Shown: in pieces, positions 1 to 64,000 of the stretch
How the letters are laid out: each line of letters opens with the position of its first letter
How positions within the stretch are numbered: position 1 is the stretch's first letter
Assembly: GCF_003790525.1 (NCBI RefSeq)
Contig: NZ_CP033633.1
From: Escherichia coli
GTDB taxonomy: Bacteria; Pseudomonadota; Gammaproteobacteria; Enterobacterales; Enterobacteriaceae
Direction: 5' to 3' (one strand)
Length of the DNA stretch: 64,000 nucleotides
Position numbers and translations under genes: made by a program
The notes under the pieces: model-generated
The model's database searches: none
Seen by the model: the letters and a program-made list of their open reading frames with translations, nothing else
What the model was told of the DNA's origin: nothing

Positions 1-231
1 GGTTGCCGCGTTGTTAGCAGTGATGGCCAGCAGGTTGTAACGGGGGGCGGCAAAGTTGTGAAAGGGCCCCCAGTCAATCATGCCCCACAGTGTGTGCAGG
101 ATCAGGCAGGAGGCGAAGACGATTTCAGGTAAAAAGCGCCAGATGATAATCGCAAAGAGCAGGCATATGGCACCGACGATATACCATATAGCCATTGGAT
201 CTTCGGCGGCAGAAGTCTGTTGGTAAGACAC
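1..231 (-). CDS. hypothetical membrane protein, partial (start inside window, rest beyond left edge)
   Basis: Minus-strand open frame running off the left edge; candidate GTG start at 231 with GGAGGA 7 nt upstream, in-frame ATG at 195; hydrophobic N-terminus AIWYIVGAICLLFAIIIW. Absent from ORF track because no stop in window. Confidence 0.3.
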   Translation of the reverse strand, partial: MSYQQTSAAEDPMAIWYIVGAICLLFAIIIWRFLPEIVFASCLILHTLWGMIDWGPFHNFAAPRYNLLAITANNAAT

Positions 232-567
232 GGGGATTCCTCCATCGATAAATGGATAAATTTCGGGATGAGGCTGAGTGGAATTAATGCGAACAATCGC
301 CGGTAATGACCGGGCAGGGATGAAATAACCAGGGTATTTTCACAGGAACAGCAGAAGGCAGTGAGAGACAGGCACAAAAAAACGACTGGTGAGGTCGGTT
401 TTTTTGCTATTCCGGGGCGGAGTTGGTGACTCTGACCGAAAGGGAAATCACTCTACATCTAACACCATCATAGTAGGCTGCGCTTCTCTTTTTTGCAATC
501 AGAAAAATGACTATAATCGCTCCGTTAGCTCTGTCTGGTGATGCTTCTGCCCTTTAATAAAATATGC

Positions 568-744
568 TCAGGTTAAAAACCGAAAACCTTCCTGCACTTC
601 CTGCGCCTGTTCCCGTGAGTCAAACATGAGCCGGCTTTTCCCCGGAACTCCCCAGGAAATATATTCTACATCCACCCACCATTTTCCGTATTCTTCATAC
701 GGTCCGGATATCACTTTAGTGACAAATGCATCAACCAGGTTCAT
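568..744 (-). CDS. small hypothetical protein, 58 aa, below ORF-track length cutoff
   Basis: ATG at 744 preceded by AAGGTG about 6 nt upstream; TGA at 568-570; hand translation MNLVDAFVTKVISGPYEEYGKWWVDVEYISWGVPGKSRLMFDSREQAQEVQEGFRFLT. Confidence 0.3.
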   Translation of the reverse strand: MNLVDAFVTKVISGPYEEYGKWWVDVEYISWGVPGKSRLMFDSREQAQEVQEGFRFLT

Positions 745-894
745 TTTTACACCTTTCTGTTATTCTGCTTATTACGGCCAGCAAACAGCAAATATTAAAA
801 ATAACGCGGCGGTAAAAATGGCAATTTTTTCCCATACTGTATTTTTTCCATTTATTTGCTTTGAAATGTTTTTTTGCTTCATATCAGTAAATGA

Positions 895-1386
895 TTATTT
901 TTTATTCTGTTTCCTCCAGGCCCATGGTGGCACCGGATTTTCATCTGCCCATAATCCCCGTTTAAGGGCACGGGCATCGCGCTGGAGAGCCGGGAGAGTA
1001 TAGTCCTTGTTGTAGTCCGGGTATACCCAGGCCGCTCCCTTCCTGATTTGCTCACGATTCGCTTCAGTGCCGTCAGCGGTATAGACTCTGCCGAGAATAC
1101 GGTTATATCTGTCGGTCTGTAAGTATTGTACGGTTACAGGCTTACCGGCCACCAGGTCTTTTAACTGAGAGGCAGACCAGCGTCCAAAGGGCTGTTTCTT
1201 TTCCGGTGCATCAATATTTGCCAGGCGGACCCTGACAGTTTTTTTATCCTGTAATATTTCCAGTGTATCACCATCAAGAACGCGGATAACGTTTCCCTGA
1301 ATCTGTGCAGCGCAGAGGGAACCTGAAAAAATAATAGCGAGAGAGAACATATATTTTATCATTTTATTACATCCTTTTTTATTCAT
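895..1386 (-). CDS. nuc: secreted thermonuclease (staphylococcal-nuclease fold, plasmid Nuc-like)
   Basis: Translation has SNase-like motifs (VLDGDT, RLANIDAPE, DRYNRILGRVY) and a signal-peptide-like N-terminus MIKYMFSLAIIFSGSLCAAQ; true start may be the internal Met at 1362 or 1350. Confidence 0.7.
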   Translation of the reverse strand: MNKKGCNKMIKYMFSLAIIFSGSLCAAQIQGNVIRVLDGDTLEILQDKKTVRVRLANIDAPEKKQPFGRWSASQLKDLVAGKPVTVQYLQTDRYNRILGRVYTADGTEANREQIRKGAAWVYPDYNKDYTLPALQRDARALKRGLWADENPVPPWAWRKQNKK

Positions 1387-1526
1387 GAAAAACAGGCGGC
1401 GTTTATATTACGGAATAATATCGTTAAGTTGAGTTTATGTTTCCGGTAATGTAATGCTTCACGCAGAGCATGAATTCCAGTAGGCTAATATTCATGATGA
1501 TATAGTAACAGATATCCGGTGACAGT

Positions 1527-2150
1527 ATGCAGGAACATATTGATTATCAGATTGAGAAATATCAGTTCAGGGCCAGGAATGAGTCTCCGCGACTGATGCG
1601 CCAGTGGGCAGATGTCATGCGTGAATGCCGTGATACCGGAGCAGGAGCCAGGGAGCGGCTGCGGATTGCCTTACTTAATGTTGATTATGTGACCAGTTTT
1701 GAACTGCCGTTTCGTCTGCTGTTAACCCGGACACCGCAGATGATTGACAGCGTGCGGCGGGAATGGCAGCTCAGCCAGAAAAAAGTCGTATTCAATGAGC
1801 GGCAGCGGGGATGTGTATACAGTCTGCAGAATGACTTATCCGGCGTGCCGGATAGCTTCAGTTACAGTCTTGCGACGCGAATACGGCGGGTGGACAGCTA
1901 TGGCATGACGACGCGTTGTTTCACTGATATAGCCGGGCAGGTTAAAGCCCCGACAGCACGGCTGAAACTGGCGCTGGAAAGCGGGTTAATTGTCACCGCG
2001 CTGGATGGTCTGTTCTGGCTTGGTATTCAGCGTATTGCCGCAGATGTGCAGCGGCTGCGTCAGTCCGGAATGACAATCATCACCCGGGATGTTGAGGTCT
2101 CAGACTCGCTGACCGGAACCACACGGGTTGTTTCCGGGTACAGCCTTTGA
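1527..2150 (+). CDS. hypothetical protein, 207 aa
   Basis: Long ORF with protein-like composition; no family recognised by eye; converges on and overlaps the 3' end of the minus-strand small-gene operon. Confidence 0.4.
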   Translation: MQEHIDYQIEKYQFRARNESPRLMRQWADVMRECRDTGAGARERLRIALLNVDYVTSFELPFRLLLTRTPQMIDSVRREWQLSQKKVVFNERQRGCVYSLQNDLSGVPDSFSYSLATRIRRVDSYGMTTRCFTDIAGQVKAPTARLKLALESGLIVTALDGLFWLGIQRIAADVQRLRQSGMTIITRDVEVSDSLTGTTRVVSGYSL

Positions 2151-2351
2151 TTTATGCAACAAAGTATCGCAGCGTCGAATATGAGCTATGGCCAGATTTT
2201 TGTTAATCGTGGTTGTTGCAACATGTAAGGCGAATGACCACACTATTCCGGTACGCTCGTAATCACGCTGAAATTCTGCTTCCTGTCCTGCCGTGATGAG
2301 TTCCGACCAGGACATACGGCGAAGTGTATGTCTGTCAGTAATATCCGTCAT
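2100..2351 (-). CDS. hypothetical small protein, 83 aa
   Basis: Last gene of a run of four small minus-strand ORFs with 4-bp start/stop overlaps (translational coupling pattern). Confidence 0.25.
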   Translation of the reverse strand: MTDITDRHTLRRMSWSELITAGQEAEFQRDYERTGIVWSFALHVATTTINKNLAIAHIRRCDTLLHKSKAVPGNNPCGSGQRV

Positions 2352-2563
2352 GAGCTCTCAGCCTCCTCCTTCGTATTTCCGTCAGAAACACAAACGCCCC
2401 GCAGAGAAAATTCGCCAACATTCTCCTTTTTAATGGCGCGCAATGCATCGCGGCAGGCCCGTTCGGTATGAAAGGCCTGGCTGTGCACCGCCAGTGTGGG
2501 CTGACGGGCATCACCGGAAGAGACATTAAAGGGCGATGAAAGCCAGAAAATCAGTAGCCACAT
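2348..2563 (-). CDS. hypothetical small protein, 71 aa, hydrophobic N-terminus
   Basis: Coupled ORF in the same small-gene operon; N-terminus MWLLIFWLSSPF looks signal-peptide or TM-like. Confidence 0.3.
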   Translation of the reverse strand: MWLLIFWLSSPFNVSSGDARQPTLAVHSQAFHTERACRDALRAIKKENVGEFSLRGVCVSDGNTKEEAESS

Positions 2564-2566
2564 GCG

Positions 2567-2950
2567 TCACACCTCGTCCTTTTTATGCGGGTATCTGGAC
2601 AGAATATTGAGCGCCTGTAATGGCGCTTCATGCATTTCACGGATACAACGGGCATCGGTGATATTTTCCCGGTAATGTGTGGTTTCCAGCATCATATGAT
2701 GCATATGGAGCATCCGGGCCAGGGCTGCGCGGAGTTCTTCAATATGTTGTTCATGGGAATGCTGGCGGGGCTGTATCCGGCAGAGAGGGATAACCTCCAC
2801 ATCATCCGGGTGCGCGCGAAGCCACGCGTCAGTGACTGCAATGTCGTCAGTGTAAAACCATGTGCCGGATGTCCCGTTGGCCAGAAAACGCATTTTCCAG
2901 GCTTCTGGGGTGGCGGTTGTGTTGTTATCTTTCATGGTGCCACCACTCAT
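2567..2950 (-). CDS. hypothetical protein, 127 aa
   Basis: Protein-like ORF (WFYTDDIAVTDAWLRAHPDDVEVIPL); competing plus-strand ORF 2630..3031 is Cys/His-rich and looks like a shadow frame. Confidence 0.35.
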   Translation of the reverse strand: MSGGTMKDNNTTATPEAWKMRFLANGTSGTWFYTDDIAVTDAWLRAHPDDVEVIPLCRIQPRQHSHEQHIEELRAALARMLHMHHMMLETTHYRENITDARCIREMHEAPLQALNILSRYPHKKDEV

Positions 2951-3138
2951 TCAACAGGCTTAATGCTGTCCAGGCGCAGTCTGCTCAGACTGTCGTGGCT
3001 GCCACAGCGGCGTCCAGTGCTTTTGCTGTAGCACTCCTGCCCCCTGATACACCATGCCGTTGGCGTTTCGTAGAGGCTGACACGTCGGGTTTTATCTTTA
3101 ATGATGAGAAGCCCGGTGTAAGTTTTTGTCTTTTTCAT
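2947..3138 (-). CDS. hypothetical small protein, 63 aa
   Basis: First ORF of the coupled small-gene run (4-bp overlap with next gene). Confidence 0.25.
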   Translation of the reverse strand: MKKTKTYTGLLIIKDKTRRVSLYETPTAWCIRGQECYSKSTGRRCGSHDSLSRLRLDSIKPVE

Positions 3139-3234
3139 CGGTGGGGTACAAACGCAGAAATTTTGTTGTCATTACATCATCAGTTTTAGCCTGCAGAGAC
3201 GCTGAAAAATCAGCGTTTTCAGACCCTGTTCAGG

Positions 3235-3477
3235 TTAGTGAATATTCTTGCCTGGCCTTTCGGCAATATCAATCCCCTGGAGTTGCATGGATATGCCCAT
3301 ACCGTTGACCATGAGGCTGTTTATGGACTGAACACCACATTTCATCATGAGCTCAAAACACAGTGCGCTGAGCATGCCGAGCGCCTCTTCTGAGGACTGG
3401 CAGTGTGTATTCAAAAGAGTATTGAACTGTTTAACGATATCCGGGGTGAGGCACATACTTTGTATTTCGTCTTTCAT
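3235..3477 (-). CDS. small hypothetical protein, paralog A of a duplicated small-gene family
   Basis: ATG at 3477 with AAGGAG about 5 nt upstream; shares motif DIVKQFNTLLNTHCQSSEEALGMLSALCFELM with the ORF at 4011..4193; preceded by a conserved ~420 bp repeat. Confidence 0.45.
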   Translation of the reverse strand: MKDEIQSMCLTPDIVKQFNTLLNTHCQSSEEALGMLSALCFELMMKCGVQSINSLMVNGMGISMQLQGIDIAERPGKNIH

Positions 3478-3615
3478 GACTACTCCTTATTTCAGGCATT
3501 TTGCATTTTGGGTTAATAACACGAAGCCCGTAGACGGAAAACCTGAGGCGTTCGGATGGGATAATTCCCGGGTATTTTCCTGTTCCGGATACAAAAAATA
3601 TAACGGCATGAAAAG

Positions 3616-4035
3616 GATTGTGGCGGACAGGAAAACAATTAGAATAGCTGCGGGCGCTTGAGGCTGTATGCCGAAAGCGTTTTGTGGACGGCATGCAGCA
3701 GAAAGCCCCAGGCGATCTTTTTATCAATCAACCCAGGGCCCACTGTAATGCCTCAACAACATTATAGTAGCCCGATGACGGCCGAAAGGCAATGGAGGGG
3801 CTGCGATGCCACAACGAACGTTTTTAATAATGTTAATCGTCGTCTGTGTGACGATACTGTGTTTTGTCTGGATGGTGAGGGATTCGCTTTGCGGATTTCG
3901 TATCGAGCAGGGAAATACGGTGCTTGTGGCAACGTTAGCCTACGAAGTTAAACGTTAACGGGCAACACGGCGGCAGGACATCTGCCGCCGGATTGTTGCG
4001 AAGGCTGACCTCAATGCGCCTTGTTTGTCTTTTTT
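3616..4035. repeat. direct repeat copy 1 (~420 bp, ~95 percent identical to copy 2), non-coding element upstream of small gene A
   Basis: Aligned by eye against 4336..4755 (offset 720 bp); contains hairpin CGGCGGCAG-GACATC-CTGCCGCCG and a TATAAT on the minus strand; plus-strand ORF 3658..3951 inside it looks non-coding (Cys/Trp-rich). Confidence 0.8.
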
Positions 4036-4193
4036 ACCGGACGATGGATCCCACTCCTCCTCATCAGTTCGTAGCAGAGTGTACTCAGCATGGCAAGTGC
4101 AGCTTCTGATGATTTACAGTGTGTATTCAGGAGGGTAAGAAATTGTTTAAAAACATCAGGGTTTATACTGGTGCTTTGATATTCGTTACTCAT
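4011..4193 (-). CDS. small hypothetical protein, paralog B (about 60 aa from internal ATG of track ORF 4011..4313)
   Basis: ATG at 4193 with AAAGGAAA upstream homologous to the paralog A start region; motif DVFKQFLTLLNTHCKSSEAALAMLSTLCYELM; its stop codon lies at the edge of repeat copy 1. Confidence 0.45.
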   Translation of the reverse strand: MSNEYQSTSINPDVFKQFLTLLNTHCKSSEAALAMLSTLCYELMRRSGIHRPVKKTNKAH

Positions 4194-4335
4194 AGTATTT
4201 CCTTTCAGGTCATTATTACTTCCGGATTTAACATGATGTCTGTAACCATAAAATAATGAACGTGTTCCGGGAGTCATTGCCGTGTAGTTTCCCGTAAAAA
4301 TACTGTTGTGCATTACATGTCATTAGGTGGAAACC

Positions 4336-4755
4336 GATTGTGGCAGACTGAAAATCGATTAGAATAGCGGCGGGCGCTTGAGGCTGTATGCTGAAAGCGT
4401 TTTGTGGACGGCATGCAGCAGAAAGCCCCAGGCGATTTTTTTATCAATCAACCCAGGGCTCTACTGTAATGCATCGACAACATTATAATAGCCCGATGAC
4501 GGCCGAAAGGCAATGGAGGGGCTGCGATGCCACAACGAACGTTTTTAATAATGTTAATCGTCGTCTGTGTGACGATACTGTGTTTTGTCTGGATGGTGAG
4601 GGATTCGCTTTGCGGATTCCGTGTCGAGCAGGGAAACACAGTGCTTGTGGCAACGTTAGCCTACGAAGTTAAACGTTAACGGGCAACACGGCGGCAGGAA
4701 ATCTGCCGCCGGATTGTTGCGAAAGCAAACCTCAATGCGCCCTTTTTTACCTGGA
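4336..4755. repeat. direct repeat copy 2 of the ~420 bp conserved element
   Basis: Near-identical to 3616..4035 with a few substitutions and a 1-bp indel near its end. Confidence 0.8.
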
Positions 4756-4992
4756 TTTCTGCAGCGCGTTTCAGCATAGCATGCAGTTCTGTGCTGATCC
4801 TTGCTTCCAGTCGGGCAGTTTGTGTTGCAGATGGCATGATTTGTACTTCCTGAATATACTGAACGGCAAATTGCCGTATTGTGCTAATTACAGTCTGATA
4901 CAGGGACGGCAGACAGGCATTCTGCCTGAAAAGAAAAAGCCGGTTCAGAGAAAACCGGCTGACGGATTATCGTCTAACAGTTGATAGCTACC

Positions 4993-5637
4993 TCAAAATA
5001 CTTCTGCAACAGGAACACCGGCAACTTTTTCCCACTCTTTAACCCGATACCGGATCATCTGCGGGAAACGTTCCTTGTACTCATATCCACGTGCAGCCAT
5101 GGTGTGCATGGTGTTGGCCAGCGTCCTTGCTGAGATGCCGGAGATCTCAAGAGGAATCATCGGCAGACTCACATAGGTGGTGTGGATTTCCAGCTTGCCG
5201 TCTTCAGCAACTGTTCGGGTGAAGTTGTGAATATCCAGACCAATCACATCCATCACATTGTTTGGATAAATACGCACATACAGCATGGTGCCGTTTTTAA
5301 TGTCGATCCCGAAATAACAACTCTTTGAGAATGACAGTTGCTCGTAATCGCTGGTCGGCGCAAAGGGACTGCTTTCTTTTATCTTCTTAACAACCTGCAG
5401 GATTTTCTTTTTCTTCGCTCTGGTTTTCAGATATAGCCAGAGTAATGGGATTATGAGTAACGTCCAACTTCCATATGCATATATATAATCATATTTAGTT
5501 GAATAGATATCTAGACTTAATGCTGTAAAAGCAATGGCACAAAAAATTAAAAATGGAACTCCAAATAAAAAATAAGCGTTGCGGACAAGGTAATAATATG
5601 CCCACCAGGAAGGATATCTGCTTTTTTGTTCATTCAT
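4993..5637 (-). CDS. membrane protein at the position of entry-exclusion gene excA (downstream of traY)
   Basis: 214 aa, two N-terminal TM segments then a Lys-rich linker and soluble domain; AT-rich N-terminal half; identity as ExcA is by position and size only. Confidence 0.4.
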   Translation of the reverse strand: MNEQKSRYPSWWAYYYLVRNAYFLFGVPFLIFCAIAFTALSLDIYSTKYDYIYAYGSWTLLIIPLLWLYLKTRAKKKKILQVVKKIKESSPFAPTSDYEQLSFSKSCYFGIDIKNGTMLYVRIYPNNVMDVIGLDIHNFTRTVAEDGKLEIHTTYVSLPMIPLEISGISARTLANTMHTMAARGYEYKERFPQMIRYRVKEWEKVAGVPVAEVF

Positions 5638-5723
5638 AATAAACCTCCATATTCACCTGGTTGTATTTTAATATCACCAGGCGAATATGGCAATGCTTTT
5701 TATTTGTTTTTGATGTTTTTACT

Positions 5724-7889
5724 CTATTGTTTTATTCCATCCTTATCATTCCTATTAATATTTTTTAGTTTCTCTTCACGAACGCCAGGTGTTCTGCGTA
5801 TATTGGTGTTTCCGCCGGCAATAATATCTTTGACGGAAGAAACCATATTCCCCAGCATATTAACTCCGTCACGTCCGCCCAGGAAATTAATCACATGGTC
5901 TGGCAGATAAGCCTGAAGCGCAAAAACGCCCGCAACCAGTGTGGTACATGCGCGGGCATAAATCATCAAAAATCCCGCCACGCTGAACACGCCTGTTACT
6001 GAACTTACTTGGACATTCATCAGCGCAGCAGCAAACAGTGCATTCAGTATTGTGCCGCCGGCCACGATGGCGACCGATGCAAAAAAGAACCCGAAAACCA
6101 TCAACAGAGGCCTGATCATGCTGTCTATCAGGTAGATGTAACCGTAAGCAGCCCGGCTTCCCCGGTCCTGGCTTGTTCCCAGATGGGTGGCAGCCCACAG
6201 GGGGCCGGCGGCACATCCAATCAGCACGCTGACTATCCAGTTGCCGATGCCGGTCATCCAGAAGATAAACGGAATAAACGGCAGGTAAATGGATAACGAA
6301 AAACCGGCACAGAACAGCAAAAACAGCAGGAAGTAGAGCGGTGGTGCGGAGGCTTCCAGAAAAGCCTTTGCGGCGTCAGATAATCCACTAACGGCATTGA
6401 CCAGTCGACCAAAAATGGAGTTGCTGCCGGCAGAGGAAAGCACCCTGACGGTGGTATAACCCGCCCAGATGGTCTCGGTTGTTACCATTGTGTAATCACC
6501 GATATCCTTCATCTTCAGCAGAGGATTTGCCTGATAGGATGTAGTTCCTGTACTAGAATATACAGTTGCGATTTTATATGTCAGTTTCGTAAAGTCCGGT
6601 GACATTAACTTTATAATTGCACTTTGTGGATCATTTGTATTGGCAGCATATATCTCATCAGAAGATGTTAGATTTCCCAGCGCAGGAGTATATGGTGAGT
6701 TCTGCAACTGTGCCTGGTAAGCTCCTCTGACTTCCTTCAGGAACTCAGTATCTCCGGCTTCGCCCTGCGATGAAACTCCACTCACAGTGGGGGCACGGTC
6801 GGCCAGTTCTGCCAGTCGCTGGTTGGCGGTGGCAAAGGTCTGGTACCAGGCCCCCAGGGCAACCCAGCCGTAGGTGGTCAGGTAGGATTTCAGCTGCTCC
6901 CTGCGCTCAGTTTCTGCGTTATCTGTTGGCAACGCCTTCTGCACCGTTTCTTCATACCGGTTGGCAGCCTTCTGAATACGGCTTTCAATATCCGGCAGGT
7001 TGCCGTTACCCGTGTCGCGCCGGGTCCGGTACGCTGACACAAATTCCTGTGCTGCGCTGTCCAGGTCACGGAGCATGGTATCCATGGCAGACCGTTGTGC
7101 CGTCAGGACTCCCTGATACTCCGTTTCAATGAAGGGATTGAAAAAATAGTCCAGCGCGGACTGGTTGTTGCTGCCATTCCCTTTCACGGTGAGACTCACA
7201 CTCCCGCAGGTGGCACTGCCATTTGAAACGGTGACGGTATACCTGCCGTTCTCTGTCCGTGAGGATTCGCTCATGGGGGGCGTTGATGAACGGGCAGTAC
7301 GGTTAAAGTCATCGAGGCCTGCATTCATGGCGTGTTTGCACAGCGCCATCTCCAGTATTCCCCGTGCTGCCGTGCGGGTGGAGACATGAACTGGCTGTAC
7401 GGTCATTGAATAGCCTTCAGCAATGTTTTCTGCCGCTGTCTGAACCATGATATTGGCGGAACCGATGCCCATGATGGATGCGCCCCACAGCATGACCAGT
7501 TGCGCCAGACTCCAGCCGGAAGCGGTGGGCACAATCATCAAAAATCCACTCACGACACTGAGTATGCCGACGACGTCCCGTCCGTTGTTAAAGACACTGC
7601 CCTGGTGGCCGGTGCGGACAACATGACGGATACCAATAAACAGGAACCAGACTATCCCCATAATGGCGATAATTGCGTTAAACACCATGAACAGGTTGCC
7701 GATAATGGTGTTGCTGCTGGCTGTCAGGGGATTTGTGACCACGTCGCCAAAAATGGTGACCAGTGCCTGGCGCGACAGGTCATCCGGATTGGTGGCGGCG
7801 CTCACAATGTCCTGATAGGTGACGAATGCCTGTGCAGGTACGGCAGCCAGCGCCAGACCCGCACTCAGTGCTCTGGGTATGATTTTCAC
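5724..7889 (-). CDS. traY: conjugal transfer integral membrane protein TraY (DotA-like)
   Basis: 721 aa polytopic membrane protein with signal peptide, last large gene of the tra array; size and position match R64 TraY. Confidence 0.7.
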   Translation of the reverse strand: MKIIPRALSAGLALAAVPAQAFVTYQDIVSAATNPDDLSRQALVTIFGDVVTNPLTASSNTIIGNLFMVFNAIIAIMGIVWFLFIGIRHVVRTGHQGSVFNNGRDVVGILSVVSGFLMIVPTASGWSLAQLVMLWGASIMGIGSANIMVQTAAENIAEGYSMTVQPVHVSTRTAARGILEMALCKHAMNAGLDDFNRTARSSTPPMSESSRTENGRYTVTVSNGSATCGSVSLTVKGNGSNNQSALDYFFNPFIETEYQGVLTAQRSAMDTMLRDLDSAAQEFVSAYRTRRDTGNGNLPDIESRIQKAANRYEETVQKALPTDNAETERREQLKSYLTTYGWVALGAWYQTFATANQRLAELADRAPTVSGVSSQGEAGDTEFLKEVRGAYQAQLQNSPYTPALGNLTSSDEIYAANTNDPQSAIIKLMSPDFTKLTYKIATVYSSTGTTSYQANPLLKMKDIGDYTMVTTETIWAGYTTVRVLSSAGSNSIFGRLVNAVSGLSDAAKAFLEASAPPLYFLLFLLFCAGFSLSIYLPFIPFIFWMTGIGNWIVSVLIGCAAGPLWAATHLGTSQDRGSRAAYGYIYLIDSMIRPLLMVFGFFFASVAIVAGGTILNALFAAALMNVQVSSVTGVFSVAGFLMIYARACTTLVAGVFALQAYLPDHVINFLGGRDGVNMLGNMVSSVKDIIAGGNTNIRRTPGVREEKLKNINRNDKDGIKQ

Positions 7890-7961
7890 GATAACTCCGG
7901 AACCGAAGGGATGCAGGGCATCAGCCTCCGGAATGAGGAAAAGGAATTGCAGACCGGACGG

Positions 7962-8531
7962 TCAGTACTGCCGGTGGGTAATGGCCAGCCATGTGGCCTG
8001 TTTCCAGCCGTGCCGGGCCTGCAGGTAATCGGGGAAGGTGCCCTGTTCGTCCTCGCTGACCCGCCGTTCATTCAGTTGCCAGAGGCGGTATGACACAATC
8101 AGGGTTTTTGAGGCACACAGTGCTGCAATGGCACTCATCAGTAACAGGCAGGCCAGTATACGTATCAGGGTGATGGCCGGAAGCGCTGTGGCAGCAAGGG
8201 CCATGCCGCACAGCAGAAGTACCGGTATCATCATCAGCCAGAATCCTGTCCGCCAGAACATCCTGCGACGTCGCAGACGCCGATCCAGTTCGTTGACCGT
8301 AAGGCCGCTGGCCCTGACGGCTTCTTCCCAGGTCATACAGACCGGACTCTCCGGTTGCCGGTCGGGCATGAGGCGCTTCAGGCGCGTTTTATGCTGGCCC
8401 AGCATATGGCGGCAGCTGCGCAGCATCCACCGGGTTTCGGCCAGTGGTGCGAACAGGTTTATCCCGATGTCACCGATGCGGCGGAGACGGGGGGCCGGTT
8501 TTTTTTTGTCGGTGCTGTTGTCGTCTTTCAT
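7962..8531 (-). CDS. traX: conjugal transfer membrane protein (TraX by position)
   Basis: 189 aa, basic N-terminus then two TM segments; position between traW and traY. Confidence 0.45.
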   Translation of the reverse strand: MKDDNSTDKKKPAPRLRRIGDIGINLFAPLAETRWMLRSCRHMLGQHKTRLKRLMPDRQPESPVCMTWEEAVRASGLTVNELDRRLRRRRMFWRTGFWLMMIPVLLLCGMALAATALPAITLIRILACLLLMSAIAALCASKTLIVSYRLWQLNERRVSEDEQGTFPDYLQARHGWKQATWLAITHRQY

Positions 8532-9733
8532 CTTACGCTCCCCTGGCTCATGGCCTGTGACAGTTCACCGAGACGCTGTCCGTAATACTGTCGTGCCGCC
8601 AGTGCCAGCTGCTGCCCGGCGATAACATTACCCTGGCGTATCTGCTCTTTCAGGTCGTTCATCTGCCAGTTCAGCAGGGCGGTAGTGCGCAGCAGTTCAC
8701 GGAGAAGGTTATCGCCTTCCATGCCCTGCAGATCCTGCTGCCAGTCGGTGTTTGCATAGCGTCTGCCGGCTTCAAAGGCCTCAAACTCCCGCTGGCTCAT
8801 GTGACCACGGGTGCGGGCCTCTGATGATGCGGTACGGTCAAAATATGCCGCAGCGGATGGTGACTGCAGGGCTTCAGTCAGTGCTCCACGGGTGGCCTCA
8901 TTAGGGGTACTGTCAGCTATCAGTGACAGTTGCGGATGAGAGGCGGCATCGATGATGCCGTTGTATTCATTCTGCAGGCCCACATACGTGCGCCCGGTCT
9001 GTGTTCCCACTTCACCTTTCCCCGGGGCACGACCCGCTGACGGTCTGGCGGTGTTTTTCATATAAGCCGTGGCGGCATCAATCTGTTTCTGATCCCAGGT
9101 GAGGGCGGCAGGGGTATCTGCTGTGCCTGCGCCCTGATAGAGCGATCGTACCTGGCTGTCTCCGCCCGGCAGATCGCCCACGGCAGGGCAGACATCGGTT
9201 CCGCCAAAGCGGGCATACTCCGCTTCCGTGCAGTAACCGGCGTGGATGCCGGCACTGTCATACGCCTCGCGGACCGGGGAGTCTGCAGCCCGGGAGAGAC
9301 GTTCCCGGATGGGTTTACTGCTGACCCCTCCCCCCTGACTCAGACGTGCCGCTGCAGACGCTGCTGCCCGGCGGCTTTCTGCTGCAATGCCGGACGCGGA
9401 TTCACTGCAGATGGAGTCCGGCACGCTGAAGCTTTTCCTGGCCTCCTCGAGGCGGTGTGTTTCATTACTGAATATCATCTGCTGACGGGTGGCCTGCCCG
9501 TCCTGGGCAATGACGGTGGCCAGTTTTTCTGAGTTCTGGGTGATGGCTGTGCCGGTGGCCGTCTGCATACGGACCATCTCTGCCATCACGCCCTGAATGG
9601 CGGCCAGCTCCGGCATGATCTGTCGGGTGACCGGCTGACTGGACACAACATTCACAGAGTAGGCATGGGTGGCAGGGATAACCGCACAGCCTATCAGGAG
9701 TGCAAGCAGTGTGGTTGCAGATTGTCTTTGCAT
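8528..9733 (-). CDS. traW: conjugal transfer lipoprotein (TraW by position); start taken at internal ATG 9733
   Basis: Track ORF 8528..9838; internal Met gives signal peptide MQRQSATTLLALLIGCAVIPATHA and about 401 aa. Confidence 0.5.
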   Translation of the reverse strand: MQRQSATTLLALLIGCAVIPATHAYSVNVVSSQPVTRQIMPELAAIQGVMAEMVRMQTATGTAITQNSEKLATVIAQDGQATRQQMIFSNETHRLEEARKSFSVPDSICSESASGIAAESRRAAASAAARLSQGGGVSSKPIRERLSRAADSPVREAYDSAGIHAGYCTEAEYARFGGTDVCPAVGDLPGGDSQVRSLYQGAGTADTPAALTWDQKQIDAATAYMKNTARPSAGRAPGKGEVGTQTGRTYVGLQNEYNGIIDAASHPQLSLIADSTPNEATRGALTEALQSPSAAAYFDRTASSEARTRGHMSQREFEAFEAGRRYANTDWQQDLQGMEGDNLLRELLRTTALLNWQMNDLKEQIRQGNVIAGQQLALAARQYYGQRLGELSQAMSQGSVR

Positions 9734-10311
9734 TCTTTTTTCTCCGTTTTCGGGGGATACAGGATGTCTGGTACGCGATGACTGAGTGATTCCGGCAGCG
9801 GAGCCAGCGGGAAACACTGGAAGCGGCGCGTGATCCATCCCTGACGGTTACGGTTATCGATGAGCGTGAAGGTACGACGCTTCACGCGTTTCAGTGTCGG
9901 GGTGTCGCTTTCCATGACCGGCCAGTCTCCGGCTGTGAGTGCCGGTGTGCCGTGGACATCCGGCCACAGCCAGGTGTTGTCAGACATCAGCGCAGTGAGT
10001 GGTGCGGGCAGAAGCCAGTGAATGACATGCTGTATATCAAAAGGCGGTCGCTCCGGCACGTTAACCTGCCAGGTGGCCGTTGTTATCAGCGTGCCTGTCT
10101 CTCCGGGCAGGGCCAGGCGAATACCACTCATCTCCCCGTCAGCCCGTCTGTCACTGGCAAAAATGACCCGGGGATTGGGGGACGGTCGCAGTGTGAAGCA
10201 GGCGGACGGCAGGGTGAAGCTGAAACTGTCACCGTCCACGCGCAGCGTTTTCAGGAAGACCTGTCCCCGTGCAGGACGCCGGCAGCGGGGAGTGATGTGT
10301 ATGCTGTACAT
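9694..10311 (-). CDS. traV: conjugal transfer protein (TraV by position)
   Basis: 205 aa ORF tightly packed between traU and traW. Confidence 0.4.
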   Translation of the reverse strand: MYSIHITPRCRRPARGQVFLKTLRVDGDSFSFTLPSACFTLRPSPNPRVIFASDRRADGEMSGIRLALPGETGTLITTATWQVNVPERPPFDIQHVIHWLLPAPLTALMSDNTWLWPDVHGTPALTAGDWPVMESDTPTLKRVKRRTFTLIDNRNRQGWITRRFQCFPLAPLPESLSHRVPDILYPPKTEKKECKDNLQPHCLHS

Positions 10312-13300
10312 CAGAGGTGATATCCCTGCTTACGGATGAGTTCCGCAGCCAGATCATGGATGACGTTTTCACTGTCATGTGTACGGGCGCGGTGTTCTAT
10401 CAGTGAGGTGGCTGAACCACGGGGAAAGTTTTCTGCCAGGATCTGGCGTGCCCGCAGTGACCCGAGCTCCTGCGTCAGCGCACGTCTCAGGGCGCTGTCT
10501 TTGGGTGAGGAATTCAGAGCCCACAGCTCCAGTGGACCGAGAGTGAATTTCAGGATCCGGGCCAGCGTACCGTTTTTTACACGGAACACAGCCAGTACCG
10601 GGACACCGCTGCCATCCGGTGCAGCCCCTTCCGGCATTTTCAGAAAGCGCCGCAGGGTGACTTCAGGGACACCAAAATTATCCCGCAGAAACGGAATTTC
10701 GTCAGGGCGGTAACGCAGCAACCAGAGGGTGTTGGCGGATTTGAGAACTGCCGGTGGATAGTCCTGCAGTAGCTGGGTGCTCAGCACTGTGCGTATCCCG
10801 AACTTACGCTGCTCCAGCTCCTGGGTGTCCAGGGCTTCCCAGATGAAGTTGATCCCTTTTGCATTGTGCAGTTCGTCATAGACTTTGGTCTTGACCTCCT
10901 GATCAAGCTGTTCAATGCGGCGGAAAATCACCTCATGGTAGCGTGGGTCGAGATTTTTCCGTATTTCCTCCTGATACTGCGGCAGGACAAAATCCCCGCC
11001 GGCGATTTGTCCTGCCAGCAGGTACATGATGCCGGTGCGCAGACGCCCGGCAGGTGTCTTGTCACCGGCCACATTGTTCAGATCAACGGCCACAACGCGG
11101 GTGTCGGGGCTGAGCATAAACCGGGTACAGCCGGACATCATCGGGTAGTCACTGTGTCCCTGATCGAGGGCACGGCGGATGTAGTCCAGTAACAATTCTG
11201 CTGAGTTATCGCGCTGAACTGTGCCGAACACATCCCGGATGGATGGCTGTCCCAGCAGGGCGGACATTTCAGCCAGCAGGGGCATGGCCTGGTAGTGTGC
11301 CCGCTGGGCTGCGGGGATATTGCCAGCCATATGCAGCATGTCCCTGATTTCAAACCAGGTGGCAGCATTCCACCATCCGGCATCATGTTGTTCTGCGATG
11401 CCACTCTCTTCCAGGGCGAGATCCACAAGGGGCTCTGTTCCTGCACGGTACAGTCTGGGGTTGTTTTCGCCATACTCCCTGAAGGCCAGATCCACCAGGT
11501 TGCTTATGATTTGCCGGGTGTCACCGGGATTACAGGGCTGACCGGTGCCGGTATCCACGCACAGTGCGCAGAGTACAGATACCATGAAGTTCTTTTCCGG
11601 GGTGGCGGGTTTTTTAGCACCGTACATCACATCAAACAGGTTACGGGTGTGTTCCGGATCATTGCTCAGAATGATCCCCACGGCTTCGTCCTTTCTCTGC
11701 TCCGGCAGGCTGTCACGGATAAGCTGTACCAGTCCCTGTGCACTGAATCCCTTGTCGATATAGGCAATGAAAGGCAGGTTCTTCTGGGCTGAGGCTATCT
11801 GGATCTCCGACAGTGCGTTGATGAGTACCGATTTGCCCAGACCGGGTGCGCCGGGCGTCAGTTCCGTGTGCTTGTTCTGTTGTGACGATGCCAGCGCGAC
11901 CTCCCATGCAGAGCCGTCTTCGGTGTGCATCATCAGATTTCCCTGTCCCCGCCAGACAGAGCCGGCCCTGTTCAGGGGAAACAGGGAAAGGGCGTGTGAA
12001 AGGGGCGGGTAAAGGGGGACTGGACCGGAACCGTGGGAGGCCGCCAGAACCGTGTTCACCCAGGCACGTCTCGGATCACCGAAGGTGGTGGTGGTGCCGC
12101 ATACTCCCCAGCCTTCCAGCGCAGATTTCAGGAGAGCCTGGTTGCGGGTACAGACTTCCCGGCTGTTTCCCCATGTGGTGGCAACAATGGTCATGATACA
12201 GACCGGATCATGTTTGTTGATGTCATTCAGCATCATCACCGAGTCATACATGGGCCGGAGAGGGGAAATAAAGCTGCTGTAGGTCAGCAGGGTTTTCTTG
12301 ACCCCAAGCGCCTTCATGCCGCCGGGCATCAGATCCATCCGGATACGCCAGGGGATTGCGCGGGGCACATCCCTGACCAGCTGGTTGAATGTCCGCAGAT
12401 TCTGGGGTGGCAGGGTAATGGCGACCATACCGTGCCAGAGGTCACCGGCCTTTATCAGGCTGCCGTGTGTTTCAGGCTGTGTGGTGAATAACTGCAGATT
12501 CAGCGACGGTGCGTGGAATACAGAGGTATCCTCGCCCTGTCGCCAGCCGGCAGGACGGGCATCTTCAGGCAGATGAGGCTGCCATACTGCAGGTGTGCTG
12601 TTGCGCTCCAGTTGACGGCGGATTTCCCGTCCCACTTCATGAATATCCATCAGGCGAACCAGCAGACCATCAGAATCATGTGTCAGGGCCTGCTCCAGCG
12701 TGTCCAGAAAGGCGTCATGCCGTATTTTGAGTGCGGAAAGTGTCCAGCGCCATGGATCCTGCGCAAATCGGGCTGGCGGAGCGTGTTCAGCGAGTTTCCT
12801 GATACGGGTCTGGTGGTCCTTGCGATCGGTCCGGCTCAGCAGTTCTTCAGAGCTCCAGACGGTCAGCCAGCAGCGTTCCCGGACAAGCCAGGGGGTGAGC
12901 GTGGTGACTTTTTCATCCAGAACGTCCTGAAGCAGGATCCCCGTACGTGCGATGGATTTTCGCTGGGGTAAGAGCATGGCTTCGATTTCATCCCTTCCAC
13001 GCTCCGGATCGCGTTCGAAAACAAAACTGATTTTGTGACCGGTGTTTTTATAGGCAGTGTTCATTCGCTCTGCCAGCGCTGTTATCAGTGATTCCAGTGT
13101 GCCGGGGGCTGTCAGGTCCGGGTTTTCATCCATTTCTTTCAGGGCACCGCTGATTTCAAAGACGGAAAGGTAATACCCCTGTTTTGTGGTGGCAATGTAG
13201 GGGGCTTTCAGCCAGGGGCGGCGTTCGCGGTCCTGCTGGTCCAGACCGATGACGGTGTGCAGATCACAGTAATCGGGGAAGAATGCGGAAACGGAATACC

Positions 13301-13355
13301 GTGACAGGGTACTGATACAGTCTTCAATGGCAAAAATAATGCGGTTGATATTCAT
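10311..13355 (-). CDS. traU: conjugal transfer ATPase TraU (DotO/IcmB-like)
   Basis: 1014 aa, same length as R64 TraU; large uninterrupted ORF with strong coding character. Confidence 0.8.
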   Translation of the reverse strand: MNINRIIFAIEDCISTLSRYSVSAFFPDYCDLHTVIGLDQQDRERRPWLKAPYIATTKQGYYLSVFEISGALKEMDENPDLTAPGTLESLITALAERMNTAYKNTGHKISFVFERDPERGRDEIEAMLLPQRKSIARTGILLQDVLDEKVTTLTPWLVRERCWLTVWSSEELLSRTDRKDHQTRIRKLAEHAPPARFAQDPWRWTLSALKIRHDAFLDTLEQALTHDSDGLLVRLMDIHEVGREIRRQLERNSTPAVWQPHLPEDARPAGWRQGEDTSVFHAPSLNLQLFTTQPETHGSLIKAGDLWHGMVAITLPPQNLRTFNQLVRDVPRAIPWRIRMDLMPGGMKALGVKKTLLTYSSFISPLRPMYDSVMMLNDINKHDPVCIMTIVATTWGNSREVCTRNQALLKSALEGWGVCGTTTTFGDPRRAWVNTVLAASHGSGPVPLYPPLSHALSLFPLNRAGSVWRGQGNLMMHTEDGSAWEVALASSQQNKHTELTPGAPGLGKSVLINALSEIQIASAQKNLPFIAYIDKGFSAQGLVQLIRDSLPEQRKDEAVGIILSNDPEHTRNLFDVMYGAKKPATPEKNFMVSVLCALCVDTGTGQPCNPGDTRQIISNLVDLAFREYGENNPRLYRAGTEPLVDLALEESGIAEQHDAGWWNAATWFEIRDMLHMAGNIPAAQRAHYQAMPLLAEMSALLGQPSIRDVFGTVQRDNSAELLLDYIRRALDQGHSDYPMMSGCTRFMLSPDTRVVAVDLNNVAGDKTPAGRLRTGIMYLLAGQIAGGDFVLPQYQEEIRKNLDPRYHEVIFRRIEQLDQEVKTKVYDELHNAKGINFIWEALDTQELEQRKFGIRTVLSTQLLQDYPPAVLKSANTLWLLRYRPDEIPFLRDNFGVPEVTLRRFLKMPEGAAPDGSGVPVLAVFRVKNGTLARILKFTLGPLELWALNSSPKDSALRRALTQELGSLRARQILAENFPRGSATSLIEHRARTHDSENVIHDLAAELIRKQGYHL

Positions 13356-13530
13356 GGCATGGGGTACTCCGGTAAGGATGAATCATCACGGTCTTATATT
13401 TTTTGATGCCACAGCAGGGGATGTGGCATGAAAAAACAGCAGAGAAAATAAATAATCTGTTGAGGGGCGGGTGCGTATTTCTGTGTGATTACAGTAAATA
13501 ATAAAAATGTAATAAGGTGGAAACACGCTG

Positions 13531-13914
13531 TCAGCGTAGTGAATTTACTGGCGGATAAGTGATTTTATTAATATGTACAACAATACATTTTCTTCTTTCA
13601 TTTCGTATAAATACAGGGGGGATATAAAAGAAACGGAGACTGCAGAGACAGAGATGCAGTTGTTTTCCCCGTTTCCTTAATGAAAATTCAGTCAGGGGTG
13701 TGGCCGGATAATTATGCCGGGCGCTTAATTCCCTGTTGAACTGAAGTATTCCGGCAATATTCAGCAGTATGCCGGCCAGCCTGCCGTCATCATCCCGAAG
13801 GAACCGACGGAGTAGCCGGTGCTCTTCTTTGGCGGTACTGTCAGCTTTTCCGGCCAGGTGTGCGTGGATGAGTGTTATAAGCGTCTCCGGGGATATGCGG
13901 TGAATTTTCATCAT
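13531..13914 (-). CDS. hypothetical protein in tra array, 127 aa
   Basis: ORF overlapping the next gene by 4 bp; its C-terminal third runs into AT-rich intergenic sequence, so the true extent is uncertain. Confidence 0.3.
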   Translation of the reverse strand: MMKIHRISPETLITLIHAHLAGKADSTAKEEHRLLRRFLRDDDGRLAGILLNIAGILQFNRELSARHNYPATPLTEFSLRKRGKQLHLCLCSLRFFYIPPVFIRNERRKCIVVHINKITYPPVNSLR

Positions 13915-14339
13915 TCTTCTCCTGATTTTGTCGGGGGCACACCCGGATAGATAAACTGCTGGCGGCGAATGAAAAAATCACAGAAGGGCATATCCGGTAA
14001 TTCCGGGAGACCGGATACGGCAATATCCATCCATGAGAGATAGTTATCGACGCTCACTGTGACGGTGATGCAGTCATGGGTACGGGATTTTTCATGAATT
14101 TCTGCAGCCAGAAAGAGCAGCCAGCCGCCGTTAAATGCCGGGTGGCGGAGAATGAACCGGGCAATCTCTTTTTCAACTCCATCAGGCGGAATATCGTCCG
14201 TCAGTGTCCGGATAATAAAGTGCCGGAATGCATCAGCGGTGAACTGATATGCGGCAGAGAGGGTATTCATTTTTGTTCCTCTGTAAGTTGAGAGGGCCGG
14301 CAGAACGTCATCGGTACCGGTGTGGGAGGGCTGCATCAC
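13911..14339 (-). CDS. hypothetical conjugal transfer protein, 142 aa (TraS/TraT region)
   Basis: Coupled ORF (4-bp overlaps on both sides) in the tra array. Confidence 0.35.
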   Translation of the reverse strand: MMQPSHTGTDDVLPALSTYRGTKMNTLSAAYQFTADAFRHFIIRTLTDDIPPDGVEKEIARFILRHPAFNGGWLLFLAAEIHEKSRTHDCITVTVSVDNYLSWMDIAVSGLPELPDMPFCDFFIRRQQFIYPGVPPTKSGEE

Positions 14340-15154
14340 CAGACGAACTCCCTGTCAGGAAACGAATCCGGCAGCAGAATGAGCGCCACCCCGTCCATTT
14401 TCTCCCGCAGTGTTTTACGCTGTGCCGGCGGCCAGCGGCGCAGTGCATCAGCAAAATCCGCCGGACGCCAGGTGCGAAATTTCTCCTCAACGGCCAGGCG
14501 GTTCTGTACCAGGGCATTCAGTACGGCCCGTCCCTGTCTGATTCGCTTACGCTCATCGCTGAAAATTTCCTTCAGTGCCCGTGCATTGAGAGCAACTACC
14601 GAGGCCGGATGCAAATCAGGGAGCCAGACCATCACCCCCTGTGCGGCAGCGTAGCCGTTCAGGCAGTGCCAGGCGTGGCAGAAGGCACAGAGATGAAAGG
14701 GCGGGCCTTCAGGCTGCAGCAGTTCACTTTCATTTTCGCTGAGTGCATCTGTTGTGACGATTTGTGACTTTTCCACATGACGCAGGGCCAGTCGCCTGGC
14801 CGACAGGCGGGCCTGTGCCAGGGACCGCTCCGCATCCTGCAGGGTTCGGGTGTGTTTCTTTTTTTCGTCAGCGTTTTCCGGTACCGGATGTTTTTTCAGG
14901 CGCATCACCCGGGTGAGGTTTTTTTCCAGCAGGACGACCGTATCCCGGCAGGTGTCAGCCATCTGCTGTAATGGCCATGAATCCTCCAGAATGAAGCGGT
15001 GAGTGACGGTCCTGCGACAGCAGGGACAGCGTCCGGGTGTTGAGAGCACGGGTGGTGGCAGCAGGGATTCACCGCTGAATACCGTGTCCGGTTGCGGGAG
15101 CGGGAAAAGCCAGCGTTCCCGGGCCGGGGCGATGAGTGGCGGTGTTTTGTTCAT
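14336..15154 (-). CDS. hypothetical conjugal transfer protein, 272 aa, with Cys/His cluster (TraT by position)
   Basis: Contains HLCAFCHAWHC motif suggestive of metal binding; position between traR and traU. Confidence 0.4.
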   Translation of the reverse strand: MNKTPPLIAPARERWLFPLPQPDTVFSGESLLPPPVLSTPGRCPCCRRTVTHRFILEDSWPLQQMADTCRDTVVLLEKNLTRVMRLKKHPVPENADEKKKHTRTLQDAERSLAQARLSARRLALRHVEKSQIVTTDALSENESELLQPEGPPFHLCAFCHAWHCLNGYAAAQGVMVWLPDLHPASVVALNARALKEIFSDERKRIRQGRAVLNALVQNRLAVEEKFRTWRPADFADALRRWPPAQRKTLREKMDGVALILLPDSFPDREFVW

Positions 15155-15376
15155 ACGTTTTTCTCTCTGTATACAGGGTGACGGCAGCCAGAATCAGTGC
15201 TGCGATGGCGGTGGAATAACATTCTGCAAACACAAACTCCTGATTATCCCGGTTGTCGCGGGCAATCACGTTGCCGTGCTCTGTTCTGAGCAGGGTGAAA
15301 GGGGGCAGCTCACAGGACATGGTCTGGTCCTCTTCATTGTGTGAAGACGGCACCGGGAAACCGGTGCCGTTGTGGA

Positions 15377-15775
15377 TTAACTGATGGAGACCGGAGAAAG
15401 ACCGAGCGTTTTCTGTCCACTGCTCATCATTTCCGGTACGACGGCAAGACAGGCACCGACCACAATGGACAGTATGCAGGCCACCCCTGCTCCGGGTTTT
15501 TTACCGATTTGTTTGAGGCCAAGCAGGCCGGCAATAAAGAGCACCAGGCCAATAACCTGAGCGATGGTCACAAATGAACTGCTGGAGCCTTTTGCACCAT
15601 CGCCAACGGTTTTGATCATATCGAATAGGGTGTTTGCCATCGCTGTGTGGGGCAGCAGTATCACGGGAAGCAGAAGTAACAGGCGTATCAGCCGGTCACG
15701 GCAGGCCACCAGGCATAACTGAACATAAATAAATGCAGCGCACAGACGCGCCGCCATGGCACGGAATCGTGACAT
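15377..15775 (-). CDS. traR: small conjugal transfer membrane protein (TraR by position)
   Basis: 132 aa ORF with two TM segments; true start may be the internal MANTLFDMIK. Confidence 0.4.
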   Translation of the reverse strand: MSRFRAMAARLCAAFIYVQLCLVACRDRLIRLLLLLPVILLPHTAMANTLFDMIKTVGDGAKGSSSSFVTIAQVIGLVLFIAGLLGLKQIGKKPGAGVACILSIVVGACLAVVPEMMSSGQKTLGLSPVSIS

Positions 15776-15821
15776 ATAGTCTCCTTAACTAACAGACTGA
15801 ATTACTGAAAATGAATGTGGA

Positions 15822-16352
15822 TCAGAAGGCGAGACCAAGACTCGCCAGAGAGGCATCGATGACGCGATCGATAAAAACCAGCAGAACGCCGGCAACAAAC
15901 TTGACGTTTCCTTTGCTGATGGACTCACTGCTGCTCAGGGCGGTATGCCCGTCCAGCAGGGATTTACGCCAGATGGAAATGCCGTTCATGGCAAATCCCA
16001 CTCCGGCCAGTTTTACCAGTGAGAGCATGGCATTGGCGGCACCGGCAGCGGCACCAAAGGTGGTTGGTTGTACATAAGCGATAGGGCCGAAGGAATCTGC
16101 CCTGAATCCCATCTGGGTACCCCCGGCATTGATGAAGGATGGCAGGGCGACCAGCATGCCGCAGATGACGATACCGGCGATAAATTTTCCCGGTCCCATA
16201 CTGTGACGCCCTTCTGCCCGGGCGCGCATCAGATGACCAATCAGGCCGATAATCCCCAGCAGCTCTCCCCAGGTGAAGAGAAACTCCATGCCTGCACTGA
16301 ATATACCGCTGGCAAAGTTCTCTATGGCTGTCAGGGCATCAATGCTCATCAT
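15822..16352 (-). CDS. traQ: conjugal transfer membrane protein (TraQ by position, DotE/IcmC-like)
   Basis: 176 aa polytopic membrane protein, overlaps traP stop by 4 bp. Confidence 0.45.
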   Translation of the reverse strand: MMSIDALTAIENFASGIFSAGMEFLFTWGELLGIIGLIGHLMRARAEGRHSMGPGKFIAGIVICGMLVALPSFINAGGTQMGFRADSFGPIAYVQPTTFGAAAGAANAMLSLVKLAGVGFAMNGISIWRKSLLDGHTALSSSESISKGNVKFVAGVLLVFIDRVIDASLASLGLAF

Positions 16353-17062
16353 CGTAATGTACCGGCAGAGGTGATGACTGAGCGGCTGGACGGTTCAATC
16401 CGGGTGATGGTGATATTCCCCAGCCTGTCACCTTCCCGTACTGCCCAGGCGCTACCCTGCCAGCGGATCCAGGCCATTCCTTTTTCCACCGACATGATTT
16501 GCATGCCCTGCAGGCGGGAAGGCGGGGTTTTCGTTGACTGGCCGTTATTCCCGGTCGGGATTTGCAGTGGTCCCTGCATCTGCAGGGCATGCACCTGCTT
16601 ACGGGTTTCATCAAGCAACTGACGGGTTTCCTGTGCCCAGGCCTCATCTTTCCGTATGGTGTCGCCAAGGGTTGTGATGCTCTCTTTCAGCATGGTCAGG
16701 GTACGTCGGATTTCCTCATCCCGCCTGTCCAGCTCTGCTTTCAGGTCACGGGCAAGCTGCTGCATGTCTGCCTGTGGGGTGACAGGAGGCGCGGACATGG
16801 TGTTTCCGCTCCCGGTCTCCGTCATGGGCATGGGCTCTGCCCAGCTTTCAGCAGCGGGCGGTGTGACCGCGAAGCCTGCATCTGCAGGGGGCTCTGAGGG
16901 TGTCCGCAGAAACTTGTACCAGACTGCGGCCAGGATGATGAGGACACAGCCGGCCCAGACTGGCAGGCTGTATCCCATATACTGGCGTTTCAGGAAGGAT
17001 TTGCCGGATGCCGGTGTCGTTGTTTCGCCAAAACTGCCGGGATCTTCATGTTCGTTTTTCAT
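16349..17062 (-). CDS. traP: conjugal transfer protein (TraP by position, DotF/IcmG-like)
   Basis: 237 aa, single TM plus coiled-coil-like region; coupled to traO and traQ. Confidence 0.5.
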   Translation of the reverse strand: MKNEHEDPGSFGETTTPASGKSFLKRQYMGYSLPVWAGCVLIILAAVWYKFLRTPSEPPADAGFAVTPPAAESWAEPMPMTETGSGNTMSAPPVTPQADMQQLARDLKAELDRRDEEIRRTLTMLKESITTLGDTIRKDEAWAQETRQLLDETRKQVHALQMQGPLQIPTGNNGQSTKTPPSRLQGMQIMSVEKGMAWIRWQGSAWAVREGDRLGNITITRIEPSSRSVITSAGTLR

Positions 17063-18390
17063 GGATGACTTTCCTGTTGTATTCCGTAACGTTGCCGCAT
17101 TTCGTTCTGTTTACGCATGACAGCTGCCTGGATCCTGTCAGACGCCTGACGCTCTGCTTCTTCCTGGGTGAGCGGGCGTCCGGAGGGCGGTGGCACAGAA
17201 GGGGCAGTGCCGGAGGAGGGGGGACTGATATCGTTGCTCATGACCGGCTCAACAAACAGAATGGAGACAACCTCTCCGCGTGACACTGTCACCTGCCGGT
17301 AAGGTTCGCTCTCCGCCTGGCGGGTCAGCAACTGACTGCCCCGTTCGGCCATGCCGCCTGCAATGACGCCAGCCAGCGCCTCGCCATCAGGCATTCCCAC
17401 CCTGCCGGTAATGCTGCCGTAGTTTCCCTGAATGACCTGTGTGTTGGCGTCTTTGTAAAGACTTCCGACACTGCCCACCCCACCGAGCACGGACGGCAGA
17501 ACGATATGCTTAAACCAGCGGTGGTTCACGTCGCTGGCCACGGATGACATGCCGGTATGTTCATTCAGGGCATATGCATTGACTTTCAGAAACATGCCCC
17601 GCCACATCATCCGGTCAAAGTGGATATCCATTCCCTTGCCGGCGAGTCTGGCGTCCTGGCTGTAGAGGACGGCCCCGGCCCATGGGCCGGCAGGTACGGA
17701 GGCCACCACGCGGGAGACAGCATTGTCAGAGTCCACTTCCGTATCAATGAAGGCAGGTACGCGGGTCAGTGCCGGTATCAGCTGTATCCCTGTACGAGCT
17801 GCCGGGGTTGCCAGACTGGCCTCCTGCAGACGTGGTTGTGGTGATGTGCCGGTACCGGGTGGTGAGGCATGTGAGCTTATCCCGGGAGCACCAGTGGTAC
17901 CCCACATTGCAGCCGCCACTACCGGGGGGCGAGCGTCAGGATGCTGTGTGTTGATGCGGGCAAGCAGTTTTTGTAACGCTTCCCGCTGTTTTTCCCGGTC
18001 TGTTTGATCTGCCTGAGGGGGCGTTGATGGTTGACCAGAACCCTCTGCCTGGTCAGCAGGCTGAGTATCCCTTCTTTGATTATTTCCGTGATCAGTATCC
18101 AGTCCCCTGGGCAGACTGGCGATGAATGTCTGGTTATTACGTAATGCTTCTGCGGCCCCGCGCTCATTGTCAGCACGCAGTAAATCCCGGTAGTGCTGTG
18201 ACTCCACCACGGTCCTCCCGCTGCCTGTTGTCGTGCTGTTGATATTGACTGACGAGAGCGATGCGCTGTTTTCGGGGGAAAGCCAGGTGAGCAGCAGGTA
18301 TCCGCCCCCGATGATAATCACGCCCCCGAGAACCAGCAGGGCTGACAGTTTTTTGCCGGACTTTGCGGCTGTGTCCTGTTCTGTGCTCAT
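17059..18390 (-). CDS. traO: conjugal transfer protein TraO (DotG/IcmE-like)
   Basis: 443 aa, N-terminal TM, Pro/Gln-rich linker, conserved C-terminal domain; size and position match R64 TraO. Confidence 0.6.
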   Translation of the reverse strand: MSTEQDTAAKSGKKLSALLVLGGVIIIGGGYLLLTWLSPENSASLSSVNINSTTTGSGRTVVESQHYRDLLRADNERGAAEALRNNQTFIASLPRGLDTDHGNNQRRDTQPADQAEGSGQPSTPPQADQTDREKQREALQKLLARINTQHPDARPPVVAAAMWGTTGAPGISSHASPPGTGTSPQPRLQEASLATPAARTGIQLIPALTRVPAFIDTEVDSDNAVSRVVASVPAGPWAGAVLYSQDARLAGKGMDIHFDRMMWRGMFLKVNAYALNEHTGMSSVASDVNHRWFKHIVLPSVLGGVGSVGSLYKDANTQVIQGNYGSITGRVGMPDGEALAGVIAGGMAERGSQLLTRQAESEPYRQVTVSRGEVVSILFVEPVMSNDISPPSSGTAPSVPPPSGRPLTQEEAERQASDRIQAAVMRKQNEMRQRYGIQQESHP

Positions 18391-18393
18391 GAT

Positions 18394-28278: not shown

Positions 28279-29481
28279 TCAGAAGGTGAACTGTAACTGA
28301 GCAATGGCACCGTAGTTGTTGTCGGTGCCCATGAGGCCGGCGACATCAATGTGAATCACATCAAACGGTGAGAGCCCAATCCCGGCAGTGAATGCACTGC
28401 CGTTGTTGCTGGCCAGATTCTGGCGGTAACCGGTACGTAACTGTGCCCATTTCCAGGCATTAAACTCAGCACCAACGGCGGCAAACTGACGTTTGCTGTC
28501 TGATGTGAAGCCGCTGGCCGGGGTCAGATCCACATCCAGTGCCGTGGTGAACATGTCGTTGTGCCATGATACGCCGGTCGTTACCTGCGGACGGATCCTG
28601 AAGGTCTCGCTGACACCATTCACTTCTTTGGTTTCAATACTGCGGGGGAGCAGGTTCTGTGCGACCAGTCCCAGCGTCCAGTTGTCATCCAGGTCCATGC
28701 TGGCGCCGATGTCGGCGTTGATGCCATTTTTCGTGTTGTGGTAGCGGTCACCTTTGAATGCGCTGCTGTCATAATTTTTGACCAGCACGTTGTAGTTGAA
28801 CAGGTCAACACGCTGGAATTTTGGTGTGAAGCCCAGTGACCATTTTTGTCCGGCGGTCTCCAGTTCGGTGGCCAGCGCAATGCCCACATCAGTGACCAGT
28901 ACGGCACGGGCAAATGCCTGAGAGGTCAGTCGGTTTTTGTCCACATTCTGACCGTTGCTGTTTACAATGCTTTCCAGATAGTTCAGGTCTGCATCACTGA
29001 CCTTACCGTCAACGCTGACAGTACCGAAGGTTTTTAGCATCAGGGCTGCAGCGAGAGTATCACCGGGAAGGGCTGCCACAGCGGAAGCGCCCACCTGTGC
29101 GTCAGCATGCGTGTGACGGAAGTCCTGAAGTTGCGCCTTCAGACGCGCAGCGGTCTGCGGTACGCCGCTCTGTGCGTCGACGGCACGCTCAAAGGCTTTC
29201 CAGTCATCACTGATTTTATCGGCGTTGTCGGTGATATTACCCGGGTCGGACAATTGTGCCCCGACGGACGGAAGAAGAAGACTGAAGTCATCTTTTGCAC
29301 CGGATTTTGTCAGCAGTGCCGGGTTTGCCAGTGGGGCCACACCATAGTGAGAGGAGGCAACCCCCGTTCCTCCCATCGCATCATTGCGGGCTTCAAAATA
29401 TGACGTTGCTGCAGTCGAATTAAAGGAAAATAAAACGGCAGACGCGATGAGAGTACGGGTAATATGCTTTTTCATCATCAT
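28279..29481 (-). CDS. conjugal transfer protein with signal peptide and beta-barrel-like C-terminus (TraF by position)
   Basis: 400 aa, signal peptide, ends ...IAQLQFTF (outer-membrane-like terminal strand). Confidence 0.5.
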   Translation of the reverse strand: MMMKKHITRTLIASAVLFSFNSTAATSYFEARNDAMGGTGVASSHYGVAPLANPALLTKSGAKDDFSLLLPSVGAQLSDPGNITDNADKISDDWKAFERAVDAQSGVPQTAARLKAQLQDFRHTHADAQVGASAVAALPGDTLAAALMLKTFGTVSVDGKVSDADLNYLESIVNSNGQNVDKNRLTSQAFARAVLVTDVGIALATELETAGQKWSLGFTPKFQRVDLFNYNVLVKNYDSSAFKGDRYHNTKNGINADIGASMDLDDNWTLGLVAQNLLPRSIETKEVNGVSETFRIRPQVTTGVSWHNDMFTTALDVDLTPASGFTSDSKRQFAAVGAEFNAWKWAQLRTGYRQNLASNNGSAFTAGIGLSPFDVIHIDVAGLMGTDNNYGAIAQLQFTF

Positions 29482-29582
29482 TTCAGTTTCCTGTATTGAG
29501 GTATTTTGGGTATAACAACAGAGGGCACGGCTGTTCCATTAAAAACAGTTGGTGTATTATTCCGGTTTATTGCTCAGTATTA

Positions 29583-30404
29583 TTACCAGGGGGATAACGG
29601 AACCCTGAATAACGCAGTGGGTAATATTTTTCCTGTTATCAGATATTCTGCCTGTGCCGGAGTGAGTGTTACGGCGCGAACAGGGATATCCGGAGATATT
29701 TTTCGGGCCATCTGAAACCAGCCTTCTTTTTCTATATCCATTCTGACCGGATATAACGAAAGTACCGGATAAATAATGGTGTTATTAATTTCTTTTTTCT
29801 GCCTGAGCAGAACGCCGCAATATTCTCCGGAATGCGTTCCGGCAAACGGAAAACCATGCCAGAGAATAATGTCCATATTCTCGCGGGCTGAAATAATCCT
29901 GCAGAATATCTCCTGTGTGGCTGGCCAGTCTCCCGGACGATACAGTGGATAATGCACCCTGCCGTTCAGCCATTCCGGACTGAGATAAAACCAGTCAGCC
30001 AGTGCTGCAAGAATCTCCCCGGTCAGATAGTCAGTGAGTCTGTCCGGCTCCCGGAAGACGGCAGGGCGGATATTCCAGGGGGCCAGTAATGCAGCCATCG
30101 TTGTTGCGCTGATATCATGTGCCTGCATGATGTGCTCCATCCTGCTGAGAAGACGGCGGACGATGTTATCTGCAGGAAGAAACATTTCACTTAACGCGTC
30201 TTCGACCAGGATACGCGTCAGGTCAGAGACGGAAAGAGAAAGCTGTTCGCTCATGATACCAAGGGCATCCCTGACTCCCTGCGGATAACGAACCTGCAGG
30301 GGTGTGGACTGCAGCTGGCGATGACTGAGCAGGCATTCGCAAATTCGCTCCCTGTCCAGGGAGAGCATCATACGGGCGGCAATACCTGTGCTGTCAGTTT
30401 TCAT
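29583..30404 (-). CDS. conjugal transfer protein (TraE by position)
   Basis: 273 aa ORF, first gene after rci in the array. Confidence 0.4.
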   Translation of the reverse strand: MKTDSTGIAARMMLSLDRERICECLLSHRQLQSTPLQVRYPQGVRDALGIMSEQLSLSVSDLTRILVEDALSEMFLPADNIVRRLLSRMEHIMQAHDISATTMAALLAPWNIRPAVFREPDRLTDYLTGEILAALADWFYLSPEWLNGRVHYPLYRPGDWPATQEIFCRIISARENMDIILWHGFPFAGTHSGEYCGVLLRQKKEINNTIIYPVLSLYPVRMDIEKEGWFQMARKISPDIPVRAVTLTPAQAEYLITGKILPTALFRVPLSPW

Positions 30405-30677
30405 TTCACCTCCATGCGGGTCAGCGTGTTTTGTTCATAAATTGAGTCTAAAGAGAGTGTTTTTTAAACGGAAGCGAGTTATTTCGATCGTTATGATCGA
30501 GTGTGTTTCAAGAGTGCTTTTAACTCTGTTTTAAGCGTGAATGAAAAGGATTCGGACAGGACGTGATTTAGTATGCCGCTGGTCTGGCATTATGCTGCAG
30601 AGCAGACGGAGTCAGGAGATTGAAAGTATTTCGTTATATAATCTTTTCCTTTTCGGGATGAAATCAACGAGGTTCGT

Positions 30678-30998
30678 ATGAAAATTAAACAGCATAAAGA
30701 AAAACTGGAGATTATAAGGGATATTATTCGAGAGACGCTGTTGGGTAATGCTGCTCTTATTGTTCTGGCAGCCATGGTTCCGGTTGTACTGGTGAAACCA
30801 TGGGATTCGATGACATTTATTTTTATGGGGGCCGTGTGTGTTTCTTTTGCAGTCATTCTGTTTTGGCTGGTTTATATAGTTTGTTTGTATATAGGAACGC
30901 TTGTAAAGAATATTTTTATAAGGATTTTTGCTTTTTCTATTTGGGCCCTTTCTGCTGAGGGGGCAATTATTTATAACATGATAAAGATATTATCATAG
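30678..30998 (+). CDS. small hypothetical membrane protein, 106 aa, AT-rich
   Basis: ATG with GAGGT 4 nt upstream; three predicted TM segments; on the strand opposite to the tra/pil array. Confidence 0.35.
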   Translation: MKIKQHKEKLEIIRDIIRETLLGNAALIVLAAMVPVVLVKPWDSMTFIFMGAVCVSFAVILFWLVYIVCLYIGTLVKNIFIRIFAFSIWALSAEGAIIYNMIKILS

Positions 30999-31089
30999 AA
31001 AAGCTGTTTATATATTGGCTCTATGTAAAAAGAATGGTACCACTGCCAGAGTCCCCGTCGTTATTTTTATGCGTTGGGGCCATGAATGT

Positions 31090-31410
31090 TTATTTGGCAT
31101 CCCTTATCTCGCCCATCAGCAGGCGGATATGCAGCCAGGTGTCATGATCCAGAACAGGTGATGGTGTTACCATGCAAGCACAGTGCCCGATGGCGAGCGT
31201 ATCAAGGAAGCGTTTTGCATCGTTGGCACTTTCATATTCACCAGTATGGATCAACATCCACCTTTGCCCCAACGCTGATTCGGTGTGAATTGGTTGCGAG
31301 AATGCGATTGTGTAAACGTCTTCAATTGTAACGATACGATTATTATCCGCAGTGGCTGCATGGGAGGATAAGTGTTTCATAAAGGGTCTCATAGCGTTAA
31401 TTTTGATCAA
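31090..31410 (-). CDS. hypothetical protein, about 100 aa
   Basis: ORF between traE and rci; track start is TTG, internal ATG starts possible at 31392 or 31380. Confidence 0.3.
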   Translation of the reverse strand: MIKINAMRPFMKHLSSHAATADNNRIVTIEDVYTIAFSQPIHTESALGQRWMLIHTGEYESANDAKRFLDTLAIGHCACMVTPSPVLDHDTWLHIRLLMGEIRDAK

Positions 31411-31421
31411 AAATTATTTGT

Positions 31422-32591
31422 TCAGGAGGAGGATATGAAAATACTGTTCGCTTTTGTCATGAACTGGCTGTTTGTTAACGGACAAATCATGACCCGTTCA
31501 TCAATGTTTGCGGGTAGCTCGCCTGGTGTGGGGACGCGTTCACCCCGCTGAGCAGCCTGGGCCAGTGCGCGCAGCAACAATACGCTGGCGTGAGATATTG
31601 CCAGTTCCCGGGTTTCAGCACGGCTTTCAAGGTCGAAATCGTGCAGTGTCACAATGAACACTCCGTTTCTGTTTCTGACAGTTGCAGGGTAGGGAACAAA
31701 ATAAGGGGAAATTTTGCTGGTCTGTTTACGCCTTGCATCGAGTTTACTGACCAGGTGATATGCCCGGAGGTGTGTGTACCGTTTCAACATGTTCAGTGAG
31801 CGGTGACCGGAAATGGCTGCAATCTCCATAACGTTCAGTGTGCCGAGCTCGAACAGACGGCTGATGGCCTCATGGCGTAGATCGTGAAAATGCAGATTTT
31901 CTATTTTCAGATCCAGAAGAGCGGTACGCCAGGCGCTTTTGAAACCGGACGAGGTGTAATTGAACACATTGCCGTTTATCTGTTGTGGCAGAATTTGCAG
32001 GTAGTTACGTGCTTTCCGGGAGAGTGGTACGTCGCGTGGTGAGCCATTTTTCGTTTCAGGAAGATGCGCCACGCCGTGCTGCAAATCGATGTGTTCCCAG
32101 CGTAATGAGAGAATTTCTCCCTGGCGCATTGCTGTTTCCAGAGCCAGATGGAAGATAACGTAGAGCTGCGGATTTTTGTCCCTGAAATAGCGGGAAAGGC
32201 GGCGTTCTTCACCAGAAGTCAGTCGGCGGTCGCGGCCATTACTGATTTTCGGTTTTCGGACCAGTTCAACAGGATTCATACGGCATGTTCCCCATTCCAC
32301 ACGGGCGATATTGAATAATGATGATAAAAGGGCAAGTTCAAGACGGACGGTATTTCCGGTGATTTGACGCCCTGTTCGTGGGTTAATTTGAGCTAAACGC
32401 TGATCCCGGTAACCGGCGATATCAATGGTAGTGATTTCATCCATATAGCGCTCGGCCATAGGGTGACGTTTAATCACATTGACGCGATAAAACTCCTGCA
32501 GATGACCTTTTTTATGGACGGAAACGGTTTTCAAGTATTTGTCCAGCGCCCGGTTGAGAGTCATTTTGCGAATTTTGATTTTTCGAAACAT
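31422..32591 (-). CDS. rci: shufflon-specific tyrosine recombinase Rci
   Basis: Track ORF 31422..32906; real start at ATG 32591 ([20 protein letters not shown]), about 389 aa; integrase motifs ([25 protein letters not shown]); immediately adjacent to the sfx repeats. Confidence 0.85.
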
Positions 32592-32653
32592 ATCTGCCTT
32601 CCACGATAAAAACAGGGAAGGTAGGAATAGTGAAACGGAAATGCAATATCGCC

Positions 32654-32672
32654 GTGCCAATCCGGTGTGTGG
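32654..32672 (+). repeat. shufflon sfx repeat GTGCCAATCCGGTGTGTGG
   Basis: Exact 19-mer, also at 33148 and inverted at 33877; encodes CQSGVW in the PilV frame. Confidence 0.85.
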
Positions 32673-32879
32673 GTTGGAGGCAATAAAGTGAACTATTCTG
32701 CCTGTAAATGGTATGAAGCGACCTCCGCACATTTTATCGGTGGCAGAAGTGGAGGTTCTATTTATTACAAGCCGATTCAGTGCCCTGCCGGGTACGTCAT
32801 GACAGGTACAAGAATGTACGGCATCGGAGATGGTGTTGATGAAGAGCACGTCGATGCTTACTGTTGCCCTTTTGGTTAG
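32654..32879 (+). other. alternative PilV C-terminal exon (silent in this orientation)
   Basis: Frame continuing from the sfx repeat: [27 protein letters not shown]...CCPFG. Confidence 0.6.
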
Positions 32880-33139
32880 ATTCCGGCACCAGGAAGGTTG
32901 AGGCATGTCACTGTAATTGTGCCACCGGACTCATAATTTCCCCACGCATAATTATTCACATACCAAACCTTGTTTTGGTCGGCGTATATCTGCTGAAAAC
33001 CACCAAAAGGCGAGCCATTAAGGTATGTCCACGAGCAGTACGCATGTACGCCAATGCTCAGATTACGAGTATTTTTCCCGATATTGTATGTACTGGTAGT
33101 GAAGTTCATTTTTGTCGTTGTCCAGATACCGGATTGGCA
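32876..33139 (-). other. alternative PilV C-terminal exon (silent; not joined to the pilV constant region)
   Basis: Frame from inverted sfx at 33121-33139: [21 protein letters not shown]...NLPGAGI. Confidence 0.6.
33121..33139 (-). repeat. shufflon sfx repeat, inverted, variant spacer (GTGCCAATCCGGTATCTGG)
   Basis: Reverse complement shares the 12-bp arm GTGCCAATCCGG. Confidence 0.75.
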
Positions 33140-33147
33140 CGGAGGCC

Positions 33148-33166
33148 AGTGCCAATCCGGTGTGTG
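33148..33166 (+). repeat. shufflon sfx repeat GTGCCAATCCGGTGTGTGG
   Basis: Exact copy of the 32654 repeat. Confidence 0.85.
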
Positions 33167-33539
33167 GGTTGGCTTTGAATCCTACCCTGTGGGAAGCCCT
33201 ATCCCGTGGCCATCTGCCACTCCTCCACAAGGCTATCTGTTGATGAACGGCCAGTCGTTTTCCTGTTCCCGGTATCCTCAGCTTGCCCGTGCTTATCCTG
33301 GCTGTAAATTGCCCGATCTGCGCGGTGTTTTTATCCGTGGCTGGGATAACGGGAAGGGACTTGATGGTGATCGGAACAGACAACTCCTGAGTTATCAGGC
33401 CGATCAATCAGGCGTCTATCACGAACGTGGCGGATGGCTGAAAGGGCATCATAGTGGTATGCCATACTGGGCACAGGGGAGTACCACAGAAATGCGTCCC
33501 AAAAATATTGCATTCAACTACATTGTTAAAGCCAGCTAG
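33148..33539 (+). other. alternative PilV C-terminal exon (silent in this orientation)
   Basis: Frame from sfx: [20 protein letters not shown]...NYIVKAS; tail-fibre-like C-terminus. Confidence 0.6.
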
Positions 33540-33543
33540 GGAC

Positions 33544-34878
33544 TCACATCTGATAGGCATACACAGAGAAAACACCGTTACCACAGGCGTAATTTTGTGT
33601 TGGTCTGGAGATGATTTGATATGACGCTCCCACTGGCACGGCAAATGAAATAAATGCTGTCTTTCCGTAGGAGGGGTTATTGCTGGCATTCATACCAATG
33701 AAAGCGCCGTTCACATAGCCCTGAAGATTTGATGTGTTGGCGCAATCACCGCCACCGGCACCATTTCCACCGGAAGCGTACACAAACAAAGTTCCTCTGC
33801 CGTTATTTCTCCCGTTAAATGTTCCCCGGTGAGAACCCAGATTGCTGTAACTTCCGTCAGGTGCACCAATCGTTCGCCACACACCGGATTGGCACGAAAG
33901 TATTGCCCCTTTACTGTCGCGGCCTACAAGTCCGTCCGGTGAGCAGGAAGTACCTGCGGTGGCTGTTTTATCCAGCTGTAAATACTCACCCGTGGAAAGA
34001 CGCCCCTCAGACCGGACAGTTCCACCACTGACTTTTCCTCCTTTGAGCTCTCCTTCGGTTGTGATCCCTTTGTTGTTAACAGCACGTATCCATTGGCTGT
34101 CCGTCATGGTGAAACCGCCTCCGTGCGTCGTGTTCATCCACCCCTTGTTGTTTCTGGTGATAAGCCAGCCGTCTTCGCTGGTTATATCGCCTTTCACCGT
34201 GGCTTTCTGACCATTGAGGTTACCGGCGTTATTGATGTCATTTCCGCTCATGTTGATAGCTGTGTGCATCTGGTTCAGCTCTGGTCTCCCCGGGACCTGG
34301 AAACGATACAACCTGTCGCTTTCCTGCAGATCATCACCCGTCATGACGACGGCAATGTGACCTGCCGAACAGGTGAGTCCGTAATCCCCCGGTTTGTCTG
34401 TCCAGGCGCCGAATGCGCCGGTTGCTGTTCCGTTTTTACCAATATAACCACCCAGCCCGGGAAGCTGTCCTGCCACACTGCGCAGACCATCTTCTTTGAT
34501 ATTCTGCCCCCCTGTTGAGCAGGTCAGGGCTTCAAGACGTCCTGTAGTCTGGTTACGGCGGATACCCGTGATATAACTCTGCCCAAACGGAGAATGATTA
34601 AATCCCTGTTTCAGGTATCCCTTGCGAATCAAATCATCGGCTGTAAAGTTTGCCGGAAGGCTGCCGTTGTGCAGAGTGGCATTGTTATCGGCAATGTAAT
34701 TTCTGGCTGCGGTATTGTAGGCATCTGCATGAGAAGCAGCACTCTGGTAAAGCTGTTCATTCAGCCAGTTTTCTATTTCGGAATAAATCAGCGGCGTGGC
34801 GATACCAATCACTATCAGTCCCGCCAGTATTTCAAGCAGAATAAAACCTTTGTCGTCATCGTGTCTGAACTTTTTCAC
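33544..34878 (-). CDS. pilV: type IV prepilin-like adhesin PilV (constant region 33896..34878 plus active C-terminal segment 33544..33876)
   Basis: N-terminus KGFILLEILAGLIVIGIA (class III leader and hydrophobic helix); 444 aa; C-terminal region switchable by the shufflon. Confidence 0.85.
   Translation of the reverse strand: MKKFRHDDDKGFILLEILAGLIVIGIATPLIYSEIENWLNEQLYQSAASHADAYNTAARNYIADNNATLHNGSLPANFTADDLIRKGYLKQGFNHSPFGQSYITGIRRNQTTGRLEALTCSTGGQNIKEDGLRSVAGQLPGLGGYIGKNGTATGAFGAWTDKPGDYGLTCSAGHIAVVMTGDDLQESDRLYRFQVPGRPELNQMHTAINMSGNDINNAGNLNGQKATVKGDITSEDGWLITRNNKGWMNTTHGGGFTMTDSQWIRAVNNKGITTEGELKGGKVSGGTVRSEGRLSTGEYLQLDKTATAGTSCSPDGLVGRDSKGAILSCQSGVWRTIGAPDGSYSNLGSHRGTFNGRNNGRGTLFVYASGGNGAGGGDCANTSNLQGYVNGAFIGMNASNNPSYGKTAFISFAVPVGASYQIISRPTQNYACGNGVFSVYAYQM
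33877..33895 (-). repeat. shufflon sfx repeat at the junction of the pilV constant region and the currently expressed C-terminal segment
   Basis: Plus strand CCACACACCGGATTGGCAC is the reverse complement of the sfx 19-mer; encodes SCQSGVW in PilV. Confidence 0.85.
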
Positions 34879-35582
34879 GTGAATATCTCCGAAGTGCGGA
34901 AAACGGAATCAGGGAGGAGGGTTAGTGCATACAGTGATGCGCAGAGAAACGGGGCGAACGGCAGTGCCTGCTGATGTCTGTGACGGCAGAAGAGGAGGAT
35001 AAACAGAAATGCCCCGGAAGCTGCGGCGGTGATTAGCAGCGGCGTGTGTTGTGGCTGTGTCCACATTGCAATTCCTGCTATCAGGAATACATCACCAAGG
35101 CCGAGTGCTTCTGTTCCTTTTGCCGTTATGAAAAACTGCCGTAGCAGGTATGTCATGCCGAACCAGAGTGATGCGTTGAGGAGGCTGTATGTGAGCTCCT
35201 CCAGGCTGTACCTGAACGCTGCCCCCAGAACAATCAGTGAAAGCGTGAATATCCGGGGAAGCCGACAGACGGCGATGTCCGTCAGCGTCATTACAGTTAA
35301 TAATCCCGTCAGAATGGAAAGGAATAACAGCCCCGTGGCTTCAACACCATATGCGCCGTTGAGGCTGACACTCACTATGGCCAGAAGGCAACACACGTAC
35401 ACCACCGGCCTGGGCGGCCGGGTGTCGTGTACTGCTGACAGGTAGAGAGCGGCGGTGATGTATGCAAGATAAAGAATAACCGCCAGGATGATGATTATTA
35501 TTGTCATGCTCAGTAATGCGCTCACCGTCACCTCGTATTTATTAATATTGTCTGAAATACCGGTTGTGGATTTTTCGGGCAT
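34875..35582 (-). CDS. pilU: prepilin peptidase PilU
   Basis: Polytopic membrane protein, 4-bp overlap with pilV; start may be the internal Met (about 210 aa). Confidence 0.7.
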   Translation of the reverse strand: MPEKSTTGISDNINKYEVTVSALLSMTIIIIILAVILYLAYITAALYLSAVHDTRPPRPVVYVCCLLAIVSVSLNGAYGVEATGLLFLSILTGLLTVMTLTDIAVCRLPRIFTLSLIVLGAAFRYSLEELTYSLLNASLWFGMTYLLRQFFITAKGTEALGLGDVFLIAGIAMWTQPQHTPLLITAAASGAFLFILLFCRHRHQQALPFAPFLCASLYALTLLPDSVFRTSEIFT

Positions 35583-36018
35583 ATATCATGCGCCGGGCTG
35601 TGTTATTTTTGCTGAAACCGGCGTTATAGCTGCCCAGGCATTCCCAGTTAACGCCGCAGCGTTGAAAATGGCGGGCCAGTATCCAGGCACCGGTATGAAT
35701 ATTCAGGCAGGGCTTTTTAAGCAGTTCATCCTTGTTTTTAATGACGCCCAGTTTTTTCAGTTCAGGAATATGCACTGAATTAATCTGCATTATTCCGTAA
35801 TCCGTACTGATGATTTTTCCGGATTTGTTTTTATTGTGATTTATCGCAGTGGCGACCAGGCCGCTTTCCTGCTGTGCAATGGTTTTCAGAAGCTCAGGGG
35901 CAATCAGGTAACGTTTTCCGGCCTGAATAAAACAGGAATCGAGATGATTATTATTCATCACAGATGCGATTGATGTGTTACTGAATAAAAGCAGGACAGA
36001 GAGATATAACCATTTCAT
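35542..36018 (-). CDS. pilT: lytic transglycosylase PilT
   Basis: Signal peptide plus ESGL...DYGIMQINS motif typical of soluble lytic transglycosylases. Confidence 0.7.
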   Translation of the reverse strand: MKWLYLSVLLLFSNTSIASVMNNNHLDSCFIQAGKRYLIAPELLKTIAQQESGLVATAINHNKNKSGKIISTDYGIMQINSVHIPELKKLGVIKNKDELLKKPCLNIHTGAWILARHFQRCGVNWECLGSYNAGFSKNNTARRMIYARKIHNRYFRQY

Positions 36019-36076
36019 TATGATAATCCCGGCAGTGACAGCATCCTCTGGTATTTAAGGATGCTGTCCGGAAACA

Positions 36077-36613
36077 TTAGCTGTTTGTTTCAAGGGTGAT
36101 GTTATTTTTGTCGTTACTACATACTGTTACGGGATCCACAGTAGCCGGGGCGGTATTCATGATTTTGGTAAACATGGATGAACTGCGCAGGCTGTTAATG
36201 AGTTCCACGCAATTTTCTTTCGGTACATTATTGCTGGTAATCGTATAACCATACTTATCTGCCGTTGCCTTAATGGTGACATCACCGCCCCAGGCATTTT
36301 TGGCCTTGTTACCACCGGCGATCATATCGGCCGGCAGGGAACCACTCTGCGTCAGCGTTTTGATATAATCACTGCTGGTATATTGTCCCTGGAACTTGTA
36401 CTGCTTCATTTTGGTTGCAATGGTCTGCAGGTTTTTCAGTTCGCGCTGGTTATCACTGGATGACATGGTACTGGACATCTGACTTATTGCGAGAGCAACC
36501 ACAATACCGATAATAATCAGTGCGCTGGCAATTTCCAGTAAGGTTAAACCTTTATCCTCCTCTTTCTCTTTTTTTAAAGCAAAATAAGAATAAAGACATG
36601 ATCTGAAGTTCAT
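36077..36613 (-). CDS. pilS: type IV major prepilin PilS
   Basis: Prepilin N-terminus GLTLLEIASALIIIGIVVALAISQ preceded by a basic leader; 178 aa. Confidence 0.8.
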   Translation of the reverse strand: MNFRSCLYSYFALKKEKEEDKGLTLLEIASALIIIGIVVALAISQMSSTMSSSDNQRELKNLQTIATKMKQYKFQGQYTSSDYIKTLTQSGSLPADMIAGGNKAKNAWGGDVTIKATADKYGYTITSNNVPKENCVELINSLRSSSMFTKIMNTAPATVDPVTVCSNDKNNITLETNS

Positions 36614-36662
36614 ATATCACTCCTGGTTTATGGGATGTTTCAGAAATATTCTGTATGCGGGA

Positions 36663-37829
36663 TTATTGTTTCAGCATGTCGCTGATACTGTAGATGGCAG
36701 ATATCATGTTAAGAATAAAAAAGAAGACAAAACCTCCTGATATACCGGTAATAATTAATCCAATTCGTTTTACCCGTTTTTTTGCTTCCTCCAGCCACTG
36801 ATCGGCATAGAGTGCCATGGTTGCCACTCTGTCCTCCCTTTCGGAGTTCAGGAGCAGTTTATTGATGCATATTCTGGACGGAAAATCGTAACCGGAATTT
36901 CGCATTGCTGTGGCCAGATTCTGACCGGATAATACATGTTTTCGTATTGCCTGAATTCTCTCCTTTAACCATTTATTCTTTTCTGCACCTTTTTCCATTC
37001 GGAGCAGCGCCTGCGAAAGAGGAATATTAATCTGCAGCATGGATGAAATACTGAACAGATAATTCACCCCGTGTAAGGTCTGATACAGTGACCAGGGGGG
37101 AGCCTTGTCCAGCATCCTCCGGCCGGGGCCGGTATACCGGCTGAATGAAAAACGGATCAGAAGCGTCAGGGCGAAAATGGTCCCACAGAGCCAGAATCCG
37201 TACCCGATGAAAAATTCCGACATACCGGCAAGCAATTTCATCTGGAATGACCATTTATCTTCTGAAGCAAACGCACTGACGATGGGGATGATACGGGTAT
37301 GGGCGTTGTACATATTCACCACACAGAGCGAAAGCAGCAGAAGGGGGTAGAGGCAGACGGCAATGAGGCTGGATGTCATTTCCCGCCGGGCTTTAACGGT
37401 TCTGGCCACCTGGAAAAGGGCGTCGGCAATATTTCCGCGCTCTTCCCCGTTTCTGATTAACGTGGCTTCCTCCGGTGGCACCCAGGTTAACAGGGCACCG
37501 GATAACATGCCGCTGGCTTTGATGGAATCGATGCATTCTTTTGCCAGAAAATACATGCCGGATGTGCCTTTCTTTTCACCAAAATCGGTTTCGATCTCGC
37601 AGAGAAATTCGAGTGCACGCAGGGACGGCGTTCCGTCACGTATCATGCCGCCCAGGGCTTCGTAGAACTCCACCCGGTTCAGGGCAAAGGTTTTTCTGGC
37701 CATCCAGATGGTCAGCGCTGTCAGCTCAATGTCGGTGCTGTTGAGTTTTTCCAGAAATTTCATATCAGTGCAGCAGCGTATAGCTGTCCTCATCGACGGG
37801 AGATATATAATGGGCCGCCAGCGGATCAA
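36663..37829 (-). CDS. pilR: type IV pilus inner-membrane platform protein PilR (GspF/PilC family)
   Basis: 388 aa polytopic protein with duplicated GspF-like architecture; overlaps pilQ 3' end so true start is probably internal. Confidence 0.75.
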   Translation of the reverse strand: MIRWRPIIYLPSMRTAIRCCTDMKFLEKLNSTDIELTALTIWMARKTFALNRVEFYEALGGMIRDGTPSLRALEFLCEIETDFGEKKGTSGMYFLAKECIDSIKASGMLSGALLTWVPPEEATLIRNGEERGNIADALFQVARTVKARREMTSSLIAVCLYPLLLLSLCVVNMYNAHTRIIPIVSAFASEDKWSFQMKLLAGMSEFFIGYGFWLCGTIFALTLLIRFSFSRYTGPGRRMLDKAPPWSLYQTLHGVNYLFSISSMLQINIPLSQALLRMEKGAEKNKWLKERIQAIRKHVLSGQNLATAMRNSGYDFPSRICINKLLLNSEREDRVATMALYADQWLEEAKKRVKRIGLIITGISGGFVFFFILNMISAIYSISDMLKQ

Positions 37830-39273
37830 CCTGTCCGCTGTTGATTTTTCCCAGCAGATGCTGATTACGGGTCATTCCGCCCAGTTCCCGGTGCCAGTAT
37901 GTTCTGGCCTCAATACGCCCCTTTTCCCGGTACAACTGGAAAAAACGGGCATCCGGGGAGATGACTTCTGCGATCACTGTTCGTCCTGTCACGCCACGCC
38001 AGCAGTGCGGGCAGCCTTCATGATTTCGCAGATATACCTGGTCCGGGTTGCAGACGCTTTCCACCAGGCGCCGTTCATTATCCGTGCGCTCGGTAGCCAC
38101 CTCATGCCAGGGGCGACGGCAGTGCGGACATATCAGCTGAACCAGACGCTGGCTCAGCAGGCCAATGAACAGTTGCGGGTCGGCAATCATCCTGGCCTGT
38201 ACCCCCTCCATCTCAAGACGTTCGAGGATGTTAATCGGGTCGTTCGCATGGATGGTGGTCAGCATCAGATGCCCGGTCATGGCGGCTTTTATTGCCGTAA
38301 TGGCGGAATCGTGGTCACGGATTTCGCCGTTCAGGATCCCGTCAGGGTCAAGACGTAGTGCTGATTTAATGGAGTCCACCCAGCCCTGTGCGGAATCCAT
38401 GACGGCAGTCTGAATGGCACCGGGTATACGGCCCTCTGGCGGGGATTCAATGGTGAACAGCCTGCGACGGGGCAGAAGAATACCGCCGGTATTGTTGAAG
38501 CCGTACTGTTCAAGGTACGCCGCAGAGGCGGTTCTCAGCGTGGTGGATTTTCCTGAACCTGTTGGTCCTGAGAGCGTGATAATACCTTCAGGGCGCTGCA
38601 GAATACGGCGCAGGGTGCGCTCCTGCTCAGGGTGGTAGCCCAGCATGCTGAAGGTCGGGATTTGCAGACTGTCATCCTTGATCAGACGGAGCACAGCATA
38701 GAGGCCGCCCACGCAGGGATAGTGGGAGTAGCGTGCACCAAACAGACCGGCCAGTTTCAGGTACTGCTCTGAAAGACGCGCATCCTGAGGCACCCCGGGA
38801 TCAAACTGTGTGCCCTTGATGACGTCGGTCATGCCGGAATAGGTGGCCCCCAGTAATTCGAGGCCTTCTTCTTTCCGGAGGATATCGAGCACTTCCAGTT
38901 CGCCGTGAACCCGGGCTTCCACATAGGTGAAGTCCGTGTTGTCTCGTCCCGGGGTCATATGAAGGTCTGAGGCACCAAGAGAGGCAGAATGGCGGATATA
39001 GCCGAGCATTTTCTGCTGTACCGGGTTAATGACGCTTTCATCACCGGCGGTTGTGGTGTCCTGTCTGAGGCGGGCTATCACATCCAGGGTGGTGAATTCA
39101 AAGTCTCCCACACGCCCCTGATGACGTGCGCGCAGGCGGGTCAGATATTCCTGGACGGCACGCAGATGTTTTTTTCCCTCCACGACCCTGACCCGCAGAT
39201 GACCGGTTTTATCTGTGTCGATAGCCACATAATCCAGAATGTCATCCGGTGGCAGGTCTGCAGGATCCAACAT
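37765..39273 (-). CDS. pilQ: type IV pilus assembly ATPase PilQ (GspE family)
   Basis: 502 aa; Walker A GPTGSGKSTT; Cys-x2-Cys pairs typical of GspE-family ATPases. Confidence 0.85.
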   Translation of the reverse strand: MLDPADLPPDDILDYVAIDTDKTGHLRVRVVEGKKHLRAVQEYLTRLRARHQGRVGDFEFTTLDVIARLRQDTTTAGDESVINPVQQKMLGYIRHSASLGASDLHMTPGRDNTDFTYVEARVHGELEVLDILRKEEGLELLGATYSGMTDVIKGTQFDPGVPQDARLSEQYLKLAGLFGARYSHYPCVGGLYAVLRLIKDDSLQIPTFSMLGYHPEQERTLRRILQRPEGIITLSGPTGSGKSTTLRTASAAYLEQYGFNNTGGILLPRRRLFTIESPPEGRIPGAIQTAVMDSAQGWVDSIKSALRLDPDGILNGEIRDHDSAITAIKAAMTGHLMLTTIHANDPINILERLEMEGVQARMIADPQLFIGLLSQRLVQLICPHCRRPWHEVATERTDNERRLVESVCNPDQVYLRNHEGCPHCWRGVTGRTVIAEVISPDARFFQLYREKGRIEARTYWHRELGGMTRNQHLLGKINSGQVDPLAAHYISPVDEDSYTLLH

Positions 39274-39369
39274 AAGGCCTCCTTACGGGCAGCGGCGCCC
39301 GGAAAATATGTTTTCTGTTATTAAGCGAGGGAAATAATCAGTTCTTCTGCGGAGAGAATCTGGACATTT

Positions 39370-40044
39370 TCAGCACAGGCTTAACAGTGTAAAAATGATT
39401 ACGCCTCCAAAAGCGAATAACAGGGGAATGTTTTTCTCCGGCTGTGTTGATCTCAGCGTTAATACCGGTGTGGCGAGAGCGTAAAAAATAATACCTGCGG
39501 TATAAATAAAATAAGGTGTGATGCCGGACAGATTACATACACTGGCGAATATCATAAGCATGACGGCAACTACCGATAAAATAATGGAAGTATTCTTCCA
39601 TTCACCAGATGGTGTAAGTGAAATGATATCGCCATCCTGTTTATAGTTCGTGTTCAGCTTCAGGAAATGACGGATATCTTTCAGCGTGTTCAGTTTCTGC
39701 TGGATCTCTTCCACAAGTTCCTGTCTGTCGGTTTTTTCACGGAGCAGCTGGAATTTTGTCTCCCTCAGTACAGATATAATACGGTCCACCTGGCCGGGGG
39801 AGGGATAGTAATGATGTTCGAGCATCCACCGGATATCGGCGATTAACCGGTCAGTTACCGGTGTATTACCGTTGTTAATGAGAGGTGTTTCGTGCATCCA
39901 CTGAAATATGCGGTAGATATGTCGCTTAACAAAAATAAAATCATCGGTGGTTTTATTCTCCAGCATGAGATATATCCCGTCGAGTGTTAATAATAAAACG
40001 TCCCGGGTGTGAGGTGATTTGTGATGTATTGTACGGAATATCAT
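39370..40044 (-). CDS. hypothetical protein with C-terminal TM segments, 224 aa, extra gene inside pil operon
   Basis: AT-richer than flanking pil genes; larger intergenic gaps (96 and 131 bp) than the tightly coupled pil genes. Confidence 0.4.
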   Translation of the reverse strand: MIFRTIHHKSPHTRDVLLLTLDGIYLMLENKTTDDFIFVKRHIYRIFQWMHETPLINNGNTPVTDRLIADIRWMLEHHYYPSPGQVDRIISVLRETKFQLLREKTDRQELVEEIQQKLNTLKDIRHFLKLNTNYKQDGDIISLTPSGEWKNTSIILSVVAVMLMIFASVCNLSGITPYFIYTAGIIFYALATPVLTLRSTQPEKNIPLLFAFGGVIIFTLLSLC

Positions 40045-40175
40045 TTCTGCACTGTAATCGTTTACGCAGGTGATATATCACACCAGAGTAAATACAGCGG
40101 AATGAAGCTGTAGAGTGACCAGAAAAGCCCGACGGGATCTTTTGCCCACAGGCATAAGAATGTCAGTCCGGTGCA

Positions 40176-40616
40176 TCATGCGCCGGCAAGTGCCGCGCAT
40201 AATTCAGCGCCTCCGGAATTGCCGCTCTTCATCATATAACAGAGCGCGATCAGCAGTGGGATAATGAAGACGAGCGGCAGGACAAAGGATTCGGCTGCGG
40301 ATATCCATTCCCGGTAACGCCAGCGGTCGTTTAATCTGTCGGCATCATATTTCAGACAGTTGCTCAGGAACGCCAGATCGTTCATGAGGGGGGCGTCCTG
40401 GCCATACTGCGCCGCGAGGCGCATTCTGGCACCCCACAACCGGGCACTCAGGGCACGGAGTTGTGCCGGGGTGACCTGTTTTCCCCGACAAAGTTGTACC
40501 TGTAATTGTGTTGCCTCGTGGACAATATCTGTGTGGTTCACCCCATATTCTGCAGCGGCTGTTTCCAGGTCACGGATGATCAGGCTGAGCCAGGATATCA
40601 GTTCACTGATGTTCAT
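40176..40616 (-). CDS. hypothetical protein with C-terminal TM anchor, 146 aa, extra gene inside pil operon
   Basis: ORF between pilP and pilQ; soluble N-terminal domain then hydrophobic helix. Confidence 0.4.
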   Translation of the reverse strand: MNISELISWLSLIIRDLETAAAEYGVNHTDIVHEATQLQVQLCRGKQVTPAQLRALSARLWGARMRLAAQYGQDAPLMNDLAFLSNCLKYDADRLNDRWRYREWISAAESFVLPLVFIIPLLIALCYMMKSGNSGGAELCAALAGA

Positions 40617-40664
40617 TGTCGTTCATCCTTTTGTACGGACAGCCGCCTGTACTGGCGGCCGGTT

Positions 40665-41117
40665 TCATGGTCGCAGGGTTTTTCTGATGCCGGACTGCTC
40701 CAGTACCACACTGTCCGGTGTGATTTTCTCCACGAGATAAGGGGTTCCGGGGATGTTCTGGCCCGTCTTCACATCGGTGATGTGTCCACCCGAAAGTTCT
40801 ATCCGGGCTCTCAGCTGAGGCTGTACACCAAATATTTCTGTCAGACGGGGGGATGTCGCCGTCGACGGGGCAGTCGGGATGGCGGACGTGCTTTCCTGCG
40901 GACGACCGGGCTCTGCGGGAATACCCTGCTCCAGCATGCGCAGTTCATGACGGATTTTCTCTCTCGCCAGCATGGCTTCATACAGGGCTGTTTCGTCCTG
41001 TATCCGCTCAATCTGCAGTTGCCGGGGACTCTGTTCCTCTGCGTTTCCGGTTGTGGCCATTGCCGTTGCCGGTAACAGCAGCGCTGAAACCAGAAGGGCT
41101 TTTGTTTTAGCGTGCAT
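40665..41117 (-). CDS. pilP: periplasmic pilus assembly protein PilP
   Basis: 150 aa with signal peptide MHAKTKALLVSALLLPATAMA; size matches R64 PilP as recalled. Confidence 0.5.
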   Translation of the reverse strand: MHAKTKALLVSALLLPATAMATTGNAEEQSPRQLQIERIQDETALYEAMLAREKIRHELRMLEQGIPAEPGRPQESTSAIPTAPSTATSPRLTEIFGVQPQLRARIELSGGHITDVKTGQNIPGTPYLVEKITPDSVVLEQSGIRKTLRP

Positions 41118-42402
41118 AATATTTACCTGTAAATTGATAGTGGAAACGACCGTTCTCCAGTTGTCGTGTGACAGAGATAAAACGGACAGAAGGCGCCTTC
41201 AGACGTTCAACCAGCTGGTATGCCGGGAGTAGCGTCTGTATCTGAAGGTCATACTCTTTCCACGGAGGCTGGATAATATTTCCGTTTTCATCGGTGACGC
41301 TGTTACTGACCTCCTGCCAGTCCAGCGTCAGTGGCATTGACTGAGCAAGCGTGGTCAGTTGTTCTTGCAGGACAGAGCTTTCCGGCAGAGCATCAACGTC
41401 GACGGGATGTTCAGGCAGGCGGAAGCTGACTGGCAGGCCAATGCCGCCGGTCTTTCCTTCCGGCATCACAATAAAGGGGCGGGTACCCGTCATATCACTG
41501 ATGCGCCGGATGAAGTCAGTCACTGTCGCGCCAGCTGTATTAGTGTACGAGGCGCGAAGATTGCCGCTGCCGCCGTCAGTTGAACATTCAGCCAGCGAAT
41601 AACGCCATCCGGAGGCAGACAGTGGCAGTGACGTCCATATGTCAGCACATCCCTGGATAAAGGCGTCGGTTTCGGGGAGTCCGGGCCAGGGGGGACTGAT
41701 TTGTTCCTCTGTGACCTGTCGGGCAGCTGCTGCCTGCGCGGCTTGTTCAGTCTTCCACCGTTCATAATACTGCCAGCCGTACCATGCAGCGCCGAGAAGG
41801 GCGATGATCAGCGAGACAGTGATGAACTGCGCTCCCCGGGATACCGGATTCAGGCGCGCGGCAGCCGGATGTTTACCAGAGCCGGTCAGGGTGGACAGCG
41901 GCAGGGCCTGATTCTGATCGCCTGCTGAAAATGCCACCGGTTCATAGCGTGTCCAGCCCTGCTCCGGTTCGGTGTTGATGGAAAGAAAGGTATCCCGGGC
42001 TTCACGGACCTCTTCTCCGCTTCCCACCAGGTCACTGACGAGAACACCGTCGACAGCGGAAACAAAGCTGTAGCGCGGTGTTTCTCCGGGTAACGTCAGT
42101 TCCGTGATGGCATAGCCGCCATGTTCAAGCAGTGGCAGGATCAGCAGGGCGAGGGAGAAGCACTGACGGGGTTTTCCGGGCAGTATGCGGCGACTGACAG
42201 TGGCTACCATGGTGTGGGTATCGGCATCTTCATTACTGAGATACTGACAGGCCAGGAAAAGGTCGGCTTTCTGTGCCCGGGCAAAGTCGCGGGCATGCCG
42301 GTACTGTGAGGGCAGTGTTTTCCATTCCAGCCCGGCCAGAAACACATTGCGCCCTGCCGGCAGCGGAAACACCTGCCGCTCTGTCGGTGAAATATCCGTC
42401 AC
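41107..42402 (-). CDS. pilO: pilus assembly protein PilO
   Basis: 431 aa, size and position match R64 PilO. Confidence 0.55.
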   Translation of the reverse strand: MTDISPTERQVFPLPAGRNVFLAGLEWKTLPSQYRHARDFARAQKADLFLACQYLSNEDADTHTMVATVSRRILPGKPRQCFSLALLILPLLEHGGYAITELTLPGETPRYSFVSAVDGVLVSDLVGSGEEVREARDTFLSINTEPEQGWTRYEPVAFSAGDQNQALPLSTLTGSGKHPAAARLNPVSRGAQFITVSLIIALLGAAWYGWQYYERWKTEQAAQAAAARQVTEEQISPPWPGLPETDAFIQGCADIWTSLPLSASGWRYSLAECSTDGGSGNLRASYTNTAGATVTDFIRRISDMTGTRPFIVMPEGKTGGIGLPVSFRLPEHPVDVDALPESSVLQEQLTTLAQSMPLTLDWQEVSNSVTDENGNIIQPPWKEYDLQIQTLLPAYQLVERLKAPSVRFISVTRQLENGRFHYQFTGKYYAR

Positions 42403-42422
42403 GATCGTCCTCCTTGTGAAAA

Positions 42423-44042
42423 TCAGATGATATTGGGCGTGATCAGCACCACGAGAATGGTGTCGTCGTTTTCACTGTTGATCCCACCGCCAAGACCGAA
42501 GAATCCCGGCGTGCCTACACCCTGTTTTCCGCTGCGACGTCCTGACTGCTGGAAGCCACTGATAATGACCGTCTGCCCGGATTTCAGATCCACGGTCTGA
42601 TTGATGGTTTTCAGATCCACATTCGGCAGCTGGGCTTTACTTCCACCGCTCTCATAATTCTCAATAACCGGTTTGTCGGAGAGACTCATGGAATAGAGCA
42701 ACTGCAGTGTCTGTGAGTCCGGGAGAATGAACGGCAGAAGGGTCATGTTAAAACCGGTGGTGATGGTGGCCGCATTCAGGGAGGTGGATGAGCCGACATT
42801 GGCAGTGGTATCCGTCGTCACACTCTCGATGTAACTCTGCTGATTGGCGATCTGCATTGGCACCGGCGTCAGGTTTTTGGTGACGGCAGAGTGCTGGGTC
42901 ACCACACTGACAACCCCCTGGGAAGACAATGCTTTCAGGAAGGCTTTTGAACCGGTGAGTTTACCGTCCACAATGGAAACACCACCTGTGATGGCATCAC
43001 TGGCTGCACTGGTGAATGTGCTGCCGAGACTCAGTCCCAGCGTTCTGTCGCTGAAGACTGCGTTCCAGTCGATACCGGCCTGCTCATTGCGGGTTTTCCG
43101 GATACTCAGAATTTCCACATTCAGCACCACCTGACGTTTCATCTCTTCATTGCGTTTTTCAATGAATGCCCGGACCGTTTCCAGAACCTGTGGATTATCT
43201 GTGACGGTTATAAAGCCCGTGGACATGAACATGCGTCCGATACCCGGGGTCAGCATTGATGTGACCGCATTTTTCACATCCTGATACAGCGCAGACTTCA
43301 TATCCACGGTGGTGGTCTGGGTATTGCTGGCATCACCGGAAATGGCATCTGATGCACTGCCTCCTGATGAGCCGTTTGAGGACATGGTGCCGCTGACCAC
43401 AGTGGCGTTATAGGTCACCTGACTGTCCATATAGGTGATGGGGAAGGTCTGTGTCTCGAGATAATAGAAGATGATATGCGAGCCGTCATAGCGCCAGGAT
43501 ATACCGAGACGGGAGGAGACCGCATTCAGCAGGGTCGTCAGGCCGGAGGCATTCAGTTCAGACAGTGCTGCGGTATTTCCCGGCAGACGGGATGATGGCG
43601 TGTCAGATGCGCCAATGGCGGCAAGGGGAACCATGCCGCTTGCATCCGGTGGGGGTAACGCGCCCTGGATTTGTTGTGTGCTGCCGGTTGTGGATGTATT
43701 CAGGTATGTCAGTACATCAGGTGTGATCCGTACAGGAATATGGCAGCTTTCCGTGATCCGCTGAACCACCTGCTGAAGGGTGATGCTCTGACGGGTATGA
43801 ATGACAATGGGACAACCGGGAACGGTTTTGCCGGTGTTTTTATCCATGACCGGACGGGGATTGATCCATTGTCGAGAGGATTCCTTAACAACCGGCGTCC
43901 GGGTTCGCAGATCAGACATCATTTCCCGTGCCCGTTGTTGTTCCGCAACGGCTTCCTTTCTTGTGCTCTCAAGCTGTCTGTAACTGGCACAGCCCTGTAA
44001 CAGAGCGGCGGCAATCATAATGGCAAGAATTTTTTTATTCAT
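42423..44042 (-). CDS. pilN: secretin-family lipoprotein PilN
   Basis: 539 aa; lipobox ALLQGCAS; secretin-like C-terminus ...DDTILVVLITPNII. Confidence 0.8.
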   Translation of the reverse strand: MNKKILAIMIAAALLQGCASYRQLESTRKEAVAEQQRAREMMSDLRTRTPVVKESSRQWINPRPVMDKNTGKTVPGCPIVIHTRQSITLQQVVQRITESCHIPVRITPDVLTYLNTSTTGSTQQIQGALPPPDASGMVPLAAIGASDTPSSRLPGNTAALSELNASGLTTLLNAVSSRLGISWRYDGSHIIFYYLETQTFPITYMDSQVTYNATVVSGTMSSNGSSGGSASDAISGDASNTQTTTVDMKSALYQDVKNAVTSMLTPGIGRMFMSTGFITVTDNPQVLETVRAFIEKRNEEMKRQVVLNVEILSIRKTRNEQAGIDWNAVFSDRTLGLSLGSTFTSAASDAITGGVSIVDGKLTGSKAFLKALSSQGVVSVVTQHSAVTKNLTPVPMQIANQQSYIESVTTDTTANVGSSTSLNAATITTGFNMTLLPFILPDSQTLQLLYSMSLSDKPVIENYESGGSKAQLPNVDLKTINQTVDLKSGQTVIISGFQQSGRRSGKQGVGTPGFFGLGGGINSENDDTILVVLITPNII

Positions 44043-44072
44043 GGGAGATCCGTGAGTTATTCAGATTCGTGA

Positions 44073-44510
44073 CTAATTCATCCAGAGGATGACGTGATCG
44101 GGGATCACCGACGGAAGTGTGACGGAAAGCGCTCTGCCGGCGGTGTCCAGCAGCCGGCCGTTTTCCACCCTGCCGAGGAGGGCAGAGTCATGACTCTGTT
44201 CCCTGAGGGCGGCCATCAGGCCCGGGGTTTCTGTGGCCCAGACAAAAACACGTTGCTGGCTGATGATATGACTGACGGTATCCGTCCCGGGAAGCCCGAG
44301 CTGAGCGGATGTCAGCCGCCCTCCGGCTGTCCGTCGTTCCGGATTCTGATGCAGGTAATCATTGATGGCGTTCATATAACGAATGAACGTTGCTGCCTGT
44401 TGTGTGTTTTCTGCGGCCTGATGACGGTGTTCGCTGCGGGAGAGCTGACTGGTGAACCAGAAATTGCCGGTGGTCGTGATGACCATGATGAACACGATGA
44501 ACCAGCCCAT
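44073..44510 (-). CDS. pilM: pilus assembly protein PilM
   Basis: 145 aa with N-terminal TM; size matches R64 PilM. Confidence 0.5.
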   Translation of the reverse strand: MGWFIVFIMVITTTGNFWFTSQLSRSEHRHQAAENTQQAATFIRYMNAINDYLHQNPERRTAGGRLTSAQLGLPGTDTVSHIISQQRVFVWATETPGLMAALREQSHDSALLGRVENGRLLDTAGRALSVTLPSVIPDHVILWMN

Positions 44511-44514
44511 AAGG

Positions 44515-45585
44515 TTATTCCTGTGGACGATCTGTCACCCGCAGCAGACATTGTGCTGTGCTGGTCCGGGCATACAGCGGTTTTTCCACCGGGGTGTAGA
44601 GTGCAAATAGCTGTTCCAGCGCCTGGCGGAAACTGCCGGTGAAAACCAGAGGAGCATCGATGCTGTAGTTGACAGGTGTTTCCCAGCGCAGTGTCCATGT
44701 GCCGTGCGGGCATTTTTCGGATGATGTCCAGCGGGCCAGTCCGTCTTTCAGGGTGGTCCCCTTTTCCATTTTCCACTGCCGTGGCGGTATGACCTTCTGC
44801 GGTGGTGTCACTACCGGTTTCGTGGCCACCGGGGCTGGCGTGGTTGTTCTGCTCTCTGGTGTTCCGGATGTCCCGGTGGTGGTCTGAGCCCGGGATACGC
44901 TGACGGCAGGTGGTACCTGTGCCTGGTCTGCCGCTGTTCCGGTTGTGCTCCTGAACGGATTACGTGGTGTGTCCGCTGTTTTCTGTGAACCCTGCGGTGT
45001 CGTGACGTCGACCGGCGGTGTTGCAGAGGTCGTGACAGTCAGTATTTTCCTGTTCCAGTCCATATGTCCGTAAAGCTGCTGGCCGGCCAGCAGCGCATTC
45101 AGTGCCCGGTGCCACTGGTCATTAACGGACCAGGAAGGGAGGCGTTTGTTCAGTGCCGGTGTGGCGGCATTCTGCTGGCGGAACTGCCAGCCGGTTGGCA
45201 GCAGCTGGCGTATCCAGTCACTGACGGTGCGCTGACGTGCTTCACGTAAATAAACGACGGATGAGGGACCGGGCTTACCGGTCATAACCAGTGCAGACAG
45301 CGGTGTGGCCTGAAGAAGCGGGCGGGGAGGCAGTGCGGTACTCTGGCTGCTGACAGTGGTTGAGGGTGTCGCCGTTGTTGTCGGACGGGGCGGTGTCACA
45401 GGGCGGGTCACCGGTGGCGGAAGCAGACGTTTTTGCGTATGGGTGATAATGGCAGCACTTTCGCGAATTTGTCCGTCGACGAACACCAGAGCCGGAGGCG
45501 TGGTATCCGGAACAGGCGTGGCATTAAATGCCGTACAGCCGCTGAGTAATGACGGCAGAAGGAGTGTCAGTGATTTCTTTTGCAT
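44515..45585 (-). CDS. pilL: pilus assembly lipoprotein PilL
   Basis: 356 aa; lipobox LLSGCTAF; Pro/Thr-rich linker; size matches R64 PilL. Confidence 0.6.
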   Translation of the reverse strand: MQKKSLTLLLPSLLSGCTAFNATPVPDTTPPALVFVDGQIRESAAIITHTQKRLLPPPVTRPVTPPRPTTTATPSTTVSSQSTALPPRPLLQATPLSALVMTGKPGPSSVVYLREARQRTVSDWIRQLLPTGWQFRQQNAATPALNKRLPSWSVNDQWHRALNALLAGQQLYGHMDWNRKILTVTTSATPPVDVTTPQGSQKTADTPRNPFRSTTGTAADQAQVPPAVSVSRAQTTTGTSGTPESRTTTPAPVATKPVVTPPQKVIPPRQWKMEKGTTLKDGLARWTSSEKCPHGTWTLRWETPVNYSIDAPLVFTGSFRQALEQLFALYTPVEKPLYARTSTAQCLLRVTDRPQE

Positions 45586-45706
45586 AGAATATAATCCGGT
45601 ATATTACGGGTTACGGTATAAGACAGGTGGCGGGTAACTGGCCTTCAGATGAATATCATTTCATCGGGTTATTGATGATGAACCTTAAAAATCACAGAGG
45701 TGATGC

Positions 45707-46102
45707 ATGATAAAGAAGATGTGGCGTTATTTACGGCAAATTGATAAGTATGAATTGCTGCAGCAGGTGATTTCAGTACATGAAGTGGAACTGCTCAGGA
45801 AAATGATGACAGATTCATTATTAGGGTGCTCAGTAGGATATGTGTTTTCGAAAATACTGAAGATATTCTTTCTGCGTTTTATTCAGTCTGAGGGGGGATG
45901 GGATATTATTACTTACTTTTTGTGGATGCTGGGAATACTTATTGTCATGGCCGCGCTGTTTATCTGGATGTGCGCCGCTGTATGCTATGAGCTTCGGATG
46001 TATAAAATAAAAACAGGAAGGGAGAACGATATATTATTCTGGGTGTGGATTCTTCTTTTTGATGTCGCGGTTGTATTTTCGCTGGGTAATGTTATCTGGT
46101 GA
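45707..46102 (+). CDS. hypothetical membrane protein, 131 aa, AT-rich
   Basis: Plus-strand ORF in an AT-rich block upstream of pilL; two or three TM segments. Confidence 0.3.
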   Translation: MIKKMWRYLRQIDKYELLQQVISVHEVELLRKMMTDSLLGCSVGYVFSKILKIFFLRFIQSEGGWDIITYFLWMLGILIVMAALFIWMCAAVCYELRMYKIKTGRENDILFWVWILLFDVAVVFSLGNVIW

Positions 46103-46534
46103 TTATGGGTTCAGTGACATATGGAAAAAGATAAGTGCGAACATTGATACTGAAGAATAATATATCCAGGAATAGAAAAACATGAATTTCGGAGATGGTT
46201 TCTTCTGTCTCCTGTTTTTCAGGGGAGTCTGTGGGTCAAATGTTATCAGCGTCATTAAAGGATACCCTTTCATAAGAATAAAAATATAGACGCATAAATG
46301 AGCGTAAAGAGGTAACCTGTCCTGCCAGAACAGAATCATCATGATGACGGCAAGATGAAATGTCGTTACATTGATATAATAAAACCAGCTGTATTTACGC
46401 AGATACTGTTGGATATTCACGCTGTCAGCATGCGGTTCTGGTGAACAATTTATGCAAAAACAGAAGAAAGAAATGATGATGAACACGGTCAGAGTGACCG
46501 GTAATACAGTCACAAGCAGAAAGAGTATGGACAT
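46103..46534 (-). CDS. hypothetical polytopic membrane protein, 143 aa, AT-rich
   Basis: Converges on the preceding ORF with zero spacing; could alternatively be a divergent PilK-like gene. Confidence 0.3.
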   Translation of the reverse strand: MSILFLLVTVLPVTLTVFIIISFFCFCINCSPEPHADSVNIQQYLRKYSWFYYINVTTFHLAVIMMILFWQDRLPLYAHLCVYIFILMKGYPLMTLITFDPQTPLKNRRQKKPSPKFMFFYSWIYYSSVSMFALIFFHMSLNP

Positions 46535-46606
46535 AAAAATATCTCCGTCAGGATAGTGTGATTATTCCTTTATGGTTCCATAACCCGGCGTAGCTCCGTC
46601 GACTGG

Positions 46607-46849
46607 TTATAATTTTATCCGGGACCTGGCTTTAAGGGGTAATGCCACCTCTTTCCATTCACTACAGCTTCCGGGAATACGTTCTGTGCGTCGTATTATT
46701 CGTGTGTTCTGGCATACAATAATCAGGGCATTGTCTGCCGTCTGAAATGGCATTATAGCGATGTTTATATCTTCTGTTGCAGGAATATAACTGACTTTCT
46801 TTTCACATGTATTGGTGTATATGACAACTCTGAATTTTTCTGCGGACAT
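46607..46849 (-). CDS. small hypothetical protein, about 80 aa, downstream of flotillin gene
   Basis: Internal ATG at 46849 with AGAGGA 8 nt upstream (track ORF 46607..46924). Confidence 0.3.
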   Translation of the reverse strand: MSAEKFRVVIYTNTCEKKVSYIPATEDINIAIMPFQTADNALIIVCQNTRIIRRTERIPGSCSEWKEVALPLKARSRIKL

Positions 46850-46929
46850 TTTCAATCCTCTTTTAAGCCAGAATATCCCGTGAGGGCATTCTTTGTGAAA
46901 AAGATGCCGGAAAAATTCCGGCACGGGGA

Positions 46930-48624
46930 TTAAACCTGTTGTGGTTCTGAGTTATCCGGAGTGGTTACCGGTTCGCTGACATCCGGAACCTTTTCCGGGG
47001 CAGGCATGACCAGTGGACGTGTCAGGGCTGTAAGTCCTTCACCGGATAAACCCACCTCTTTCAGCAGGGAGTCGATGAGCGGAGCCTGTGTACGGTAAGC
47101 CAGAGCGGCGGTTACTGCCTGTTCAGCGAGATTTCCGCCACTTATGTCGGTTGTTGCTGTTTTACCGCGGGTAACACCGCCATTCAGACCATCCACCTGA
47201 ATGATTTTAATACCGTCAATGGATTTCATTGGTTCTGTGGACTTCTCTATGACGGCAGGTAATGCATCCAGCAGGGCAAGACGGAAGCGGAGGCTGGTCT
47301 GCTCATCCGAAAGCACGTTAATGGCATCGTTCAGTGCGCGCTGTGCTTCTGCTTCTGCCAGACCTTTCTGACGGGTGGCCTCCGCCAGTTCAATAATTGC
47401 TGCTGCCTGGAGTTCGGCTGCTTCTTTTTCAGCCTGTGCGCGAACCGTCAGTTCAACCGCTTTCGTTTCAGCTTCCTGAGCAGCAGCAATCAGGGCAACC
47501 TGTTTGGTACGGCCGGCCTCTGCAGTCTGGCGGGTGGTTTCCACATCCTGCTGGGCCTGTACGGCCTCAGCCAGTGCTTTACTTGCCCGGGCTTCTGCCT
47601 GTGACTGCTCTTCCGATTTTGCCGCCACGGCAATGGCTCTGGCCTGGCTGGCGATTTCGGTTGCCTGCTGTTGTTCAATTTCCCGTATGGCCACTTCCCG
47701 TTCGGCTTCGACCTGGCGGGTACGCACTATCTGCTGTCGTTCGATTTCGGCTTCCTCTATCTTACGTTCAGCCAGAATTCGCGCGGATTCTGCTTCACGA
47801 CGTCGTTCAGCTTCAATAGCAGCAATACTGGCACTCTGCTCTGCCGTACGGGTTTTTACCCGTTGTTGTTGCTCCAGAGTCATGAAGGCTTCCTGCTGTT
47901 CAATCTCCAGACGTCGGGAGAGTGCATCCCGGTTTTTTTCCCTGATGGCCACTTCAACATCCTGCTCAACTTCGTTGCGTTCGCGGCGACGACGTTCTGT
48001 TTCCTGGGTCAGAAGGGTCAGGCCTTCAGCATCAAAGGCATTGTCAGGATTAAAATGTACCCGTGCAGTCTGGTTGAAACTTGTCAGCGACACACTTTCA
48101 AGCTCCAGACCGTTTTTGGATAAGTCTTCCGCAACGGTGTTCTGCACACCCTGAACAAAGTTCTCGCGGGCATCCTGTAAATCCTGCATGCTCATTCTGG
48201 CCGCCGTGGCCCGTAGGGCATCAACAAATTTATCCTCGACCAGACTACGCAGATCTTCAGGTGTGAGCGTGCGTTGTCCCAGCGTCTGGGCTGCAGTGGA
48301 TATTCCTTCGGCTGATGGTTTTACCCGAAGAAAAAAGGCAACGGCAACATCAACACGCATGCGGTCGCGGGTTATGAGACTTTCAGCCGCTGCACGACTG
48401 ACTTCCAGCTTCAGGGTGTTCATGTTGACGGGAATTGTTTCGTGAAAAATGGGCATAACAATTGCACCGCCACTCATTACCACTTTTTGGCCTCCCAGAC
48501 CTGTGCGGACAAAGGCCTGCTCTGCCGATGCCCGGCGGTACAGGCGGGCAAATATCAGCCCGATAACGAACAGGGTGAGGACCAGCGCTATAACGGTAAA
48601 CAACCATCCCGGAAGATTAAACAT
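46930..48624 (-). CDS. flotillin-like SPFH/band-7 protein (YqiK-like)
   Basis: 564 aa; N-terminal TM, SPFH-like domain, then long Ala/Glu/Arg/Gln-rich coiled coil; paired with an upstream NfeD-like gene. Confidence 0.8.
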   Translation of the reverse strand: MFNLPGWLFTVIALVLTLFVIGLIFARLYRRASAEQAFVRTGLGGQKVVMSGGAIVMPIFHETIPVNMNTLKLEVSRAAAESLITRDRMRVDVAVAFFLRVKPSAEGISTAAQTLGQRTLTPEDLRSLVEDKFVDALRATAARMSMQDLQDARENFVQGVQNTVAEDLSKNGLELESVSLTSFNQTARVHFNPDNAFDAEGLTLLTQETERRRRERNEVEQDVEVAIREKNRDALSRRLEIEQQEAFMTLEQQQRVKTRTAEQSASIAAIEAERRREAESARILAERKIEEAEIERQQIVRTRQVEAEREVAIREIEQQQATEIASQARAIAVAAKSEEQSQAEARASKALAEAVQAQQDVETTRQTAEAGRTKQVALIAAAQEAETKAVELTVRAQAEKEAAELQAAAIIELAEATRQKGLAEAEAQRALNDAINVLSDEQTSLRFRLALLDALPAVIEKSTEPMKSIDGIKIIQVDGLNGGVTRGKTATTDISGGNLAEQAVTAALAYRTQAPLIDSLLKEVGLSGEGLTALTRPLVMPAPEKVPDVSEPVTTPDNSEPQQV

Positions 48625-48650
48625 AGTGAGAACCTCTGTATATGTCGGGA

Positions 48651-49271
48651 TTAAAGAACATCCGGCCAGGGATTCAGTTCGCCCAGCCAGCGGGAACCGG
48701 AAAGACGGCAGACAATAATCACTTTGTCTCCTCGTCTGAATTCTTTCCCGGCCTCCGGCTCCAGCAACAGGTAATGAACCTGCCCGAAGCGGTCTGTGAA
48801 GCGACCTTCACAGGGGGAACCCGCCACTGCGTGATAACCGGTGATGGTGGCCATACAGCCGATGAATGCCTCCTCGGTGAGCGCCGTTGTTTCATCACGG
48901 GGTAACCAGGGGGCAATCAGTCTGCCGGTGCGGTGTACGAGAGGACATGTCAGCAGCAGGCAAAGTGGTGTAAGGAGAATGTTCGGGGCAGGAGCCTGCA
49001 GCAGATGAATAATAAGACCCTGCAGGAGAATGCCGGATATACCAAAAAAACCTGCCAGCATACAGAGGACGATCAGCAGGGGGATCCGTCCGATGTTCAG
49101 CCAGTCCAGCGCCTCTCCTGTCAGCCCCTCCGGTAAATCAGGTGTATCCATAGCTGAAGAGAGGGAGTGTCCGCAGAGCAGGGCGATAAGTTCAGCGATA
49201 CCAGTAAGCAGAACAAAAGTCAGGGCTGCCAGATAGGGTGCGTTATACGCGGTAAGTAACGCCAGTGTCAT
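48651..49271 (-). CDS. NfeD-like membrane protein (YqiJ-like)
   Basis: 206 aa; polytopic N-terminal region plus C-terminal soluble OB-like domain; immediately upstream of the flotillin gene. Confidence 0.65.
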   Translation of the reverse strand: MTLALLTAYNAPYLAALTFVLLTGIAELIALLCGHSLSSAMDTPDLPEGLTGEALDWLNIGRIPLLIVLCMLAGFFGISGILLQGLIIHLLQAPAPNILLTPLCLLLTCPLVHRTGRLIAPWLPRDETTALTEEAFIGCMATITGYHAVAGSPCEGRFTDRFGQVHYLLLEPEAGKEFRRGDKVIIVCRLSGSRWLGELNPWPDVL

Positions 49272-49537
49272 TTTTCCTCCTGTGGCAGGTCAGTCAAACA
49301 ACATTATGGCGTGAAGCTTCCGCTTCTTTAATTGTCAGAAGAAGCATATCGTCAGTCATCAGAAGACAAGGGGATGTCTGCAGGAGGGGATGATAACAAC
49401 AGAAGCCTCACGCCGGAATGCGCTTTATGACAACCGGAGAGGACGGATAATCAAAAATGGGACATCCACATCAGCAAACCGCGATTTGCGAAAAAAAGTC
49501 AGCGGAGAGTGGCTGCCGTTGTGGCTGTCCCGGTATT

Positions 49538-50203
49538 TCAGTGTAACAGGTGATTGCTGTGATCTATGCCCCATTCGGCTTTCGGTAAACCTGAATGCCC
49601 CACATGAAGAATGCGTGACAGCATGTTTCTGCCGCTGCCGTTCAGGCTGCATTCGCGTCCGTGCGCGAGTATAAAACCTTCATCCCGGAATATATCTTCC
49701 ACTTCTGAAGATTCGAGGGATGCCGGATGAATTAATGAAAATGCCACCGGTCTGAGCATTCTGCCCGTGGTGGAAAAGGTGTCTCTGGTACTGTTCAGCT
49801 GCAGGATATGACGTTTACCTGTTTGCGCACGGGAAAGTGTCTCACTCAGCAGCTGGTCGTTCCATGCGCACGTGCCAATCTGCCATCCCAGACTTCTGCA
49901 CGCGGAAAGAGCCGAGCGGAAGCGGTACAGGTCGTATAATGCTGCGTTATTGCCACTTTCCAGCAGTGATTTCAACGTATTTGCTACCGGTATGTCCGTA
50001 TTGGTGGCCAGCAGTTTTCGCAGAGTCGTAAACTCTTCTGCCATTCCTCTGAACTCGCGCATCTGACGGGCAGTGTCAAGCCAGTTCAGCAGGTAACGCC
50101 GGCGACGCCGTTCGTTGTTTATGTTGTCCGGGGCGGTGGAGAGTGCTTCGAGCATATTCTCCAGTAACAGAATGACAGGGTTTTCCTGGGATAGAATGGT
50201 CAT
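49538..50203 (-). CDS. hypothetical protein, 221 aa
   Basis: First ORF downstream of the NusG-like gene; no family recognised. Confidence 0.4.
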   Translation of the reverse strand: MTILSQENPVILLLENMLEALSTAPDNINNERRRRRYLLNWLDTARQMREFRGMAEEFTTLRKLLATNTDIPVANTLKSLLESGNNAALYDLYRFRSALSACRSLGWQIGTCAWNDQLLSETLSRAQTGKRHILQLNSTRDTFSTTGRMLRPVAFSLIHPASLESSEVEDIFRDEGFILAHGRECSLNGSGRNMLSRILHVGHSGLPKAEWGIDHSNHLLH

Positions 50204-50343
50204 AAAGGCGTCCTGAAAAAATGCCCGACAGCCGCTCTCCGTACACCCTCAGGTGTCACCGGTGCCGGGCATTGTGGAAACAGAAGGGAAAAAAATCCCG
50301 GCCATAAAGGCCGGGAAAAGTCGTCAAATTAAGACAGCAATTT

Positions 50344-51051
50344 TCATGTCAACGCTCCGTCATCAGATACCAGGTGCAGGAGCAGGGCGATCCTCGACTC
50401 CGGCAGAGGCTGTGCATCAAGCCGGAGGAGGTACTGGTAACGCGCTTTTGTCAGCCAGAGGGTGGAGGCAGCATCCAGCTCCTCCCTGGCTGCCGGATTG
50501 AGCGCAGGATCCGGGTACACTTTCATTAAAGACTGAACGATATCCTCCCTGACGGTTTTGATTTCACCGGCCATTTTCACGAAGCCCAGAAAGGCACTGT
50601 GACGGCGCAGGTGAGTGAAAGCGTGGCGTTCGGGGTCTGCTTTCAGAAAGAAGTAACCGGGAAACACGGCGTGTATATGACGACGGTAACCACAGACTTT
50701 ATCCGTGCGGCGGACCTTTTTCAGTATCAGGGGTGTCCAGGGAAGGACGTGTTGTTCGGAAAGCCAGGAAAAGAGATGTTCGCGGTTTTTGCCGGCAGGG
50801 ATGTACTGTGCCAGATACCAGTTGCGTTGATGTAATTCACTGATATTCAAAATCCGGAACGCTCCGCGAAAATCGATCCCCGCAGGGGGGCTTCGATGTT
50901 GTTGTGAACGGCGAATACATAAAGCATGTGTCGGAAACAGCGGCTGACCCACGTTCAGCCCGGCCTGCAGTTCTGACAGGCACATGCACTGTGCACTCTT
51001 GTTAGCCTTGTGGACGGTTTCGAGGCGGGCGAAAACCGACAACTCCTGCAA
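50344..51051 (-). CDS. NusG/RfaH-family transcription antitermination factor paralog (ActX/TraB-like)
   Basis: NGN-domain alignment by eye to RfaH (WYLAQY vs WYLLYC; VFPGYFFLKADPE vs LFPNYLFVEFDPE); C-terminal domain does not show a KOW motif; real start may be TTG at 50850 (about 169 aa). Confidence 0.6.
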   Translation of the reverse strand: MQELSVFARLETVHKANKSAQCMCLSELQAGLNVGQPLFPTHALCIRRSQQHRSPPAGIDFRGAFRILNISELHQRNWYLAQYIPAGKNREHLFSWLSEQHVLPWTPLILKKVRRTDKVCGYRRHIHAVFPGYFFLKADPERHAFTHLRRHSAFLGFVKMAGEIKTVREDIVQSLMKVYPDPALNPAAREELDAASTLWLTKARYQYLLRLDAQPLPESRIALLLHLVSDDGALT

Positions 51052-51531
51052 ACAGGATTAATGGCTGGCAAATATATTACATAAGGATGTATCTGTGGCA
51101 ATAGTGAATATAAGTAGTTGAATAGATCGTTATATTTGATAAATAAGCGTATTATGCTGATTTGTGTGCAGTGTCTGGAGGATTAGATCGCTTAAAAATT
51201 TTAGGCGATCTCTTCTACTAAAAATGATGAAAAAAACAGCATAAAAGATCGTTTGTGAAATTGTTCATTTTTTGACACAGTTCAAAAAAACGACGCTTTT
51301 TAGGGGGTTAAAGAGGGCAACTGTAACCCTGAGAAATCGTGTCGGCTTTTCAAAGCGGTGGAAAAGGGGTATATTGCGGATCGTTATTCAGTGGCTTTTG
51401 GGATCCTCGCGGTCCGGAAAGCCAGAAAACGGCAGAATGCGCCATAAGGCATTCAGGATGTATGGCAGAAACGACGGCAGTTTGCCGGTGCCGGAAGGCT
51501 GAAAAAAGTTTCAGAAGGCCATAAAGGAAAA

Positions 51532-51582
51532 CCCCCATAATCTTCTCATCGAACTTGGCGGAACGTTAGAAGATTATGGGGG
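51532..51582 (-). ncRNA. candidate antisense copy-control RNA region (CopA/Inc-RNA-like stem-loop in repA leader)
   Basis: Perfect 15-bp inverted repeat CCCCCATAATCTTCT / AGAAGATTATGGGGG with about 21 nt loop, about 100 bp upstream of repA; promoter and 3' end not mapped. Confidence 0.35.
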
Positions 51583-51608
51583 CCTCACAGAATACGGGAT
51601 AAGTATAT

Positions 51609-51650
51609 ATGAAACCGTGTCAGAGATTCAACCCTTCGCAGTGTATTAAC
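51609..51650 (+). CDS. possible repA leader peptide (13 aa)
   Basis: ATG AAA CCG TGT ... TAA ([13 protein letters not shown]) 36 bp upstream of the repA start. Confidence 0.25.
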
Positions 51651-51685
51651 GCACGGCATTCTGTTTCCGCCATAAGCGACAGCTT

Positions 51686-52558
51686 GTGGCGGCCCTGAAC
51701 CAGACCTCATTCACTGAAAGCACATACCGTCAGGTAAAGAACCCGAATCCGGTCTTCACACCCCGTGAAGATGCCGGAACGCTGAAGTTCTGCGAAAAAC
51801 TGATGGAAAAGGCCGTGGGCTTCACCTCCCGTTTTGATTTTGCCGCGCATGTGGCGTATGCCCGTTCGCGCGGCCTGCGCCGGCGTATGCCGCCGGTGCT
51901 GCGCCGCCGGGCGATTGATGCGCTGCTGCAGGGGCTGTGTTTCCACTATGACCCGCTGGCCAACCGCGTGCAGTGCTCCATCACCACGCTGGCCATTGAG
52001 TGTGGTCTGGCGACAGAGTCTGAGGCCGGGAAACTCTCCATCACCCGTGCCACCCGTGCCCTGAAGTTCCTGGCAGAGCTGGGGCTGATGACCTACCAGA
52101 CGGAATACGACCCGACAATTGGCTGTAACATTCCGACCGACATCACGTTCACGCCGGCACTGTTTGCCTCACTCGATATCTCTGAAGAGGCGGTGGCTTC
52201 CGCACGCCGCAGCCGCGTGGAATGGGAAAACAAGCTGCGTAAAAAGCAGGGGCTGGATGCGCTGGGTATGGATGAACTGATAGCGAGAGCCTGGCGTTTT
52301 GTGCGCGAGCGTTTCCGCAGTTACCAGGCAGAGCGCAAGGCCCACGGCATGAAACGTGCCCGCGCTCGCCGTGATGCGGGCCGGACCCGTCAGGACATTG
52401 TCACCCTGGTGAAACGGCAGCTGACGCGTGAAATTGCGGAAGGGCGTTTCCGGGGAAGCCTGGAAACCGTGAAGCGCGAAATCGACCGTCGCGTGAAGGA
52501 GCGCATGATAATGTCGCGGAACAACAACTACACACGGCTGGCCACAGCCTCACCCTGA
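51686..52558 (+). CDS. repA: IncFII-family replication initiator RepA (RepA1)
   Basis: GTG start; translation [50 protein letters not shown] matches my memory of R100-type RepA1 nearly throughout. Confidence 0.9.
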
Positions 52559-52689
52559 GAGTGACCTCATCTGAATAATCCGGCCTGCGCCGGAGGCTTC
52601 CGCACGTCTGAAGCCCGGTGACGCACAAAAAAGCAGCACAGCACACAAAAAACAGCCTCATTATCTGCCTTCCGGCTCGCCTTGCTCCC

Positions 52690-52920
52690 CCTGTTTTTCA
52701 CGCAAAACACGTATCACAGACGGGGAATTCTGTTTATCCACATTTAACTGCAAGGGACTTCTCCGTAAGGTTACAACCGTTCATGCTATAAAGCGCCAGC
52801 CGCAGGCGTTACAGGGTGCAATGTTTCTTTTAAACCCCAGTACTGTATTTCCTTTAAACTACTTAATTACTTCCATTTAAAAAGAAAACCTATTCAATGC
52901 CTGTCCTGTGGACAGACAAA
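52690..52920 (+). other. probable replication origin region downstream of repA
   Basis: Consensus DnaA box TTATCCACA at 52734..52742 followed by an AT-rich stretch (52830-52900). Confidence 0.5.
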
Positions 52921-53504
52921 TATGCACCTCCCACGCTAACGCGCGGGCCCCAAACCTCACCGTTCTGAAACCACAGCAAAAAGACATCAGGAATAAAAAC
53001 ACCACACAAACGCAGCACCGTGCCCACCCCTCATAACTGAAAAGCGAGGCCGCCCCCGCCCGAAGGGCGGGAACAACATCGCTTTTAATTATGAATGTTG
53101 TAACTACATTGTCATCGCTGTCAGTCTTCTGGCTGGAAGTCCTCAGTACACGCTCGTAAGCGGCCCTCACGGCCCGCTAACGCGGAGATACGCCCCGACT
53201 TCGGGTAAACCCTCGTCGGGACCACTCCGACCGCGCACAGAAACTCTCTCATGGCTGAAAGCGGGTATGGTCTGGCAGGGCTGGGGATGGGTAAGGTGAA
53301 ATCTATCAATCAGTACCGGCTTACGCCGGGCTTCGGCGGTTTTACTCCTGTGCCATATGCTACAACGGAGTGCCGCCTTCCATGCCGCTGGCGCGGCATC
53401 AGAACAACTGAAGAGTGACGGCGCACATTAGCATCAAACAGACTTGTTAAGCAGTCTTTCAGGGTGTAATCTGAAGACCTGTTAAACAGTCTCAGAGGTG
53501 TGTT

Positions 53505-53756
53505 ATGCCCAGTATAATTTTGTCTGACACCAGTGCAAGCGTCAGTGAACTGAAAAAAAATCCAATGGCGACAGTCAGTGCCGGAGAGGGTTATCCTGTT
53601 GCCATTCTTAACCGGAATCAGCCTGCATTCTACTGTGTTCCAGCTGAGCTCTATGAAAGGATGCTTGATGCCCTGGATGACCAGGAGCTGGTGAAACTGG
53701 TTACTGAGCGCAGCAGTCAGCCTCTGCATTATGTGGACCTGGACAGTTATTTATGA
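53505..53756 (+). CDS. stbD: Phd/YefM-RelB family antitoxin (StbD-like)
   Basis: 83 aa; SASVSELKKNPMATV motif; 4-bp overlap with the downstream toxin gene. Confidence 0.8.
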   Translation: MPSIILSDTSASVSELKKNPMATVSAGEGYPVAILNRNQPAFYCVPAELYERMLDALDDQELVKLVTERSSQPLHYVDLDSYL

Positions 53757-54040
53757 CTTATACGGTTAAATTCAGGGATGATGCACTGAAAGAATGGCTC
53801 AGACTGGATAAGGCCATTCAGCAGCAGTTCGCAAAAAAACTAAAAAAATGCAGTGAAAATCCTCATATAGCCTCTGCAAAACTACGTGGATTAAAAGATT
53901 GCTACAAAATAAAACTTCGCGCATCAGGTTTTCGTCTGGTCTATCAGGTGATTGATGACATGTTAATTATTGCGGTTGTCGCAGTAGGTAAACGTGAACG
54001 TAGTCATGTTTACAATCTCGCCAGCGAGAGAATGAGATAG
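53753..54040 (+). CDS. stbE: RelE/ParE family toxin (StbE-like)
   Basis: 95 aa; RelE-like fold signature (YKIKLRASGFRLVYQVIDDMLIIAVVAVGKRE). Confidence 0.8.
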   Translation: MTYTVKFRDDALKEWLRLDKAIQQQFAKKLKKCSENPHIASAKLRGLKDCYKIKLRASGFRLVYQVIDDMLIIAVVAVGKRERSHVYNLASERMR

Positions 54041-54049
54041 GGGGTGTAA

Positions 54050-54337
54050 ATGCTTTTAAGTTTTAGTGAGTTAGATGTTCTTATTTATCAGGGGAAGGTT
54101 GGGGGTTTATTTCGTGAAAGAAAAAATGAAAGGGTTGCTACAGACATTGATTCCAGAAACAAGTCATCATCAAGCAGTCATGAATATGATTCAGTTTTAT
54201 CATTTCAATTTATTTGTGATAATGGAAAAGAAATAAATGTGAATTTAACAAATTGGAATATTAACATATTTCCAGGTCAAGAGCTCATTATTTATTTTGT
54301 GGAAAACTCAAAAAAAACAAAAAAATACCATACATGA
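54050..54337 (+). CDS. hypothetical protein, 95 aa, very AT-rich
   Basis: ATG 9 bp after stbE stop with GGGGGTG upstream; Ser-rich; GC far below neighbours. Confidence 0.35.
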   Translation: MLLSFSELDVLIYQGKVGGLFRERKNERVATDIDSRNKSSSSSHEYDSVLSFQFICDNGKEINVNLTNWNINIFPGQELIIYFVENSKKTKKYHT

Positions 54338-54594
54338 TAAAAAACAAAAGTACATCGGAAGTAACTAATAATGTTCAAGAAATGTATAAAGAGTTTTTTT
54401 ATACATCATACTTCAAACTGATAATACCTTTCCTGTTAATCATTTCTTACTTTATGTCATCCATATCTGTGGCTATCATGTCATTCGTTTTATATGTCAT
54501 AATCAGAAGAAGAATAGGAAAAGATTTCTTTTCAGAAATAAAAAGGAAAAGGTTAAAAAAAGAAGATATCATGGGGTTAGAGCACGTAATATAG
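54334..54594 (+). CDS. hypothetical small membrane protein, 86 aa, very AT-rich
   Basis: ATGA start/stop overlap with preceding ORF; one TM (IIPFLLIISYFMSSISVAIMSFVLYVII) and basic C-terminus. Confidence 0.35.
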   Translation: MIKNKSTSEVTNNVQEMYKEFFYTSYFKLIIPFLLIISYFMSSISVAIMSFVLYVIIRRRIGKDFFSEIKRKRLKKEDIMGLEHVI

Positions 54595-54595
54595 G

Positions 54596-54930
54596 GGCGA
54601 CTGGTCCTTATAAGGGACCGTCTAGGGACCGGAGTTCCATTGCTACGCCGGAACCGCCGAAATTTCCGGCGTAGCTCTCTCTTGCCTGGACGTTCTGTTG
54701 TGGGGTTTGAGGGCCAATGGAACGAAAGCGTACGGTAAGGGCTCCGTTTGGGAAACGGACAATATTGTACGGTTGCGTTATCGCGGTAGGGTGTACTCCC
54801 GCGCTGTACGGTGTTTTCAGGAGAATTGGTCTTAATCGGATAACCTAAATGCGATACAGCAAGAGCGACAACTTAAAAGCGATTAAACCTCCGCCGCCAG
54901 AACGGTACAGTCCCTGACACAGGCACCACT
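54596..54930. other. GC-rich structured intergenic element (candidate ncRNA or cis-regulatory structure)
   Basis: Nested inverted repeats: GCTACGCCGGAA...TTCCGGCGTAGC (54643..54675), GGTCC-TTATAA-GGGACC, GTTCCATTG...CAATGGAAC, CCGTTTGGGAAACGG; sits between two AT-rich gene clusters. Confidence 0.4.
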
Positions 54931-54966
54931 GGTATAATCCAGTAAAGAGCATATGGAGAACTTATC

Positions 54967-55203
54967 ATGTCGTTACGCAACTCTATACATGATTTTATAA
55001 TGCTGCTCCCGGCGCTGCTGTTGGTTGGGTGGTTAGTTTTGGTGATAATTCTCATGTTTAGGGATGATAAATGTGACAAAACTTACCGTGAAGGTTCGTT
55101 TCCCGAATTTATTTGTCTCCATTCTGAACGCTCGTCACTTCGAGAAACCGATTCTGAGAGACTCAATGTCAAATATACAGAAAACAATCACAAAAATAGG
55201 TAA
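54967..55203 (+). CDS. hypothetical small membrane protein, 78 aa
   Basis: Follows an extended -10 (TGGTATAAT) at about 54935; one TM helix; AT-rich. Confidence 0.3.
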   Translation: MSLRNSIHDFIMLLPALLLVGWLVLVIILMFRDDKCDKTYREGSFPEFICLHSERSSLRETDSERLNVKYTENNHKNR

Positions 55204-55455
55204 AACTAATAATACTATAGCTAAAAAAATAGTTACTTTTCTGTATCACCTGTCTCTCTCTGCTTTTTCATGGCTACTGTCGTATTTATGTCTGTTGCGC
55301 GGTTTTATCTGTGTGTATAAAATACATCTTTATTCATTGTTATCTGAAAATTTGCGTATGCTGATAAAAAATCCCATTTCTTATTTTCATATTGGCACAT
55401 TTTTATTATCAGGAAAAAAAGTCATCTTCTGGAATACTGGAAAGCAGAAGTTATC

Positions 55456-64000: not shown

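Follow-up and report, generated by a model that had tools for sequence, protein, structure and literature searches.

In this study we asked whether a short open reading frame of 58 codons (hereafter ORF58), located between the genes trbA and nuc in a stretch of 64,000 nucleotides of Escherichia coli DNA (contig NZ_CP033633.1; the window), encodes a protein, and what role such a protein may have on the elements that carry it.

Position, start and coding status of ORF58

The initial annotation described a 58-codon ORF with an AAGGTG ribosome-binding site, a translation with several aromatic residues, and a location between a membrane gene at the edge of the window and nuc. We found the ORF and its Shine-Dalgarno-like motif as described (Table 1), and the strand, which had not been given, is the minus strand. 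The ORF is 177 bp long and its product, MNLVDAFVTKVISGPYEEYGKWWVDVEYISWGVPGKSRLMFDSREQAQEVQEGFRFLT, contains 10 aromatic residues out of 58. The location is also right, the gene at the edge being the 5' part of trbA. Regarding the idea of a missed ORF, it is indeed absent from the list of reading frames, only because it is two codons short of the 60-residue listing threshold, but RefSeq already annotates the identical protein.

Table 1. Features of the ORF58 locus, in window positions.
Feature	Position	Strand	Remarks
trbA 5' part	1..231	-	Edge membrane gene; GTG start at 231, GGAGGA RBS
AgrB antitoxin sRNA gene	374..462	-	Rfam RF02891, 41.6 bits for a gathering score of 40; outside ORF58 and downstream of it
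Deletion junction	544..551		320 bp absent with respect to pMS15236B
ORF58	568..744	-	58 codons, ATG start, stop included; RefSeq WP_001054907.1; phrog_8110 member
Antisense shadow ORF	626..1003	+	125 codons; overlaps ORF58, orf36 and the end of nuc
Shine-Dalgarno-like AAGGTG	750..755	-	5 nt upstream of the ORF58 ATG
orf36	772..882	-	Unannotated 36-codon ORF, 27 nt upstream of ORF58
nuc	895..1386	-	Thermonuclease/SNase family; Pfam SNase E 9e-23; upstream of ORF58

The window contains 299 ORFs of at least 58 codons, compared with 328 +/- 15 in composition-matched Markov-1 random sequence, and 22 of such ORFs are preceded by an SD-like motif, compared with 6.8 +/- 2.6 in the random sequence. For ORF58, length and ribosome-binding site by themselves are no more than what is expected by chance; judging from the alignments, it is the conservation of the frame that raises it above this expectation. 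Between the window ORF and the IncI1-type variants, 36-39 of the 174 coding bases differ and the proteins remain 83-86% identical. By the Nei-Gojobori method, pS against the IncI1 variant is approximately 0.70-0.73 (saturated), pN is 0.08-0.09 and dN/dS 0.03-0.05, and 26 of 37 differences fall in third positions. In the alignment, the IncI1 variants have AAGGA in place of AAGGTG, at a similar distance from the start.

The wobble positions of ORF58 coincide with those of the antisense ORF that overlaps it. A bias towards third positions is thus not enough to tell the two frames apart, and all six frames were compared. The sense frame was the best of the six: its amino acid identity is 86% and its pN/pS 0.11, while the antisense frame has 74% and 0.30. 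Among the viral homologs, 78 of 79 loci have the sense frame open, as do 6/6 phage loci. The antisense frame is uninterrupted in the window but in only one of those 79 viral loci, and 2-5 stops interrupt it in the phage homologs. Loss of the frame in homologous regions had been named in the initial annotation as what would speak against the gene, and the low dN/dS together with the open sense frame point clearly to the opposite outcome.

An explanation of the conservation by an RNA element or by the antisense ORF, leaving ORF58 untranslated, could appeal to the greater length of the antisense frame (125 aa), to the wobble positions that both frames have in common, and to the transcription convergent with dqlB in relatives, which could favour RNA features. 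The stops in the antisense frame, its poorer identity and pN/pS, and the existence of protein homologs that keep the same length and start at identities as low as 28-45% make this explanation extremely improbable, and on these comparative data it is already refuted. The antisense ORF was discarded as a real gene for its single open viral locus. We also rejected versions of ORF58 extended upstream (86-95 aa), as the extension is unconserved and the ATG, the RBS and the MNLxD start are conserved instead. On comparative grounds, ORF58 is a genuine protein-coding small gene.

A family of 58-residue proteins on plasmids and phages

The region is 99.8% identical to the E. coli plasmid p13KWH46-3 (IncK2/Z, MOBP, MPF_I), in which the same 177-bp ORF is annotated as a CDS (WP_001054907.1, 'hypothetical protein') identical to ORF58. 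The gene is annotated as well in other IncB/O/K/Z plasmids and in IncI1 plasmids, among them the IncI1 archetype R64 (NC_005014; WP_001054897.1, 76134..76310) and pESBL-EA11 of E. coli O104:H4, whose homolog Hp27 (O3K_26002; WP_001054898.1, 80960..81136) is 86% identical. By a distant DNA search, 1,814 plasmid records contain the ORF58 segment, and nearly all of these plasmids are conjugative. ORF58 is part of the backbone of I-complex plasmids (IncB/O/K/Z and IncI1). It is already known as an uncharacterised hypothetical protein in RefSeq, PHROGs and the pESBL table, and literature searches with the identifiers of the protein returned nothing beyond the pESBL TnSeq table.

The protein matches the phrog_8110 HMM (E 2.2e-18, 67.2 bits), with residues 1-57 aligned to profile positions 1-58 of 59. 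In this sense ORF58 is a member of the same family as phrog_8110, WP_001054907.1 and pESBL Hp27, with nothing that sets it apart from the family, and the PHROG function entry reads 'unknown'. By tblastn, full-length relatives with 38-53% identity were found in 18 phage records (Pseudomonas phages HU1 and AH02, an Aeromonas phage group, a crAss-like phage and Bacteroides phage BS-TP1), each annotated as a hypothetical protein of 58-63 aa. With E<=1e-3 as the limit, a profile search against 1.84 billion representative proteins recovered 493 clusters, counted at 50% identity, of which 223 also reached E<=1e-10; among the matches listed, most are exactly 58 aa long. The same length is found in 72 of 122 representative relatives, and 83 of the 122 start with MNL. 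In the alignment of 122-124 members, M1, N2, V8, P15, V26, G32 and G53 are nearly invariant and D5, W22, A47 and F56 are also strongly conserved, and conserved aromatic residues occupy positions 16, 19, 22, 23, 28, 31, 54 and 56. The ORF58 protein is soluble, mildly acidic and rich in aromatic residues (17%); the family has a mean net charge of -2.3, reaching -12, and no conserved basic residue.

Scans of the ORF58 protein with Pfam, NCBIfam and PADLOC gave no match, domain scans of 124 family members gave nothing consistent, and a PDB sequence search with the protein and the family profile found no match either. A Bact_hydrolase match (E 0.044, 2 of 124 members) was taken as noise. Some longer relatives (P0104, with 300 aa; P0088, P0110 and P0170) were considered as domain fusions and discarded, given that they look like upstream genes or extended starts run into the family gene. 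Phrog_8110 is a large family of stand-alone proteins of about 58 aa, encoded on mobile elements and with no characterised member. It comprises 493 clusters under strong purifying selection and with a fixed length, yet it has no Pfam model, structure or assigned function; it spans phages of Proteobacteria and Bacteroidota as well as the main ESBL-carrying IncI1 and IncK backbones, and it constitutes a cheap and well-defined target for functional work on small proteins.

A scan of viral contigs gave 338 relatives of ORF58, of which the best 80 loci were parsed. In this set, 78 of 80 encode 58 aa, 79 of 80 start with ATGA, and a tyrosine integrase gene (Pfam Phage_integrase, phrog_1) lies at most three genes downstream in 67 of 80. 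The upstream neighbours vary (NinX, a NinI-like phosphatase, a DNA methyltransferase), and apart from the proximity of the integrase no conserved gene partner was found in these best 80 of 338 loci. In a P22-like prophage contig, the homolog has erf, ssb and ninX to one side of it and int to the other. Lambdoid temperate phages carry accessory early genes of the 'ea/nin' type between the recombination genes and xis/int. The phage homologs of ORF58 resemble them in being small, stand-alone genes at the same position with variable neighbours, the likeness being one of positional class and not of homologous family; no named gene of lambda or P22 homologous to ORF58 was found, and tblastn gave only Aeromonas, Pseudomonas, crAss-like and Bacteroides phage records. 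In temperate phages the family lies directly before the integrase, among the accessory and dispensable genes of the early operon. In 11 of the best 80 viral loci the ATGA start overlaps the upstream stop by 4 nt, an overlap that suggests translational coupling of these homologs. The ATGA start could also contribute to the near-invariant Asn at position 2.

Plasmid neighbourhood and the lost dqlB gene

ORF58 is found between trbA and nuc in the window and between trbA and excA in IncI1 plasmids. The conserved plasmid unit is the pair orf36-ORF58 on one strand, and what lies further upstream varies (nuc, hha or nothing). The orf36 product, MKQKNISKQINGKNTVWEKIAIFTAALFLIFAVCWP, has a basic N-terminus and one hydrophobic helix, and its gene is located in an AT-rich island (27.5% GC) with no obvious SD. 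In IncI1 plasmids orf36 has the same length, with 59% nucleotide and 51% amino acid identity, and its frame is the only one open in both lineages and the one with the lowest pN/pS of the six (0.32). No CDS annotation was found under the orf36 tblastn matches among those listed (30 of 131 records). Its homolog in pESBL, Hp28, has 47 aa, with an N-terminal extension and a C-terminal frameshift, and the stop of Hp28 overlaps the ATG of Hp27.

We found no promoter-like site in the interval that separates nuc from ORF58; one lies before nuc, at 1525..1497. For this reason nuc, orf36 and ORF58 probably form one transcription unit with nuc as the leading gene. On the plasmids, ORF58 is located in an accessory stretch, preceded by the membrane peptide of orf36 and, in the window, probably co-transcribed with nuc. 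The nuc homolog of pESBL is dispensable for transfer (PMC4288162). As a side observation, the SNase part of the nuc protein, and only this part, gives a match to the PADLOC candidate-defence model C3a212 'SNc+LTD' (E 8e-15). Divergent from nuc, positions 1527..2150 of the plus strand encode a 207-aa protein of the NCBIfam family ECs1377 (301 bits, cut-off 190) with a C-terminal winged-helix HTH_39.

On the other side of ORF58, most plasmid relatives carry dqlB on the opposite strand, convergent with ORF58 and about 60 nt apart. In these relatives a GC-rich hairpin of 12 bp (GGGCAGAAGG..CCUUCUGCCC) lies between the two convergent genes, with about -23 to -24 kcal/mol on either strand, and it looks like a shared bidirectional terminator. 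A deletion of 320 bp removed from the window dqlB and one arm of this hairpin: set against 2020..2092 of the extracted pMS15236B locus, the window at 495..570 keeps one arm only, and the segment after ORF58 reaches -7 kcal/mol with no structure in the centroid. In pMS15236B, where this segment is intact, it has the 8-bp repeat CTTCTGCC at each end, and the sequence suggests that the loss was a microhomology deletion. Since the toxin gene dqlB was deleted, AgrB is an orphan antitoxin sRNA in the window. Furthermore, as the hairpin after ORF58 was lost, transcripts coming from ORF58 in the window may extend into agrB and the agrB terminator, around 374-405. Full-length matches in a single piece (e.g. 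NZ_CP019253.1, NZ_MN335919.1 and NZ_CP126939.1) suggest that the arrangement lacking dqlB is common to several plasmids.

The dqlB/agrB system has been validated on pOXA-48 as a type I system made of a peptide toxin and an antisense RNA, and its reported frequency is 83% among IncB/O/K/Z and 67% among IncI1 plasmids; pOXA-48 carries it between repA and trbC, with no mention of ORF58 (PMC12365149). This DinQ-like system is the immediate neighbour of ORF58 in the relatives and shares the hairpin with it. Its components are the hydrophobic DqlB peptide and the AgrB antisense RNA, and ORF58 is neither of them, being a soluble protein of 58 aa encoded on the strand opposite to dqlB.

In the TnSeq analysis of pESBL, the ORF58 homolog Hp27 received probabilities of 0.57 as non-essential, 0.42 as essential for maintenance and 0.01 as required for transfer (PMC4288162). 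The values for 'essential for maintenance' in the same study were 0.59 for hha and 0.76 for hp28, next to the 0.42 of hp27 (PMC4288162, Table 2), and Hp26, an ORF overlapping dqlB, was fully non-essential (PMC4288162). The depletion of insertions in hha, hp28 and, in part, hp27, which correspond to 2961..3529 of the extracted pESBL-EA11 locus, was left unexplained by the authors (PMC4288162). Insertions could be polar on ORF58 or abolish convergent read-through over dqlB; alternatively, nucleoid proteins could occlude the AT-rich DNA. The maintenance signal around Hp27 provides a concrete phenotype as a starting point.

These data bear on a reading in which orf36 and ORF58 form a two-gene module, either a membrane peptide and a cytoplasmic protein that serves as its partner or antidote, or a complex anchored in the membrane that aids plasmid maintenance. 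The pair occurs in both I-complex lineages despite the different upstream gene, the length of orf36 is kept together with its low pN/pS at 59% nucleotide identity, Hp28 and Hp27 overlap in pESBL, and the maintenance scores of both are as given above. Against it, the phage homologs of ORF58 have diverse upstream genes and no orf36-like neighbour, and the C-terminus of orf36 is frameshifted in pESBL. The TnSeq scores fit neither order of toxin and antidote, as insertions in an upstream toxin should be tolerated, and the AT-rich orf36 region could be shielded from transposition by nucleoid proteins. Taking both sides, we regard the module as quite unlikely.

Predicted fold and possible role of the product

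AlphaFold2 models of ORF58 reached a pLDDT of 92.3 with 9 sequences and 92.0 with 124 sequences, with the same secondary structure in both runs: strands at residues 5-18, 21-30 and 33-41, a helix at 44-49 and a strand at 55-57. A minimal OB-like beta-barrel, formed by three long strands, a short helix and a last strand, is therefore a credible prediction for this protein. The same fold (TM 0.84-0.91) recurs in a viral structure library, where Vibrio phage ICP1 (ORF214), a Klebsiella phage and Bacillus phages have it in proteins of about 57-69 aa, all uncharacterised. The closest structural neighbours of the model are the RNA- or ssDNA-binding OB proteins eS28, IF1/eIF1A, SSB, PriB and RPA, and the protein-binding OB domains of PAN type score equally well. 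The predicted likeness to minimal OB proteins (eS28; IF1/eIF1A/S1-like; PAN N-domain; SSB/PriB) is one of fold class only, with 8-17% sequence identity and no profile-level relation, and ORF58 differs from them in being acidic rather than basic, stand-alone and encoded on mobile elements. A ligand is not transferable to ORF58 from such generic OB matches.

The proposal that ORF58 is a small plasmid regulator or a protein antitoxin finds some support in its size, in the abundance of addiction modules around it (pnd/hok, dqlB/agrB) and in the ambiguous maintenance score of Hp27 (0.42). However, both adjoining addiction modules are of type I with RNA antitoxins (PMC12365149, PMC7602700; AgrB Rfam match) and no protein toxin is adjacent: the neighbours orf36, nuc and the AgrB RNA have no match to a toxin family, none of them being a co-oriented protein toxin, and the phage neighbours are variable. 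ORF58 is kept unchanged where dqlB was deleted, and it is kept in phages without such neighbours. As to the protein itself, the Pfam, NCBIfam and PADLOC scans found no antitoxin or DNA-binding domain (RHH, HTH, AbrB or PHD) and no match to a TA library; the predicted barrel carries no known motif of DNA-binding antitoxins or regulators, and for an HTH it offers a single helix of 5-6 residues, with no HTH match in Pfam. The predicted beta-barrel, the absence of a toxin neighbour in phages, the RNA nature of the antitoxin and the persistence of an intact ORF58 despite the deletion make a protein antitoxin or an HTH-type regulator hard to sustain. We consider this reading very improbable and already largely refuted, and the ECs1377-family protein at 1527..2150 is a more plausible local regulator than ORF58. 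In this sense, ORF58 should be counted as a gene, as RefSeq does, and the label of regulator or antitoxin is unwarranted.

Taken as a whole, the evidence makes it probable that ORF58 is a translated small gene of the I-complex backbone whose product is an OB-like protein that binds a partner stoichiometrically and has an accessory function. An enzymatic role is unlikely, because the protein is tiny and N2 and D5 are the only conserved polar side chains of the family outside the helix cap; being too small and too poor in such residues for an enzyme, it would most likely bind its partner in a stoichiometric manner. The binding surface may consist of the exposed aromatic residues, of the nearly invariant N-terminus MNLxD, or of both. 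A protein of the host or of the element is a possible, still tentative, choice of partner, and a single-stranded nucleic acid seems a less likely one; this weak preference is due to the acidic character of the family and its lack of a conserved basic residue.

A related possibility is that ORF58 acts as a CspA/S1-like binder of single-stranded nucleic acids, that is, an RNA or ssDNA chaperone of mobile elements. The predicted OB topology with RNA- and ssDNA-binding proteins as best structural neighbours, the 17% of aromatic residues with eight conserved aromatic positions, and the phage location near recombination genes (erf, ssb) and int are consistent with such an activity. We nevertheless find it unlikely, given the net charge of the family, the equally good scores of the protein-binding PAN-type domains, and the fact that no sequence relation to CSD, S1 or a Pfam nucleic-acid-binding family was detected in 124 members.

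Returning to the stoichiometric binder, we propose that its role would be an accessory one, in modulation of the host or in maintenance of the element, and not in the transfer machinery, because the gene occupies an early accessory-gene position in temperate phages and is dispensable for conjugation. A more daring extension, to which we give only a small chance, is that phrog_8110 represents an unrecognised class of small OB-fold effectors of temperate phages and I-complex plasmids, which would bind a specific host target (in defence, SOS/recombination or the envelope) for establishment or maintenance of the element, acting together with Hp28/orf36 on IncI1 and IncK plasmids. If true, it would explain the depleted insertions in hha-hp28-hp27 of pESBL.

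Follow-up and report, generated by a model that had tools for sequence, protein, structure and literature searches.

Introduction

Enzymes of the staphylococcal nuclease (SNase) type require Ca2+, and ParB of RK2/RP4 is an SNase-like, Ca2+-dependent plasmid nuclease. In the classical IncI1 plasmids R64, ColIb-P9 and pESBL, nuc belongs to the tra operon, where it is flanked by traK and sogL, and R64 and pESBL do not need it for transfer (PMC4288162). For the IncK plasmid pCT, Cottell et al. (2014, PMC4083329) made a knock-out of pCT_057, a gene annotated as 'putative parB-like nuclease'.

The ANR family, which includes Aar of EAEC, Cnr of ETEC and Rnr of Citrobacter rodentium (Santiago et al. 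2014, 2016, 2017), groups helical proteins with a mass of about 9 kDa. They bind H-NS as well as activators of the AraC/XylS type, damping the regulons of these, and are potent off-switches of virulence regulons in diarrhoeagenic bacteria. Members have a mass below 10 kDa (Santiago 2016), three conserved alpha-helices span the protein, and the published signature comprises A10, E14, A22, W26, A29, W43 and R47 together with a C-terminal Cys (Santiago et al.), in which W43 corresponds to W45 of Aar, a residue required for activity. In the ANR/PICI papers, ANR genes are described as neighbours of their AraC partners, be it on virulence plasmids, on genomic islands or on a phage-inducible island. 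An 'SF1' subgroup with members from ExPEC F11, EHEC 12009 and others, listed by GI numbers only (Santiago 2014), may already contain the clade described below. The border between the PerC and ANR families is blurred (2025 paper, PMC11773190).

Architecture of the locus

The stretch of DNA analysed here (64,000 nt, hereafter the window) is of the conjugative plasmid type IncK2/Z, a member of the I-complex. Between trbA and pnd/excA lies a variable slot that holds nuc, a 207-aa gene and a module of four small genes. The six ORFs named in the preliminary description (nuc, the 207-aa gene and the four minus-strand ORFs) are all present, and the slot is organised as follows:

895–1386, minus strand: nuc, an SNase-family (thermonuclease) gene by Pfam, PDB and catalytic residues; PGAP places the start at 1362, giving 155 aa
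1387–1526: divergent intergenic region of 140 bp between nuc and the 207-aa gene
1527–2150, plus strand: 207-aa ECs1377-family protein (NCBIfam NF052300, Pfam HTH_39, AF2 model)
2100–2351, minus strand: 83-aa ANR (AraC negative regulator/Aar)-like protein, last gene of the operon (NF033650, profile search)
2149–3236: stretch missing from sister plasmids, containing the four-gene module and flanks (blastn breakpoints)
2348–2563, minus strand: 71-aa protein; hydrophobic segment at the N-terminus, two conserved Cys
2567–2950, minus strand: 127-aa ORF, with a probable true product of 122 aa from ATG 2935
2947–3138, minus strand: 63-aa protein of a temperate-phage small-protein family, first of the four genes
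3235–3477, minus strand: 80-aa hypothetical gene (annotation), directly upstream of the module

As had been described, the 207-aa gene converges on the small ORFs, and its 3' end overlaps that of the 83-aa ORF by 51 bp. The operon had also been placed upstream of nuc; transcriptionally it is not, because the plus-strand 207-aa gene lies between them.

The nuclease gene and its divergent partner

The nuc product matches the Pfam SNase family PF00565 over profile positions 1–107 of 107 (9.3e-23; 81.2 bits against a cut-off of 21) and a thermonuclease in the PDB (E 1.8e-10). The equivalents of D21, R35, D40, E43 and R87 are kept and T41 is replaced by Ala, as judged against an SNase reference sequence. 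The assignment to the SNase fold in the preliminary description is thereby borne out. The N-terminus, MIKYMFSLAIIFSGSLCAA/QIQ, is hydrophobic and, read by eye, resembles a Sec leader that has an AxA-like site; the nuclease, a putative Ca2+-type SNase homologue, would accordingly be exported. It probably cuts DNA outside the cytoplasm, as a minor fitness factor and not as a part of the transfer machine.

This is the only SNase gene in the window, and it lies beside trbA. The knock-out and check primers of pCT fall on the window at 793–812 with an exact match and at 993–1023 with two mismatches, and on these matches the window nuc is the same gene as pCT_057, apart from allelic differences. The nuclease can therefore not be regarded as an unexplored gene, its pCT homologue having been knocked out in 2014 (PMC4083329). 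No parCBA-type operon surrounds nuc, whose neighbours are trbA, the small ORFs and the ECs1377 gene, with no resolvase or parC-like gene among them. The identification of the window gene with the classical IncI1 nuc of R64, ColIb-P9 and pESBL was rejected, as the two occupy different loci; in a sister plasmid with 96–99% blastn identity across the transfer region, no nuc is found between traK and sogL, which are separated by a 64-bp gap only. In PADLOC, the nuclease matches a candidate SNase-domain model and the small proteins match nothing, so that a defence-system reading is without support.

The 207-aa protein matches NCBIfam NF052300, the ECs1377 family, over profile positions 2–190 of 190 (301 bits against a cut-off of 190) and Pfam HTH_39 (26.5 bits), and the family counts 712 homologues across Enterobacterales. 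Structure prediction, which the preliminary description had proposed, succeeded in part: in the AF2 model of the 207-aa protein, residues 120–207 reach a pLDDT of about 80–93 and the N-terminal half stays below 50, whereas the model of the 122-aa protein, made from a five-sequence alignment, is unusable at a pLDDT of 48.8. The 207-aa protein has a conserved N-terminal domain and a C-terminal winged helix-turn-helix, the one part modelled with confidence, for which Foldseek returned only generic winged helices from the PDB (best E 0.23). The region at 1387–1526 is presumably the site of both promoters of the divergent pair, and the promoter scan gave weak sigma-70-like matches on both strands at 1497–1547, not above shuffle expectation.

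The pair of nuc and the 207-aa gene is co-conserved across I-complex plasmids at 78–95% identity. Half of the E. coli genomes, and other genera as well, carry genes of the ECs1377 family that adjoin neither the module nor nuc. Two further candidates were tested and discarded: a 183-aa gene divergent from a Citrobacter ECs1377 homologue, considered as a recurring nuclease partner, is not a nuclease, and the 214-aa protein next to PerC in the chromosomal locus L005 is not an ECs1377 homologue.

Four small genes under purifying selection

The four small ORFs had been proposed to be real genes, with unconserved shadow frames of one frameshifted gene as the alternative. In diverged copies of 72% identity, all four genes are present in the same order with their stop and start positions kept, and comparison with such a copy yields dN/dS values of 0.11 for the 63-aa gene, 0.15 for the 122-aa gene (127-aa ORF), 0.09 for the 71-aa gene and 0.16 for the 83-aa gene, with dS above 1 throughout. 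Values of 0.09–0.16 at this level of synonymous divergence exclude the shadow-frame and frameshift readings, and the substitution pattern shows the four ORFs to be genes under purifying selection.

The packing of the genes is tight, and only part of what had been said of it holds. The preliminary description linked all four ORFs by 4-bp overlaps. An ATGA overlap is certain at the 71/83 junction; at the 63/127 junction it exists only with the first ATG (2950), whereas PGAP and the diverged copy favour ATG 2935, which gives a 122-aa product and a gap of 11 nt; and at the 127/71 junction the two genes are 3 nt apart (TGAcgcATG). In the diverged copy the junctions are gaps of 10, 9 and 33 nt, indicating that tight packing is conserved and that the overlaps are not. 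As evidence for translational coupling, the overlaps therefore amount to one junction, or two at most. Strong Shine-Dalgarno sequences precede both the 71-aa and the 83-aa genes, that of the latter being GAAGGAGGAGG. A 133-aa antisense ORF (2630–3031, plus strand) overlaps the 127-aa ORF.

We propose that the four genes, encoding proteins of 63, 122, 71 and 83 aa, would form a tightly packed, co-transcribed operon, in which the 83-aa gene would be the last and best-translated. A scan for promoters and terminators gave nothing above shuffle expectation. By eye, an extended -10-like element, TGATGTAAT, can be read some 45 nt ahead of the 63-aa gene, and the sequence at about 3199–3220 holds a hairpin that lacks a U-tract.

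The preliminary description had found none of the small proteins recognisable, and three of them can now be assigned, the 83-aa protein to the ANR/Aar-like proteins (see below) and the other two, of 63 and 71 aa, to lambdoid-phage PHROG families. The 63-aa protein matches phrog_7520 (8e-16) and phrog_1226 (3e-15), and its homologues occur in 97 phage records, among them Stx2a, Yersinia and Klebsiella phages, at 41–52% identity. The 71-aa protein matches phrog_3766 (E 2.5e-11), a small-protein family of the lambdoid-phage nin region, and its tblastn matches in Klebsiella phages lie between the replication genes and Q. By these matches both proteins are of phage nin-region types, and one of the two is probably exported or membrane-anchored. 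By comparison, the 122-aa protein has no match in Pfam, PHROG, NCBIfam, PADLOC, the PDB or phages (tblastn); it has 45 homologues, and all of those with a source name are from E. coli, so that by its matches it classes as an E. coli-restricted orphan. None of the 207-, 127-, 71- or 63-aa proteins, nor the ANR-like profile, found anything meaningful among PDB sequences, and the phage DNA search returned no match. A toxin-antitoxin reading of the operon was dropped, as no match supported it.

A diverged ANR branch encoded by the last gene

The 83-aa protein has a conserved core of residues 1–61, which ends at an invariant Cys, and a variable C-terminal tail, which is encoded antisense to the 3' end of the 207-aa gene. 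At 83 residues it has a mass of about 9 kDa, below the 10 kDa of the ANR family, and its relatives span 69–90 aa. Its sole family match is the ANR family NF033650, at 16.1–16.8 bits and thus below the cut-off of 32; close relatives score 21.7–30.7 bits, likewise below it. NF033650 is nevertheless the top match for 7 of 7 members of the 83-aa family (the sole match for 6 of 7; best E 1.6e-7) and for all ten more distant relatives, two of which, P0047 (41.1 bits) and P0054 (34.9 bits), pass the curated cut-off. Both are found by the profile of the 83-aa family in a search of 1.8 billion proteins, with E values of 5e-19 and 4.6e-9, respectively, and P0047 is 41% identical to the 83-aa protein in pairwise comparison (E 6e-17). 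By homology, therefore, the 83-aa protein is an ANR relative from a diverged branch of the family. No canonical ANR protein (Aar, Rnr) was identified among the 33 profile matches, ten of which were scanned; the protein has no match in phages by tblastn and none to Pfam PerC at E up to 1.

In the alignment, read by eye, the clade shows no variation at E26, W38, A41 and C61, which match the ANR Glu, Trp, Ala and Cys. At the positions of ANR A10 and A22, the clade consensus is Ala and the window protein has Gly and Thr. The whole clade has an invariant Leu at the W43 equivalent, and His or Lys takes the place of R47. At the loci of the relatives P0045 and P0047, the other three module genes are not neighbours. 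The 83-aa ORF is uncalled by PGAP in the plasmid annotation examined, whereas its homologue is annotated in chromosomes; where the family is named in public databases, the name given is 'neurotensin receptor R8'.

Candidate partners on the plasmid

By analogy with the ANR family, the 83-aa protein would bind AraC/XylS-type activators and H-NS and thereby damp their regulons. Likely targets would be YdeO/GadX-like regulators of the host or the plasmid, for example the plasmid's own. An AraC/XylS regulator in the same genome or locus, as for ANR proteins, is found in the window plasmid, together with a divergent PerC-family gene:

61665–61946, minus strand: 93-aa PerC-family regulator, divergent from the AraC gene (PGAP name in an identical plasmid)
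61964–62764, plus strand: YdeO/GadX-like AraC-family regulator, candidate partner of the ANR-like protein

The AraC-family regulator scores 205.6 bits for YdeO and 94 bits for GadX in NCBIfam. In L005 (O91 RM7190), an AraC regulator lies 6 kb from the diverged module, and it is 46% identical to the window regulator (tblastn, E 9e-72); another PerC-family gene is also near this module. The 93-aa PerC-family protein has a weak match to NF033650 (21.9 bits) and is a second ANR/PerC-like protein on the plasmid. The AraC/PerC pair is present on about 124 plasmids compared with about 490 that carry the module, and no fixed partner of the ANR-like protein is thus evident.

Distribution and rearrangement of the slot

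The module is found on about 490 plasmids and in chromosomes at about 930 sites, among them the UPEC sat-iha island. In comparison with the sister plasmids L002 and L003, blastn breakpoints fall at window positions 2148 and 3237, and according to their annotation these plasmids carry a DUF2569 gene and a lipid A phosphoethanolamine transferase gene in place of the four-gene module. Some plasmids (L022–25) carry both cassettes side by side, and in sister plasmids the DUF2569–phosphoethanolamine transferase pair still lies between the 207-aa gene and the module. The present layout, with the tail of the ANR-like gene overlapping the 207-aa gene, arose by deletion of this pair.

The 80-aa gene at 3235–3477 is kept in all layouts and in the chromosomal island, where it is contiguous with the module (window 1900–3635 matches L004/L019), and it may be co-transcribed with the module. 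Island copies of the module retain a remnant of the ECs1377 gene.

Beside the nuc–ECs1377 pair, the module occurs in three layouts: convergent on the ECs1377 gene, as in the window; downstream of nuc (L018, L020 and L021); and beyond the DUF2569–phosphoethanolamine transferase pair. The adjacency that the preliminary description had put forward for comparison across plasmids thus recurs, but the two parts also occur apart: some plasmids have the nuc–ECs1377 pair and lack the operon, and some chromosomes carry the operon but no nuc. The two are therefore separable, independent units.

Discussion

We favour, with about even confidence, a reading of the locus as two independent units, a nuc–ECs1377 pair and a four-gene accessory operon that ends in an ANR-type protein. 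The first unit would consist of a Sec-exported SNase homologue and a divergent ECs1377-family winged-helix protein, the second of the small genes with a putative anti-activator at the end. A reading of the small ORFs as chance ORFs, or as shadow frames from a single frameshifted gene, is scarcely credible. The antisense ORF over the 127-aa ORF and the missing PGAP call for the 83-aa ORF would speak for it; against it stand the strong purifying selection on all four frames, stops and starts kept at 72% identity, homologues of its own for each ORF and the annotated 83-aa homologue in chromosomes.

The four genes could instead be unrelated passengers from phages and islands, the ANR likeness reflecting a helical scaffold that is shared, as in PerC, and carries no anti-activator activity. 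We regard this as rather unlikely. Two of the four genes have homologues scattered singly in phage nin regions, the ANR relatives P0045 and P0047 lack the other three genes as neighbours, the helix-3 Trp needed by Aar is absent from the 83-aa clade, and the 83-aa protein scores under the curated cut-off of NF033650. However, relatives found with the 83-aa family profile pass that cut-off, and the same gene order and tight spacing are kept in two lineages with saturated synonymous sites, a pattern that is hard to account for unless selection acts on the unit. It is very unlikely that the operon is functionally tied to the nuclease–ECs1377 pair, for instance by regulating or inhibiting the nuclease or by helping its export. 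A version of the module lies beside the pair in three layouts and an ECs1377 remnant persists in the island copies, but the pair exists without the module, the module exists in chromosomes without nuc, and ECs1377 genes are widespread with neither adjoining. Furthermore, all plasmid layouts fall in one insertion hot spot, which by itself explains the adjacency, and an exported nuclease would make a cytoplasmic immunity protein unnecessary.

A more ambitious and unlikely reading makes the operon a plasmid-borne device that, on arrival, would retune AraC-family regulators of the host (YdeO/GadX acid-resistance and virulence) and H-NS regulons. Such a device would be carried by hundreds of I-complex plasmids and have been copied into UPEC and STEC pathogenicity islands, in some cases immediately behind SPATE autotransporter genes, and the three other small proteins would be partners or effectors of the ANR-type protein. 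That it went unnoticed would be explained by its key gene, for which the plasmid annotation examined has no call and which is labelled 'neurotensin receptor R8' elsewhere.

Returning to the two-unit reading, the locus is mostly ordinary, with little that is new in the nuclease and the 207-aa gene and one useful re-annotation, that of the 83-aa ANR-like gene. The re-annotation corrects a misleading public label, and it indicates that a diverged ANR branch travels on common IncK/B/O/Z resistance plasmids and in the UPEC sat-iha island. If the 83-aa protein is active, these plasmids could alter the acid-resistance or virulence programmes of their hosts.

Our comparison with described systems reveals likenesses and differences in both units. 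Like staphylococcal nuclease and RK2/RP4 ParB, the window nuclease has the SNase fold with the catalytic Asp, Arg and Glu, and like RK2/RP4 ParB it is plasmid-borne; it differs from both in the Ala at Thr41 and in its predicted N-terminal export leader. The 'ParB' label of pCT_057 denotes this SNase-like nuclease type and not a partition protein. The classical IncI1 Nuc is likewise a non-essential nuclease encoded among the transfer genes of I-type plasmids, but it is EDTA-resistant, and the Ca2+ requirement of SNase-type enzymes suggests that the window nuclease is probably of another enzyme class. In the ECs1377 family of island-borne DNA-binding proteins, pairing with an SNase gene is seen only in I-complex plasmids.

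The 83-aa protein resembles the ANR family in its small size and in its location on mobile virulence or plasmid DNA in genomes with YdeO/GadX-like AraC regulators. It departs from the family in having Leu for the helix-3 Trp and His for the Arg, and in a loop between helices 2 and 3 that is shorter by two residues. While ANR genes stand alone and divergent from their AraC partner, the 83-aa gene is the last of a four-gene operon. The PerC/Pch proteins are also small and helical, with a similar A..W..A...C pattern, and unlike ANR they are described as activators and not as anti-activators.

The small ORFs are genes

All ORFs named in the preliminary description were confirmed by reading the window.

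ORFs around nuc (dN/dS from Nei-Gojobori counts, window versus the 72%-identical copy of the four-gene module, all with dS > 1)
2947–3138 (−): 63-aa protein, dN/dS 0.11
2567–2950 (−): 127/122-aa protein, dN/dS 0.15 (122 aa)
2348–2563 (−): 71-aa protein, dN/dS 0.09
2100–2351 (−): 83-aa ANR-like protein, dN/dS 0.16
1527–2150 (+): 207-aa ECs1377-family protein
895–1386 (−): nuc, SNase family

The 4-bp overlaps proposed to link the four ORFs hold in part. The 71-aa and 83-aa genes overlap at ATGA, as do the 63-aa and 127-aa genes provided that the latter starts at the ATG at 2950, whereas the 127/71 junction (TGAcgcATG) leaves a 3-nt gap. PGAP places the start of the second gene at 2935 (122 aa, 11-nt gap), the gene caller on sister plasmids agrees, and the upstream ATG has no equivalent in a diverged copy of the whole module. 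This copy, found in STEC plasmids and chromosomes at only 72% DNA identity, contains all four ORFs in unchanged order with junction gaps of 10, 9 and 33 nt; thus, close packing is conserved but the overlaps are not. The 71-aa (GACGAGGTG) and 83-aa (GAAGGAGGAGG) genes each have a strong Shine-Dalgarno sequence in front, and none was seen upstream of the 63-aa gene on the minus strand. The preliminary description had itself raised the reading that the ORFs are shadow frames within one larger gene carrying a frameshift. This reading fails, as dN/dS is low in all four (0.09–0.16); the ORFs are real genes.

The 63-aa protein matches PHROGs 7520, 1226, 5148 and 4183 and 97 temperate phage records. 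The 71-aa protein matches phrog_3766 and small unannotated ORFs of two Klebsiella phages, in one of which, on examination, the homologue sits between the replication genes and Q. Its conserved hydrophobic N-terminus and two Cys residues suggest an exported or membrane-anchored peptide. The 122-aa protein has 45 homologues, all from E. coli where a source is named, and matched no family, PDB entry or phage; its AF2 model (pLDDT 48.8) is useless.

The nuclease and its surroundings

The description of nuc as encoding an exported SNase-fold enzyme stands for the fold (Pfam SNase, 81 bits; PDB thermonuclease, E 2e-10); export is read from the leader MIKYMFSLAIIFSGSLCAA, which by inspection only looks like a Sec signal. 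The product retains equivalents of D21, R35, D40, E43 and R87, with T41 replaced by Ala. Window positions 793–812 and 993–1023 match the knock-out primers for the "putative parB-like nuclease pCT_057" of IncK plasmid pCT; nuc is a known gene that has already been mutated. [quoted passage not shown] The classical IncI1 nuc, a gene for an EDTA-resistant nuclease that transfer does not require, sits between traK and sogL (PMC4288162). Identity with that gene was rejected, as its position in the annotated sister plasmid p135-1 (~17049–17113, sog-like gene to traK) is an empty 64-bp gap and the window has a single SNase gene. The transfer genes of p135-1 appear to include no nuclease gene other than the SNase-type one near trbA.

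Downstream of nuc, its strand carries two further small ORFs (568–882):
772–882 (−): 36-aa hydrophobic peptide
568–744 (−): 58-aa protein, phrog_8110 (E 2e-18)

Plasmids in which a SPATE gene or the diverged module occupies this site lack the segment 544–898. Beyond it, 374–462 (−) matches Rfam AgrB, the antisense RNA of dinQ-type toxins (41.6 bits versus a gathering score of 40), and the DinQ-like type I toxin dqlB is annotated between trbA and nuc in sister plasmids; a second type I toxin-antitoxin locus is therefore probable here. On the other side of the module, the hok/sok (pnd) unit is tandemly duplicated (3235–3958 and 4011–4679; sok per Rfam at 3652–3808 and 4372–4529), each copy preceded by a paralogous minus-strand small gene (80 aa, 3235–3477; 100 aa, 4011–4313), and one STEC sister plasmid (L020) has three copies. 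A 53-aa ORF at 4676–4837 (−), labelled 'antitoxin' in one sister plasmid, matches a TacA1-like antitoxin N-terminus at borderline strength (20.7 bits versus a cut-off of 21); no adjacent toxin gene was noticed. Elsewhere, 59634–60197 (+), adjoining an IS91-family transposase gene, encodes a pentapeptide-repeat protein of 187 aa, a distant relative of Qnr (51.7 bits versus a cut-off of 240); the protein may protect DNA gyrase.

The 207-aa protein is a full-length member of ECs1377 (301 bits versus a cut-off of 190), a named family of unknown function with 712 homologues across Enterobacterales at 63–68% identity. Related DNA occurs in half of E. coli genomes, and the loci examined revealed no consistent neighbour. 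AF2 is confident for the C-terminal winged helix only, and Foldseek returned nothing specific. Residues 45–75 (LLNVDYVTSFELPFRLLLTR) are the most conserved stretch of the family, invariant in 40 sequences, and have the lowest AF2 confidence (pLDDT 30–35); they may form an interaction segment, or a fold beyond the resolution of a shallow alignment.

History of the locus

The 2.5 kb around nuc and the module matches 496 PLSDB plasmids, 480 of them predicted conjugative, with top matches at 99.9% identity; p135-1 is typed IncK2/Z, MOBP, MPF_I. Both nuc and the module occupy a variable slot flanked by trbA and the pnd (hok/sok)-excA-traY block; as an accessory region of this well-known plasmid group it is ordinary. 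Sister plasmids align to the window only at 544/899–2148 and 3237–4000, and carry DUF2569 and lipid A phosphoethanolamine transferase genes between these blocks. Plasmids with both cassettes (L022–L025) have the order 80 aa, 63, 122, 71, ANR (74 aa), then convergent transferase, DUF2569, ECs1377 and nuc. From this order, the window layout is the product of a deletion that joined the ANR tail with the ECs1377 gene at the latter's 3' end. The same four plasmids encode, between excA and hok (2678–4264), a 528-aa protein that combines Sigma70_r4 and TnsA-like N domains; the window lacks it, and it probably corresponds to the 'unusual putative sigma factor pCT_066' described in the pCT study.

The module also occurs at 934 chromosomal places (5,426 genomes searched), including the sat-iha island of ABU 83972. 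These copies share the exact fused junction with the window and, of the ECs1377 gene, retain just the final 250 bp, truncated by IS remnants, which points to probable derivation from a plasmid with that junction. In STEC I-complex plasmids, the diverged module lies on the opposite flank of nuc; epeA separates the two in some of them. For the recurrent adjacency to nuc/ECs1377, an insertion hot spot is the simplest explanation, since the module and the nuc/ECs1377 pair are each also found without the other.

The last gene encodes an ANR-like protein

None of the small proteins had been recognised; besides the two with PHROG families, the 83-aa protein can now be placed. Its ORF was uncalled by PGAP in the plasmid annotation examined, its chromosomal versions (90 and 69 aa) are called, and public labels read "hypothetical" or, spuriously, "neurotensin receptor R8". 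Its sole family match is NCBIfam NF033650 (ANR family transcriptional regulator), which all seven aligned close relatives also match (22–31 bits, best E 1.6e-7). A HMMER profile of that alignment retrieved only 33 proteins from 1.84 billion representatives; NF033650 was the top match for all 10 of these more distant relatives scanned, two of which pass the curated cut-off (P0047, 41.1 bits; P0054, 34.9 bits). Over 58 residues, P0047 and the window protein share 41% identity (E 6e-17). P0047 is encoded within a run of conjugation genes (TraG_N, TraU, TraC_F_IV) on another element (L007, 5001–5234), and ANR-type genes may therefore be common cargo inside transfer regions.

AraC/XylS regulators are companions of ANR proteins, and the window encodes one in a pair with IS elements on either side:
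61964–62764 (+): YdeO/GadX-like AraC-family regulator (266-aa ORF)
61665–61946 (−), divergent: 93-aa PerC-family small regulator, weak ANR match

The AraC protein is 46% identical to the AraC regulator of E. coli O91 RM7190 whose gene adjoins both a SPATE autotransporter gene and the diverged module. The pair occurs on ~124 plasmids versus ~490 for the module, and is thus a candidate rather than a fixed partner of the ANR-like protein.

What is new here is a single point: the final gene of the operon, so far unrecognised and mis-annotated, encodes an ANR-like putative anti-activator and is common on plasmids and in pathogenicity islands. The conserved core spans residues 1–61 and ends in an invariant Cys, beyond which the tail differs from copy to copy. 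Compared with the published ANR signature (A10, E14, A22, W26, A29, W43, R47 and a conserved Cys; PMC4983702, PMC4038620), the Glu, first Trp, Ala29 and Cys are invariant in the clade, and A10 and A22 are Ala in its consensus. Homology to ANR is well supported. By contrast, the second Trp, required for Aar activity, is Leu, the Arg is His or Lys, and the window protein scores 16 bits versus the NF033650 cut-off of 32; we read it as a diverged sister branch of ANR and as no more than a candidate for strict membership.

Follow-up and report, generated by a model that had tools for sequence, protein, structure and literature searches.

Two independently assorting genes, an artA homologue and a VirB11/CpaF-related mini-gene, in the variable traE–rci interval of an I-complex plasmid

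The interval between traE and rci in the window (the whole 64,000-nucleotide stretch of Escherichia coli DNA that was analysed) contains two genes that are unrelated and occur independently of each other in related plasmids. The first, ORF-A, is a member of the ArtA family, named after the "anti-tra" gene of F, and the second, ORF-B, is a member of a very small family that derives from the core of a VirB11/CpaF secretion ATPase, from the Asp box to the His box. The gene identities, the architecture of the interval and the conclusion that the two genes do not form a pair are held with good, if incomplete, confidence; any specific molecular activity of either product is doubtful at best.

Layout and variability of the interval

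The two ORFs, found both in the ORF list and on direct reading of the sequence, converge between traE and rci (Table 1). The earlier note had described a three-TM, 106-residue plus-strand ORF with a GAGGT ribosome-binding site, converging on a minus-strand ORF of roughly 100 residues, and both are indeed there: ORF-A has three hydrophobic stretches by hydropathy (approximately residues 21–39, 45–73 and 79–101), and ORF-B is 96, 100 or 106 residues long, depending on whether it starts at 31380 (ATG), 31392 (ATG) or 31410 (TTG), the first of these being the RefSeq annotation in the identical plasmid NZ_CP080166. The low-GC patch also described there holds for the traE–ORF-A intergenic region and ORF-A (GC 0.33–0.41 over 30400–31100, versus 0.52–0.57 in traE) and does not extend to the ORF-B half, which has a GC of 0.52 (31100–31300). 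Regarding the flanking genes, the CP088445 counterpart of traE is annotated "conjugal transfer protein TraE", and Rci matches the Pfam Phage_integrase model (E 3e-25), its 389-residue product being found also in L007–L010.

Table 1. Coordinates of the features in and around the traE–rci interval (positions in the window)
Feature	Position	Strand	Remarks
traE	29583–30404	−	273 aa, ORF call; bounds the slot on the left
Divergent traE/artA intergenic region	30405–30677		Both flanking genes point outward
Shine-Dalgarno-like GAGGT	30669–30673	+	GAGG and the artA ATG are 5 nt apart; read directly
ORF-A, artA-family gene	30678–30998	+	106 aa; ATG start
Allele-specific segment	30780–31050		artA codons 35–106 and most of the 91-bp spacer; only in this variant
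Spacer between the two stop codons	30999–31089		91 bp
B cassette	31051–31469	−	419 bp: 15-codon rci extension, 41-nt gap, ORF-B, ~40 bp
ORF-B	31090–31380	−	96 aa; derived from the VirB11/CpaF ATPase core, Walker A missing
Rci C-terminal extension	31422–31469	−	15 codons and stop; brought in with the B cassette
rci shufflon recombinase	31422–32591	−	389 aa; right flank of the slot

Few regulatory signals were recognised around the two genes. A scan of the plus strand upstream of artA gave no consensus sigma-70 match, and the promoter-like matches are unconvincing; a TATAAT at 30637–30642 was spotted by eye only. There is no significant fold in the traE/artA intergenic region, and across the slot fold z-scores are near 0, with no Rfam match. 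The spacer between the stop codons contains no convincing terminator (fold z-scores −0.19 on the plus and −0.41 on the minus strand; no Rfam match), and the terminator-like matches are located inside artA, with poor T tails.

The plasmid is of the I-complex, typed as IncK2/Z with an MPF_I transfer system, and matches pPK8275-145kb at 100%. The traE-proximal end of the interval is common to 442 PLSDB plasmids and the whole interval is present in 129. When the junction was compared with related plasmids, a check asked for beforehand, its content proved variable, in agreement with the proposal that it is a cargo slot. In p15648-2 and pESBL the interval is nearly empty and rci abuts traE; with A and B standing for ORF-A and ORF-B and C for a further membrane-protein gene, ORF-C, described below, the content is A+B here, A'+C in pECOED and CP088445, B'+D in the IncK2 plasmid pPK8275-82kb, B alone in the relatives L021–23, and B+C with A' or A'' in L008, L012, L024 and L026. 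A tblastn census of PLSDB gave 130 records with A-type genes and about 44 with divergent ones, 133 and 64, respectively, for B, and 27 for C. A is thus found without B (L003 and L019, with A'+C) and B without A (L005, with B'+D, and L021–23). The same B allele lies beside three A alleles, A, A' and A'' (L012, L026), the alleles being reassorted in L012, L024 and L026. Because A and B occur separately in relatives, they do not behave as a toxin/immunity pair.

The blastn breakpoints also separate the two genes as distinct DNA modules. The segment from 30405 to ~30568 is common to all I-complex variants and that from ~30569 to 30677 is present only in those carrying artA; breakpoints lie at 30568 (variant v0), 30624 (v3) and 30779 (v2/v4), and the match to the A'/A'' variants ends at 30779/30803 and restarts at 31051. 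On the rci side, homology with variants lacking B starts at 31470, and variants carrying B align from 31051/31086. In L008 and L012 the B cassette is bracketed by a duplicate, ~100 bp long, of the rci 3' end, a second copy of 31470–31571 lying directly after the cassette (at 5628–5727 in L008 and 3127–3213 in L012). The C-terminus of Rci varies accordingly with the plasmid: it ends in CPLTN before the stop codon in L003/L004 and in CPLTNDQLMTKSTTILTSPC in L005, and here, unlike in L003/L004, it carries a C-terminal extension of 15 residues. Capture of the slot genes by Rci itself was rejected, as no sfx-like site was found in or beside the slot; the sfx cores are at 32654, 33128, 33149 and 33883. 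From the sequence comparisons, the interval is best read as an accessory slot prone to recombination, placed where the pil-rci block (thin pilus and shufflon) meets the traE-traK block. Its flanking genes traE and rci, together with traF, were neutral (dispensable) in a Tn-seq study of pESBL (PMC4288162), and the plasmids in which rci abuts traE show the slot content to be dispensable as well.

ORF-B and the VirB11/CpaF ATPases

ORF-B contains the motifs RIVTIEDV (Asp box), LIHTGE (Walker-B-like) and TGH (His box). A profile search of 1.8e9 proteins returned 21 matches, comprising small relatives and T2SSE ATPases at E 1e-8 to 4e-4; hhalign aligned residues 12–89 with residues 151–248 of P0059 (98.2%, E 3e-14), and the similarity to a Serratia relative has an E of 5e-16. 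The small relatives match VirB11/TrwD genes by tblastn (E 6e-5 to 7e-3) and adjoin virB11 in other plasmids. PF00437 gave no match to ORF-B, and its relatives score 15.5–18.8 bits, below the gathering cutoff of 24.9. A fragment of the plasmid's own TraJ or PilQ was considered as a source and rejected (1–3 bits, versus 20–48 bits for VirB11/CpaF), and no further VirB11 remnants were found in the other frames of the slot.

When compared with the VirB11/CpaF (TadA) clade of T2SSE (PF00437; CpaF PDB 8rkd, TrwD, HP0525), ORF-B corresponds to the segment of the RecA-like C-terminal domain that contains the Asp box, Walker B and His box. It is, however, much shorter than these ATPases (96 versus ~330 residues), having no N-terminal domain, a 21–25-residue internal deletion, and a His box in which the second His is replaced (TPSP). 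No Walker A P-loop (GxxGxGK[ST]) was found in it, the alignment to the ATPases starting after Walker A; with this loop and the N-terminal domain lost, ORF-B cannot itself be an ATPase. The remaining motifs differ between alleles: the window allele keeps RIVTIEDV, LIHTGE and TGH, others have TGRD or TGN, no allele has the second His, and neither the acidic residues of the Asp box nor the Walker-B Glu is conserved.

Is the gene still under selection? Two readings seem about equally likely: ORF-B may act under weak selection as a regulator or decoy in contact with hexameric ATPases of the VirB11 type, or it may be what remains, in slow decay, of a virB11 gene that was once partly duplicated. A wholly functionless relic, in which a duplicated virB11 fragment hitch-hiked to the rci 3' region and is now drifting, is given somewhat less than an even chance. 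It would account for a pN/pS of ~1 among I-complex alleles, the unconserved catalytic residues, the lack of a Shine-Dalgarno sequence upstream when the sequence is read, and the absence of a confident fold in two AF2 runs (with 12 sequences, and with 19 including ATPase segments; pLDDT 45 and 46). Truncated alleles of 55–60 residues are common, many I-complex plasmids have no ORF-B, and P0058 has a permuted Walker-A-like tail that fits a duplication junction. Drift alone is harder to reconcile with an ORF that stays intact in at least four deep lineages (83–106 residues), with a dN/dS of 0.43 against the Serratia member, with a family-specific motif, GHxxCMVTP, distinct from the ATPase consensus GHxGSxxTxHA, and with a place beside virB11 that is kept although the operon is laid out in two different ways; in L014 the gene even overlaps the start of virB11 by 11 nt. 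Persistence without stop codons is in itself only mildly unlikely under neutrality, with a probability of 0.19, 0.09 and 0.045 for 62, 95 and 145 substitutions, respectively.

ORF-A and the ArtA family

ORF-A matches ArtA of the F plasmid by BLASTP (E 4e-11, 35% identity over 91 residues) and that of an F-like plasmid (E 2e-13), and UniProt lists the identical protein as ArtA (A0A066QJC0). A profile search returned 166 homologous protein clusters, with F ArtA grouped among them. The protein fits the ArtA plan of ~100–113 residues, a charged N-terminal helix followed by hydrophobic segments, and resembles F ArtA (NC_002483 WP_000415566) in length (~105 residues), in its multiple TM segments, in the N-terminal motif KEKLEIIRxIIRE(T/S)LLGNAA and in the conserved W63/Y71/W89; in the membrane part, identity between the two is only ~25–30%. 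The first 34 codons are under purifying selection, with a pN/pS of 0.18 there versus 0.65–0.72 afterwards. The number of homologous clusters (more than 160), this low ratio and the VirB11-homologous frame of ORF-B speak against a conserved non-coding spacer, the outcome that the earlier note had named as fatal to its reading; the interval is filled with genes, and both ORFs are more than chance.

ORF-A lies on the plus strand, opposite to traF, traE and rci, as artA of F lies opposite to its surrounding transfer genes. An antisense placement was seen in four of the five contexts examined, L018 being the exception: in F and its F-like relatives artA lies between traQ and trbA, antisense to the transfer genes, and ArtA-family genes are antisense in MPF_T plasmids, between virB4 and virB5. 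The position between trbA and traQ of the MPF_F operon differs from that of ORF-A, which belongs to an MPF_I system and has traE and rci as neighbours, and it marks the F locus, not the ArtA protein family. The convergent neighbour differs as well, being ORF-B here rather than a membrane protein. Kathir and Ippen-Ihler reportedly saw, in 1991, no transfer phenotype for artA.

Some databases label ArtA homologues "toxin ArtA". A literature search gave no support for this word in plasmid ArtA, the matches being to the Salmonella ArtAB toxin or to ArtA of pSK41, and no toxin domain was found in F ArtA in a scan with domain models; the label is probably a homonym of the unrelated Salmonella ArtAB ADP-ribosyltransferase.

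It nonetheless has to be considered whether ArtA is a small membrane toxin or perturber, restrained by a convergent, 3'-overlapping partner (ORF-C or trbA), by antisense transcripts of the tra strand in the manner of type I modules, or by both, with the partner lost here and ORF-B in its place. ORF-C is a 93–94-residue membrane protein, absent from the window, whose gene converges on artA in relatives and covaries with it: A' and A'' each have their own ORF-C allele (53% identity), and its 3' end overlaps artA by 8–11 nt. The same geometry is found in F-like plasmids, where trbA or a trbA-like ORF overlaps artA or directly adjoins it, and artA, trbA and trbG co-occur in those plasmids (PMC5102898). 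The frequent frameshifts of the A' allele are also what might befall a costly gene. Against these points, 124 plasmids that have no ORF-C carry the window-type artA intact and at 100% identity, which is hard to square with an unneutralised toxin, and ORF-C and TrbA share no homology, the idea that ORF-C is a TrbA homologue having been rejected (BLASTP E 0.92; hhalign probability 0.5%). No ORF-C remnant was found in the window. Like the products of hok/sok, pndA and srnB, ArtA is a small hydrophobic protein of a conjugative plasmid, for which antisense control through convergent transcription is possible, but at 106 residues it is twice as long as these type I or small-membrane toxins, with three TM segments and a conserved soluble, cytosolic N-terminal helix. 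A dedicated antisense RNA gene was sought at artA, and neither an Rfam match nor a significant structure was found. Convergent transcription from ORF-B and rci could be another source of RNA antisense to artA. We consider a toxic ArtA of this kind unlikely.

Possible roles and significance

A more specific role for ORF-B would be that of a decoy subunit, binding the VirB11 hexamers of competing MPF_T plasmids (IncN/W/P/X) and lowering their transfer, a form of fertility inhibition by I-complex plasmids, which themselves have a DotB-like TraJ. In its favour, ORF-B is nearer to VirB11/CpaF than to TraJ or PilQ of the plasmid that carries it, and the role suits both the patchy distribution of an accessory gene and a fast, near-neutral or diversifying central block with conserved flanks, typical of conflict proteins. 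The argument is nevertheless purely inferential: relatives that sit beside their own virB11 look less like weapons than like self-regulators or relics, and ORF-B has neither translation signals nor a predicted fold. We therefore rate this role as improbable. A small protein of Helicobacter pylori, HP1451, is said to bind and inhibit the VirB11 hexamer HP0525 (work attributed to Hare and colleagues, 2007). It could serve, by analogy, as a precedent for the hypothesised activity, with the difference that HP1451, unlike ORF-B, is not ATPase-derived.

The toxin/immunity-like pair proposed in the earlier note, that is, a membrane toxin (ORF-A) and a soluble immunity protein or antitoxin (ORF-B) forming a two-gene addiction or immunity cargo module, is very improbable: it draws on the presence of one small membrane protein and one small soluble one in an AT-rich slot of variable content, on the "toxin ArtA" label and on the window-type A allele being essentially always accompanied by B in PLSDB (129–133 records), but the two genes separate and reassort as described above, are convergent and form no operon, scans of both ORFs and their neighbours' alleles with Pfam, NCBIfam, PADLOC and PHROGs gave nothing above noise at E<=1 as toxin, antitoxin, immunity or defence, and homologues of each gene lie inside transfer operons elsewhere (ArtA in F, mini-VirB11 genes beside virB11). 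The constant A+B pairing of the window allele may reflect a clonal backbone, and a functional link in this variant stays formally conceivable. We infer that both genes stand outside the core transfer machinery and that they are not a toxin/antitoxin unit.

In the preferred reading, of two independent accessory genes, artA runs divergently from traE on the anti-tra strand and has its own ribosome-binding site; it would be expressed from a promoter of its own, independently of tra regulation, and be open to interference from convergent tra-strand transcription. Its product is an inner-membrane protein of ~106 residues, with a constrained cytoplasmic N-terminal helix (KEKLEIIRxIIRExLLGNAA) and three fast-evolving membrane segments swapped as alleles, and most likely modulates the mating apparatus or the envelope from within the membrane. 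ORF-B, on the tra strand 41 nt downstream of rci, arrived in the 419-bp cassette that also lengthened Rci, and of its ATPase ancestor it no longer has the N-terminal domain or the Walker A loop. In a far bolder version, which we hold to be a long shot, ORF-B would found a new class of VirB11-derived, Walker-A-less mini-subunits that bind to VirB11-type hexamers to tune or poison them (self-regulation beside virB11, inter-plasmid fertility inhibition in I-complex plasmids), and ArtA would act as a membrane modulator throughout the MPF types F, I and T, its antisense, anti-tra orientation having a function in itself.

The main value of the analysis is a corrected reading of the interval, as two independent accessory conjugation genes instead of a toxin/immunity cargo pair. 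The ArtA half is ordinary. The presence of the family across three mating-pair-formation types (F, I and T), mostly antisense to transfer genes, provides a comparative framework and testable alleles for a 35-year-old orphan gene. The VirB11-derived mini-gene is a modest curiosity that may be a relic, in which case it documents how the rci 3' end gains and loses cassettes through recombination between ~100-bp repeats. If functional, it would be a fragment of a motor ATPase recruited as a small regulator or decoy, and would bear on the ways in which plasmids keep type IV secretion in check or sabotage it, and hence on the spread of resistance plasmids such as IncK2, IncB/O and IncI.

The slot between traE and rci

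The window is a 100% match to plasmid pPK8275-145kb, typed as IncK2/Z, MPF_I and MOBP. Two convergent small ORFs, ORF-A and ORF-B, are present between its traE and rci genes, as the earlier note had described, and the GAGGT ribosome-binding site and three membrane segments ascribed to ORF-A were both recovered, the latter as three hydrophobic stretches by hydropathy. The same note took the interval for an AT-rich spacer, which holds for the ORF-A half, low GC (0.33–0.41) being restricted to 30400–31100, and fails for ORF-B (~0.5); the "spacer" is filled with genes. The feature is real and the idea of a cargo slot is right: when the junction was compared with that of reference plasmids, the content between rci and traE was found to differ among relatives.

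Coordinates of the features in the window and, where a locus (L) is named, in relatives
Feature	Position	Strand	Remarks
traF	28279–29481	-	
traE	29583–30404	-	left of slot
ORF-A	30678–30998	+	106 aa; GAGGT at 30669–30673
ORF-B	stop 31090; RefSeq start 31380 in identical plasmid	-	96 aa
B cassette	31051–31469		419 bp
rci	31422–32591	-	then four-site shufflon and pilV
38-aa ORF	31436–31552	+	antisense to cassette-derived extension and rci 3' end
rci 3'-end repeat copies	L008:5628–5727; L012:3127–3213		copies of window 31470–31571
ORF-C	L008:5331–5612; L003:4593–4874; L024:2938–3222	-; -; +	93–94 aa, multi-TM
ORF-D (IncK2 variant)	L005:3401–3946	+	181 aa, lipobox LSGC
P0058 gene	L014:1746–2066		small ORF-B relative
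virB11	L014:2056–3084		
MPF_T artA-family genes	L017:3998–4321; L027–L030:3501–3824	+	antisense, virB4/virB5

A megablast search with 30405–31420 as the query found the traE-proximal 157–364 bp in 442 plasmids and the whole interval in 129. The slot is nearly empty in p15648-2 and pESBL, with ~150–210 bp between rci and traE; traE, traF and rci were neutral for transfer in Tn-seq of pESBL (PMC4288162). CP088445 and pECOED lack ORF-B and carry A', an allele 48% identical to ORF-A, with the 93-aa membrane protein ORF-C, while the IncK2 plasmid pPK8275-82kb lacks ORF-A and carries B', a 57% identical allele of ORF-B, with the lipoprotein-like ORF-D. ORF-B is found without other modules in L021–23, and together with ORF-C and either A' or a further allele, A'', in L008, L012, L024 and L026. 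Pairwise blastn placed the traE-side breakpoints at 30568, 30624 and 30779/30803, and the rci-side ones at 31470 in plasmids lacking ORF-B and at 31051/31086 in those carrying it. The tblastn counts in PLSDB, 130 records plus ~44 divergent ones for the A type, 133 plus 64 divergent for B, 27 for C and 953 for D (most 90–95% identical, at another position in IncI-type plasmids), are consistent with independent modules.

The blastn breakpoint positions define the B module as a cassette, which replaced the rci stop codon and left Rci longer by 15 residues. In L008 and L012 the cassette is followed by the final ~100 bp of rci a second time, at 86–93% identity. Direct repeats of the rci 3' end thus bracket it in some relatives, and homologous recombination between them would be an obvious way for the cassette to be lost or gained. 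The neighbourhood of the slot contains no sfx site. In protein P0048, read-through has fused a B' allele to the duplicated C-terminal tail of Rci.

Several further features of the region were recorded. In the window, the shufflon is limited to four sfx cores (GTGCCAATCCGGT), at 32654, 33128, 33149 and 33883, one of them sitting just 5' of the rci start, and is reduced relative to that of R64. The traH–traF gap (28176–28278) measures only ~100 bp; traG occupies the corresponding place in pESBL. The 38-aa ORF, whose hydrophobic N-terminus derives from the cassette, has a strong Shine-Dalgarno (AGGAGGAGGAT ahead of the ATG) and may be spurious. On two 539-kb contigs (L009 and L010), positions 1–10216 read pil-shufflon-rci-B'-C-artA(frameshifted)-traE-traF; non-tra ORFs and a type III restriction-modification methylase come next. 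The segment may be a partial I-type transfer region, either integrated in a chromosome or carried on a megaplasmid.

ORF-B and the VirB11 core

By profile comparison, ORF-B is a derivative of the VirB11 core. A word-indexed search returned only 14 proteins, all from E. coli, conserved at both ends and variable in between, and tblastn detected a relative on a Serratia plasmid (83 aa, 42–47% identical) between virB10 and virB11. An HMM search of 1.8 billion representatives gave 21 matches, the small relatives P0046, P0058 and P0064 first and then T2SSE ATPases (P0053, 1e-8; P0054, 1e-6; P0056, 1.5e-5; P0059, 4e-5; P0062, 4e-4), all five confirmed as T2SSE by Pfam. The Serratia-type small proteins score a sub-threshold 15.5–18.8 bits against PF00437, and the best PDB matches, to CpaF, are not significant (E 0.06). 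With hhalign, the B family matched an ATPase alignment, its members picked from ORF-B's own matches, at 98.2% probability (E 3e-14), residues 12–89 of ORF-B corresponding to 151–248 of P0059 with a 21-residue gap. The correspondences (alignment A4) comprise the Asp box (NNRIVTIEDV / ERIVTIEDV), Walker B (MLIHTGE / RIVIGE), the His box (FLDTLAIGH / MLSALNTGH) and RIRLLM / RIESLM; Walker A and the N-terminal domain are both missing from ORF-B. As its source, TraJ and PilQ of the same plasmid were rejected, at only 1–3 bits versus 20–48 bits for VirB11/CpaF-type proteins, and no other VirB11 remnant was found in the slot.

Small relatives of ORF-B flank virB11 in other plasmids. In L014 the P0058 gene overlaps the start of virB11 by 11 nt, and the protein ends in a Walker-A-like GKTGKGKT (RLNVILRGKTGKGKT) that matches the Walker A region, residues 168–187, of the adjacent full-length VirB11. 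Since this tail comes after the His-box segment, the permuted order suggests an origin from tandem partial duplication. The VirB11-derived mini-gene of the window appears to be undescribed in the literature examined.

The evidence on the role of ORF-B points both ways, and a weakly selected regulator or decoy and a relic are therefore given roughly equal weight. The former agrees with an ORF that at least four deep lineages keep intact, at 83–106 aa, with a family-specific motif, GHxxCMVTP, that departs from the ATPase consensus, and with a dN/dS of 0.43 against the Serratia member. A relic would account for a pN/pS of ~1 among I-complex alleles (1.0–1.2 in codons 18–64; not significant), the 0 synonymous versus 5 non-synonymous differences between near-identical alleles (not significant), the variable acids of the Asp box and Walker B, the missing Shine-Dalgarno, truncated alleles on hundreds of contigs and an AF2 pLDDT of 45–46; the stop-free frame is only mildly surprising in neutral simulations. 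ORF-B would be incapable of ATP hydrolysis and, if active, would most plausibly contact VirB11-like ATPases.

ORF-A and the ArtA family

ORF-A belongs, as judged from its homologues, to the ArtA family, and UniProt already names the exact window protein ArtA. Matches in tblastn annotated "toxin ArtA" or "protein ArtA" pointed to F-like plasmids, in which traQ and trbA flank the homologue, itself encoded on the opposite strand (BLASTP against F-plasmid ArtA: E 4e-11, 35% over 91 aa). A profile search gave 166 clusters, every one from Enterobacteriaceae. ORF-A and F ArtA share the N-terminal motif KEKLEIIRxIIRExLLGNAA and W63, Y71 and W89. Comparison of I-complex alleles gives a pN/pS of 0.18 in codons 1–34 (pS 0.46) and of 0.65–0.72 in the membrane part, with pS near saturation there. 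ORF-A thus reads as a translated gene whose predicted cytosolic head is constrained and whose membrane body evolves fast and is swapped between alleles. The product probably resides in the inner membrane with a cytoplasmic N-terminus, the conserved cytosolic helix being the probable functional interface.

Antisense artA-family genes, often unannotated, also lie between virB4 and virB5 in ~40-kb MPF_T plasmids (342 collection blocks; no annotation in RefSeq record NZ_CP146509), so that the anti-tra orientation recurs in three mating-pair-formation types, with the 30-kb plasmid L018 as an exception. With its own ribosome-binding site and its divergence from traE, artA would be expressed independently of the tra strand. 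Terminator and fold scans found no terminator in the 91 bp between the ORF-A and ORF-B stops, so overlap and mutual interference are expected between the artA transcript and that of rci/ORF-B. The ArtA half of the slot was known before, as an orphan gene: a literature search found no paper assigning a function to plasmid ArtA. In 1991, Kathir and Ippen-Ihler reportedly found transfer to be unimpaired when artA was mutated.

The pair question and the toxin label

The toxin/immunity-like pair proposed in the earlier note is not supported, because ORF-A and ORF-B have different sources and different insertion breakpoints and assort freely, one B allele (5 amino-acid differences) standing beside A, A' and A''. 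They are arranged convergently, not in an operon, and no family evidence for toxicity or neutralisation was found in either. What comes closest to a pair here, from gene order and allele matching, is artA with ORF-C: A' accompanies C and A'' accompanies its allele C'' (53% identity between C and C''), and the two convergent genes overlap by 8–11 nt at their 3' ends, a geometry also seen for artA/trbA in F-like plasmids. No homology between ORF-C and TrbA is detectable. The window has no ORF-C at all, yet its artA allele is unbroken, and 124 plasmids carry it in identical form.

"Toxin ArtA" is the NCBI name for F-type and some I-complex ArtA proteins (L011, L012, L007–L010 and many database entries). 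No toxin domain was found in F ArtA, and literature searches turned up a single ArtA toxin, the ADP-ribosyltransferase ArtAB of Salmonella, which is unrelated. The label is probably a name collision with ArtAB, and it could mislead annotation-based screens.

Follow-up and report, generated by a model that had tools for sequence, protein, structure and literature searches.

A compact two-segment shufflon, of a form already in public records, in DNA matching an IncK2/Z-type conjugative plasmid

The 64,000-nucleotide stretch of Escherichia coli DNA that we analysed (hereafter, the window) carries an array of sfx sites placed between an intact rci gene and the 3′ end of pilV (Table 1). We read positions 31000-35500 of the window and searched the 12-mer GTGCCAATCCGG across the full 64 kb, with shuffled sequences as a control. 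The 12-mer has 4 matches, compared with 0.54 expected by chance when at most one mismatch is allowed, and this count was reached in 0 of 100 shuffles. All four sfx sites are perfect 19-bp matches to the consensus GTGCCAATCCGGTNNNTGG, and they occur in the order +, -, +, -. A previous reading of the same DNA, made from the sequence only, had proposed four 19-bp sites with two in each orientation, which is what we found. For two of these repeats it gave positions 33121 and 33148; the repeats are real, but the coordinates are one base low, the true starts being 33122 and 33149. A search of positions 30000-36000 for degenerate relics of the 12-mer, allowing up to two mismatches, revealed none beyond the four sites.

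We name the repeat types (e, f, g, h) after PMC5350095, with GTGCCAATCCGGTTCGTGG as the e-type sequence. By repeat type, the site order in the window is g-f-g-g. The sites bound two units, a left one of 487 bp and a right one of 747 bp, whose names, C and A respectively, follow the database annotations of relatives. The shufflon region was fetched from eight such relatives, namely the chromosome of strain SCU-106 (L001) and the plasmids p4FM-NDM-5 (L003), pEC17CM7_NDM (L004), pPK8275-145kb (L005), pXDL-2 (L006), pEF5-18-41_2 (L007), pMS1718-3 (L008) and p1106 (L009). The reference record for plasmid R64 was NC_005014 (L002).

Table 1. Features of the shufflon region and the adjoining pil operon, with positions in the window
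Feature	Coordinates	Strand	Details
rci, shufflon-specific tyrosine recombinase, 389 aa	31422..32591	-	Pfam Phage_integrase, E=3e-25
sfx site 1	32654..32672	+	GTGCCAATCCGGTGTGTGG; GTG variable triplet, repeat-g; beside rci
C-type exon, 74 aa, silent here	32654..32879	+	Stop 32877-32879; 83% aa identity to R64 exon L002 33742+
C'-type exon, 87 aa, silent here	32876..33140	-	Stop 32876-32878; 83% aa identity to R64 exon L002 34216-
sfx site 2	33122..33140	-	GTGCCAATCCGGTATCTGG (tail ...GGTATCTGG); ATC variable triplet, repeat-f
Inter-segment gap	33141..33148	.	8 bp, GGAGGCCA
sfx site 3	33149..33167	+	GTGCCAATCCGGTGTGTGG (tail ...GGTGTGTGG); repeat-g
Tail-collar exon, 129 aa, silent here	33149..33539	+	Stop 33537-33539; Pfam Collar PF07484, E=2.2e-13
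A-type exon, 116 aa, pilV-fused now	33544..33895	-	Stop 33544-33546; 67% aa identity to R64 exon L002 35127-
sfx site 4	33877..33895	-	GTGCCAATCCGGTGTGTGG (tail ...GGTGTGTGG); repeat-g; pilV constant-region junction
pilV constant region, N-terminal 328 aa	33896..34878	-	Pfam Shufflon_N, E=2.4e-106
Rest of thin-pilus (type IVb) pil operon	34875..45585	-	ORF size and order match R64 and IncK2/Z relatives

The rci gene begins 62 bp from the first sfx site. Its product is 75% identical to the Rci of R64 over 373 aa, with conserved motifs around the catalytic residues (including GHRS...RYTH). It is identical to WP_021532708.1, the protein annotated in p4FM-NDM-5, pEC17CM7_NDM, pXDL-2 and pEF5-18-41_2, while the Rci of pMS1718-3 has one residue that is different. 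For both Rci and PilV, all NCBIfam hits stayed below threshold, and a scan of positions 31300-35000 for promoters and terminators detected nothing above shuffled expectation. We observed that a larger ORF of 494 aa (31422..32906) is merely an upstream read-through of rci that meets no in-frame stop. A tail-fibre switch driven by a serine invertase (of the Gin, Cin or Hin type) was also considered; a tyrosine-type recombinase acting on sfx sites excludes it. The likeness to tail-fibre ends is confined to one exon, the collar exon discussed below.

The current pilV ORF extends over 33544..34878 on the minus strand and encodes 444 aa. Because the Shufflon_N domain is present, this protein is, on domain evidence, PilV. 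Its leader resembles that of a prepilin (MKKFRHDDDKG/FILLE). Overall, the protein shares 48% identity with its R64 counterpart, including a conserved ...GAILSCQSG.W junction. A search of PDB sequences with full-length PilV gave no match. Upstream of the shufflon, open ORFs occur at the positions of pilU, pilT, pilS, pilR, pilQ, pilP, pilO, pilN, pilM and pilL; since all of its ORFs are open, the pil operon is apparently intact. Elsewhere in the window there are insertion sequences, a replication region, and tra and trb genes of the IncI type; such tra and trb genes also flank the shufflon region in annotated relatives. The closest plasmids, taken as the best matches, share 96-99% nucleotide identity with positions 1-45000 of the window. 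The closest relatives that we fetched are classified as IncK2/Z by PLSDB, and the type of the window is read from them. By this comparison, the host element matches a conjugative plasmid of the IncK2/Z type, within the IncI complex.

We translated the exons inward from each sfx site in the frame (G)TGC-CAA-TCC-GGT. The frames entering from all four sites are open, for 74, 87, 129 and 116 aa in the order of the sites, and each of the four exons starts with CQSG(V/I)W. In the left unit, the two exons converge with overlapping stop codons (TTAG, 32876-32879), and in the right unit the stop codons of the convergent exons are 4 bp apart. The sequence-only reading had described two segments with two convergent exons each, giving four PilV C-termini that all begin with CQSG(V/I)W, and the four open frames agree with this on every count. 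It had also given 33544..33876 as the exon currently fused to pilV; indeed, the 116-aa exon continues the 444-aa pilV ORF.

Comparison with known PilV variants, which had been proposed as a check, shows that three of the four exons have R64 homologues with 67-83% amino acid identity. The R64 exon that corresponds to the A-type exon is the one fused to pilV in the R64 record. The collar exon is the exception, with no counterpart in R64. An NCBIfam search with the exons gave no hits. Besides carrying the Pfam Collar domain, the collar exon matches the tip of the long tail fibre of phage T4, gp37 (PDB 2XGF), with E=2.8e-20. The presence of this phage tail-fibre collar domain in one of the four exons had been overlooked previously. 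About 400 PLSDB plasmids carry the collar exon with at least 95% identity, and their annotations often assign it to PilV.

Relative to R64, dN/dS is 0.05 for the C exon and 0.10 for the C' exon. Judged by these ratios, purifying selection has acted on both exons, although they are silent in this isomer. Such maintenance of silent exons makes sense only if they are occasionally expressed. In two relatives, other exons than the A type are in the expressed position: the PilV of pMS1718-3 ends in the C exon, and that of pXDL-2, as annotated, ends in the collar exon.

The relatives differ in their number of segments and in how the segments are arranged. In plasmid p1106 the IncK2/Z set is complete, with four segments bounded by eight sites of the types h-f, g-g, e-e and e-e, and its repeat-type orders match those published for IncK2 plasmids (PMC5350095). 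Three segments occur in each of p4FM-NDM-5 and pEC17CM7_NDM, in differing orders and orientations. By contrast with these, pPK8275-145kb, pXDL-2 and pMS1718-3 contain exactly the two segments of the window, as byte-identical units of 487 bp and 747 bp that are rearranged. Relative to the window, segment C is inverted in pPK8275-145kb, segment A is inverted in pXDL-2, and in pMS1718-3 the whole 1242-bp block is inverted with respect to rci and pilV. The breakpoints of the rearrangements in these three plasmids are sfx sites. Further two-segment forms occur in pEF5-18-41_2 and in the chromosomal copy of strain SCU-106.

We explored these arrangements by a breadth-first search over inversions between oppositely oriented sites. 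Under this inversion-only model, a two-segment shufflon has 8 isomers, and the window, pPK8275-145kb, pXDL-2 and pMS1718-3 represent four of them. When the whole block flips, so does the 8-bp gap, as expected from the model. The three-segment isomers of p4FM-NDM-5 and pEC17CM7_NDM interconvert by allowed inversions alone. We had considered that the 8 bp might also need to invert by themselves, but this is unnecessary, given that the search interconverts the two three-segment plasmids without it. The SCU-106 type, in which the gap is reversed and the segment order is the same, is out of reach by allowed inversions. Overall, comparative evidence from the relatives points to Rci-mediated inversion at these sfx sites at the level of the lineage, and we infer that Rci is also active in this particular clone.

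A mechanism can be proposed on this basis. Rci would recombine any two sfx sites in opposite orientation, probably crossing over within the invariant GTGCCAA spacer. In R64, according to the summary given in PMC5350095, crossover falls in a core of 7 bp, and each exon carries the conserved arm along with it. In the window, the 12-bp right arm TCCGGTNNNTGG, which encodes S-G-x-W, would likewise always stay with its exon. Three kinds of inversion would be available, namely of segment C alone, of segment A alone and of the whole C-gap-A block, and together they would give 8 DNA isomers. Each isomer would put one of the four exons (A, tail-collar, C or C') in frame after the ...SCQ of the pilV constant region. 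Because crossover would be in the core and the arm would travel with the exon, each cell would have one of four PilV tip adhesins for its thin pilus. The choice of tip would then change which recipients are bound in liquid mating. PilV variants are described in PMC5350095 as setting recipient specificity in liquid mating for R64 and pCT, and by analogy the PilV variants of the window probably also differ in recipient specificity. Taken together, the locus is very probably a two-segment Rci/sfx shufflon of the IncK2/Z type that acts as a four-way switch of the PilV tip and that arose by deletion from a larger form.

The deletion origin was studied by simulating recombination in silico. A crossover between direct sfx sites of p4FM-NDM-5 removes its 577-bp e-e segment, and both possible pairs of direct sites lead to the same deletion product. 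This product has 2 mismatches and 0 gaps relative to positions 32600-33950 of the window (1351 bp). A similar deletion on the four-segment p1106 loses two segments in one step and gives a product with 1 mismatch to the SCU-106 copy. The window type and the SCU-106 type are distinguishable: the former has the gap GGAGGCCA and GTG in the site of the C exon (a g-type C exon), while the latter has the gap TGGCCTCC and TTG in that site (an h-type C exon). Given that the state of the SCU-106 type is unreachable by inversion, a deletion of its own, starting from a four-segment form like that of p1106, accounts for it better. The two types look like two independent deletion lineages. Most likely, the two-segment form is a deletion derivative of a three- or four-segment IncK2/Z shufflon, and the loss would have occurred by rare recombination between two direct sfx sites. 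Rci favors inversion, and an evolved mutant of the R64 Rci showed low-level deletion in yeast (PMC11850598).

The same simulation fits the reverse reaction equally well, in which a circular segment is inserted at an sfx site. Accordingly, the two-segment form could be ancestral, with the larger IncK2/Z shufflons having gained segments from other IncI-complex plasmids, and in IncI2 plasmids Sekizuka et al. (PMC5430464) left "insertion or deletion of segment C" undecided. However, R64 and IncK2/Z have the C, C', A, D-like and B-like exons in common as homologues, which makes a multi-segment ancestor more parsimonious. Moreover, there are two distinct two-segment lineages, and for each of them a single deletion from a larger form that is actually observed would suffice. 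We consider an ancestral two-segment form quite unlikely and, by parsimony, infer that the direction was loss and not gain.

A different concern is that the two-segment arrangement is an artefact of assembly, such that three or four real segments were collapsed across the identical junctions of 19 bp, 8 bp and 19 bp. Shufflons are hard to assemble (Brouwer et al. 2015, as cited in the literature consulted), and misassembled shufflons may be present in databases (Sekizuka et al., PMC5430464). In addition, the extra 577-bp e-e segment is present in the close relatives p4FM-NDM-5 and pEC17CM7_NDM, and, among the 15 closest backbones, the record spans of roughly 8 suggest three segments, some of these spans having been checked by sequence. 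Against this, pPK8275-145kb, pXDL-2 and pMS1718-3, complete plasmids of independent origin (Pakistan, China and the USA), make up at least three cases of a two-segment C and A composition with byte-identical units, and two-segment forms were also found in pEF5-18-41_2 and the SCU-106 chromosome. Segment number is, furthermore, documented as variable (PMC5350095, PMC5430464). Collapse during assembly is thus very unlikely, in our estimation. Finally, the locus could be a frozen relic whose sites and exons remain but whose inversion is lost (for example, with rci silent) and whose PilV is fixed as the A form, as would agree with the lack of a promoter-like site above chance near rci, but this is highly improbable. 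The full-length rci retains its conserved motifs and does not differ from the gene in plasmids caught as other isomers, all four sfx sites are perfect to the consensus, and the isomeric relatives have the same four exons, which are all open in the window.

The two-segment shufflon is real but ordinary. Its form is already in public records and falls within published variation. The view of this locus as a compact shufflon is well borne out, since Rci, a PilV with Shufflon_N, consensus sfx sites, homologous exons and the pil operon were all found. For annotation, the arrangement in the window should be regarded as one of eight interchangeable isomers, so differences from related plasmids in this region of ~1.2 kb should not be taken for divergence. 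Which recipients this resistance-associated plasmid family reaches in liquid environments may be limited by how many PilV tips it has and of which type; for shufflons, this view is already accepted. The combination of PilV with a tail-collar domain has also been noted before (PMC9881135) and is common in plasmid records. It is conceivable, but unlikely, that the retention of exactly C and A/collar represents, instead of random loss, a selected minimal set of adhesins in poultry-associated E. coli, in which the collar would provide a phage-like receptor specificity. If this were true, the specificity of the collar tip would not be that of the R64 PilV variants, for which recognition of the LPS core has been described.

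We now compare the locus with known shufflons. The shufflon of R64 (IncI1) consists of Rci, seven sfx sites and segments A, B, C and D, as reviewed by Komano 1999 (cited through PMC5350095). In the R64 record, we found seven sfx sites, whose consensus is the same as that of the window. The two shufflons share the consensus GTGCCAATCCGGTNNNTGG, the position between rci and the pilV 3′ end and the CQSG.W junction. They also share 8-bp gaps at back-to-back sites, an Rci with 75% identity and three homologous exons (67-83% at the amino acid level). The R64 shufflon has seven sites, four segments and seven exons, whereas that of the window has four sites, two segments and four exons and, unlike R64, lacks a D segment bounded by direct repeats. 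The exon paired with A has a tail-collar domain in the window and is unrelated to the R64 exon at that position, and overall identity across the pilV constant region is low, at about 48%. Therefore, the layout is simpler than that of R64 (two versus four segments), as had been proposed, although it is a known and recurrent variant (PMC5350095, PMC5430464).

The 8-bp gap had been regarded as unusual, which is not the case. Two gaps of this length occur in R64, one reading GTAGGCCA and the other its reverse complement. Among the IncK2/Z relatives examined, those with at least two segments have one per junction, with the sequence GGAGGCCA or its complement. The gap GGAGGCCA of the window is itself present in L003-L008. 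Because of these occurrences, an 8-bp gap between back-to-back sites is a standard feature of such shufflons.

IncI2 plasmids have six, four or two PilV forms and differ by segment gain or loss alone (Sekizuka et al. 2017, PMC5430464). They resemble the situation of the window in that near-identical plasmids differ in the presence of segments, and a form with four variants is documented (PMC5430464). However, they belong to another plasmid group, their segments are A, BD and C, and their repeat consensus is slightly different.

A PilV with Shufflon_N and a Collar (PF07484) C-terminus that is switched by inversion was reported in CP084655.1 (Milman et al. 2023, PMC9881135). The same combination of Shufflon_N and Collar is produced in the window type when segment A inverts. 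The CP084655.1 locus is flanked by pilus operons, whereas the collar exon of the window is one of four options on a plasmid of the IncK2/Z type, and the two are likened by their domains.

The closest correspondence is to the IncK2/Z shufflons. In IncK2 shufflons the sfx sites number 2-8 and belong to the types e, f, g and h, as described by Seiffert et al. (2017; PMC5350095), and IncK2 plasmids that are otherwise near-identical vary between two and eight sites (PMC5350095). The order g-f-g-g is absent from the seven orders in PMC5350095, yet it lies within the range of 2-8 sites given there. The IncK2/Z shufflons and that of the window agree in backbone and Rci, both use repeats of types f and g, and their C and A segments are byte-identical. 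There is no difference of substance between them, and the window corresponds to the [C+, A+] isomer.

One of the four alternative PilV C-termini of the shufflon matches both the Pfam Collar family (E=2.2e-13) and the tip of T4 gp37 (PDB 2XGF; E=2.8e-20). Judged by sequence, this exon is a phage tail-fibre collar domain. Tail-fibre regions of Aeromonas, Vibrio and Klebsiella phages and of phage HK106 share 41-47% identity with it, as do those of E. coli phage and plasmid records of roughly 96 kb, each of which matches in several places. Tail-fibre assembly genes are annotated alongside the matching regions in several records. At ≥95% identity, the exon occurs in about 407 PLSDB plasmids.

Features of the window discussed in the text
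Feature	Position	Strand	Remarks
193-aa ORF	24652-25233	-	Hydrophobic N-terminus; no Pfam match
rci, mechanical ORF (494 aa)	31422-32906	-	No in-frame stop upstream
Tail-collar exon, one of four PilV C-termini	33149-33539	+	Matches Pfam Collar and PDB 2XGF
224-aa ORF	39370-40044	-	Between pilP and pilQ; no Pfam match
146-aa ORF	40176-40616	-	Between pilP and pilQ; no Pfam match
Replication and accessory region	45000-64000		Annotation of plasmid pE15-3

The 8-bp gap between the two segments (33141-33148) reads GGAGGCCA, and is the same in the plasmids p4FM-NDM-5, pEC17CM7_NDM, pPK8275-145kb, pXDL-2, pEF5-18-41_2 and pMS1718-3. Its reverse complement, TGGCCTCC, is found at the C|A junction of the chromosomal shufflon of strain SCU-106 (locus L001, 6542-6549) and of the plasmid p1106 (locus L009, 4042-4049), even though the segments on either side are ordered and oriented as in the window. 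Gap orientation is bound to segment order in a two-segment shufflon, and the gap thus marks the ancestral arrangement that preceded the probable deletion. The same two loci differ from the window in the variable sfx triplet of the C exon, which is GTG in the window (32667-32669, giving CQSGVW) versus TTG in L001 (6068-6070) and L009 (3568-3570). The latter triplet corresponds to ‘repeat-h’ (CQSGLW), which also occurs on the C exon in published IncK2 repeat orders. Repeat type is thus not a constant property of a given segment.

In E. coli SCU-106, the two-segment shufflon lies in a chromosomal IncI-type pil/rci/traE/traF block (NZ_CP053234.1, 2090120-2103465) that adjoins the sigA autotransporter toxin gene. 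This block seems to be a plasmid or island that has integrated, and strain N41 has a similar chromosomal match.

The mechanical rci reading frame reaches its full length because no in-frame stop lies upstream, and it thereby crosses sfx site 1 and reaches back into part of the C segment. Annotations of relatives choose the ATG at 32591, giving 389 aa.

Gene contents of the replication and accessory region were taken from the annotation of pE15-3, whose match is ~5.6 kb longer than the window, with a TnAs1-type transposon annotated there. According to this annotation, the region carries an IncFII-family-type RepA and a Phd/RelE toxin-antitoxin pair, together with flotillin and OB-fold genes, copies of IS91 and IS1414, and a PerC-family regulator.

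The 193-aa ORF, flanked by an LPD7-domain gene on one side and the next tra genes on the other, lies within ~1 kb that is missing from the close relative pPK8275-145kb. The two ORFs between pilP and pilQ are “hypothetical proteins” in the annotation of relatives. The IncI1 plasmid R64 has no genes between pilP and pilQ, and its shufflon has no counterpart of the window's collar exon.

Follow-up and report, generated by a model that had tools for sequence, protein, structure and literature searches.

The type IVb thin-pilus operon of the IncI1 plasmid R64 carries pilJ and pilK near its start, in the slot between pilI and pilL. Their products (150 and 196 aa) are small proteins that each combine two to three N-terminal transmembrane (TM) helices with a soluble C-terminal domain, and PilK is reportedly an inner-membrane protein. 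The R64 slot holds no antisense gene. According to the title of Sakai and Komano (2002), as cited in PMC10286972, thin-pilus biogenesis requires pilK along with other genes, and pilI, pilJ and pilK are absent altogether from the IncI2 plasmid TP114 and from the S. Typhi pil cluster (PMC9045228, PMC6232867).

Two other described arrangements are pertinent to the locus studied here. On ColIb-P9, a sister IncI1 plasmid, the colicin gene (8294-10174, plus strand) and its immunity gene (10192-10539, minus strand) are convergent and closely abutting, and one of the two encodes a small inner-membrane protein with three to four TM helices. Prophage morons and superinfection-exclusion membrane proteins, including lambda RexB, P22 SieA and SieB and T4 Imm, constitute the other.

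Here we analyse the pilI-pilL slot in a 64,000-nucleotide stretch of Escherichia coli DNA (the window), which belongs to an IncK2/Z conjugative plasmid of the I-complex (IncB/O/K/Z). The slot carries two small membrane-protein genes, designated A and C, which are convergent with each other (Table 1).

Results

Genes C and A are joined stop-to-stop inside a block of 39% GC upstream of pilL. The TGA stop codon of C (46100-46102) is followed directly by TTA (46103-46105), the complement of the TAA that ends A, and the spacing between the two genes is exactly zero. Gene A lies on the pil strand in the position of R64 pilJ/pilK, and the antisense gene C, which is divergent from pilL, stands between A and pilL. 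The initial annotation of this DNA had described a low-GC block with two convergent membrane ORFs at zero spacing, and the ORF list, the sequence, the GC content and hydropathy all confirm this. It had also taken the block to stand in place of R64 pilI, pilJ and pilK; that is correct for the pilJ/pilK slot only, because pilI is present just beyond it, in an ORF distinct from A and C that matches the PilI model PF10623 with 107 bits against a gathering cutoff of 25. The variable slot has pilI as its upstream edge and pilL as its downstream edge.

Table 1. Features in and around the pilI-pilL slot, in window coordinates.
Feature	Position	Strand	Evidence or context
pilL (356 aa; TcpQ-domain lipoprotein; first conserved core thin-pilus operon gene)	44515..45585	-	Pfam TcpQ, E 1.6e-16; annotated in identical plasmids; R64 pilL in matching position
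Divergent intergenic region between the pilL and gene C starts, 121 bp	45586..45706	.	Alignment of 7 loci
Gene C, allele C_A (131 aa; predicted inner-membrane protein; ATG start)	45707..46102	+	ORF and Shine-Dalgarno site; annotation; second allele; TM prediction; AF2
G6 homopolymer inside C, encoding an invariant E-G-G motif	45892..45897	+	Sequence; contig comparison
Gene A (143 aa; predicted 4-TM inner-membrane protein; ATG start)	46103..46534	-	ORF and Shine-Dalgarno site; paralogy; alleles; pN/pS; TM prediction
Terminator-like hairpin (8-bp stem) with T-run; candidate C terminator, uncertain	46191..46222	+	Lies 89 nt past the C stop, within the A coding sequence
pilI (80 aa; first pil cluster gene, conserved)	46607..46849	-	Pfam PilI (PF10623), E 3.7e-31; PGAP annotation
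Promoter-like site just upstream of pilI	46899-46870	-	Sequence scan
Terminator-like site just upstream of pilI	46924-46904	-	Sequence scan

The GC content is 0.394 in C and 0.380 in A, compared with 0.59 in pilL and 0.517 in the whole window, and the AT-rich block extends from about 45590 to 46850, thereby including pilI (GC 0.40). Most of the GC deficit of A and C falls at codon positions 1 and 2 (GC2 0.29-0.31, GC3 0.47), and we therefore ascribe it to membrane-protein amino-acid composition more than to foreign origin. Recent foreign acquisition was dropped as the main explanation of the low GC because GC3 is near the window mean and the R64 pilJ/pilK block is just as AT-rich (0.33-0.39). 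The suggestion that the block was acquired horizontally survives in that gene C has been swapped as a cassette, as described below, but draws little from base composition.

Several features indicate that both ORFs encode proteins. Each is preceded by a Shine-Dalgarno site at proper spacing (for A, GGAG at 46543-46546, 8 nt upstream of the ATG; for C, GAGGTGAT at 45697-45704), and in each GC2 < GC1 < GC3 in its own frame. When the 1021-bp pilL-pilI interval was subjected to 2000 dinucleotide-preserving shuffles, the longest ORF averaged 76 aa and reached at least 143 aa in 0.75% of cases; none of the 2000 held one ORF of 143 aa or more together with a second of 131 aa or more. Topology prediction bears out the description of both products as membrane proteins. 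Hydropathy gives four hydrophobic helices in A, whereas in C a charged N-terminus some 40 aa long, predicted to be cytoplasmic, precedes three TM helices. AlphaFold2 (AF2) yields a poor model for A, with a pLDDT of 48.6, and for C a four-helix model with a pLDDT of 68.8; in both the helices agree with hydropathy.

Gene C is annotated by PGAP as a hypothetical protein (WP_032354078 / WP_276170865). For A, PGAP makes no call: no annotation lies under its 100% tblastn matches, and the gene is unannotated in every RefSeq/PLSDB record examined. Intact full-length alleles of A, 90-92% identical, are nonetheless found in many independent contigs, and its pN/pS of 0.41-0.57, from comparisons resting on 8-39 substitutions, points to moderate constraint only. 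Sister plasmids encode a 295-aa protein, B, each half of which is 27-30% identical to A (Smith-Waterman z against shuffles 18.6 for the N-half and 17.7 for the C-half). By these alignments B is a tandem-fusion paralogue made of two A-like modules, and the A family, small and fast-evolving, comprises three paralogous modules on the pil strand. Gene C likewise has a diverged second allele, C_B, which is 33-38% identical to C_A with 37 invariant residues (Smith-Waterman z against shuffles 21.1) and lies tail-to-tail against B, its position and orientation matching those of C_A. The pN/pS values, again from 8-39 substitutions per comparison, are 0.43-0.53 for C_B and 0.33-0.41 for B. Given the Shine-Dalgarno sites, the predicted TM helices and the deeply diverged homologues in which the frame is kept, we conclude from coding evidence that A and C are genuine protein-coding genes. 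The initial suspicion that the plus-strand ORF is spurious is contradicted both by its second allele and by its PGAP annotation. A and C are not detectably related to each other by hhalign (probability 0.7%) or Smith-Waterman alignment (z -1.2).

The invariant E-G-G motif of C is encoded by the G6 run in C_A and by GAG GGT GGT in C_B. Some draft assemblies carry frameshifting variants of the tract (G5, G7 and probably G10). However, G6 is kept in 91 of 91 complete type-A plasmids in PLSDB, with C intact across the tested segment, and a reading of C as a phase-variable (contingency) gene was accordingly dropped as a general feature.

Signals that might direct transcription of the two genes are sparse. 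Relaxed scans of the pilL-C intergenic region found -10-like hexamers, among them TATAAT at 45590-45595 (+), but no good -35 element on either strand and no convincing sigma-70 promoter for C or pilL. The candidate terminator of C is also kept in A genes of the L009 type that have no adjacent C_A, and its fold z-score against shuffles is not significant. Between A and pilL the scan showed nothing resembling a terminator on the minus strand, and Rfam detects no known RNA in the block.

The initial annotation had offered a divergent PilK as one identity for the minus-strand ORF, and clear homology of A to PilK, which together with a missing plus-strand transcript was set beforehand as refuting the observation, was not found. 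Against R64 PilK, BLASTP gives E > 2, the Smith-Waterman z scores are -0.6 and -0.2, hhalign of the A and C family profiles returns a probability of 0.2%, and PilK relatives are absent from an exhaustive search of 1.84 billion proteins with the A profile. Against R64 PilJ, BLASTP of A gives E 0.43, hhalign aligns a 15-column 'QQYLxxY' motif only (4% probability), and the Smith-Waterman z scores are 1.1 for A, 2.4 for the N-half of B and 1.6 for its C-half. With A at z <= 1.1 throughout, BLASTP, profile-sequence hhalign and shuffled Smith-Waterman alignment speak against homology of A or C to PilK or PilJ. The two sets of proteins share a slot, the strand in the case of A, a similar AT-richness, small size with N-terminal TM helices and the status of orphans without a Pfam family. 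They differ in that A is all-membrane, with four TM helices and no soluble domain, in that one of the window genes is antisense, and in that the window cassette is missing from most sister plasmids.

Comparison of these sister plasmids revealed how the slot varies. In IncK2/Z and IncB/O plasmids of a second type (NZ_CP024887, NZ_CP075699 and Logan contigs L009-L016) A is followed by B and then by the antisense gene C_B (141-146 aa). This type-B cassette is a true homologue of that in the window, with A 90-92% identical and with B and C_B related to A and C as given above, and it matches in slot, in convergent tail-to-tail pairing and in the pilL-proximal intergenic region. The window cassette, in contrast, lacks B, and its C abuts A at 0 nt whereas B and C_B overlap by 8-11 nt. 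In both types an A-family gene and C are convergent. Homology between the two ends exactly at the A stop codon and about 24 nt upstream of the C ATG: in an alignment of seven loci the intergenic region as far as roughly 45683 belongs to the backbone, with about 95% identity across all layouts, and the final 24 or so nucleotides, including the C Shine-Dalgarno site, are window-specific cassette. The flanks are about 95% identical, compared with about 35% identity between the C alleles at the protein level. Judged by these borders, gene C is exchanged as a cassette.

Elsewhere the slot is simpler or partly decayed. In loci L017-L020 pilI is followed by a 111-aa soluble protein and then pilL, and L017 retains a remnant of the first 29 or so codons of C_B. 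L005 and L022-L024 retain an intact A beside a C that is deleted or frameshifted, and in L021 C is intact while A is frameshifted and lacks TM4. Across plasmids the slot holds PilJ/PilK (R64), A with antisense C (the window), A with B and C_B (others) or the soluble 111-aa protein (most), and the start of the pil operon is a hot spot of recombination that accommodates non-homologous, lineage-specific membrane-protein cassettes. In PLSDB the flanks are common to 465 records but the A and C families are each found in only 148, with identical organism breakdowns. By this count the cassette has been deleted from about two-thirds of related plasmids; it appears to be dispensable and is no core part of the pilus machine.

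Searches for wider relatives of these proteins were negative. An exhaustive HMM search of 1.84 billion representative proteins with the A-family profile gave six matches, all family members or fragments, and a word-indexed profile search with C returned only E. coli hypothetical proteins, namely the two alleles and truncations. Neither Pfam, NCBIfam, PADLOC nor PHROG has a family matching A, B or C, and the PADLOC-DB defence models yield nothing at E <= 1 for A, B, C_A or C_B. An FtsX-like Pfam match for C was sub-threshold (E 0.0023, 18 bits against a cutoff of 25.5) and was taken to reflect TM composition. The A and C family profiles have no sequence match in the PDB, the AF2 model of C has no fold match there (best E 2.4), and a full-text literature search found no paper mentioning A or C. 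As far as these databases reach, the A/C cassette is restricted to E. coli-group plasmids of the I-complex, with no detectable relatives elsewhere.

Discussion

Taken as a whole, the locus is on balance probably best explained if A and C are real genes that represent the IncK2-type version of a hypervariable, dispensable and fast-evolving accessory cassette in the pilI-pilL slot. That the cassette is not core to the pilus machine follows from its confinement to E. coli-group plasmids, its want of relatives elsewhere and its deletion in about two-thirds of sister plasmids. Gene A is probably read with the pil operon: it would be co-transcribed with pilI and the genes that follow, and would encode a lineage-specific inner-membrane accessory that occupies the PilJ/K position without being homologous to either protein. 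Gene C has a ribosome-binding site of its own, shares its upstream region with pilL and may be a self-contained, moron-like unit that is transcribed separately in antisense. The analogy with prophage morons would extend to a small inner-membrane gene of deviant composition, opposite orientation in an operon-rich region, a possible terminator, variability between near-identical elements and dispensability. In contrast to the morons, the cassette resides on a plasmid and not a phage and has no sequence match to SieB, RexAB or the PADLOC or PHROG models. Because there is no intergenic space, the A and C transcripts must overlap at their 3' ends. Moreover, transcription from pilI to pilL crosses C in antisense, and expression of C and read-through into pilL-V should therefore oppose each other, an opposition that we infer from the layout. 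On the strength of the same layout, the products of A and C would most likely serve as modulators or exclusion-type factors of the inner membrane.

It is conceivable, although in our view unlikely, that A is a functional, non-homologous replacement for PilK (or PilJ) that the thin-pilus machine needs, and that C matters chiefly as a transcription unit, its convergent transcription controlling in the manner of an excludon whether reading from the pilI promoter continues into pilL-V. A shares the strand of the pil genes, sits exactly in the pilJ/K slot, has a Shine-Dalgarno site and is followed by no terminator before pilL, and pilK is named in the title of Sakai and Komano (2002) as a thin-pilus gene (PMC10286972). 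The zero or negative spacing would favour gating by forcing the transcript 3' ends to overlap, as would the retention of the C 5' end and the intergenic region even in 'simple' plasmids. However, A, B and C are missing from most IncB/O/K/Z plasmids, which nevertheless retain pilL-V and type as conjugative, the pil clusters of TP114 and S. Typhi do wholly without pilI, pilJ and pilK (PMC9045228, PMC6232867), and neither sequence nor profile comparison relates A to PilK or PilJ. Furthermore, a purely RNA-level role would not require the conservation of the C protein that is seen across alleles, and the intergenic region is conserved no better than pilL.

We consider it similarly improbable that the cassette is a membrane toxin/immunity or exclusion-specificity pair, in which C would be the damaging or excluding effector, members of the A family its protectors or partners, and C_A with A and C_B with B separate specificities under conflict-type selection. 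The initial annotation had raised a toxin/immunity-like pair, and the part of that proposal that holds is the association of the genes: A-family and C genes are always convergent and abutting, and the families co-occur strictly, in 148 PLSDB records each, although this could simply be adjacency. The dimorphism of C between near-identical flanks, the paralogue expansion and fusion in the A family, the orphan status, AT-richness and relaxed pN/pS, and the finding that some isolates have a deleted or frameshifted C, as a costly gene would lead one to expect, would all accord with such a pair. So would the tail-to-tail layout, which resembles that of pore-forming colicin and immunity genes on ColIb-P9; in the window, however, both partners are small membrane proteins, with no colicin-like toxin, no Pfam match to colicins or colicin immunity proteins, and either partner losable. 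A protector should not be lost while its toxin is intact, but in L005 and L021-L024, single natural variants judged from their sequence, one gene is disrupted beside an intact partner, and an obligate toxin-antidote pair is therefore unlikely. L021 in particular, with C intact and A lacking TM4, argues that A is no indispensable antidote, unless truncated A works or C is silent. None of the proteins carries a recognisable toxin, antitoxin, immunity or defence domain or a secretion/delivery domain, C has no fold match, and its persistence in intact G6 form in 91 of 91 complete plasmids means that it is not generally counter-selected.

A more elaborate proposal, which we regard as distinctly improbable, is that the A family and C form a cognate inner-membrane pair whose two specificity types, C_A paired with A and C_B paired with B, are ancient, constituting an unrecognised plasmid-borne exclusion/immunity module in the leader of the thin-pilus operon, with expression of C and of pilL-V mutually exclusive. 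Finally, that one or both ORFs are non-functional, as chance or decaying remnants in a recombination hot spot, is very hard to credit, for although PGAP omits A, homologues are confined to one plasmid group, deletion and truncation are frequent in the region and pN/pS indicates moderate constraint only, no shuffle of 2000 reproduces two such ORFs, frames are kept at 27-38% amino-acid identity (z 17-21), Shine-Dalgarno sites are present, full-length A alleles recur in many independent contigs and C is intact over the tested segment in all 91 complete type-A plasmids.

For annotation, the analysis shows that position alone does not allow the names pilJ and pilK to be carried over from R64 to IncB/O/K/Z plasmids, and that RefSeq systematically omits a conserved 143-aa gene, A. 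Among E. coli from poultry and humans, blaCMY-2 is carried to a major extent by IncK2 plasmids, whose mating in liquid and in the gut depends on their thin pilus. If A and C were indeed a cognate pair of this kind, the cassette would tie a conflict function to whether mating pili are built. A role of the pair in exclusion, immunity or the gating of expression would make it relevant to plasmid competition and host range; failing that, it would be an ordinary accessory cassette.

Results

Two genuine membrane-protein genes between pilI and pilL

The window is part of an E. coli IncK2/Z (I-complex) conjugative plasmid: a 1.6-kb stretch around the ORFs under study is 99-99.9% identical to IncK2/Z-typed plasmids, mostly poultry-derived. 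Next to pilL lie two ATG-initiated ORFs whose stop codons fall on adjacent bases, C (131 aa, plus strand) and A (143 aa, minus strand). The tail-to-tail arrangement described in the initial annotation holds, as do the low GC content (0.39 for C and 0.38 for A; pilL has 0.59, the window as a whole 0.52) and the membrane character. Both products are strongly hydrophobic. Topology prediction gives A four TM helices, the third and fourth joined by a Lys/Arg-rich loop, and C a charged N-terminal region of ~40 residues followed by three TM helices; AlphaFold secondary structure is consistent with both. The AT-rich block includes pilI, reaching ~46850. GC2 is 0.29-0.31 and GC3 0.47 in the two ORFs, the low GC thus residing mainly at codon positions 1 and 2, as expected of Ile/Leu/Phe-rich membrane proteins; the pilJ/pilK block of the IncI1 plasmid R64 is equally AT-rich (GC 0.33-0.39). 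The block had been taken to replace pilI, pilJ and pilK of R64, but pilI is present, so the difference is limited to the pilJ/pilK slot.

Coordinates of features in the window
Feature	Position	Strand	Remarks
sok match	3652-3808	+	Rfam, 123 bits
sok match	4372-4529	+	Rfam, 117 bits
pilN	42423-44042	-	thin-pilus (type IVb) operon
pilM	44073-44510	-	thin-pilus (type IVb) operon
pilL	44515-45585	-	TcpQ domain; thin-pilus (type IVb) operon
93-aa GTG ORF	45356-45637	+	antisense to pilL 5' end
TATAAT	45590-45595		-10-like hexamer
C	45707-46102	+	131 aa
G6 homopolymer	45892-45897	+	inside C; encodes invariant EGG motif
A	46103-46534	-	143 aa
Hairpin + T-run	46191-46222	+	inside A; candidate C terminator
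pilI	46607-46849	-	upstream of A; Pfam PilI, E 3.7e-31
Promoter-like site TTCACA-16/18-GATATT/TATTCT	46899-46870	-	just upstream of pilI
Strong terminator-like hairpin GTGCCGGAATTTTTCCGGCAT + T-run	46924-46904	-	directly after flotillin stop
Flotillin gene (SPFH/Band7 + Flot)	46930-48624	-	upstream of pilI
YqiJ/NfeD-like gene	48651-49271	-	beyond flotillin gene
repZ pseudoknot	51524-51673		just upstream of repA; Rfam

Chance does not account for the ORF pair: when the 1021-bp pilL-pilI interval was shuffled 2000 times with its dinucleotide composition preserved, the mean length of the longest ORF was 76 aa, and in no shuffle (0/2000) did one ORF reach 143 aa and another 131 aa. Decisive evidence for coding status comes from sister-plasmid homologues. 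The 295-aa paralogue B consists of two A-like modules fused in tandem: each half shares 27-30% identity with A, and 18 columns are invariant, among them LPV, Y..W-F and the terminal NP. C and its second allele, C_B, share 37 invariant residues, including a V-x-LLR-xx-MTDSLL-x-CS-x-G-x-VF block and the EGG motif. Against 1000 composition-preserving shuffles, Smith-Waterman z-scores were 18.6 and 17.7 for A with the N- and C-terminal halves of B, and 21.1 for the window allele C_A with C_B. Frames that stay open at such divergence, on the observed strands, are incompatible with spurious ORFs; with a homologue 33-38% identical, C cannot be the spurious ORF once suggested. Intact 143-aa A ORFs, 90-92% identical, recur across many independent contigs (pN/pS 0.41-0.57), and both genes have a Shine-Dalgarno sequence (GAGGTGAT, ending 2 nt upstream of the ATG of C; GGAG, 8 nt upstream of that of A). 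A and C are both genuine genes. Hypothetical-protein annotations exist for C (from PGAP) and for B; A is unannotated under every 100% tblastn match in the RefSeq/PLSDB records checked, a systematic PGAP omission.

Two orphan families unrelated to PilJ and PilK

A had also been proposed to be a divergent PilK; it is a real gene, but one without detectable PilK homology. BLASTP against R64 PilJ (150 aa) and PilK (196 aa; both from NC_005014) was insignificant, hhalign of the family profiles gave a probability of 0.2% for PilK and, for PilJ, only a 15-column QQYLxxY motif at 4%, and shuffled Smith-Waterman z-scores did not exceed 2.4. Pfam, NCBIfam, PADLOC and PHROG returned no family for A, B or C, the PDB no sequence match to the A or C profiles, and the C model no fold match. 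When 1.84 billion representative proteins were searched exhaustively with an HMM of the A family, six were returned, each a family member or a fragment; with the C profile, every hit was an E. coli hypothetical protein belonging to one of the two allelic types or a truncation. R64 PilJ and PilK likewise have no Pfam family. Different I-complex lineages fill the slot with different orphan membrane proteins.

Variation and loss of the cassette

In a second layout (L003, L004, L009-L016) the order is pilI, A, B, antisense C_B (141-146 aa), pilL. Between pilL and C, the 121-bp region stays ~95% identical across all layouts to within ~24 nt of the C ATG; on the far side, homology to L009-type loci spans A and ends exactly at its stop codon. 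The window-specific segment is therefore ~45684-46102, essentially C_A, which stands in place of the ~1.4 kb of spacer, B and C_B in the second layout. In both layouts C lies tail-to-tail with an A-family gene, overlapping it by 8-11 nt in the second and 0 nt in the window. A mosaic slot in NZ_CP075699 (L004:3637-4333) carries a 122-aa homologue of the soluble protein described below, a 5'-truncated A (79-aa ORF), B and C_B, and points to recombination between slot types.

Either family is present in only 148 of 465 flank-sharing PLSDB records. By subtraction, the remaining two-thirds or so have a simple slot (L017-L020), in which a soluble, Cys-containing hypothetical protein of 111 aa stands between pilI and pilL; this unrelated protein, found in most IncB/O/K/Z plasmids, has no Pfam family. 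In NZ_CP032260 (L017:888-1235, L017:1013-1348) the first ~29 C_B codons are fused to unrelated sequence, a deletion scar that makes the simple layout look derived by deletion. pilL is retained in simple-slot plasmids as far as the fetched loci extend, and these plasmids are typed conjugative. pilI/J/K are wholly absent from IncI2 TP114 and the S. Typhi pil cluster (PMC9045228, PMC6232867); together with the losses in sister plasmids, this places the cassette outside the core pilus machine.

The flotillin and YqiJ/NfeD-like pair (46930-49271), between traC and pilI, is also variably present, missing in L003, L005 and many IncK2 records whose match stops at query position 1504; further upstream, also on the minus strand, lie traC and then NusG-like traB. 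The whole traC-pilL interval is therefore a membrane-protein-rich accessory-gene hot spot. In NZ_CP024887 (L003:3131-3640) an orphan 169-aa two-TM protein replaces pilI and the flotillin pair, with weak sub-threshold matches only (PADLOC '2TM effector', E 0.007; Pfam TrbE, E 0.03). The 93-aa ORF, which stays open in sister loci such as L003:5310-5543, L004:5829-6062 and L005:3763-4044, is probably a shadow ORF of pilL, which is GC-rich and Pro/Thr-rich in this region. Elsewhere, tandem sok (hok/sok-type antitoxin RNA) matches ~720 nt apart imply duplicated hok/pnd-like type I toxin-antitoxin loci.

Discussion

The evidence best supports a cassette of two inner-membrane protein genes, dispensable, fast-evolving and restricted in plasmid lineage, that occupies a hypervariable pilI-pilL slot. 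The initial annotation also offered a toxin/immunity-like pair, and strict co-occurrence of the A and C families, the existence of two C alleles between near-identical flanks, the multiplication of A paralogues and the relaxed constraint on these orphan families would all suit it. An obligate pair is nevertheless unlikely, since no toxin or immunity signature was found and natural variants disrupt either gene: A is intact where a ~137-nt deletion takes out the C start (L005) and where G7 frameshifts C (L022-L024), and C is intact where a C5-for-C4 change shifts the A frame near codon 103 (L021). Each is thus unnecessary for tolerating the other, at least in variant isolates. The G6 tract in C was considered as a phase-variation switch, G5, G7 and probably G10 frameshift variants occurring in several draft assemblies (P0020-P0022, L022-L024), and rejected, because it is G6 in 91/91 complete PLSDB plasmids and C_B encodes EGG without a homopolymer (GAG GGT GGT).

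The following is a working model of expression. The terminator-like hairpin after flotillin and the promoter-like site before pilI mean that pilI may start a transcription unit containing A, which would be an inner-membrane accessory co-transcribed with the pil genes. No minus-strand terminator-like site was found between A and pilL, and read-through into pilL would cross C in antisense. C and pilL diverge from a shared intergenic region, which has -10-like hexamers and no good -35. The hairpin inside A, conserved also where A has no C_A beside it and not unusually stable, could terminate C; at zero spacing the two mRNAs should overlap at their 3' ends. A literature search found no published transcript data bearing on this layout. 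C, for its part, would be a moron-like membrane gene in antisense, and its transcription would work against read-through into pilL-V.

The analysis recovers a missed gene, A, and defines two small orphan families with their allelic structure. It also cautions that the names pilJ and pilK are not assignable by position.

Follow-up and report, generated by a model that had tools for sequence, protein, structure and literature searches.

Three open reading frames, all on the minus strand, fill positions 46607–49271 of the window (the whole 64,000-nucleotide stretch analysed), and in the direction of transcription they are yqiJ, yqiK and pilI (Table 1). The yqiJ gene is co-oriented with the SPFH gene and ends 26 nt ahead of it; both genes have good ribosome-binding sites, that of yqiJ being AGGAGG, 6 nt 5' of the ATG. 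A preliminary description of this DNA had counted a small protein as a third member of the module and had given its slot as lying between the NusG-like gene and pilL. The small frame is instead the neighbouring pilus gene, as the mechanically called ORF (46607–46924, 105 aa) matches Pfam PilI (3.7e-31), and the slot is the one from traC to pilI. The orientation had been read correctly: the pair lies on the minus strand with traBC and pil. Further upstream, TraB also has weak matches to the RfaH and LoaP models of NCBIfam.

Table 1. Features of the traB–pilI region, with positions in the window.
Feature	Position	Strand	Description or basis
traB, NusG/RfaH-like transfer regulator	50344..50985	-	Pfam NusG 3.5e-5
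Strong terminator-like hairpin between traB and traC	50296..50316	-	scan and fold
traC, transfer-gene activator, upstream neighbour	49538..50203	-	annotated in relatives
traC-yqiJ intergenic leader	49272..49537	-	266 bp; conserved across five plasmids
yqiJ (plasmid allele)	48651..49271	-	206 aa; Pfam YqiJ_N 1.1e-15, YqiJ_OB 1.3e-14
yqiJ-yqiK spacer with yqiK ribosome-binding site	48625..48650	-	26 nt; AGAGG; sequence
yqiK (plasmid allele)	46930..48624	-	564 aa; Pfam Band_7/SPFH 1.3e-18, Flot 1.3e-38
Terminator-like hairpin directly 3' of yqiK stop codon, before pilI	46904..46924	-	scan and fold
pilI, first gene of thin-pilus operon	46607..46849	-	80 aa; RefSeq annotation in pE16-3

The two Pfam matches of YqiK bear out its description as flotillin-like. 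The protein has the parts of an SPFH/flotillin family member, i.e., an N-terminal anchor (a hydrophobic stretch at about residues 7–25, read from the sequence) followed by the SPFH domain (Band_7 at 35–183), then a coiled-coil region rich in E, A, Q and R (200–400 of the translation) and a Flot domain (402–526). Judged by its match to the NCBIfam FloT equivalog model (80.5 bits vs a 700-bit cut-off), YqiK is not a FloT equivalog. The partner had been called NfeD-like, and this is upheld by the Pfam YqiJ_N and YqiJ_OB matches together with the structural comparison. The AF2 model of YqiJ (pLDDT 81.8) has helices at 8–122 and six strands at 140–199, a predicted NfeD-like architecture in which a helical membrane region at the N-terminus is followed by an OB-fold beta-barrel at the C-terminus, and the three top Foldseek matches in the PDB are all NfeD proteins: YbbJ in the QmcA-YbbJ complex (8z5g, 5.7e-5), 1510-C of P. 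horikoshii (3wwv, 8e-4, target TM-score 0.71) and YuaF (2k14). YqiJ matches only YqiJ_N and YqiJ_OB, and not the Pfam NfeD model, at E<=0.01; it is a member of the YqiJ branch and resembles NfeD in its fold and operon context rather than through that sequence model. Sequence searches of the PDB with YqiK and YqiJ gave zero matches.

The plasmid had been assumed to be of the R64 type. It is of type IncK2/Z, in the B/O/K/Z cluster of the I-complex, and is a conjugative resistance plasmid; the window is 99.8% identical to plasmids typed IncK2/Z, MOBP and MPF_I (e.g., pE16-3), and its TraC shares only about 37% identity with that of IncI1. The window carries the elements of an I-complex IncB/O/K/Z backbone: MPF_I transfer genes, the pil operon and replicon control elements (Rfam PK-repZ at 177 bits, a CopA-like antisense RNA and a RepA of the IncFII_repA family). 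An Rfam scan of 45400–52000 returned replicon control RNAs only, plus two sub-threshold matches on the traB-traC hairpin. The R64-type (IncI1) order traA-traB-traC-traD-pilI-pilJ-pilK is not found, as traD, pilJ and pilK are absent. In R64 the slot between traC and pilI holds traD, on the same strand as yqiJK here. IncI1 TraD (183 aa, no Pfam match) is a positional counterpart only; homology with YqiJ was rejected because the two have no sequence similarity. The SPFH/NfeD pair is thus outside the R64-type backbone, as had been supposed.

Within the B/O/K/Z cluster the pair is a frequent part of the backbone and not an oddity of one plasmid. The region is matched by 556 plasmid records, 268 of them with a full-length yqiK, and the suggested check of related plasmids shows that about 265 of some 535 records keep the pair intact; pE16-3 and p866 of S. 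sonnei are examples of intact plasmids. Plasmid-type yqiJK occurs in plasmids typed IncK2/Z and in those typed IncI-gamma/K1. Among 5426 complete E. coli genomes, 227 have the plasmid copy and 5423 a chromosomal yqiK. Annotations of the pair already exist for this plasmid group. In the literature on plasmid yqiJ and yqiK we found passing mentions only (PMC7824781, PMC8549364) and no dedicated study; a TraDIS paper on the I-complex (PMC10286972) is silent on yqiJK, and its model plasmid, pMS7163B, lacks the pair.

Gene order, the 26-nt spacer and the Pfam architectures are the same in the plasmid and in the chromosomal yqiJ-yqiK operon of E. coli (an SPFH2a flotillin with its NfeD-like partner), and a hairpin lies 3' of yqiK in both. 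The two differ in their surroundings, since the chromosomal operon adjoins glgS and ibs toxin genes whereas the plasmid copy lies within the conjugative transfer region, behind a different upstream leader. They differ also in descent: in the tree, the plasmid pair is a long-branch sister of the chromosomal Enterobacteriaceae clade and falls outside it. Compared with the best chromosomal orthologues in 100,044 species genomes, plasmid YqiK is 78–82% and YqiJ 52–63% identical (81% and 55% for K-12; 82% and 62% for Citrobacter, which has the closest copies), while chromosomal YqiK orthologues are 87–99% alike across genera. None of these genomes holds a near-identical donor copy. The divergence from K-12 spans all domains, is highest in the membrane anchor, the C-terminal tail and the membrane region of YqiJ, and is saturated at synonymous sites (dS 2.8). 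By their substitution pattern the plasmid yqiK alleles are under purifying selection, with a dN/dS among them of 0.051–0.088 (from 29–54 synonymous differences). Between 45400 and 50400 we found no IS remnants, inverted repeats or target duplications flanking the pair, only short repeats at chance level, and the GC content (0.51–0.58) is continuous with the backbone. The divergence of YqiK and YqiJ from all chromosomal orthologues, the saturated dS and the lack of flanking repeats indicate that the pair is not a recent capture from a chromosome. The possibility raised earlier, a chromosomal yqiJK brought in with insertion-sequence scars, is therefore contradicted by the deep divergence, the missing scars and the purifying selection. 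The yqiJK block is near-identical between lineages with differing flanks, a pattern that recombination rather than function could have caused.

The pair is probably read through from traBC, and its co-transcription with the transfer genes is plausible. It lies on the same strand as traBC and pil, the leader has no usable sigma-70 promoter in a simple consensus scan of its 266 bp (the only promoter-like match overlaps the yqiJ start codon), and TraB is NusG/RfaH-like. The read-through model is further supported by a deletion allele (type A, below) that leaves pilI directly after traC, by the activation of pil genes by the TraB homologue of pESI (PMC5013300) and by the requirement of traB and traC for conjugation in pMS7163B (traC log2FC -5.3). 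The leader is highly conserved: in an alignment of five plasmids its mean column identity is 98%, while their traC genes differ at a dS of 0.25. The traB-traC hairpin, with 8 pairs and a T7 tail, folds at -18.1 kcal/mol (z -4.6), and the one after yqiK at -13.4 kcal/mol (z -3.1). Because of this second terminator-like hairpin, the coupling of yqiJK transcription to pilI may be weak. A NusG-like TraB would aid RNA polymerase past both hairpins. An RfaH-type ops element (GGCGGTAGnnTG) as a loading site for TraB was rejected: the window holds two matches with one mismatch, both at other places, and chance alone would give more.

Two junction-defined deletion alleles, found in 75 and 96 plasmid records, account for the loss of the pair in about one-third of the related plasmids. 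Successful blaCMY-2 IncK2 lineages are among them, so that any benefit of yqiJK is conditional. Type A removes the entire leader and the hairpin after yqiK; type B keeps the traC-yqiJ leader. Copies of yqiJK that are shortened or interrupted by IS2 also occur. One of the two deletion alleles is carried by pMS7163B, whose surface conjugation was measured and works, with very low liquid mating (about 2e-6; PMC10286972). In pNVI1292, an IncK2 plasmid with blaCMY-2 that comes from chicken meat on retail sale in Norway, only a 181-bp remnant of yqiK is left. Plasmids without the pair remain conjugative, and yqiJK is best read as dispensable. A scaffold needed for transfer, an idea that goes back to the preliminary description, is argued against by these two widespread deletion alleles in conjugative plasmids, by the surface conjugation of pMS7163B and by the T4SS of Agrobacterium, which functions independently of SPFH proteins (PMC8656257).

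The explanation that we consider the most probable, with some reserve, is that these genes are a plasmid-adapted yqiJ-yqiK, a long-standing accessory of the I-complex B/O/K/Z backbone that is read through with pil and acts as a dispensable membrane-cage helper, not essential for transfer. Expression would come from traB/traC read-through or TraB/TraC control, along with the pil genes. By analogy with solved SPFH complexes, YqiK would build, with YqiJ, a cage on the inner membrane that faces the cytoplasm. Such a cage would help, dispensably, during production of the T4SS and of the thin pilus with its secretin; it would buffer stress at the inner membrane or else stabilise membrane complexes, and would not be an essential transfer component. 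The Psp response is classically induced by secretins, and an operon on a Rhizobium megaplasmid joins PspA, a YqiJ-like protein and a flotillin. Against a helper role stand the E. coli yqiK mutants, which are normal in growth, adhesion/biofilm and stress assays (PMC10434171, PMC2636767), and the Agrobacterium T4SS, which does without SPFH proteins (PMC8656257). Among the flotillin operons on alphaproteobacterial megaplasmids, none adjoins transfer genes. Known cages are the 26-mer of QmcA with YbbJ and the flotillin 44-mer (PMC12478178), and the operon logic of YqiJ-YqiK and NfeD-SPFH pairs has been described (PMC2636767, PMC10434171). QmcA-YbbJ (8z5g) and FloT-YuaF of B. subtilis likewise combine an SPFH protein with a membrane partner of the NfeD OB-fold type. 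In QmcA-YbbJ, qmcA lies upstream of ybbJ, whereas here the NfeD-like gene comes first, and QmcA is stomatin-like whereas plasmid YqiK has the long flotillin coiled coil and the Flot domain; by analogy, a comparable cage assembly would be expected for plasmid YqiK.

The position of the pair immediately 5' of pilI, in the same orientation and within the transfer region, together with the purifying selection acting on it, would also fit a dedicated scaffold for the thin pilus or the T4SS that measurably promotes transfer, e.g., in liquid mating. The very low liquid mating of pMS7163B points the same way, as does the recovery of T4SS and T6SS proteins of Agrobacterium in detergent-resistant membranes (PMC8656257). 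However, the low value for pMS7163B has no demonstrated tie to the deletion, its surface conjugation works, and the Agrobacterium SPFH mutants retain both the function and the localisation of the T4SS. Moreover, IncI1 plasmids run the same pil/tra machinery without the pair, the 171 records with deletion alleles are mostly typed as conjugative, and pNVI1292 was recovered from a transconjugant. We thus regard a dedicated scaffold as fairly unlikely. A still more specific version, in which YqiJK is a private membrane-microdomain scaffold of conjugation, switched on by TraB/TraC along with the pil genes, forming cages distinct from those of chromosomal YqiK and raising transfer in liquid or in the gut by enclosing or stabilising inner-membrane parts of the thin pilus or T4SS or by shielding the donor from secretin stress, is in our view rather improbable.

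If the effects are on the host instead, the pair would be cargo that alters motility, biofilm, stress or antibiotic tolerance, with transfer irrelevant and the position accidental. In a study of IncK plasmids with blaCMY-2, plasmid yqiK was put forward as a candidate cause of lowered biofilm formation, citing a motility phenotype of yqiK (PMC7824781), and other megaplasmid flotillin operons lie in metabolic or stress contexts. Native chromosomal YqiK-GFP is undetectable, possibly owing to low expression (PMC10434171), so an extra expressed copy could matter. On the other hand, the biofilm proposal fails for a plasmid of the pNVI1292 type, if one was used in that study, and adhesion and biofilm are unaffected in E. 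coli SPFH mutants (PMC10434171). The fixed position between traBC and pil across lineages and the conserved leader fit transfer-linked expression better, and we consider host-directed cargo unlikely. The two widespread deletions, the truncated and IS2-interrupted copies and a yqiK without known phenotype could be taken for a passenger, i.e., a chromosomal yqiJK captured by chance, neutral or costly, and now being lost. This is very improbable given a dN/dS of 0.05–0.09, reading frames intact in about 265 records, saturated divergence from all chromosomal copies and the absence of IS scars; the near-identical block in lineages with diverged flanks suggests spread, not decay. A role in defence against pilus-specific phages, or in exclusion, is compatible with a site near pilus genes, and its only support is the statement in the preliminary description that stand-alone SPFH/NfeD modules have been suggested to act in phage responses. 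Against it, no PADLOC model is matched (E<=0.01) by YqiJ, YqiK or two neighbouring small ORFs, no gene for a nuclease, a protease or another effector lies next to the pair, and YqiJ and YqiK are orthologue-like copies of an operon that nearly all E. coli chromosomes carry; we hold such a role to be extremely improbable.

If yqiJK proves to be without effect, it is one more dispensable accessory pair, and the practical lesson is that the R64 map is unsuited to reading B/O/K/Z plasmids. If it were a private scaffold of conjugation, it would be the first demonstrated case of a conjugative plasmid equipped with a flotillin of its own, and E. coli flotillins would gain their first clear client. A diverged flotillin copy, under purifying selection, sits at a fixed site of the transfer region in hundreds of resistance plasmids of clinical and agricultural importance, and its two natural clean deletion alleles offer a simple experimental handle on flotillin function in Gram-negative bacteria.

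The genes yqiJ and yqiK lie between traC and pilI, and pilI is followed by a low-GC block and then by pilL, pilM and pilN. In a preliminary description of the DNA, 46607-49271 had been assigned to a module of NfeD-like, flotillin-like and small proteins. The flotillin-like member is the 564-aa ORF, which has both the SPFH and the flotillin domains. The NfeD-like one is YqiJ: it escapes the Pfam NfeD sequence model but matches both YqiJ families, and the top three PDB matches of its AlphaFold model (Foldseek) are all NfeD proteins, i.e., YbbJ of the QmcA-YbbJ complex, P. horikoshii 1510-C and B. subtilis YuaF. The model (input alignment of 16 sequences; mean pLDDT 81.8) shows a membrane part of helices at the N-terminus, followed at the C-terminus by a six-stranded barrel. 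The small protein does not belong to the module, being PilI, the product of the first pilus gene, annotated with 80 aa (46607-46849) in near-identical RefSeq plasmids. Long ORFs (140-216 aa) on the plus strand inside yqiK (47397-48154) are read as probable by-products of a repetitive coiled-coil coding sequence rich in E/A/Q/R rather than as genes.

Features of the yqiJK region and of the neighbouring replicon
Feature	Position	Strand	Remarks
repA	51686-52558		downstream of the replication control RNAs
PK-repZ pseudoknot	51523-51673		177 bits; CopA-like antisense RNA on opposite strand; upstream of repA; Rfam
traB	50344-50985	minus	NusG-like; ORF order
traB-traC hairpin	50296-50316	minus	terminator-like; 8 pairs, T7 tail, -18.1 kcal/mol, z -4.6
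traC	49538-50203	minus	downstream of traB
traC-yqiJ gap (leader)		minus	266 bp; between traC and the 206-aa ORF
yqiJ	48651-49271	minus	206 aa; Pfam YqiJ_N 1.1e-15, YqiJ_OB 1.3e-14
yqiJ-yqiK gap		minus	26 nt; ORF coordinates
yqiK	46930-48624	minus	564 aa; Pfam Band_7/SPFH 1.3e-18, Flot 1.3e-38
Hairpin directly 3' of yqiK		minus	terminator-like; -13.4 kcal/mol, z -3.1
pilI	46607-46924	minus	small ORF; Pfam PilI 3.7e-31
Hydrophobic ORF	46103-46534	minus	143 aa; unannotated in relatives
Hydrophobic ORF	45707-46102	plus	131 aa; meets the 143-aa ORF end to end

Over 45500-51200 the window shares 99.8% identity with E. coli plasmids from chicken that are typed IncK2/Z, MOBP and MPF_I, and I-complex replicon control elements of the ordinary kind adjoin repA. 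The plasmid is not R64-type, since its TraC shares only about 37% identity with that of IncI1. The earlier comparison with R64 was correct in that the pair is absent there, but it used the wrong backbone as reference. IncI1 plasmids have the order traA-traB-traC-traD-pilI-pilJ-pilK, with TraD (183 aa; no Pfam match and no similarity found to YqiJ) in the position that yqiJK occupies here. Where IncI1 has pilJ/pilK, the window has a variable block (45600-46600; GC 0.38-0.42), and other B/O/K/Z lineages have different ORFs of 115, 295 and 142 aa. None of the ORFs of the block, in the window or in these lineages, matched Pfam, and the two in the window had no NCBIfam or PADLOC match.

The module is widespread in related plasmids: 556 PLSDB records match the region, about 539 have TraC at >=80% identity, and 268 encode a full-length YqiK of the plasmid type. 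The hosts of the latter include E. coli, Shigella sonnei, Klebsiella and Salmonella, and the replicon types include IncK2/Z and IncI-gamma/K1. Since the plasmid-type pair occurs in 227 of 5426 complete E. coli genomes and chromosomal yqiK in 5423 of them, the plasmid copy in this species is always found beside a chromosomal paralogue. An 848-bp contig of a Terrisporobacter mayombei assembly (stated coverage 0.75), 99% identical to the 3' end of plasmid yqiK, almost certainly stems from an E. coli plasmid that contaminated this Firmicutes assembly.

Could the pair simply be a chromosomal copy captured with flanking insertion sequence scars and not expressed from the plasmid, as had been considered? 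Its flanks carry no IS remnants and no meaningful repeats, and its GC content is in line with the plasmid backbone. The proteins share 81% (YqiK) and 55% (YqiJ) identity with those of K-12, and of the two genes only yqiK can be aligned with the chromosomal operon as DNA (about 75%). In a scan of 100,044 species, with one genome each, no close donor chromosome was found; the nearest copies are in Citrobacter (YqiK about 82%, YqiJ about 62%). Chromosomal YqiK orthologues share 87-99% between enterobacterial genera, and neighbour-joining trees of both proteins place the plasmid pair as a long-branch sister to the whole chromosomal enterobacterial clade. Divergence affects all domains and peaks at the membrane anchor and C-terminal tail of YqiK and the membrane region of YqiJ. 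Relative to K-12, dS is 2.8 (saturated) and dN/dS 0.048. Among plasmid alleles, dN/dS is 0.051-0.088 for yqiK (29-54 synonymous differences) and 0.24-0.37 for yqiJ, the latter with few changes behind the figure. Both genes have good ribosome-binding sites. Judged by these sequence signatures, yqiJK is a maintained, functional gene pair. The sequence thus speaks against the first two elements of the scenario, a simple chromosomal copy and IS scars. Two comparison plasmids, among them S. sonnei p866, show mosaic divergence over 46930-49537. Between the window plasmid and p866, the leader (98%) and yqiJK (dS 0.005-0.018) are near-identical and the flanking genes far more divergent (dS of 0.25 for traC, 0.33 for pilI and 0.17 for pilL), which suggests that the block was recently exchanged between lineages by recombination.

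In many related plasmids yqiJK is reduced to remnants, and we mapped two deletion alleles. Type A (pNVI1292, IncK2, from a transconjugant; 75 records by junction-spanning queries) lacks 47413-49495 and 46904-47231, leaving a 181-bp internal piece of yqiK and placing pilI directly after traC. Type B (p15648-2; 96 records) lacks 47031-49218, with the break at a short microhomology, and its junction joins YqiJ residues 1-18 in frame to the C-terminal 29 residues of YqiK, giving a 47-aa fusion. A 100% match to type B is found in NZ_CP026855.1 (84,078 bp), whose length and coordinates agree with those of pMS7163B, the subject of a TraDIS study (traC end 13353, pilI start 13844; PMC10286972, Table A). 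Surface conjugation of pMS7163B requires traB and traC (log2FC about -5.3; Table A), and its liquid mating reaches only about 2e-6 (PMC10286972). It is therefore possible to conjugate on surfaces without yqiJK, and the best-studied B/O/K/Z model plasmid is uninformative on the function of the pair. Surface conjugation of pMS7163B enriched transposon insertions in pilI and pilK (log2FC +2.9 and +3.2; PMC10286972, Table A), which hints that transfer output is influenced by the region immediately 3' of the yqiJK slot.

The leader contains a single promoter-like match, overlapping the yqiJ start codon, and a CATAAT with a poor -35 about 30 nt upstream. Between plasmids whose traC genes are at dS 0.25, its conservation is 98%. 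Since type A lacks the whole leader, its pilI expression must originate upstream. The simplest model would be read-through from traBC, aided by the NusG/RfaH-like TraB, whose pESI homologue activates the pil genes (PMC5013300); an RfaH-type ops element is not present. The strong, intrinsic-terminator-like traB-traC hairpin is a candidate for the place where read-through would depend on TraB.

SPFH proteins build large membrane-attached cages (HflKC 24-mer, QmcA 26-mer with YbbJ, flotillin 44-mer; PMC12478178), and YqiJ/YqiK are regarded as the FloT/NfeD-like pair of E. coli (PMC2636767, PMC10434171). Chromosomal yqiK mutants lack a clear phenotype, and native YqiK-GFP was undetectable (PMC10434171). 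The Agrobacterium T4SS resides in detergent-resistant membranes yet does not need SPFH proteins (PMC8656257). PADLOC defence models gave no match. On the non-mobilizable megaplasmid pSK03 of Rhizobium leguminosarum (5213-8764), a PspA/IM30 gene is directly followed by genes for a YqiJ-like OB-fold protein and a flotillin, an arrangement that ties such operons to membrane-stress systems; in Martelella, the gene that precedes the flotillin gene encodes a rhodopsin. The Psp response is classically induced by secretins, of which PilN is one. By analogy, the best reading of yqiJK is a dispensable helper, made along with the pilus and T4SS, whose role would be to buffer the inner membrane of the donor or else to organise it; a scaffold that transfer requires is unlikely. 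The pair may possibly act on the host instead, e.g., on biofilm or motility, and host-directed effects of plasmid yqiK have been suggested in passing (PMC7824781).

Hundreds of records already carry an annotation of plasmid yqiJK, a figure legend names the pair (PMC8549364), and one discussion takes up yqiK (PMC7824781); we found no dedicated study in the literature. What is new is that yqiJK forms a distinct, constrained plasmid lineage, that it positionally replaces traD, and that two deletion alleles are defined by their junctions.
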